Below, in pieces: positions 1 to 25,960 of a stretch of 25,960 nt of DNA. Source of the stretch: a virus (Duplodnaviria; Caudoviricetes). The notes beneath the pieces were generated by a model, which was not told where the DNA came from, did no database searches, and saw nothing but the letters and a program-made list of their open reading frames with translations. The stretch is taken from positions 1 through 25,960 of the IMG/VR virus record IMGVR_UViG_3300018080_000537; one strand, 5' to 3'. The translations under genes were made by a program, and so were the position numbers. The number at the start of each line of letters is the position of its first letter. Position 1 is the stretch's first letter.

Positions 1-390
1 ACAAGAACTAGGGACATAATTTTTAATAAAATCAATTACTCTCGGATACATCTTACATTCATCTGGTCTATTTTCATAGATACTACAAAATCCGTCCTTA
101 TAATATTTACAATTTATATTACTACAACACTTACCACATTTATTACAAAAACCGATTACCTTGTATTTAGTATTTAATTCTTCTACAACTAATTCTTCAT
201 TCTTAGATACAAAATCACTAATATCAATAAATCCTAATTTTCTTATACTATTAAGTAGTTCTAATTCTAATTCTATATGCTTTTTCCTGTAATTAGATTT
301 TTTATTAGATGATAATTCAATTCTGTCCCTTCTATATTTATCTATCTCTATTCTACCATCTATTATTTTTTGTAATAAAATTGAATCCAT
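1..390 (-). CDS. YkgJ/UPF0153-like CxxCxxCC cysteine-cluster protein (3' truncated by window edge; not in ORF track)
   Basis: Manual translation from ATG at 390 (TAATG overlap with the upstream stop): MDSILLQKII...FCNKCGKCCSNINCKYYKDGFCSIYENRPDECKMYP...; carries the CxxCxxCC and C-x-IYxxRPxxCxxYP family signatures; open to base 1. Confidence 0.85.
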   Translation of the reverse strand, partial: MDSILLQKIIDGRIEIDKYRRDRIELSSNKKSNYRKKHIELELELLNSIRKLGFIDISDFVSKNEELVVEELNTKYKVIGFCNKCGKCCSNINCKYYKDGFCSIYENRPDECKMYPRVIDFIKNYVPSSC

Positions 391-3300
391 TATATTACCG
401 CCCTCCAACTAAACGATTCAGAATCTGGAGATGAATGATACACTGTTACATTATCAGTATCAATAGTAAATGAATACATTATTGGTGATGTACCACTTGG
501 TGATAGATTAACCCAAGAAGGTTTGCTTCCACAATTATGAGCAAAAGTTGCTCCGTTGGCTACATATGCCCAACCATATCTCGTTGTTGAAGATGGTGCA
601 TATAAAGAAATTGCATTTGATGACCAACCAAATAAGGAGTCTATTCTAGTATCTAATGCACCAGAAATTGTATCAACATAATGTTTATTTGTTGCTGCGG
701 ATGGCCATATAGGATCTATAAGACCCGATATGGTGTTGGCTATAATATTAAAATCTGATGAAGTAATTGAACCACCAGAAATAATTTGTGATGATATGTA
801 AGAAAATATCCCATAACTAGATGGATGATAAAGTCCAATTGCATTTGTTGAGAAATTAAATAAATCAGTTAATTTACTATCTATCTGAGTGTGTGTATTA
901 CTACCTACATTTTGTATATTTGTATGGTCTATAGATGCCTCTGTAAAGTGAATAGAAGAATTACTTGAATGTCCGTAATATTCACTTGCTCCACTCCAAG
1001 CCACATCTGTAGTCATTCCAGGGTGGGTGTGTAGTGTAGTATCACTCCCATCAGTAAGGTCTACCCACTTGGCTCCGCCAGACTCTAAGAATCTACTAAT
1101 AGCATTACTAGATGTGATATAATTTTCTTTTACAAATTCATCTTGGTTCTCTAAAGTTTCTATTCTAGTATTAAAATTAGATGAAGTTGTAAATAAAGCT
1201 GTTATATTTTGATTTCCAAGGGATGATGGATAATAATTATCATTTAATACCGAGGTTAAATCTGATTCTTGATAATAGAATTTATCTACTGCAACCGAAG
1301 ATGCAATATAATCATCTACAGTAATAGTAATACTGCCAGATATCTTTCCATCTCCTGTAGTTGTAATTCCTAAACCATCTGTTGGTGAAGTCCAAGATAT
1401 ATCGCCAATTCCTGATTCTCCTTCTAGATTATCTAAACGAGTTTTATGTGCAGACGATGTATCAAATAAGGAAGTTATATCATCTTTAACATTAGATGAG
1501 AATGCATAGAATTCACTAGCTCCACTCCATAAACCAAATGTATCATGAGTATGTGTCGCTAAAGCAAATACTCCAGTACTTGTAGATGCATAAGCTTGAG
1601 AATATTTATTACCGGATGTCAATAAACTATCTAATCCATCGTGATTAGTATTATACCAATCATAATTTGTAGAGTATTCATCACCAGATGCCAGATAATT
1701 CTCTAATTGTGTATGATATGTATCGTACCACGAATAATTAGTACTATATTCATTACCACTTGATAATATACTTTCATATCTTTGTGAAGATGCATTAACC
1801 CAATTATAAGCATCTGTAGCATTAGATGAAAGAGTTTCTAAAGATAACCATGTTATTTCTGATACTCCCTCTAAAGCTTCTAATCTATCATCTATAGATC
1901 CAGATAAACTATCTATCCAAGTTTGAGTGTAGAAATTATTATCTATTTCTGTTTCAGTGTAGTATCTATCATCATGAGTATGAGAGGAGGCTCCATATAA
2001 ATCTAAAGCATTAGATGACCAAGAGAACAATGAATCGATTCTAGTATCAAGATTACTAGATATAGTATCAATTAATAATCTATTAACTTGTGAAGATGCG
2101 GTAAAGTCATCTCGAATAGAATCTACAGTAAAATGAATATTAGTATTTCCTGAGTGTCCTACATATTCATCATATCTCAATTTAGTTAGCGAAGATGGAG
2201 CAAAGTTAGTATCAGATTCTGTCTCTGTATAATATCTTCCATCATGATAATGATATGTAGATGCATCTCCTGCATCAGTTAATACACTATCTTGTGTAGC
2301 AGTAAGATGTTGATAGTCACCTTCATTTAACCCAGCCAGATTATTGTGAGTTGCTGCCTCAGCAGCATTAAATACAGTATCAAATGCAGTTTGAACTTCT
2401 ACTGGTGTATCAGTATTATATTTAAAAATAATTCTACCTAAGAAAATTCCACCATATTGGATGCAAATTGGTAGATTCGTAGGAGGGGATTCTTGTTCTG
2501 CCTCAGCAGTATTTGCATAACTACCTGTTCCATAAATCATTCCTGGAACTCCTTCAGCAGTTATGTAAACCCAAAGATTTGCATATTTGTTATTACCAAC
2601 AGTAGTTAGAGTTTCTGTGCCTGTATTATAATAATATAAATTTGGCCATTGTGTAGCAGTTTGATTTTCTACTGTGTATGTAGTTGGAGTTTTATATACA
2701 AACATTACAAACGTATCTCCAGCAGAGGTATCTATACTATCTCCAGCACCCTGTCCTGTTATATAATGTTCATTTAGACGTGACCATAATTTTCCTGCAG
2801 TTATATTTATATTTCTAGTACCAGTATTAGAAAGTATTAGACCTCCATAGGTAGCATCTCTTACTATTCTACCCATAGCATCTAATCTTTCTATAATATT
2901 TGTAATAGGATCTCTAACAGACCATTGATTTCTTGTAAAACAAATAGAGCCACTTCTATTAACAGCCAAACCAATAGGCCATTCTGTATCATAGTTCCAA
3001 GCATAACCAGGAGATGCAAATTTTACTTTTGGGTCTCCAGAATTCCACTCAATTCCAAACTCTTTTGGATTACTAGCAGTAATTGGAATGTTAGATGATG
3101 TAGGCCATGTTACAAAGTATTCTTTAGAAAAATCATTGTCGGTCTCACGAAGTAAACCTTGTCCTCCAGATACTGTTACATATAATGTTGGAGGACTTGT
3201 ATTGCTATTTGTGCTAACATGATAAATTGTACCTCCAGATATCCATCCAGGAGACTGAACTAATCTAAACCAATCTCTTACTGTATGTGTTATAGAATTA

Positions 3301-6110
3301 TTATCCCAATCAGATATGTAGATATCACTTACTAGAATATTATTAGATGACATTGATTGTGAAGATATTGCATTATAAATAACTCCACTTAGTAAGAATT
3401 TAGATTGTATATTGCTACTATCAGCAAATCGTTCTATCGTATTGGATGATGTAATATAAGAAGTTTTGTCAAAAATATCAGAGTTACTTGAAAACTCATA
3501 CCCTTGTTTAGCTTGTGAAGATATAGTAGAATATCCTAAAACTGTAATATCATTATCACCACTACCAGATATACCAACTCCGGTTAATGGTGCAATTCCA
3601 GTTCCTTCTGTAAGAGTTCCCCAATTTACTGGAGTATCTTCTATAGCCTCTATATCAGTTCTTAAATTACTAGATATAGCATTAATAAGAGAAATATTAA
3701 CATTTGAACTACCAGTATAGTCATCATCTAAAGAAGATTTTGTAAAGTGAATAGTACTATCGGAAGTGTGTGTGTTAAAAGAACCTGATAATCCAGCACC
3801 TATAGATGATGGATAGTATTCACTACCATCTAGTAAATCTTGTTTACTATCTAATCTTGTATCAATATTACCAGATAACGAATCAATCCATGTTTGTGTA
3901 TAATAATTATTTGATATATGAGTTATTATAGAACCACTTATTAAATCTACATAAGATTTATTAGATACTCCTGATGGATAAGTTGGAATTGATATTCCGG
4001 ATATCTCACCTAAGAAAGTTACTGAGCCACTAAAATATGAGTCTCCAGACACTTGGAAATTATAATTACCTAAGTCAAAGTTTTCATGTCCTATAATAAC
4101 TTTTCCATTATAATACAAATCTCCAGAATTATAATTCCATATATTTGAAGAATAAGTTTCTAAAGAATCCAATCTATTATCTGTATTACTTGAATAAGTA
4201 TCTATCCAACTACTATTATAATACAATGAACTATCAAAAATGTCTTTAACTTTCTGTCCAGAAAGATATCCTTGTTTAGCTTGAGATGATAATGTATAAT
4301 AAGATGAAATATATATTGCACCAGTATTATCATTATAAGATAATCCACTTGTTATTGCTTCACCTACAGCATCTTGTGCATTCTCATCAGTATATCCACC
4401 TGCAGCTTCTACGGTATCATCTACATATTTCTTTGTAGCTGGTTCATAATCTCCGTCTGGAGTAAATTCAGATATATTCTCTTTATATAAATATCTATCA
4501 TCATGTGTATGACTAGAAGCACCAAAAAGATTTATTGCATTAGAAGAAAATCCATAGAAATCACTTGCACCTGACCATGCTACATCTGATGTAGATATAG
4601 TTTGAGAAGACCAATAACCATTATCATTATCCCATAATAATCCTTGTCCATCAGATGGTGTCATCTCAGAAACGTCTGACAAATCTTCTATGGAGTGAGT
4701 ATGTACAGCAAGAGCAAATACTCCTGTAGATGTAGAGATGTATGCTTGAGAATATTTAGTTCCTGAAGCTAGTAAAGAAGTTAATCCTACATTATTAGTA
4801 TTGTACCAATCATAGTTAATACTATATTCATCTCCGCTTGCTATATAATCTGATATTTTAGATGAAGAGTTAGCGTACCATCCCCAAAGAGTATTTCCAG
4901 AGCCAATTAAAAAGAAGTTACTACTTGCAGTTGAACCATCTAATTTATTATTAAACGTATTCCAATCTGTAGATGATAAGTAACCATCTGTAGATGTATC
5001 TGCTTGAGATATACTTACTTCTGAAGTTCCACCAATTACCTGTCTAGTATTATCAAATGTTAATGGTGAAGATGCAGTGAGATTTCCTTTTGTTAAAGAA
5101 GGTTCAAAAACTCCTGTAGAGGTGCTTGCATATGCTTTAGAAAGTTTAGATGATGATGTATCATACCAAGTATCAAGTACTTTTACACTACTAGATACAG
5201 TATAATATCCAGTAGCTCCAGACCAAGAAGAGTCAAATCCAGTAGCACCAGATTGTTGGTATTCTCCATTCAACCAATTTAATATACTACTAGATGGGAA
5301 ATGTATATCATCATCATCCTTATGTGTCTGAAAAGCTCCAGAACCGGCGTAGTCATCATTTAAATCTGATTGTGTAAAATGTATGGTACTATCGTCAATA
5401 TGTTCAGATATAGATTGAGATGATTCTGTATACCAATCATGTGCAGTTTCCCAATCAGTAGAATGATCTCCAGCAGTCAAGGTATCTTGTTTATTTCCTA
5501 ACTTAGTCTGAGTAGCAGAGCTATCAGCAAATCTAATTATAGCATTTGAGGATGTTATATAATTAGTTGGAATAAATTCAATATTATTTTCTAAGTCTTC
5601 TAGTCTTGTATCAACATTGCCTGAATATGTATCCATCCAAGTTTTATCATAATAGTTATTAGATGTGTGAGTAATTATAGAACCTGATATTGTATCTATT
5701 TCACTTTTTGTATAATAATTATTATCTAAATCACTCTGTAAAGCAAATATACCAGTAGATGTGCTAATATAAGCTTGAGAATATTTTTGTGAAGAGTTAG
5801 CATACCAATTATTAAGTGTATTTACTAAACTCGATACTGAGTAAAATTCAATTGCACCAGACCAAGCAACATCTGTAGTAGAAACTTGAGCCCAAGTTAA
5901 TTTATCACTATTATCTTTATACTCTAAGAAATAACCATTAGTAGGTGAATTAGATATCTTTAGTTGATACTCTTGTATAGAATTTCCAGATATTGTACTA
6001 GATGGTAAGTAACCACCTGCACCACTAGCACCAATAACTTGTTCAGCATCTACCATTCCAGTGAAAGCATCATTCTTAGGAGCAATTTTATCTATTAAAA
6101 CTATTGCCAT
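390..6110 (-). CDS. Giant (1906 aa) acidic Ser/Thr/Asp-rich repetitive tail fibre/adhesin-like virion protein
   Basis: Repeated modules DVAWSGA..FY, YSQAY.STSTGVFA, WIDxxSGxxDxRL, SxIHFT, YITSSNAI.RF; HxH fibre-type metal motifs (HTHDDRY); GGTGA SD; located after the tail genes. Confidence 0.7.
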   Translation of the reverse strand: MAIVLIDKIAPKNDAFTGMVDAEQVIGASGAGGYLPSSTISGNSIQEYQLKISNSPTNGYFLEYKDNSDKLTWAQVSTTDVAWSGAIEFYSVSSLVNTLNNWYANSSQKYSQAYISTSTGIFALQSDLDNNYYTKSEIDTISGSIITHTSNNYYDKTWMDTYSGNVDTRLEDLENNIEFIPTNYITSSNAIIRFADSSATQTKLGNKQDTLTAGDHSTDWETAHDWYTESSQSISEHIDDSTIHFTQSDLNDDYAGSGAFQTHKDDDDIHFPSSSILNWLNGEYQQSGATGFDSSWSGATGYYTVSSSVKVLDTWYDTSSSKLSKAYASTSTGVFEPSLTKGNLTASSPLTFDNTRQVIGGTSEVSISQADTSTDGYLSSTDWNTFNNKLDGSTASSNFFLIGSGNTLWGWYANSSSKISDYIASGDEYSINYDWYNTNNVGLTSLLASGTKYSQAYISTSTGVFALAVHTHSIEDLSDVSEMTPSDGQGLLWDNDNGYWSSQTISTSDVAWSGASDFYGFSSNAINLFGASSHTHDDRYLYKENISEFTPDGDYEPATKKYVDDTVEAAGGYTDENAQDAVGEAITSGLSYNDNTGAIYISSYYTLSSQAKQGYLSGQKVKDIFDSSLYYNSSWIDTYSSNTDNRLDSLETYSSNIWNYNSGDLYYNGKVIIGHENFDLGNYNFQVSGDSYFSGSVTFLGEISGISIPTYPSGVSNKSYVDLISGSIITHISNNYYTQTWIDSLSGNIDTRLDSKQDLLDGSEYYPSSIGAGLSGSFNTHTSDSTIHFTKSSLDDDYTGSSNVNISLINAISSNLRTDIEAIEDTPVNWGTLTEGTGIAPLTGVGISGSGDNDITVLGYSTISSQAKQGYEFSSNSDIFDKTSYITSSNTIERFADSSNIQSKFLLSGVIYNAISSQSMSSNNILVSDIYISDWDNNSITHTVRDWFRLVQSPGWISGGTIYHVSTNSNTSPPTLYVTVSGGQGLLRETDNDFSKEYFVTWPTSSNIPITASNPKEFGIEWNSGDPKVKFASPGYAWNYDTEWPIGLAVNRSGSICFTRNQWSVRDPITNIIERLDAMGRIVRDATYGGLILSNTGTRNINITAGKLWSRLNEHYITGQGAGDSIDTSAGDTFVMFVYKTPTTYTVENQTATQWPNLYYYNTGTETLTTVGNNKYANLWVYITAEGVPGMIYGTGSYANTAEAEQESPPTNLPICIQYGGIFLGRIIFKYNTDTPVEVQTAFDTVFNAAEAATHNNLAGLNEGDYQHLTATQDSVLTDAGDASTYHYHDGRYYTETESDTNFAPSSLTKLRYDEYVGHSGNTNIHFTVDSIRDDFTASSQVNRLLIDTISSNLDTRIDSLFSWSSNALDLYGASSHTHDDRYYTETEIDNNFYTQTWIDSLSGSIDDRLEALEGVSEITWLSLETLSSNATDAYNWVNASSQRYESILSSGNEYSTNYSWYDTYHTQLENYLASGDEYSTNYDWYNTNHDGLDSLLTSGNKYSQAYASTSTGVFALATHTHDTFGLWSGASEFYAFSSNVKDDITSLFDTSSAHKTRLDNLEGESGIGDISWTSPTDGLGITTTGDGKISGSITITVDDYIASSVAVDKFYYQESDLTSVLNDNYYPSSLGNQNITALFTTSSNFNTRIETLENQDEFVKENYITSSNAISRFLESGGAKWVDLTDGSDTTLHTHPGMTTDVAWSGASEYYGHSSNSSIHFTEASIDHTNIQNVGSNTHTQIDSKLTDLFNFSTNAIGLYHPSSYGIFSYISSQIISGGSITSSDFNIIANTISGLIDPIWPSAATNKHYVDTISGALDTRIDSLFGWSSNAISLYAPSSTTRYGWAYVANGATFAHNCGSKPSWVNLSPSGTSPIMYSFTIDTDNVTVYHSSPDSESFSWRAVI

Positions 6111-6121
6111 TTAATATCACC

Positions 6122-7411
6122 TTAAGTAGTTTGTACAGTAGTAGATCCTAAACTATGATTGGTACTTCTCCAGACATAATAATCTTCTGTCCAACCATTA
6201 GCATTAGTAACTGAAACAGTTTCAGGAGATTCAAATCCACCTTCAAATCCACCAACATAAAAAGTTACAGTTCCTAGTCTCTTAGGAAATGCAAATAATA
6301 AATATTCATTAGCACCAGCATTCACTGCATTCCAAGTTTGAGTATTATCATTTGTAATTGTACTGTTACCTAATCCTTCTACATCTGCTTCTGTATAAGT
6401 ATCTGTTTTAGATGTTACCCCATAGTATAGATAGTTAATTTCAGTATATCTTGTATCAAACGAATGACTTCCCAAATTATCAGATTCAGATGCATAAACA
6501 TAATAATTTTCAGTATACCCTGCAGAATTTGTAATAGATACTGTTTCTGCAGTTTTCATTGCAATTGTAATTCCATTAAATCTAAAAGAAGATCCTCCAT
6601 CATCTTCATAATCATCTCCAGAACTCAAAGTTCCATAAGAATTTGGATAAGCTAATACAATATACTCTCCTACTCCAGGATTTATTGTTCCCCATAATTG
6701 AGTTTTATCATTAGATAATTCACTTCCAGCTAATCCTTCTACATCAGCTTCTGAGAATGAAGAATTTTTAGAAGCTTTCCCATAATAAATATAGTTTCTA
6801 AAATATATTGAAGATTCTACTGTTGAATCTGTATCTGTATCACAATTTGCACTTAATCTAAATCTAAGATATTGATCTTTAGATGCAGGATAATTTATAT
6901 CTCCTTCATCATTAGTTCCTGATTCATAATCTGATGGAGACATACTTCCTACTTTGGAATATGCTCCTCCATTATTTGACATTTGAACCCAAGCACCATC
7001 TGGTGGACCATTATTATATGAAGCTGAAAACGTCATATTACTATTAGATTCCCATACTCCAGTTCCTATTAGTTGAGTTGTACTTTCTCCATCACTAAAA
7101 GATGCTATAGAAAATTCAAAAGTAGTATCATAAGCAGCTGGAACCCAATTACTTCCATTCCATTTAAGAACTTCATCTCTTTGTGGAGTATCAGAAGATG
7201 TATCAACATCATTCATAACATCAACGGATGAATTTGTTGAAATATATACATTATTCAACCATGGAGTTATAGATGATGATGGAAAATGTATATCTGTATT
7301 AGATGAATGACTATAATAATTACTACTAACCCATTCAACAGTATCTGCTTGATTAGTCCACTCAGTAGCATCTATTAACTGTCCTTCACTTTTCTCATCC
7401 ATCCATGTCAT
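6122..7411 (-). CDS. Virion fibre-associated protein with a tandem-duplicated C-terminal beta domain
   Basis: Two copies of NY.YYG..SK....EADVEGL......ND.TQ.W...N.G..EY...A.P...GT...ETVS.TN..G.TE.YYV..S....LGS; N-terminus shares IHFPSSSI..WLN with the 1906-aa protein. Confidence 0.6.
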   Translation of the reverse strand: MTWMDEKSEGQLIDATEWTNQADTVEWVSSNYYSHSSNTDIHFPSSSITPWLNNVYISTNSSVDVMNDVDTSSDTPQRDEVLKWNGSNWVPAAYDTTFEFSIASFSDGESTTQLIGTGVWESNSNMTFSASYNNGPPDGAWVQMSNNGGAYSKVGSMSPSDYESGTNDEGDINYPASKDQYLRFRLSANCDTDTDSTVESSIYFRNYIYYGKASKNSSFSEADVEGLAGSELSNDKTQLWGTINPGVGEYIVLAYPNSYGTLSSGDDYEDDGGSSFRFNGITIAMKTAETVSITNSAGYTENYYVYASESDNLGSHSFDTRYTEINYLYYGVTSKTDTYTEADVEGLGNSTITNDNTQTWNAVNAGANEYLLFAFPKRLGTVTFYVGGFEGGFESPETVSVTNANGWTEDYYVWRSTNHSLGSTTVQTT

Positions 7412-7441
7412 AATTTTACTTCCTCTAATATTACTTTAACA

Positions 7442-8032
7442 TTAATTAATATAAATTTTATTTGTTTGGTTTTTTTGTATTATCACTTTTTTATTAGAAT
7501 TACTAAATGTAATAGGTTTTCTAATTGGAGTTTCGTCATTAGTATAGAATACATATCCTTTAATATAATCTACATACCCACTATTGTTGCAGCCATTTGT
7601 ATAGGATACATCTAAATTAACTTTCATTTTCCAGTTATAATTTTCTAATGAATCATTCCAAGTCAAGTCCCATAATTCAGTTGGTCCTCCAACTGAATAT
7701 ATTTCATATCCGTCAGATTCTATAGTAGGAGTTTCTATTGCCTTTCCCCAAGTCTGTCCACTATCATTTGAAACAATTATATAAAATCTCAAATCAGAAA
7801 AACTTTGAGCTTCTATATCTATTCTAGCCCCAACTATTGTTGCACCTGCTGGAATTGACCAATCAAATCCACCATAAACACCATAATCTGCTGGACTATC
7901 TAAATTTGCACACATTTTATCTAAATAATTACTAGAATCATCTGCAAGTGCAGATATATAACGTGATTCTGTTATAGGATAAGCTCCACTAACAAACCAC
8001 TGTATTATAGATGATGATGAATATACGGTCAT
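7442..8032 (-). CDS. Putative virion protein with beta-sandwich/carbohydrate-binding-like domain
   Basis: GFDWSIPAGATIVGARIDIE and YSVGGPTELWDLTW resemble recurring phage surface-protein beta domains; start reassigned to ATG 8032 (GGAG SD); the track start is 8056. Confidence 0.45.
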   Translation of the reverse strand: MTVYSSSSIIQWFVSGAYPITESRYISALADDSSNYLDKMCANLDSPADYGVYGGFDWSIPAGATIVGARIDIEAQSFSDLRFYIIVSNDSGQTWGKAIETPTIESDGYEIYSVGGPTELWDLTWNDSLENYNWKMKVNLDVSYTNGCNNSGYVDYIKGYVFYTNDETPIRKPITFSNSNKKVIIQKNQTNKIYIN

Positions 8033-8033
8033 T

Positions 8034-8585
8034 CTAAAGCTCCAATAAATTATCAATAGTATTAACTATATTATAATAGATATCTCTACTATCCTCTTCA
8101 ATTTGACTAGAAGAATACGTCTTCAACCAATTAAACTCATCACTTCTAAACATGAAAGATGACATTCTTCCGTTTACAGTCTTTATTTCTAATTTATTTA
8201 ATTCTTGAAAGGAGTACCTCATCAAATCCTCTATTTGATTTCTTCCATCTTGTGTACCAAAGTTATATAATATTAATTCATTAGTTGCATTGTTATTAAC
8301 TATATTCCATTGAGTGTATGCGAGTATATTTCCATTTGTTTCGTAACAATAGCCTTTAACATTTCTTAAAATATTATCATAATATACGACATTAGATATA
8401 GTTGGAAATCTTATCATTTCTCCTTGCCATATTCTCTTCAATTCATCAGAAGATAAATATCGATTATTTTCTTTTTTGTATTGACTTGATGTATTTTGTT
8501 GCCACTGACGATATGATTCATATAAATTATAAATAGAATTAAAGTCATTTTCTGTTACATGTCTTAATGTCATTTTATAAACCAT
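8034..8585 (-). CDS. GNAT-fold-like protein (possibly degenerate acetyltransferase)
   Basis: LRHVTENDFNSIYNLY, YCYETNGNILAY and GRNQIEDLMRYSFQELNKLEIKTV follow the GNAT secondary-structure pattern; the acetyl-CoA loop (R/QxxGxG) is not canonical. Confidence 0.45.
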   Translation of the reverse strand: MVYKMTLRHVTENDFNSIYNLYESYRQWQQNTSSQYKKENNRYLSSDELKRIWQGEMIRFPTISNVVYYDNILRNVKGYCYETNGNILAYTQWNIVNNNATNELILYNFGTQDGRNQIEDLMRYSFQELNKLEIKTVNGRMSSFMFRSDEFNWLKTYSSSQIEEDSRDIYYNIVNTIDNLLEL

Positions 8586-8602
8586 CTATATTAATAATAT
8601 TT

Positions 8603-9226
8603 CTATTCTACCTTACAATTACCATATTCATCAATTCTTAATTTAAATTGAGTATTCTTTCCATTTATTGTTTGTTGTGCTCCAATGATATATTCTATCC
8701 ATCTTCTTTCCCTAGAATGTTGTTCAGATGTTATTTTATGATTTTGTAGATGTCCCTTACATATTGGACATAATCCATTAGCAGTTTCCTCAAACACATA
8801 TTTCTTATCATCTTTTGGACAATATAAATAATCATGAGAACCGCAGTGTGGACATATTGGAGATGGATATTTACTATTTATTCTTGGAGATTTATCAGTA
8901 TATACAAATTCCTTCTTACATTCATTACATAGATGATATTGTTCTTGTGATATATATACATCTCTATAGTATATAGGTCTTCTATCATCTTTTATAAGAA
9001 TAGAATATGAAGGAAGAAAGGGAATAGATTTTAACTCAATATTGTCATCCTTGTTAAAAACCTCTTCATGAGATTTTGTAAAAGGTTGTAAATCTAACTT
9101 AATTAGTTTATTAATAGATATATTGTCAAAAATTTTGACTTCTCCATTAATACTGTCATATTGTGGAAGTTTACTACCATCATTATAGATAGCATTCCAC
9201 ATATAAACTAAAGGTCTTGAACCCAT
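8603..9226 (-). CDS. Hypothetical phage protein with an inserted multi-Cys zinc-ribbon region
   Basis: CNEC, CPHC, CPKD and CPIC knuckles lie between the N-terminal W.A.Y.DG..L.QYD segment and the C-terminal YIIG.Q..INGKN segment. Confidence 0.55.
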   Translation of the reverse strand: MGSRPLVYMWNAIYNDGSKLPQYDSINGEVKIFDNISINKLIKLDLQPFTKSHEEVFNKDDNIELKSIPFLPSYSILIKDDRRPIYYRDVYISQEQYHLCNECKKEFVYTDKSPRINSKYPSPICPHCGSHDYLYCPKDDKKYVFEETANGLCPICKGHLQNHKITSEQHSRERRWIEYIIGAQQTINGKNTQFKLRIDEYGNCKVE

Positions 9227-9236
9227 AAGATACCTC

Positions 9237-9286
9237 TAGAGGATTGTATTCCTCTAATTATAGACCATTGTATTGGTGAGACACCA
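9237..9286 (-). promoter_or_regulatory. Twin hairpins with an identical ATACAA loop just upstream of the SD of the 8603..9226 gene
   Basis: Minus strand ACCA-ATACAA-TGGT (9264-9277) and TAGAGGA-ATACAA-TCCTCTA (9237-9256), followed by the GAGGT SD. Confidence 0.45.
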
Positions 9287-9330
9287 TATAAATACATAAA
9301 AAAATATAAAATAAAATACATTAATACAAT

Positions 9331-10020
9331 TTATGCTTCTGTATATGAGAATGTTGCTGTTTTATCAGTTTTATCTCCAGCAGTAGCTCCACTACCTACT
9401 AATACTTGAGTTACTATACAATATGTTCTTCCAGTTGTAGCACCTAATGCTTGTCCTGATTGTACCATAATTGCATTAGATAGTGTATCAAAGTGTTCTA
9501 TAGATACCATACCACCAGATGCTGGACTTGAACATCCTAGATAATAGTCATGTCCATTTGTAGCAGTTGATATAGGATAACCATATACTCCTTGAACTCC
9601 TCCTGCTTGTTTATATTGACCTGATGGAAATCCTTGAGTTACTATCTTAGCATCAGCAATTGTAGATGAGGAAATTCCTATATATAATCCTGGTCTAATT
9701 CCTGCTCCTGCCCAACTAGCCCCATCTAAATCCCAATCTGTATTTGGATCTACAGACCAAGTTTGGTAATATTTAACATTCTTGATATAAGTATCAGGAG
9801 CAAATGTACAATTTAGACAGTGAGTAACCCAATAAGAACCACTAATTCCATTAGCATTAGTTGGTATTGGAATAGGATATGTAGTAATAGAACTATCAGA
9901 ACCATCATCATATGTCATATACCTAGTACCTAATCCAGAATTAACTGAATTACTATCTCTAGCAGAGAATGTACCAGGTGAAGCACCGTATACTTGTTCT
10001 ATTTGAACTGTTGCAGTCAT
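9331..10020 (-). CDS. Putative tail-associated structural protein (229 aa)
   Basis: Gly/Ser/Thr-rich, beta-rich composition; PIPIP...SYW motif; ends F.Y.E; directly follows the chaperone gene. Confidence 0.5.
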   Translation of the reverse strand: MTATVQIEQVYGASPGTFSARDSNSVNSGLGTRYMTYDDGSDSSITTYPIPIPTNANGISGSYWVTHCLNCTFAPDTYIKNVKYYQTWSVDPNTDWDLDGASWAGAGIRPGLYIGISSSTIADAKIVTQGFPSGQYKQAGGVQGVYGYPISTATNGHDYYLGCSSPASGGMVSIEHFDTLSNAIMVQSGQALGATTGRTYCIVTQVLVGSGATAGDKTDKTATFSYTEA

Positions 10021-10057
10021 AATTTCTATTCCTTATATATTACATATATGACATACA

Positions 10058-10255
10058 TTATCTACGTTTTGCTTTAGATTCACGTTTTGCTTTCTCATAA
10101 GCCTTAGCTTCTTCTTGTTTTCTGTGAAGGTAAGACATTTCTAGAAAAGCAACATCATTTGAATTTCTTCTTCTTGCTTGTCCAAGTTCAGTTGGAGTAC
10201 AATTTAGAAGAGTACACATTTCATATTCTAGATATCCAAAACCTGAATTAACGAA
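10058..10255 (-). CDS. +1 frameshift extension of the tail assembly chaperone (GT-like product)
   Basis: The +1 frame is open for 65 codons: FVNSGFGYLEYEMCTLLNCTPTELGQARRRNSNDVAFLEMSYLHRKQEEAKAYEKAKRESKAKRR*; L..TPxEL helix pattern typical of TAC extensions; fills the gap left by the ORF track. Confidence 0.75.
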   Translation of the reverse strand, partial: FVNSGFGYLEYEMCTLLNCTPTELGQARRRNSNDVAFLEMSYLHRKQEEAKAYEKAKRESKAKRR

Positions 10256-10259
10256 AGGA
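10248..10259 (-). promoter_or_regulatory. Programmed +1 ribosomal frameshift site TCC TTT CGT TAA
   Basis: UUU-to-UUC slip immediately before the stop; matches the TTT-CGN +1 motif described for haloarchaeal virus tail chaperones and the UCC-UUU-CGU motif of influenza PA-X. Confidence 0.75.
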
Positions 10260-10742
10260 TTCTAAGTCTTCATCACTTAGATTGCTCCCTCGTTGAAAGG
10301 CAATTATCAATTCAGATATGAAATTTTGTAACGTTTGGAAGGAAACTTTCGTTCTCCAAAACTCTTCATCCAATGAATCGTCAACAGACAAATCAGCAGC
10401 AAGCTTATTTAACTTATCATACACATCTACTAACTTAGAGTTAGATGAATCTGCAGATGAATTTTCTAAACTTGAAGCTTCGACAGACAAGGCTAAAATT
10501 TTAAGAAACTCCTCCTGATTAGGCTTTCTAGCCATAATTGCTCTACGAGTATCAGGGGAGGTGTTAAAAGAAACTTTAAGACAATCATCATTAAAGTCTC
10601 TCTCTAATAAGGTTCTGGTAGCAATTTTCCTACCAATATCCTCATTTGAAGAAGATTTCTTAGTTGTTACCTTCTTCTTGAATTCTTCCATATCTTTCTT
10701 TGTTGGTTTATCTTTTGTTTTGTTTTCCTTTGAGTCAGTTAT
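10248..10742 (-). CDS. Tail assembly chaperone (TAC)
   Basis: Follows the tail-tube genes, is helical and charged, and ends at a frameshift motif. The strong SD GGAGGTG points to an in-frame ATA at 10742; the first ATG is at 10691. Confidence 0.75.
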   Translation of the reverse strand: MTDSKENKTKDKPTKKDMEEFKKKVTTKKSSSNEDIGRKIATRTLLERDFNDDCLKVSFNTSPDTRRAIMARKPNQEEFLKILALSVEASSLENSSADSSNSKLVDVYDKLNKLAADLSVDDSLDEEFWRTKVSFQTLQNFISELIIAFQRGSNLSDEDLESFR

Positions 10743-10772
10743 AGTAACACCTCCTACTAGTTTATACTAACT

Positions 10773-11231
10773 CTATTGATTTGAGACTAACACATTAGTT
10801 CTTCCGACAGTAGTACTTGTTATATCATATGGAGTTCTTACTGCGAAATCAACACTACCTTCGGTAATTGTATCTGCATCTCCCATACTAATATCAAATC
10901 CTGTTACAGCACAAGATACTAGATAGAAATGTAATGAATTAGGTCCTGCATTTCCTGAAATTGCTAAATCAGTTCCTTTAACTACTGCTCCAAGAATCCA
11001 TGGAGCTGCATTTTGGTCTAACTTGCAATGGGTTAATGATAATTCTGCACTTAATGAACCTGCTACTCTATAATTTCCTGCTTCTCCTACAAGCTCTTGT
11101 TCTACAACTCCTTTATCTAGCGTAAGGCTAAAGTCAGAAATTCCTAAACCTGTATGAGTTGCTACACTAGTACCTGAGTAAATCCAAATTGAAGCATTTT
11201 CTCCTGTATAAGTTGTTGGTGTTCCTGTCAT
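10773..11231 (-). CDS. Tail tube (major tail) protein paralogue 2
   Basis: Beta-rich, 152 aa; shares GISDFSL, VEQELVGE.GNY, GSLS and VTG.DISMGDADTITE with the adjacent gene; sits between terminator and TAC. Confidence 0.72.
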   Translation of the reverse strand: MTGTPTTYTGENASIWIYSGTSVATHTGLGISDFSLTLDKGVVEQELVGEAGNYRVAGSLSAELSLTHCKLDQNAAPWILGAVVKGTDLAISGNAGPNSLHFYLVSCAVTGFDISMGDADTITEGSVDFAVRTPYDITSTTVGRTNVLVSNQ

Positions 11232-11233
11232 TT

Positions 11234-11680
11234 TTAGTCCTCCATATGTCCTGAATTATTAATAGAGACTTGGTGAGGATTCATAACAACCCAATCAATA
11301 CTTGCTTCCGTAATAGTATCAGCATCTCCCATTGATATATCATATCCAGTCACTTGACAAGATCTAAAATACCAACTAAGATTTGAACCAGTACTTCCAG
11401 AAACAGTTAGATAAGTGGCATCTCCTAAAACATTCTCTAATGCATCATACAATCCAGAGGCAGCAAACTTACAACACGTATAAGAACCTTCTAAAGATAA
11501 TGAACCGTGAGTAAAATAATTACCTCGTTCACCCACAAGTTCTTGTTCAACTGTTCCTCTAGCAACATTCAATGAAAAATCTGATATACCCCAAAGACTG
11601 TCAGCTCTAAGTGTTGCGGCAGCTCCTGCAGCATGAGATCCAATTGCAATATATGCACTACTTCCAGTTACTGTTCCCAT
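11234..11680 (-). CDS. Tail tube (major tail) protein paralogue 1
   Basis: Same shared motifs as paralogue 2; GGTGA SD; follows the tail terminator gene. Confidence 0.72.
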   Translation of the reverse strand: MGTVTGSSAYIAIGSHAAGAAATLRADSLWGISDFSLNVARGTVEQELVGERGNYFTHGSLSLEGSYTCCKFAASGLYDALENVLGDATYLTVSGSTGSNLSWYFRSCQVTGYDISMGDADTITEASIDWVVMNPHQVSINNSGHMED

Positions 11681-11717
11681 AATTATTCACCAATTTATAT
11701 ATACATAATAACGTACA

Positions 11718-12119
11718 TTAATCATCTACATTCTCTATATGTGTCCATATTTGAGTATTTACATACGATTTAATTTCATTGTTATAATCATCACTCTGAG
11801 ATACTCTTCTATATCCTATTCCATTTAATAATGCTTTAGATATATAATCAGAAATTCTTTGTGATGATACAATTGACCAATTATTAAATATATTTATTTG
11901 AAATGTTGAGTTTTCTCTCTTTAACTTTTCTCCAACAGATGCTGTATTATAACCTAAATATCCCCAACTATCTCCACCAGTTTGGTGTATAGTTATAGAT
12001 GGTACATATAACTCATCATTTGGAAATCCTACTCTAATATAATTAGATGGTATATAACTTGTTATATCTGAACTATCTACTAATAACTTTCTCGTAGAAG
12101 AATATGATGCATAACTCAT
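11718..12119 (-). CDS. Tail terminator/completion protein (SPP1 gp17-like)
   Basis: 133 aa; LLVDSSDITSYI, P.ITI and FQINIF pattern; canonical position after the gp10-like gene. Confidence 0.65.
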   Translation of the reverse strand: MSYASYSSTRKLLVDSSDITSYIPSNYIRVGFPNDELYVPSITIHQTGGDSWGYLGYNTASVGEKLKRENSTFQINIFNNWSIVSSQRISDYISKALLNGIGYRRVSQSDDYNNEIKSYVNTQIWTHIENVDD

Positions 12120-12607
12120 TTTATCATCCTAAGATTCTTTATTACTTTATCTCCAAATAAATCCAGTAATGTTCCTTTTGCCATATACATTCCTTTTTGA
12201 AAGAAAGCTTTTGGAGGTTGTCCTTTTACTCTATATCTATACATTTGTTTACCATTATACATAAAAGACAGAGCTTTTGAGTTTTTAGCATGAATATCAG
12301 CATTTAATGTTCCATATTCTACAGCTTGAGAGTGAGAGGATTTACTAATCAGATAGTTAGTAAATGTATTACCTTTAGATTCTACTTTAGTTATCTCCCA
12401 ATTTTCTGGATTAATTATACTTTGTTCGTCTCTCTTCAATCCAACTCCAAGTTTATTAGCTTTTAAGAAATTTATAGATTGTTCTTTGATATAATCTAAC
12501 GCATCTTCCATACATGATTTAGTTCCGGTATCTATTGCAGATTTAACCTTTTCTAAATTTCTATAGACTTTTTTGTATCCAGTTATCTTTGTTTTAATAA
12601 AGCTCAT
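12116..12607 (-). CDS. HK97 gp10-like neck/tail completion protein
   Basis: HSQAVEYGT and VKGQPPKAFF motifs; basic. Start at ATG 12607 (GGAG SD, ATGA overlap); the track start is 12625. Confidence 0.75.
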   Translation of the reverse strand: MSFIKTKITGYKKVYRNLEKVKSAIDTGTKSCMEDALDYIKEQSINFLKANKLGVGLKRDEQSIINPENWEITKVESKGNTFTNYLISKSSHSQAVEYGTLNADIHAKNSKALSFMYNGKQMYRYRVKGQPPKAFFQKGMYMAKGTLLDLFGDKVIKNLRMIK

Positions 12608-12924
12608 ATTTGCTCCACTATACAAGTTATATGATGGTGTGAGGAGTCAAAGTATTTAGATCTAACATAGTAATAATCTCCAGAGTAACTAATTCTACCA
12701 CCCATATCAATAGATGCACTAGATAGAAAGAATACTTTATAAGATATTTTATTAAATTCTCCACCTATCTTAGATTGCTCTTCTAAAGTTAGAGGTACAA
12801 ATCTACATTTTGTAGATGTTGTAGAATATGTCCATGTTTCTGGTCTTACTTCTCCAAACTCATTTATAGATGATGTAGAAGAACCTATATAACAATTGTG
12901 TATTAATAAACCTTCATAAGTCAT
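12604..12924 (-). CDS. Head closure/head-tail joining protein (SPP1 gp16-like)
   Basis: NEFGE...TW, KCRF, YKVFF...IDMGGRISYSGDYYYV and HHITC pattern; start reassigned to ATG 12924 (track 12960). Confidence 0.7.
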   Translation of the reverse strand: MTYEGLLIHNCYIGSSTSSINEFGEVRPETWTYSTTSTKCRFVPLTLEEQSKIGGEFNKISYKVFFLSSASIDMGGRISYSGDYYYVRSKYFDSSHHHITCIVEQI

Positions 12925-12925
12925 A

Positions 12926-13165
12926 TTACATTCCATGTATTTTTTTATGACAAGATTCACAAACTGTTATTAAATTAGCAGGATTTGATGAACCCCCTCT
13001 TCCAATAGGAACAACATGATGACAATGGGGTTTATTTAAATTAGGTCTACCACATATCTGACATGTATATTTATCTCTACTAAAGACATAAAATCTAATT
13101 TTGTTCCAGTTATGAGGATATCTTTCATCTTCCATTCCCTGAGAGTTATAAGGTCTTCTATACAT
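12926..13165 (-). CDS. Small HNH endonuclease
   Basis: RDKYTCQICG...HCHHVVPIGRGGSSNPANLITVCESCHKKIH is a canonical zinc-binding HNH motif. Confidence 0.9.
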   Translation of the reverse strand: MYRRPYNSQGMEDERYPHNWNKIRFYVFSRDKYTCQICGRPNLNKPHCHHVVPIGRGGSSNPANLITVCESCHKKIHGM

Positions 13166-13856
13166 ATTTTAACTTCTCCCTATAATAATTTTCCCAATCA
13201 TTCCTATTGTAGTTAGTTTTCATATGACATGTTCTGCATAAACTAATTAAATTATTTTCATTACAATTTTTCTTATTATAGTCTATATGATGAACATGTA
13301 GGGTATATCCTAATTGTTTTTGAGTATATCCACATTCTTGACAAGTATACTTATCACGTTTTCTTATTTTCTCCTTTAGTCTATTGTTGAACTCTTTAGG
13401 ATAATCTATATATGAACTACCACCATTCCATCCATGATTGTTCTCTCCTGAAATTTTGTTGAGGGTTTCTTCTTTGTGACGTTTTCCATAAAATGGATTG
13501 TTTTCACCTACTAGTACTAATTTTAAATACTCAGCATAACATTTACGTGAACAAAATTTTCTATTCCTTCCTGCAGGAGGTATTGTAAAAATTTTATTAC
13601 AATACATACAAGATTTTTTAATATATTGCTTTCTCCTAAATGTTATTCCAGTTTGATATTTGTCTCTACATTTCTTACAACAAAAAGAATAGAATCCATC
13701 ACTCAATGTGTGAAATTTTGTTTTCTTATCACAAACTTTACAATGTCCAACATCTCCGATATATCTTAGATAGTATTCTTCAGCTGAAATATTATGAGTT
13801 CTAATATGTTTTCCAATAGATGAATATTCTTCTCCACATATTTTACACTTAGTCAT
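13158..13856 (-). CDS. Free-standing HNH homing endonuclease with zinc fingers and NUMOD3-like motif
   Basis: N-terminal CxxC..H..H finger, FCSRKC, NPFYGKRHKEETLNKIS (NUMOD3-like), C-terminal RDKYTCQECG..LHVHHIDYNKKNCNENNLISLCRTCH. Confidence 0.88.
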   Translation of the reverse strand: MTKCKICGEEYSSIGKHIRTHNISAEEYYLRYIGDVGHCKVCDKKTKFHTLSDGFYSFCCKKCRDKYQTGITFRRKQYIKKSCMYCNKIFTIPPAGRNRKFCSRKCYAEYLKLVLVGENNPFYGKRHKEETLNKISGENNHGWNGGSSYIDYPKEFNNRLKEKIRKRDKYTCQECGYTQKQLGYTLHVHHIDYNKKNCNENNLISLCRTCHMKTNYNRNDWENYYREKLKYV

Positions 13857-13866
13857 TTATCTTTCC

Positions 13867-15240
13867 TTAATCATTAGCCTTTCTAACAACATAATCAGAT
13901 GGAGATGACATTTTCTCTAACATTTCTATAGCCATTCCATGCCAAGTTTTAGTTATAATAAAAGGACTAGATTGTATATCCATACCTCTAGATATTGGTT
14001 CTGCTAAAGTATAACTATTTCCAGTAAGAAATGTTACTCCTTTATCTCTAACTAACCAAGTTCCTAAAGAAGTCTTAGGACACCATACAATTCCTTTATA
14101 GTCTTTAAATCCATTATGTAGGTTTTTAACTCCTACATTCCTTTTAGTTTGACAACTGAGAGAATATACTCCATTATCATCCTTTTTCCTTAGAGTAGTT
14201 CCGTATCCACATAATACACTTAAAGCCTGAAAAGAATTCATAGTTTCATTAAGTTTCTGATAAAATCTATCTCGTTTCTTATCACCATCACCTAATTTCA
14301 TAACCTTCCATAGTAAATTTAATTGTTTTGTATTTATTGATGTTATAAAATTCATAGTTAATTGTTTATTAGGACAAACTTTCTTTAAATCATTAAATAA
14401 CTTTGTATTTGCTGGAATATAAAATCCTATATTTCCATTTCCGTGTTTATGTTCACTTATCTCATCATCTAATAATTTATTTAGACATTTCCGTATACTA
14501 TTACAATTATTCCTATTTACAATTTTATTCTGATTGATAAAAGCAGAGTAAATTTTACCAGTTCTACTACTTTTTTGCCAATTTCCTTCAGTAACAAACC
14601 AACCAACACATTCAACAAATTCATCGGAATATTCAGTATTATTTATATTTATAGACCTTGCTGCTCTAGGAATAGTATCCCATGTATTTAAATCCTTACT
14701 TGTTTTTATTCTTTGACTCCATTTTGCTGAACTATGTATTGGTTTTACATACCATCTATGATTTGGTGTAGCTAATGTGTCAAATGAATTTCTCTTAGAT
14801 TTTAGATGTAACATTTTACCAATGTATGGTGTTATATGTATATCCTCTACTTTAGTCCATTTGACCCTATCAGATTTTTCATCATATCCTAATATTTCAT
14901 CATCTAACTTTAACTCGTAAGGATTTTTCCATCCTTCTTTTGTTAAAGTTTCTGTAGTATCAGGTAAACAATAATCTCCTAATGTCTCCGAGCTTAAGGT
15001 ATAATATTTCTTAGCTAAAGCTGGTGTAGATATTAGATTAGATATAACTAATAATAATACAGGAATTCTTGCTTTAGATGGTAATGAACCTCCATTAAAA
15101 TATCTATATTTAACATAACTTTCAACAGATTCTATCTTTAATAAAATTTCTGCTTTAGATACATCATCATAATCTAATGGAGGAGAAACAAAATTCCTTA
15201 CATCGTATTCATTAACAACTTGTGGGGAATAATCTACCAT
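13867..15240 (-). CDS. Head-tail adaptor (gp6/gp15-like) precursor interrupted by an intein; mature protein about 139 aa
   Basis: Joining the exteins restores SSETLGDY|SYTL, the SE.xGDYSY motif of type-1 adaptors; located between MCP and head closure genes. Confidence 0.78.
   Translation of the reverse strand: MVDYSPQVVNEYDVRNFVSPPLDYDDVSKAEILLKIESVESYVKYRYFNGGSLPSKARIPVLLLVISNLISTPALAKKYYTLSSETLGDYCLPDTTETLTKEGWKNPYELKLDDEILGYDEKSDRVKWTKVEDIHITPYIGKMLHLKSKRNSFDTLATPNHRWYVKPIHSSAKWSQRIKTSKDLNTWDTIPRAARSININNTEYSDEFVECVGWFVTEGNWQKSSRTGKIYSAFINQNKIVNRNNCNSIRKCLNKLLDDEISEHKHGNGNIGFYIPANTKLFNDLKKVCPNKQLTMNFITSINTKQLNLLWKVMKLGDGDKKRDRFYQKLNETMNSFQALSVLCGYGTTLRKKDDNGVYSLSCQTKRNVGVKNLHNGFKDYKGIVWCPKTSLGTWLVRDKGVTFLTGNSYTLAEPISRGMDIQSSPFIITKTWHGMAIEMLEKMSSPSDYVVRKAND
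14017..14970 (-). mobile_element. Intein (318 aa) with LAGLIDADG homing endonuclease
   Basis: Block A CLPDTTETLTKEGWK, block B ATPNHRWY, LAGLIDADG-like VGWFVTEGN and MKLGDG, block F/G VWCPKTSLGTWLVRDKGVTFLTGN followed by Ser+1. Confidence 0.93.
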
Positions 15241-15242
15241 AT

Positions 15243-15497
15243 TTACTCTCCTATTCTCTTATCAGTATATCTGATATCCTTTTTCTGTCTAGTACCAGTT
15301 GTTGTATCTAGTGGAAATGGATATTGTTTTACTTTATAGTTATCAGAGTCAGTTTCTCCACCACCATCTTCTATAGATGTGATTTCTAGTCTTTCTAACT
15401 CAGCATCAGAATATCCTGTTCTATTTTCTAATGCTTTATTTCTACTATCTTGAACATCCTTCTTCATCCACTCTTGATCCCCACGTCCAGTTAACAT
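15243..15497 (-). CDS. Hypothetical protein (84 aa)
   Basis: Co-oriented ORF tightly packed between neighbours; no recognisable motif. Confidence 0.55.
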   Translation of the reverse strand: MLTGRGDQEWMKKDVQDSRNKALENRTGYSDAELERLEITSIEDGGGETDSDNYKVKQYPFPLDTTTGTRQKKDIRYTDKRIGE

Positions 15498-15507
15498 TTA
15501 TAATTCC

Positions 15508-15750
15508 TTACCAATGATGATTGAATAATGGTATATAATACTCATTAGCACTATCGTCAGTAACTCTTAACCAAGCTGTTGCACTAGCTGCAGGTAAAAC
15601 TTCAACTGCTCCAGTGGCTCCACCAGATACATTAGTATCCCATGTACTTACATCAAAATTTGATGCATCATCATCGATGTATAATCCTCTACCACCGGAT
15701 TCTATTCTAACCTTTTCTATATTAAGGACAGGTATTCTTGTTCCAGGCAT
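15508..15750 (-). CDS. Small putative head fibre/spike protein (80 aa)
   Basis: GGAGTGA SD; C-terminal WLRV......YYIPLF resembles short fibre-tip motifs; lies directly after MCP. Confidence 0.45.
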   Translation of the reverse strand: MPGTRIPVLNIEKVRIESGGRGLYIDDDASNFDVSTWDTNVSGGATGAVEVLPAASATAWLRVTDDSANEYYIPLFNHHW

Positions 15751-15782
15751 TTACTATCACTCCTTATTAAAAGAAACACATT

Positions 15783-15816
15783 AAACAGAAAGAATTGGAT
15801 AGATATTATTCTATCC
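15783..15816 (-). terminator. Hairpin plus pyrimidine tract after MCP
   Basis: GGATAGA-ATAATA-TCTATCC followed by AATTCTTTCTGTTT directly after the MCP stop. Confidence 0.55.
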
Positions 15817-16779
15817 TTACTTAGTCAAAATATTGTTTGCAGCCTTTGGTTGGATGGTTGCAGTTCCATATCTCATTGTACAAGAGATTCCTACAATATC
15901 ATGAATTGGATCATCATACTGTTCAACAGTTAAATCTCTTCGCATTGCAAGATATGTGCTTGCAGCAGAATCTAAAACAATACCATAATAATGGTTTGCA
16001 GAATCTGTACTATCCCAATAATGTCCAGTAGAGCCAGTAGTAACTGAGCAAGTATATGGAGTCATTCCCATGATTTTAGGAATTCCGCCAGTTGTCAATG
16101 GACTTGTGGTTCCAGCAAAGGATGCATATGCAAGATTTGAGTCTTGTAATAGATATCCTTCAGCAGTTGGATGGAAAATCATCTTATCTGGCATATAATT
16201 TTCTGCGGCAACTGCAGCTCGAGCTGTTGCTAAATCAGAAACTGAAAGATGTGCACCTGCTGGGTCAGTATCCGTTGTAGTTGCATCAGTAAGAATCTCT
16301 AAAAGAACATCACGGTTAAGTTTATTCTCCATTCTCATACCAGCTTTTTGAAGCTCAAGATTTACAATATCAAAGAGTCCATCTTCAATAAGTTCATTGG
16401 TAATCAATGGTCGAGTACCAACTTTCTTAATGGTAATATCCTCTTTTGAATACACTTGAGTATCAATAGGGACGTTAGCTCCTTCTGCAAGTTCTTCTGC
16501 ATAAGTGCCAGTTTCTCCTTTTACAACACGAACAGAATACGAGTCAGTTCTAATTACTGGAACAATATCTCTCATACATTTCCAAGGTTCTGCTCCTTCA
16601 GAGATAGTTCTATAAACTTCCTCTTGTAAAAGATTAGAAGTTTGTCTTGAATCAGATTGTAAAAGTTCTTTCACATCTTTACCAAGAAGTTTCTCTGTTG
16701 AAGGTTTGTTAAGGATAGCATCTCTCTTTGAGTTGTCTGCATATCCTATTTGTAACAATTTAGTTAGTTTATTTGTCAT
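15817..16779 (-). CDS. Major capsid protein (HK97 fold)
   Basis: LAEGANVP, ITIKKVG...ITNELIEDGLFDIVNLELQKAGMRMENKLN, PDKMIFHP, IPKIMGM and MRYG are typical HK97-fold MCP segments. Confidence 0.92.
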   Translation of the reverse strand: MTNKLTKLLQIGYADNSKRDAILNKPSTEKLLGKDVKELLQSDSRQTSNLLQEEVYRTISEGAEPWKCMRDIVPVIRTDSYSVRVVKGETGTYAEELAEGANVPIDTQVYSKEDITIKKVGTRPLITNELIEDGLFDIVNLELQKAGMRMENKLNRDVLLEILTDATTTDTDPAGAHLSVSDLATARAAVAAENYMPDKMIFHPTAEGYLLQDSNLAYASFAGTTSPLTTGGIPKIMGMTPYTCSVTTGSTGHYWDSTDSANHYYGIVLDSAASTYLAMRRDLTVEQYDDPIHDIVGISCTMRYGTATIQPKAANNILTK

Positions 16780-16820
16780 ATTTTCATTCCATACTTAATA
16801 AAACATAAATAACATACACA

Positions 16821-17219
16821 TTATAATGAGTAACTATGACCGAGTATCAACACTTCTCCATCATCATAATTTGTAGATGGAGACTTAATTATAATTGCTC
16901 CACTATTATAAGTAGCTTCGTTAGATATAAAACCACCAGCAATACATCCTACTAATGTTCCTGCACTAAGAGTACTAGAACTTGATATCTTACATCTAAC
17001 AATATTACCTACAGGATATACTAGAACTTTCTCTCCTTCTGTTTTAGAATATCCCGCAATTCCATATAACTTTTGGACATTGTCAGTAGGAGCCTTTACA
17101 GTATTATCATTTGCTAAATATACAGCTTGACCTTTATAGATGTTACCTGATGCTGTATAAGAAATTCCACCAACAGGAGGTTGTACAGGTATTGAATCTT
17201 CTATTATAGAAAAACTCAT
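16821..17219 (-). CDS. Capsid cement/decoration protein paralogue 4 (DUF2190-like)
   Basis: TASGNIYKGQAVY..DNTV...GIA...G..V.VY..GNIVRC motif shared with three neighbours. Confidence 0.7.
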   Translation of the reverse strand: MSFSIIEDSIPVQPPVGGISYTASGNIYKGQAVYLANDNTVKAPTDNVQKLYGIAGYSKTEGEKVLVYPVGNIVRCKISSSSTLSAGTLVGCIAGGFISNEATYNSGAIIIKSPSTNYDDGEVLILGHSYSL

Positions 17220-17605
17220 ATTAACAAAACCCTACCAACCTTATTGGTATTTACAGTTTCAAAGTCACTTACAGATATTGCCATAGGACGTTCAGAACTA
17301 TATCTTCCTTCACTAACATATCCATTACTAGATGCATACAATAGTTTTCCTGATGTGATAGACTCAGGAGAACAAGCCATCGTTATATTACCTGGTAAAT
17401 AGATAGTACATTCTTCTCCATGGTAAGAATTATGGTCACATATTCCTATACCATTGGAGCCAAGTATACTAGAAGTTACCGTATTATTTGCTATAATCTT
17501 TACAGCTTGTCCTCTATGTAGATTACCACTAGCAGTAAATAGAAAACCAAATGTACCATCTTGATAGATAGTGTCAGATGATAAATCAGAATTATCCCAT
17601 GTCAT
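17216..17605 (-). CDS. Capsid cement/decoration protein paralogue 3
   Basis: TASGNLHRGQAVKI.ANNTV...GIGI...G....IY..GN...G.LLYAS.NG...V.L. Confidence 0.7.
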   Translation of the reverse strand: MTWDNSDLSSDTIYQDGTFGFLFTASGNLHRGQAVKIIANNTVTSSILGSNGIGICDHNSYHGEECTIYLPGNITMACSPESITSGKLLYASSNGYVSEGRYSSERPMAISVSDFETVNTNKVGRVLLI

Positions 17606-17617
17606 ATATTACTCTAA

Positions 17618-18034
17618 TTATTTCAAAAGAACTTTTACTAAACCGTCAGTAGTTCCCTGATTCATCAAAGCAATTGCAGCACCACTCATTGCAATTTCTG
17701 TAGCAGCAGCATCAGTACAATCATCCCAATCACCATCTGCAGCAACATATAACCAATCACCTTCAGAAACTGAAGAATTAGCTCTAGTCCAGCAAACTGC
17801 ACCTTGAGTGTATACTGAAATAGGATTTCCAGAAGTTGCTCCAATAGCAGCAATTCCTAATGCTTTCTTATCAGATCCAGCATTTCCAGCAACTACATAG
17901 GTATATGAAGTATCTCCACCAGTAGACAGAGTAACTCCTTGTCCTGCATAGATAGTTCCTGATGCCATACAATTTATTTTATTCTCTTTTCCTTGAATAC
18001 AGATATCTCTATCTGTTATAGCAGTCCATGCCAT
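17618..18034 (-). CDS. Capsid cement/decoration protein paralogue 2
   Basis: MASGTIYAGQGV...LGIAAIGATSGNPISVYTQG...GDWLYVAADG...VKVLL. Confidence 0.72.
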   Translation of the reverse strand: MAWTAITDRDICIQGKENKINCMASGTIYAGQGVTLSTGGDTSYTYVVAGNAGSDKKALGIAAIGATSGNPISVYTQGAVCWTRANSSVSEGDWLYVAADGDWDDCTDAAATEIAMSGAAIALMNQGTTDGLVKVLLK

Positions 18035-18059
18035 ATTTATTATCCTCTTTTAATTAACA

Positions 18060-18464
18060 TTAATATAACATTACACTTCCAACATAATTAGTACCACCAA
18101 TAGATATTAATGGTGTGTCTGTTACTATTCCAACGACTTTAGTTGCATTACCTTTAGATGATGTAAGTAAACCATCATCAGTTGCATATACTAAAGTAGA
18201 CGGATTATAATCACTATCAAAGCAACACCTAACAACATTTCCTCTAGTGTATACTCCTATTCTATTTCCTGATGTAGCATCAATGGATGCTATTCCTATA
18301 GAGTCACACTCTCCAGTTAATGAAGTTGTTACCTTAACAGTATTACTATTACATATATAAACAGCTTGCCCAGCGTAGATAGTCTCTCCTGATACAAACT
18401 TAAAAGCTCCAGTACCATCTATATATAGATTACTATCACTAATATCAGAAGTAGACCAACTCAT
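18060..18464 (-). CDS. Capsid cement/decoration protein paralogue 1
   Basis: FVSGETIYAGQAVY...IGIASIDATSGNRIGVYTRGNVVRC...LVYATDDG. Confidence 0.72.
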   Translation of the reverse strand: MSWSTSDISDSNLYIDGTGAFKFVSGETIYAGQAVYICNSNTVKVTTSLTGECDSIGIASIDATSGNRIGVYTRGNVVRCCFDSDYNPSTLVYATDDGLLTSSKGNATKVVGIVTDTPLISIGGTNYVGSVMLY

Positions 18465-18466
18465 AC

Positions 18467-19747
18467 TTAATCAAGATCCCTATAGATAGTACCTGGTCGA
18501 AGTTTGTCGTGTACAATTGATGATTTGTATTTTGGTTCTTCAACTTCTTCTTTTGATTCAGTATCTTCTTTAACAACTGTTTTAGGTTTTTCTGTTTTCT
18601 CTAGAACTTCAATCCGTTTTGAAAGTTCTGCAATCTCATCATCTTTTGATTTCAAAGTTACTTCGATTTCTTCTGACTTTTTAACATAGGAAGTTAATTC
18701 ACTTATTGCTTTTTTTAAGTCAGAGATATCTTTTTGAACATCATAAGATTTTTCTTCACAGTCGGTACATTCGTCATTAGCTTTTTCTTCGCTCATCATA
18801 GTTTCTTCTTCAGGTTCCTCTTCATCCATAGGTTCCTCTTCTGGCTTTTTAGCCAATTCTGAGACAATACCCTTTAGAGCTTCGATTTCTCTAGTCAGTC
18901 CATTGAGAATTTCTTTTGTATCAACTTCAGATTTCTCTTCCACCTCAGGTTCAGTAGTTTCTTCTGAAGTTTCTGATTTCTCTTCTGTAGGTTGTTCTTT
19001 AGTTTCTGTAACTTTAGATTTCTCTTCTATTACTTCTTCTTCAACCTCTGACTTTTCTATCTCTTCATCTTTGTTCATAGACTTACCCTTATTTATATTA
19101 CATTTCTCACAATCTTCTGATTTTGATACTACAACAAAACCAGACTTTTCATTTATTGGATATTCACATACAGATACTTCAAACATATTCATTTTATCGA
19201 TTACAGTATAACATGATTTGTCATCACACTCATCGTGTGCTAATAAAACTTCTGCTGCTATAGAAAATCCATTTATCTTACCATTTGTAATTTTACTCCA
19301 TATCTCATTAGATATCTCTAAGTCATCTCTTATAGATGCTACAATAAATAGACCTTTGTCATCTATATGGGTTTTATAATCTCCCCATCCTTCTAGTATT
19401 TTACCTATCTGAATGTTTTGGTGAGTTATCATTAGATTAGCATAATCAGATTTTCCTAGTAAGGTTCGTATACTATCTTCAAGGGTTGCTTTTGGAATAA
19501 ATTGATTTTCAGAATCTATCTCTATAATAGATGCATATCCAGCAATTATTCTTTCAGATTCCTTTGCTTTAGATATATAACTTACATTTCCTTTCATATG
19601 GAATTGAAGTTTTATGTCATCTGTTACCTTGTCATCACTTGGAGTAGTATCAGAGTTAACTACAAAAACAAGTGGATTATCCATAGATAGTTCTTTTATA
19701 CCTTTTAAAACCGATATTAATGACTTATCGCCACTATTATATCCCAT
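18467..19747 (-). CDS. Prohead protease (XkdF/HK97-type) fused to an acidic coiled-coil scaffold
   Basis: RIIAGYAS...D, LMITH (His), GFSIAA (Ser), EVSVCEYPIN; followed by a Glu-rich linker and coiled coil. Confidence 0.85.
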   Translation of the reverse strand: MGYNSGDKSLISVLKGIKELSMDNPLVFVVNSDTTPSDDKVTDDIKLQFHMKGNVSYISKAKESERIIAGYASIIEIDSENQFIPKATLEDSIRTLLGKSDYANLMITHQNIQIGKILEGWGDYKTHIDDKGLFIVASIRDDLEISNEIWSKITNGKINGFSIAAEVLLAHDECDDKSCYTVIDKMNMFEVSVCEYPINEKSGFVVVSKSEDCEKCNINKGKSMNKDEEIEKSEVEEEVIEEKSKVTETKEQPTEEKSETSEETTEPEVEEKSEVDTKEILNGLTREIEALKGIVSELAKKPEEEPMDEEEPEEETMMSEEKANDECTDCEEKSYDVQKDISDLKKAISELTSYVKKSEEIEVTLKSKDDEIAELSKRIEVLEKTEKPKTVVKEDTESKEEVEEPKYKSSIVHDKLRPGTIYRDLD

Positions 19748-20046
19748 ATTAATTTACCTACAATAGTTAGTAACATAACAAATACAGCATATATGTATTT
19801 GTCATACGTTTTAAACTTTTCAAATATTCTTGAAATGTTACTTTTTACTTTTTCAACTTCAATATCAATGCTTTTTATGTCTCCATTGATATGCTGCACA
19901 TGATTGGTTAACAATTTATTTAGATTGCCACATCTTTTGTGACATGTATCGTTATATTCCTTAAATGTATCAGTTACAGTATCATTTAACTTATCTATTT
20001 TATCCTCAATTCGCTTTATATAGTCATACAACTCTTGATTATCCAT
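19717..20046 (-). CDS. Coiled-coil protein with C-terminal transmembrane helix (XhlA/holin-like architecture)
   Basis: Heptad N-terminus RIEDKIDKLND and hydrophobic YIYAVFVMLLTIVGKLIW; GGAG SD. Confidence 0.5.
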   Translation of the reverse strand: MDNQELYDYIKRIEDKIDKLNDTVTDTFKEYNDTCHKRCGNLNKLLTNHVQHINGDIKSIDIEVEKVKSNISRIFEKFKTYDKYIYAVFVMLLTIVGKLIWDIIVAISH

Positions 20047-20061
20047 GCAACTCTCCTATAT

Positions 20062-20247
20062 CTATGGTTGTGTCATTGGCTCCCAATTCTTAGCTGTTGG
20101 GTTCCAAACATATAGGCAACATGCAATGGCGTTAGAGTCTGACAAGCCTGATACTGGAAAACCCATAAAGTTAACTATAGTATTATCAGGATTCAACGCA
20201 GAAGATGAGGACGGACTTGTGTAACGATATCCTCCGATTAATGACAT
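20062..20247 (-). CDS. Hypothetical protein (61 aa)
   Basis: GGGAGAG SD; co-oriented; ends LYVWNP...WEPM. Confidence 0.55.
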   Translation of the reverse strand: MSLIGGYRYTSPSSSSALNPDNTIVNFMGFPVSGLSDSNAIACCLYVWNPTAKNWEPMTQP

Positions 20248-20278
20248 ATAATATCTCTCCCTTATTATATAACAGAAA

Positions 20279-20503
20279 TTACATAGATTTAGATAATTGA
20301 TTAAGATAAGTTTGAATATTAGATAGTATATTCTTTAAAGATGATAGATTATTAGATTTCTTTGAGCTTGGATGTGCTTCTCTCCACATAGAATAACAAA
20401 TAGCTACTGCTTGGTCTTTAGGTCTTCCTTCACTTATAACAACAGGAACACATCTACCAATAAAATCTTTTTGTGATTCTCCTTCTTTAGGTGGTGCTGG
20501 CAT
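20279..20503 (-). CDS. Small head-module protein (PxxGES..FI.RC...QAVAICYSMW family)
   Basis: Motif recognised as recurrent near prohead proteases in tailed viruses; GGAG SD; function unknown. Confidence 0.6.
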   Translation of the reverse strand: MPAPPKEGESQKDFIGRCVPVVISEGRPKDQAVAICYSMWREAHPSSKKSNNLSSLKNILSNIQTYLNQLSKSM

Positions 20504-20514
20504 ATTTATTCTCC

Positions 20515-20826
20515 TTATTGCTGTATAATATGTGCATGAAAGTGCTCTGGTATAAATTTAAGATTTGATTTAAGTCTTATATTATTACCATACTCCTTTC
20601 TACAAATGTATAACATCTTACCCCATAAGTCATTAGATATATTAGGAACATGATCTCTAACAACTATCATTGGAGTAGATAATGTTTTGCAACTAACTAT
20701 TACAAAGTCAGAGTTATTTATAGAATCTCCATCCATATAATGCAAATCAGATATAAAACTATTATCTATATCTAAAAAAACATTACATAGCGGACATCCT
20801 GTTACTAGGTTGTGATTTATATCCAT
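20515..20826 (-). CDS. HIT (histidine triad)-like protein
   Basis: N-terminal CPLC, internal VVRDH and C-terminal HFHAHII match the HIT H-x-H-x-H-x-x motif. Confidence 0.7.
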   Translation of the reverse strand: MDINHNLVTGCPLCNVFLDIDNSFISDLHYMDGDSINNSDFVIVSCKTLSTPMIVVRDHVPNISNDLWGKMLYICRKEYGNNIRLKSNLKFIPEHFHAHIIQQ

Positions 20827-20827
20827 A

Positions 20828-20974
20828 TTAAATATATTTTATTGATTTGTTACCATCTTTATATACTAGATAATTATCTACATCAACTAGTTTATTAAGA
20901 ATACAATGATAACATTCTACATTAAAGTTTTTACATATATCTTTAAATGGACACTCAACCTTAGATTCTGGCAT
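20828..20974 (-). CDS. 48-aa four-cysteine microprotein (not in ORF track)
   Basis: MPESKVECPFKDICKNFNVECYHCILNKLVDVDNYLVYKDGNKSIKYI*; GGAG SD; fills the gap between protease and HIT genes. Confidence 0.6.
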   Translation of the reverse strand: MPESKVECPFKDICKNFNVECYHCILNKLVDVDNYLVYKDGNKSIKYI

Positions 20975-21458
20975 CGGAACACGCTCCACGGTCTCCATAG
21001 ACTATAGCACAACCTAAGAAGTCTATGTCTCCTGCTACTAGTTCATATGTATCATTATCATAGGTATCACTAGATTGTAACTCAACTGATAATGCTTTAA
21101 CTAATCCTAAATCTATTGCAGTTACTGCTTCTCTACCAGCAGAAAGTTTAGTATTTATATATAAGTCTCCCTTAACTGCATTATCTTTCCAAGTTACGTT
21201 CTGAACAGTTCCTGCTAGTTTCATAATACTCCAATCGTGGTCTAGATTTAGATAATTAGATATCCATCTTTTAGAGCCTTGCATAAGTTCGTTAGGACGA
21301 TAAGTGATTGGTCTTCTAGATACTGAATCAGTCCAAGTTCCTGGAGTTATTAGAGTAGCATCTCTAAAGATTCTAACTTCACTACTCTTCTGAATTATCT
21401 TCGTCTGTGTTAGGTTTTTTAGATTCACTATCTGATGATGGTGTAGATTCTTCGTCAT
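20961..21458 (-). CDS. Second putative prohead protease (DUF2213/Mu gpI-like), stand-alone without scaffold
   Basis: LITPGTW, YxPxEL, LNLDH (His), ALSVE (Ser), GCAIV..RGACSDARI; GAGGAGGT SD 5 nt before the ATG, inside the portal 3' end. Confidence 0.7.
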   Translation of the reverse strand: MTKNLHHHQIVNLKNLTQTKIIQKSSEVRIFRDATLITPGTWTDSVSRRPITYRPNELMQGSKRWISNYLNLDHDWSIMKLAGTVQNVTWKDNAVKGDLYINTKLSAGREAVTAIDLGLVKALSVELQSSDTYDNDTYELVAGDIDFLGCAIVYGDRGACSDARI

Positions 21459-22680
21459 CTTCTACCTCCTCACTATTTACATCTTTATTAGTTAACAATT
21501 CATTTAATGATTCAATAGGTTTTAATCCAAATTGTGCTCTAAACTCATTTCCTGTGAGAGGAATATCACCTTTGAATCCTCTTAAGATATTACCCCACCA
21601 TTTAGCTTTTAGAGCTTCATCTTCTGCTGTAACACTATTGAAATTAATATAAACCCAATTCTTTGGATCTTCCATATCTATTCCATTTTCCTCTAGATAT
21701 GGTTTGAATAATTGATCTTCTAACATGACTGATATATCTGTTTGAAATCCCTTAATCATTCTTTCATATAATACTGCTTTAACTCTTGCAGTTGCTTCTG
21801 TAGATCCTTTGCCTTGTCCTAAAGCCTCTTCTGGACACATAAGTCCTACAATCATTTGTGTTTGAAATAAATCATAATATTCTCTTACACCTTGAACTCC
21901 TCTTTCATCTATTGTTGCTATAGATATATACCATGGAACAATAAATTCATTTTTGGAATTTATATCCTCAAACTCCTTTTTAATGTCATCCATGACAGTT
22001 GATGGAGGAACTTGTCCGTCTTTTTCTGAACCTACTGTAACTACATATTTTGCAGTATGTCTTTGAATTGCATTATACAAAGACTCGTCAGTTGCTACCT
22101 TTCTGTCTATAGTATCCATATTTGGAGTCATTAAAGATATTCCATAAGGAGAACCAGGTATAGGAAATAATCTAAAATGTAATATTTCTTCAGGTTTTAA
22201 AGGAGATCCTATTAATTTTCCACCAATATATTGTTGAAAATCTACAATATCTCCAAATTTATCATCATTTATAATAACAGTTCTACTATCTATGACTTTA
22301 AGTCTAGATATAAGACCTTTACCAGTTTTTATCTTTTCTATGAATGCATCTCCAAATATTAATGCATTCTTAGTTGCTTCTTTCATTACTTGTGGAAGCC
22401 GTACTCGTTTACATAATGAGGTTATTAAGTCTCTTGCTTTTTCATTTTCAGATTCAATAGTATAACCAACCATTGTAGTATTTAAAGCTATACTATTTAT
22501 AGATGCAAATATAGTTCCTTCTCCAGAATAGTATGTCCAATAAGTATTTAATAGAGTTGGGTTTCTTTCTCTAGATGATATACCTCCACCAGAAGAACCT
22601 TCTCCGGTTCTTACAACTGATTTTGGCTTACCATCTTTCTTTAAATACTTAATCTTCTTTGAGAAGGGATTTAGACTCAT
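21382..22680 (-). CDS. Portal protein
   Basis: About 432 aa after TerL; ALIFGDAFIE, PEEILHFRL...YGIS, GLMCPEEALG, NEFRAQFGLKP; acidic tail. Start at ATG 22680 (GGTG SD); the track start is 22692. Confidence 0.88.
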   Translation of the reverse strand: MSLNPFSKKIKYLKKDGKPKSVVRTGEGSSGGGISSRERNPTLLNTYWTYYSGEGTIFASINSIALNTTMVGYTIESENEKARDLITSLCKRVRLPQVMKEATKNALIFGDAFIEKIKTGKGLISRLKVIDSRTVIINDDKFGDIVDFQQYIGGKLIGSPLKPEEILHFRLFPIPGSPYGISLMTPNMDTIDRKVATDESLYNAIQRHTAKYVVTVGSEKDGQVPPSTVMDDIKKEFEDINSKNEFIVPWYISIATIDERGVQGVREYYDLFQTQMIVGLMCPEEALGQGKGSTEATARVKAVLYERMIKGFQTDISVMLEDQLFKPYLEENGIDMEDPKNWVYINFNSVTAEDEALKAKWWGNILRGFKGDIPLTGNEFRAQFGLKPIESLNELLTNKDVNSEEVEDDEESTPSSDSESKKPNTDEDNSEE

Positions 22681-22948
22681 CTTTATATACACCTTTTAAT
22701 AGAATTTCTAATGTACTTACATTTCTTTCTTCATAACCTTCACTTCCTATAGTAATTTCATATGTAGGATTTTCTAGATATTGTCTTATGAAGATTGCTG
22801 CAACATCAATTGCTCTCTTTATGTTATTTCCTCTAGATACTAAAAGTACTTCATTGGAATTATTAAAAGCATATTTACAGGCATTTATGTAACTTTTTAT
22901 TTCTTTATCGCCTATAGGAACAGTTTCGATATCTTCCTTAGTATTCAT
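22649..22948 (-). CDS. albA: Alba-family DNA/RNA-binding chromatin protein
   Basis: IGDKEIKSYI..C...F...NEVLLVSRGNNIKRAIDVA...ITIGSE....RNVSTLEILL aligns along its full length with archaeal Alba (IGKKPVMNYV..EIVIKARGRAISKAVD..IRVGSQ..RVSTIEI). GGAGAG SD before ATG 22948. Confidence 0.88.
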   Translation of the reverse strand: MNTKEDIETVPIGDKEIKSYINACKYAFNNSNEVLLVSRGNNIKRAIDVAAIFIRQYLENPTYEITIGSEGYEERNVSTLEILLKGVYKDESKSLLKED

Positions 22949-22969
22949 ATACTCTCTCCATTTCAAACA

Positions 22970-24478
22970 TTAGACTTTATATATCTTATAAGAAGATTTA
23001 GTAGATATGAAGTCTTTTACATTAGAATAATCTATAAATCCTCCAGAATCGGAGGTTTGTATAGAAAATGATAATGAATCAGCACAGTCATCATGTGCTC
23101 CTAAAGGATACATTCCTAATTCATTAATTAAATTCTCTAAAGAGGGATTAAGATAGATTCTTCCTGTCTCGAATAAAAGAGACATTCTGTCCATTCTAGT
23201 ATCTCTATCGTTGACTATAGATGATTTAATAGGGACTATTGGTAGATTTGGATTATCTCTAATTATATCATCAACAATTATCTTTTGTTGAGCGGATGCT
23301 TCTAATCCTATTCTACTAGGATGCCATTTGTCATCCATAGATTTTATTATTTCAATTTGTCTGTGTAAAGATGAATGTGTTCTATAGTTATCTATAACAT
23401 ATACATCACCATCAGAGTTAACTCCTACAACACTCACAGCAAAGTAATCACTCTTTTTATCTTCACCACCAAAGTCAACTCCCATGTAGTATTTTAGATT
23501 AGTTGGAATAATTCCTCCTAACTTTATAAACTTTTCTTTTGCTTTGTGTAACCACTCACTCTTAAACTTTGAGATTCCTGATGCCATTATCTCATTTTGA
23601 TATTGCATCTGAAAGTGCATTTCACCTTGATGCCTTCTAATAAATTCTAAAGTTAAACTATCTTCAGTTAATAAAGGTTTATTTTCCTTTTCTCTCTTTA
23701 TGTTTAACTCTTTTATCATATTAACATCATAAGGAAGATGTTCAGGCCATAGAACTTCTGCTCCGTTGCCATTTTCATCAGGTTCCTTTAACAATGCTTG
23801 ATATCTATAAGTTTTAAATCCAGACTTTTTAGATAGATAGCTATGAATATCATCTTCATGCCACTTGGTTCCAATGTTAATAACTTTTGTATTAGACAGA
23901 AAAGTACCAACTAAAGGACCATTGTACCAATCTTCTAACTCTCCTCTTTGGTGTTCTGTTTTAGAATTATTGTTATCTGTTATATCATCTAAGATAATTA
24001 GGTCATAGTGAGCTGATATAATTTTAGATGATACTCCAAGAACCTTTAAAGTAGGTTCATTATAAAATCTTTGAACTTCACTAGATGATTTTACACGAAT
24101 TTGGTCTCTTGACCAGTTTGAATGTCCTTTAAAGTCTCCGAATAAGTCTATTAATTTCGTATTTTTAGATAGATTTTCTTGTACAAAGGTCATCATACTG
24201 TTAGCTTTATCTTGGTTAATAGTAACAATTAGAATTCTAATATTTCTATTCTTTACTATTCTCCATAAGATATATGAACCAACTGTCGTTGTCTTACCAT
24301 GGCCCCGTGGAGCTAAAAGAACTGTAAATTTATTATCCTCAAATGCTTTTAACCATTCCTGATGGAATGATTCACAATCTAATCCTAGCAAATCTGTCAT
24401 AAATGCAACAGGATCTGATGTGTATTTCAGTATTTTTAATTGGTCTTCACCAAGTAAACTAAATATATTATCTGTCAT
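22970..24478 (-). CDS. terL: Terminase large subunit
   Basis: Walker A LAPRGHGKT, Walker B LIILDD, IGTKWHEDD, nuclease MGVDFG and HDDCADS. Confidence 0.95.
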   Translation of the reverse strand: MTDNIFSLLGEDQLKILKYTSDPVAFMTDLLGLDCESFHQEWLKAFEDNKFTVLLAPRGHGKTTTVGSYILWRIVKNRNIRILIVTINQDKANSMMTFVQENLSKNTKLIDLFGDFKGHSNWSRDQIRVKSSSEVQRFYNEPTLKVLGVSSKIISAHYDLIILDDITDNNNSKTEHQRGELEDWYNGPLVGTFLSNTKVINIGTKWHEDDIHSYLSKKSGFKTYRYQALLKEPDENGNGAEVLWPEHLPYDVNMIKELNIKREKENKPLLTEDSLTLEFIRRHQGEMHFQMQYQNEIMASGISKFKSEWLHKAKEKFIKLGGIIPTNLKYYMGVDFGGEDKKSDYFAVSVVGVNSDGDVYVIDNYRTHSSLHRQIEIIKSMDDKWHPSRIGLEASAQQKIIVDDIIRDNPNLPIVPIKSSIVNDRDTRMDRMSLLFETGRIYLNPSLENLINELGMYPLGAHDDCADSLSFSIQTSDSGGFIDYSNVKDFISTKSSYKIYKV

Positions 24479-24480
24479 CG

Positions 24481-24520
24481 AAAGAAATTAGAGGGAGGTT
24501 TACTCCCAATTATATAAGGT
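24481..24520 (-). promoter_or_regulatory. TATA-like box, hairpin and pyrimidine tract upstream of SD-less terL
   Basis: TTATATAA (24510-24517), GGGAG-TAAAC-CTCCC hairpin (24493-24507), then TCTAATTTCTTTCG-ATG with no SD. Confidence 0.4.
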
Positions 24521-24530
24521 TAAGATACAC

Positions 24531-24710
24531 CTAAAAGAGTTTTTCTTTGAATAATCCTACGAGAACACCAAGAAAGAGACCGATACTTTCCCAAGGTAAT
24601 GATGGAAAGATTTCAGTTTCTCCTAGCAAAACTCCTAGAATATATCCAGTCATACCGAAAACGATTGCATAAAATACTTTCATTCCGATACTGTCGTCTT
24701 TTAATGCCAT
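24531..24710 (-). CDS. 59-aa two-TM membrane protein (not in ORF track)
   Basis: MALKDDSIGMKVFYAIVFGMTGYILGVLLGETEIFPSLPWESIGLFLGVLVGLFKEKLF*; AAGGAG SD. Confidence 0.7.
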   Translation of the reverse strand: MALKDDSIGMKVFYAIVFGMTGYILGVLLGETEIFPSLPWESIGLFLGVLVGLFKEKLF

Positions 24711-24753
24711 AATCTTACTCCTTATTTAGTAAACATAAAAAAATAACATACAA

Positions 24754-24957
24754 TTAATCATTCCAATGTTTAACCATATTAACTAGAGAATGTAGTACTG
24801 CAACTGATATTGCAATTATAGCAGCATATTCTGGTGGAAACGTTTCTGTTTCTAGAAAGTTAACTGTGTATAAGAGTGCTTCTGGAATGATAACTAGTGC
24901 AAGTCCAGTAAAAAATTTCTTTAAAGTAATAGTCCAATCATATCCTTCACCTGGCAT
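24754..24957 (-). CDS. 67-aa two-TM membrane protein (holin-like)
   Basis: Two hydrophobic stretches; GGAGG SD; YDWTITLKK N-terminus. Confidence 0.6.
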   Translation of the reverse strand: MPGEGYDWTITLKKFFTGLALVIIPEALLYTVNFLETETFPPEYAAIIAISVAVLHSLVNMVKHWND

Positions 24958-24971
24958 TATATAATTCCTCC

Positions 24972-25523
24972 TTATTCTTCTTCTTTGTTAGATACTATAT
25001 CTATAATCTTAGATCTACATGCAGGACATAACTTATCAGATAACTCTATAAACATATTATTAATCTTTGTTAGATTTAATGTTTGTGCTTGGTTTCTAGG
25101 TTTGAATTCGTTAACCCCCCATTGAATCAAATCTATCCAATTCTTCTTTTGTTGATCCAAAGCAGTTAATGTGTCTTTTGCTGCTTTAATAGTTTTATAG
25201 TTATCATCTTCAGATACTATCTTTTTTAATGACTTTTTCATAATAAGATATATCTCTTGTGTTTCATCCTCTAAATCATCCATCTTCGCTCTAAATTCAC
25301 CACGTAAATCTTCCCAAGTGTCGATTCCATTATCAATCTTCTTTTCTTCTAATTGAACTTTATAAGAATCTAAAAATCTCTTAACTGACATAAAACTAAT
25401 TGAGAAGTCTTCATGTGCATCATTAATAGATTGAGCTATCTCTTTATAACCCAATCCTTCATCCCTTAATTTTAATACTTCATCTTCTATTTCATGTTGT
25501 ACTATCTTATTAATATTAACCAA
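24972..25523 (-). CDS. Putative terminase small subunit (N-terminal HTH plus helical oligomerisation region)
   Basis: LRDEGLGYKEIAQSIN...ISFMSVKRFL HTH; coiled coil; C-terminal CPAC; TTG start with GGTGA SD; lies upstream of terL. Confidence 0.6.
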   Translation of the reverse strand: MVNINKIVQHEIEDEVLKLRDEGLGYKEIAQSINDAHEDFSISFMSVKRFLDSYKVQLEEKKIDNGIDTWEDLRGEFRAKMDDLEDETQEIYLIMKKSLKKIVSEDDNYKTIKAAKDTLTALDQQKKNWIDLIQWGVNEFKPRNQAQTLNLTKINNMFIELSDKLCPACRSKIIDIVSNKEEE

Positions 25524-25527
25524 TATA

Positions 25528-25575
25528 TCACCTTGTATGAATCAAATTAATATAAGTCCCGCCACATCCCGACAT
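25528..25575 (-). CDS. Candidate 15-aa leader ORF MSGCGGTYINLIHTR
   Basis: AAGGAGTGA SD 5 nt before the ATG; its TGA stop lies within the GGTGA SD of terS. Confidence 0.35.
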   Translation of the reverse strand: MSGCGGTYINLIHTR

Positions 25576-25662
25576 GCTTGTCACTCCTTTGTTACTATAT
25601 TCAATAATATAATATAGTTACTAGTGTTTTTTACTAAAATGTCTTCTATAAGGAGAGAACTA

Positions 25663-25678
25663 CCGAAACCTTTATATA
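25663..25678 (+). promoter_or_regulatory. Archaeal-type promoter (BRE plus TATA), divergent from the structural operon
   Basis: CCGAAACC-TTTATATA matches the AAANN-TTTATATA archaeal consensus. Confidence 0.55.
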
Positions 25679-25960
25679 GTAGGAGTTACCAACATACCTA
25701 TATTTTACACTATAAAACTCCTATAAAATAGTATTTAACATCATCTATAAACATAAGTTGACACTACCTTCTAGATTTGCCTGAGGATTGACAGAGAGCC
25801 ACGCTAAGGGCAAAACTCTTATTACCCTATACTATACCCCTAGAACGGCTTTTTTAGGGGTAAGTGGCCTTAGAATGCTTTAAAATGCGTTTTCGGGCTA
25901 GAGAAGGTTTTGCTTTCCGTTAACACATATTTTTTTAACTAAGTTCGGTATAGGGTTGTG

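Follow-up and report, generated by a model that had tools for sequence, protein, structure and literature searches.

The Alba gene and its neighbours in the window

The window, i.e. the whole stretch of viral DNA analysed here (25,960 nucleotides), carries on its minus strand a head-assembly block in which a small gene of the Alba family is located between the genes of the terminase large subunit (terL) and the portal protein. Read along this strand, the relevant features are:

24972..25523, minus strand: 183-aa gene at the head of the block, likely the terminase small subunit by position only; same location in 46 of 49 relatives
24754..24957, minus strand: 67-aa hydrophobic gene, conserved block member; in place in 47 of 51 relatives
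22970..24478, minus strand: terL, terminase large subunit, 502 aa; phrog_38 (E 5.6e-79), PF17289, NF033889
22959-22952, minus strand: Shine-Dalgarno-like GGAGAGAG ahead of the alba ATG, based on the sequence and on similar words in relatives
22649..22948, minus strand: viral Alba-family gene, ATG at 22948 and TAA at 22651-22649, 99 aa; PF01918, PDB matches, structure model
21382..22680, minus strand: portal protein, 432 aa from ATG 22680; PF04860 (39.8 bits), phrog_12
20961..21458, minus strand: 165-aa gene past portal, resembling a prohead protease solely by eye; same location in 48 of 52 relatives
20515..20826, minus strand: 103-aa gene, HIT-like fold with HFHAH motif; in place in 41 of 43 relatives

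The 99-residue protein scores 43.8 bits against PF01918, the Alba family of Pfam (gathering cut-off 25; E 2.2e-11), profile-profile comparison with the Alba family yields a probability of 99.8%, and all 12 sequence matches in the PDB are Alba/Sac10b proteins. An AlphaFold2 model based on 104 sequences (pLDDT 89.4) displays the element order beta-alpha-beta-alpha-beta-beta and an IF3-C-like fold, and its top Foldseek matches are all Alba, with an rmsd of 1.1 A over 79 columns for Mja10b (1nh9). According to structure comparison, the Alba fold is also common to Rpp20/Rpp25 of RNase P/MRP. The NCBIfam models for Alba1, however, are missed by the protein, which reaches 36.3 bits for TIGR00285 (cut-off 88.25) and 41 bits for NF003088 (cut-off 90). 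The window protein belongs to the Alba family without being a canonical Alba1. It is also acidic (pI 4.9, net charge -4), while the median pI of its viral clade is 8.8. Its residues include G13-D14-K15, Y20, R39-G40-N41, K44, R55 and R75, and its beta3-beta4 hairpin is short. A full-length Alba between terL and portal that overlaps the portal start had been claimed in an earlier note on this DNA, and both the profile search and the structural match bear this out; the residues read there as GDKE and RGN are present as well, and the hairpin described as shortened is five residues shorter.

The alba start lies 21 nt past the terL stop (22970), and the 3' end of the gene overlaps the portal start by 32 nt from ATG 22680, or by 44 nt from GTG 22692; the GGTG at 22693-22690, ahead of the portal ATG, sits within alba. 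Among relatives, alba overlaps portal in only 16 of 57 cases. As contig X4, originating from an independent study, covers positions 22576-23049 with zero differences, the terL-alba-portal junctions are not an assembly artefact.

Regarding the neighbouring genes, no family match was obtained for the 183-aa protein in Pfam, NCBIfam or PHROGs, nor for the 165-aa protein in Pfam or PHROGs. The HIT-like protein reaches a TM of 0.72 against HIT clusters, which is below the bar for naming, and belongs to an unnamed family that is also present in other viruses. Prohead protease and HK97-type capsid genes of the window were confirmed by profile searches. Possibly, two prohead proteases are encoded, namely by the 165-aa gene, an assignment made by eye, and by a PF04586 gene (18467-19747, minus strand) whose product has a long acidic tail. 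Four paralogues of 129-138 aa are arranged in tandem at 16821-18464 (minus strand), three of them weakly matching phage cement proteins, and a likely head-tail connector gene (13867-15240, minus strand) is split by an intein-like segment that shares 29% identity with an intein-bearing NrdD in an alignment of 342 aa. In many relatives, terL and portal are also interrupted by inteins, and some carry a gene with an ATP-dependent DNA ligase domain within the head module (L210:15609-18314, L216:7518-9449).

Conservation of the gene order, virus family and host

In order to avoid the bias of a search with Alba itself, portal and terL were used as queries, and Alba was found between the two genes in 64 of 68 contigs retrieved via portal (best 80 of 102 loci) or terL (49 loci). 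This set comprises contigs on which both terL and portal reach at least 200 bits, with near-identical contigs each counted; 23 loci from unrelated phages, matched weakly or by one gene only (L103-L120, L161-L165), were left out along with the junction-cut contigs L062 and L082. Two of the 64 positives, L093 and L094, harbor one extra gene between Alba and portal. After collapsing loci by their terL end, those found via Alba included, 57 of 60 have Alba in this slot. Searches with Alba as query afforded 14 and later 34 virus loci, in each of which Alba follows terL and precedes portal. In a metagenome set of 60 loci found by Alba, from which the window's own record was removed and which partly overlaps with the other contig set, Alba had terL as a neighbour in 49 of 51 testable loci and portal in 52 of 54. 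The terL-alba-portal order is hence conserved, and the sporadic insertion considered in the earlier note does not describe this gene.

The four exceptions are L095 and L096, near-identical copies from a distant virus (33% identity), and the family members L087 and L160, in which terL is joined directly to portal. Because a tree of TerL and portal places L087 within the Alba-bearing contigs (SH-aLRT 100), its lack of Alba represents a loss or relocation. No Alba was detected elsewhere on L087 (7 kb) or L160 (11 kb), both being fragments, and by eye the TerL C-terminus and the portal N-terminus are intact in both. As these two family contigs lack Alba between terL and portal, packaging works without a slot Alba in them. 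In relatives carrying the gene, the flanking gaps are short (medians of 12 and 5 nt) and a Shine-Dalgarno-like word precedes alba in 49 of 57 cases, which places alba in the head-assembly transcript with likely late expression. Since the 165-aa, HIT-like and 67-aa genes are equally fixed (48/52, 41/43 and 47/51), such synteny identifies a core late gene and not a motor cofactor.

Within the phylogeny, 58 of 59 distinct slot Albas cluster together and separately from 31 Thermoplasmatota Albas (SH-aLRT 94); in this larger tree, their cluster also contains 29 unlabelled rows. A smaller careful tree keeps 19 of 20 slot Albas together with a support of 93/95, its bootstrap being not fully settled. 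Neither tree, each spanning about 100 columns, resolves a cellular sister group; hence, the phylogeny proposed in the earlier note did yield a virus-specific clade, but not the host indication also expected of it. The single outlier among the 59 is L093, a distant virus with a divergent Alba whose start directly follows the terL stop. On L094, from a smaller-type distant virus with 34% portal identity, a divergent Alba (3270-3509) starts one base past the terL stop, while its sister L096 is without Alba. For L093/L094, this may reflect deep ancestry or, alternatively, another capture event in the same place. Over 55 loci, Alba distances correlate with those of TerL (Mantel 0.66) and portal (0.68), compared with 0.78 between TerL and portal, and mean divergence is equal (0.49, 0.49 and 0.50 for Alba, TerL and portal). 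Two close pairs reveal purifying selection on alba (dN/dS 0/0.14 and 0.024/0.57); beyond these pairs dN/dS is saturated, with medians of 0.40 for Alba, 0.25 for TerL and 0.29 for portal. Considering the virus-specific clade, the divergence rate similar to TerL and portal, and the slot absence in two family members, the slot Alba looks ancestral yet dispensable in this virus family.

Albas of other settings were encountered as well. Three of the 31 Thermoplasmatota Albas (L173:1438-1698, L176, L182) are second copies with a hairpin equally five residues shorter and an Arg at the same place; they do not group with the viral clade, and descent of the viral Albas from this short-hairpin paralogue is supported by neither tree. 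Six further IMG/VR contigs (L257-L262) carry Albas closer to the canonical type in gene settings other than the terL-portal slot, with Arg/Lys at position 44 and Ser at 47 in all six. Those of L258, L261 and L262 lie one or two genes ahead of genes that by eye resemble ParB-type and HTH genes. Two proteins of about 205-210 aa (P0129, P0136) contain two tandem Alba domains per chain.

Relatives of the window virus have sizes of 74-155 kb, and one 89-kb relative has terminal repeats. Among their gene products are RadA/RadB-like, Hef/ERCC4, family B polymerase and Hsp20 proteins, which match archaeal NCBIfam models best, though below cut-off, along with anaerobic or B12 ribonucleotide reductases; the sequencing runs containing the window are sediment and seawater metagenomes. 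Apparently, these viruses constitute a large, undescribed family of likely archaeal tailed viruses, and the host is likely an anaerobic archaeon. Family contigs were binned in two genomes of a single Thermoplasmatota class, G001 (host 50% GC versus contig 32%) and G321 (33% versus 28%), which makes Thermoplasmatota a weak host candidate; as three bacterial bins also hold family contigs, host assignment by binning is weak. In a CRISPR search that compared window positions 5961-25960 with 197 genomes belonging to this same Thermoplasmatota class, short matches were obtained and none of 10 checked loci lies in a repeat array; one 25-nt exact match (G373:C60) is outside the 10 loci checked for repeats. 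A search for the host via the viral ERCC4 nuclease gave 19 matches, all without organism label, and a scan for sigma-70 promoters returned 32 sites versus 38 expected, an uninformative difference. The contig G321:C4 (L238-L242) of the Thermoplasmatota bin is the 80.8-kb replication half of a family virus, ending just past the terS-like and 67-aa genes. Relatives (L220:4006-6670, L208, L213, L219) encode PEP mutase (above cut-off), phosphonopyruvate-decarboxylase-like proteins, NeuB and many sugar-modifying enzymes.

Residues of the predicted binding face

The contribution of individual residues is known from studied Albas. The DNA face comprises six basic residues, K16, K17, R44, K48, R59 and R83, and Mth10b, which is devoid of the K16, R44 and R83 equivalents, binds neither DNA nor RNA; for the same protein, S42, E49 and N53 are named as helix-2 interface positions (PMC3325275). 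In Sis10b, K16A reduces affinity about 2-fold, while K16N/R44I lowers dsRNA affinity 80-110-fold. K17, but not K16, is needed for growth and for RNA chaperone activity (unwinding, strand exchange), which additionally requires R44 and the patch M20/L24/L27/F60 that forms the inter-fibre interface; Sulfolobus Alba has been argued to work on RNA in vivo (PMC7498313). Stacking is centred on R59/F60 (PMC2841500) and gives rise to cooperative, stiff filaments (PMC2841500, PMC3535426). F60A and Alba1:Alba2, in contrast, bind non-cooperatively and condense DNA; Alba2 at a ratio of 1:20 leaves Alba1 filaments unaffected (PMC3535426). Alba2 itself displays a short hairpin with an Arg-rich KDRRR/RDRRR loop (PMC11167270).

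A residue census was performed on 59 viral and 31 cellular Thermoplasmatota Albas, using Sulfolobus numbering derived from an alignment with Mth10b and the equivalences given in PMC3325275. Within the viral clade, G15 (57 of 59), K17 (58), Y22, R42 and G43 (59 each) and D51 (58) are kept. The K16 site is occupied by Ser (18), Asn (11), Gly (8), Asp (8) or Lys (3), compared with Asn in 24 of 31 cellular Albas. Basic residues at position 44 are found in 12 of 59 viral versus 25 of 31 cellular sequences, the R59 site has turned into Asp, Gln or Glu in 47 of 59, K40 is retained only once at a site now hydrophobic, and the hairpin tip is five residues shorter in 54 of 59 (6 versus 11 residues), a deletion that includes the R83 region. 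Arg or Lys is present at position 48 in 46 of 59. Regarding the stacking patch M20, L24, L27, R59 and F60, the canonical form is not encountered in the clade: L24 is absent from all 59 Albas, Met is not among the seven commonest letters at site 20 (these cover 56 of 59 rows), position 27 is Phe in 37, and position 60 is Tyr in 37, His in 6 and Phe in a single sequence. Three basic residues are gained, namely Lys at 47 (56 of 59 viral versus 0 of 31 cellular), Arg at 58 (59 of 59 versus 12 of 31) and a hairpin Arg (56 of 59). Of the six-residue basic set, the window protein keeps only K17 and R48, and its hairpin loop reads GYEERN, without KDRRR/RDRRR and with one conserved Arg. At the dimer interface, D51 (58), S74 (56) and S/T88 (59) are kept, and several polar positions have changed: S47K (56 of 59), E54A (43) and N58R (59). 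Net charge is negative in only 6 of the 59 viral Albas, and the window protein combines neutral sites 16, 44 and 83 with an acidic pI; the C-terminal tails of viral Albas are basic (median net +2).

Five slot Albas contain a helical-looking insert of 27-29 residues just after helix 2, near the F60 stacking site. Identification of this insert as a UVR domain, to which it bears some likeness, was rejected, as no Pfam match was obtained at E 5.

L028:4672-5046, L048:3622-3984, L050:3634-4017, L124:3863-4246 and L130:3519-3869: insert-bearing Albas

Taken over the clade, the face appears rearranged in a way predicted to permit binding without stiff filaments. With canonical contacts lost and three new basic positions near-invariant, this may be read as a relocated, weaker and non-cooperative nucleic-acid site. 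The altered DNA-binding face of the earlier note is therefore a clade-wide trait of 59 Albas, but the Asp at the acetylatable K16 position is not part of its signature: Asp occurs in only 8 of 59 viral Albas, Asn prevails in Thermoplasmatota, and K16A costs only about 2-fold in Sis10b (PMC7498313), so that this Asp is taken as incidental. Mimicry of acetylation by Asp is rejected on the same count. The change at position 24, Asp16 and Arg58 also occur in an unlabelled Alba group that contains one cellular record. As the loss of L24 and Asp16 are shared with this group, not all changes are viral adaptations, and only K47, the short Arg hairpin and the loss of basic 44 look clade-specific.

Compared with known proteins, the viral Albas share the fold, G15/K17/Y22/R42/G43/D51 and a VSxIEI strand with Alba1/Sac10b (Sso10b, Ssh10b, Mja10b, Afu10b). 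They differ in being encoded by a virus as a core gene of the head operon, in scoring below the TIGR00285 cut-off, and in having lost R44, R59, M20, L24 and the hairpin tip while gaining K47, R58 and a hairpin Arg. Sulfolobus Alba2 (Sso10b2/Sac10b2) resembles them in its short hairpin and non-canonical stacking face (PMC11167270, PMC3535426). The viral proteins, however, have one Arg instead of the KDRRR/RDRRR loop and usually keep an aromatic residue at 60; moreover, Alba2 is the weakest match class among archaeal entries in the structure search and absent from the PDB sequence matches of the window protein. Mth10b (3TOE) is similar to the window protein in its non-basic K16 and R44 sites, the missing R83 and its acidity (pI 4.56 versus 4.9), but retains a long hairpin and R59, whereas a basic pI (median 8.8) is found in most viral relatives, together with the three new conserved basic residues.

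Possible roles at the packaging stage

The reading preferred here, though somewhat less likely than not, is that of a predicted dimer, likely translated late, that would bind nucleic acid but build no stiff filaments, and would act on viral DNA during packaging as a helper that is not essential. Operon spacing and the strong ribosome-binding site suggest that alba would be translated late from the head-assembly mRNA. Nucleic-acid binding would be retained through the near-invariant K17, Y22 and R42 together with the new K47, R58 and hairpin Arg; against this count the window protein's acidity and the loss of the K16, R44 and R83 equivalents, i.e. the pattern of Mth10b. Low cooperativity would follow from the lost M20, L24 and R59, the exchange of F60 for Tyr or His and the inserts of 27-29 residues in five relatives, although stacking could persist through Tyr/His at 60 and through the Phe found at position 27 in 37 of 59. 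The viral Alba might then occupy newly replicated genomes in competition with filament-forming host Alba, resulting in a loose coat from which terminase could cut and strip DNA, similar to lambda terminase, which uses IHF/HU. Like the viral Alba, IHF/HU and lambda gpW are small DNA-architectural or head-module accessories tied to terminase or portal genes; the fold of the viral Alba is unrelated to theirs, and IHF/HU are host-encoded. A packaging role is inferred, and position alone argues for it weakly, three unrelated neighbours being equally fixed. With two family contigs additionally joining terL straight to portal, coupling to the motor is unproven. A more far-reaching form, rather doubtful at present, regards Alba as domesticated into a packaging-coupled anti-chromatin factor, which would be made late with TerL and portal, replace or pair with host Alba, end the stiff filament and hand loose DNA to terminase, with L093/L094 as a possible second capture.

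The retained K17 also counts against a DNA role, as it is the residue needed for RNA chaperone activity (PMC7498313). Kept in 58 of 59 Albas next to the invariant Y22 and R42, it would suit an RNA chaperone or translational regulator of the long late mRNA or other viral RNA, for which the place in the operon would provide timing and not motor contact. The fold common to Rpp20/Rpp25 of RNase P/MRP points in this direction too, and an RNA role was proposed for the viral Alba next to an aspartyl-tRNA synthetase gene (PMC12647753). Nevertheless, such a function is on the unlikely side, as R44 and M20/L24/L27/F60, equally required according to PMC7498313, are degraded in the viral clade. Less probable still is the version of the earlier note, in which an Alba2-like heterodimer with host Alba breaks host filaments and thereby enables packaging. 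The short hairpin (54 of 59) and the degraded stacking face do resemble Alba2 (PMC11167270, PMC3535426), the interface residues D51, S74 and S/T88 are kept (58, 56 and 59 of 59), and a short-hairpin paralogue exists in Thermoplasmatota genomes (3 of 31). Since Alba2 is ineffective at 1:20 (PMC3535426), however, very high levels would be needed, and the positions corresponding to Mth S42, E49 and N53 (named in PMC3325275) are changed clade-wide to K, A and R (56, 43 and 59 of 59), a pattern with which self-pairing would agree equally well.

Portal-driven motors move bare DNA, which makes it quite improbable that the viral Alba is co-packaged as an internal head protein that would coat or bridge the genome and accompany it into the next cell. 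This possibility draws on the position in the head module, the strong Shine-Dalgarno word, the basic C-terminal tails (median net +2) and the ability of non-cooperative Alba forms to condense DNA (PMC3535426). The window protein is acidic, however, and the slot Alba is missing in two family members. In lambda, the slot between terL and portal is occupied by the gpW gene, and an Alba that has lost nucleic-acid binding like Mth10b could have been exapted there as an adaptor contacting TerL, portal or prohead proteins, which is considered the least probable of these functions. At the equivalents of K16, R44, R59 and R83, the basic residue is in most cases exchanged for a non-basic one or missing, K40 is replaced by hydrophobic residues (Lys in 1 of 59), and Mth10b with three such losses binds no DNA or RNA (PMC3325275). 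Three new near-invariant basic residues along with the invariant Y22/R42/G43, however, argue for a retained polyanion site, and TerL C-terminus and portal N-terminus are, by eye, intact in members without Alba.

Viral Albas have rarely been noted. No PHROGs family covers the window protein, 50,697 GenBank phage records contain no match to the viral Alba, and among the top 50 matches in BFVD there is no Alba, the best being a SpoVS-like protein with 10% identity. In full-text literature, subscription journals being outside the scope, no description of the terL-alba-portal order was found, and the word Alba is absent from the supplements of PMC10848311. A virus of DPANN archaea from AMD carries a single Alba gene beside that for aspartyl-tRNA synthetase, and for a halo/nanohaloarchaeal virus Alba is named in a map legend (bioRxiv 10.1101/2025.02.15.638363); neither PMC12647753 for the former nor the available part of the preprint for the latter describes a conserved clade or the terL-alba-portal order. 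The statement made in 2025 that Alba is otherwise unknown in archaeal viruses (PMC12647753) is overturned by 59 distinct slot Albas and six Albas in other viral settings.

The occurrence of Alba in this slot is a solid observation and wider than that of the earlier note, while its link to packaging and chromatin is a testable hypothesis and no result. The gene can serve as a marker for a large, undescribed family of sediment viruses, and its clade offers naturally occurring variants whose basic face is rearranged, which is useful in the debate on DNA versus RNA as the target of Alba. To our knowledge, it has not been worked out how archaeal tailed viruses package DNA made amid Alba and histones. 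With a conserved Alba specific to these viruses in the terminase-portal operon, this question can be tested on one protein of 99 residues. It is possibly the first known chromatin-handling aid to DNA packaging in an archaeal virus and, if the anti-chromatin reading is true, would give an archaeal head-tail motor a step in which chromatin is cleared.
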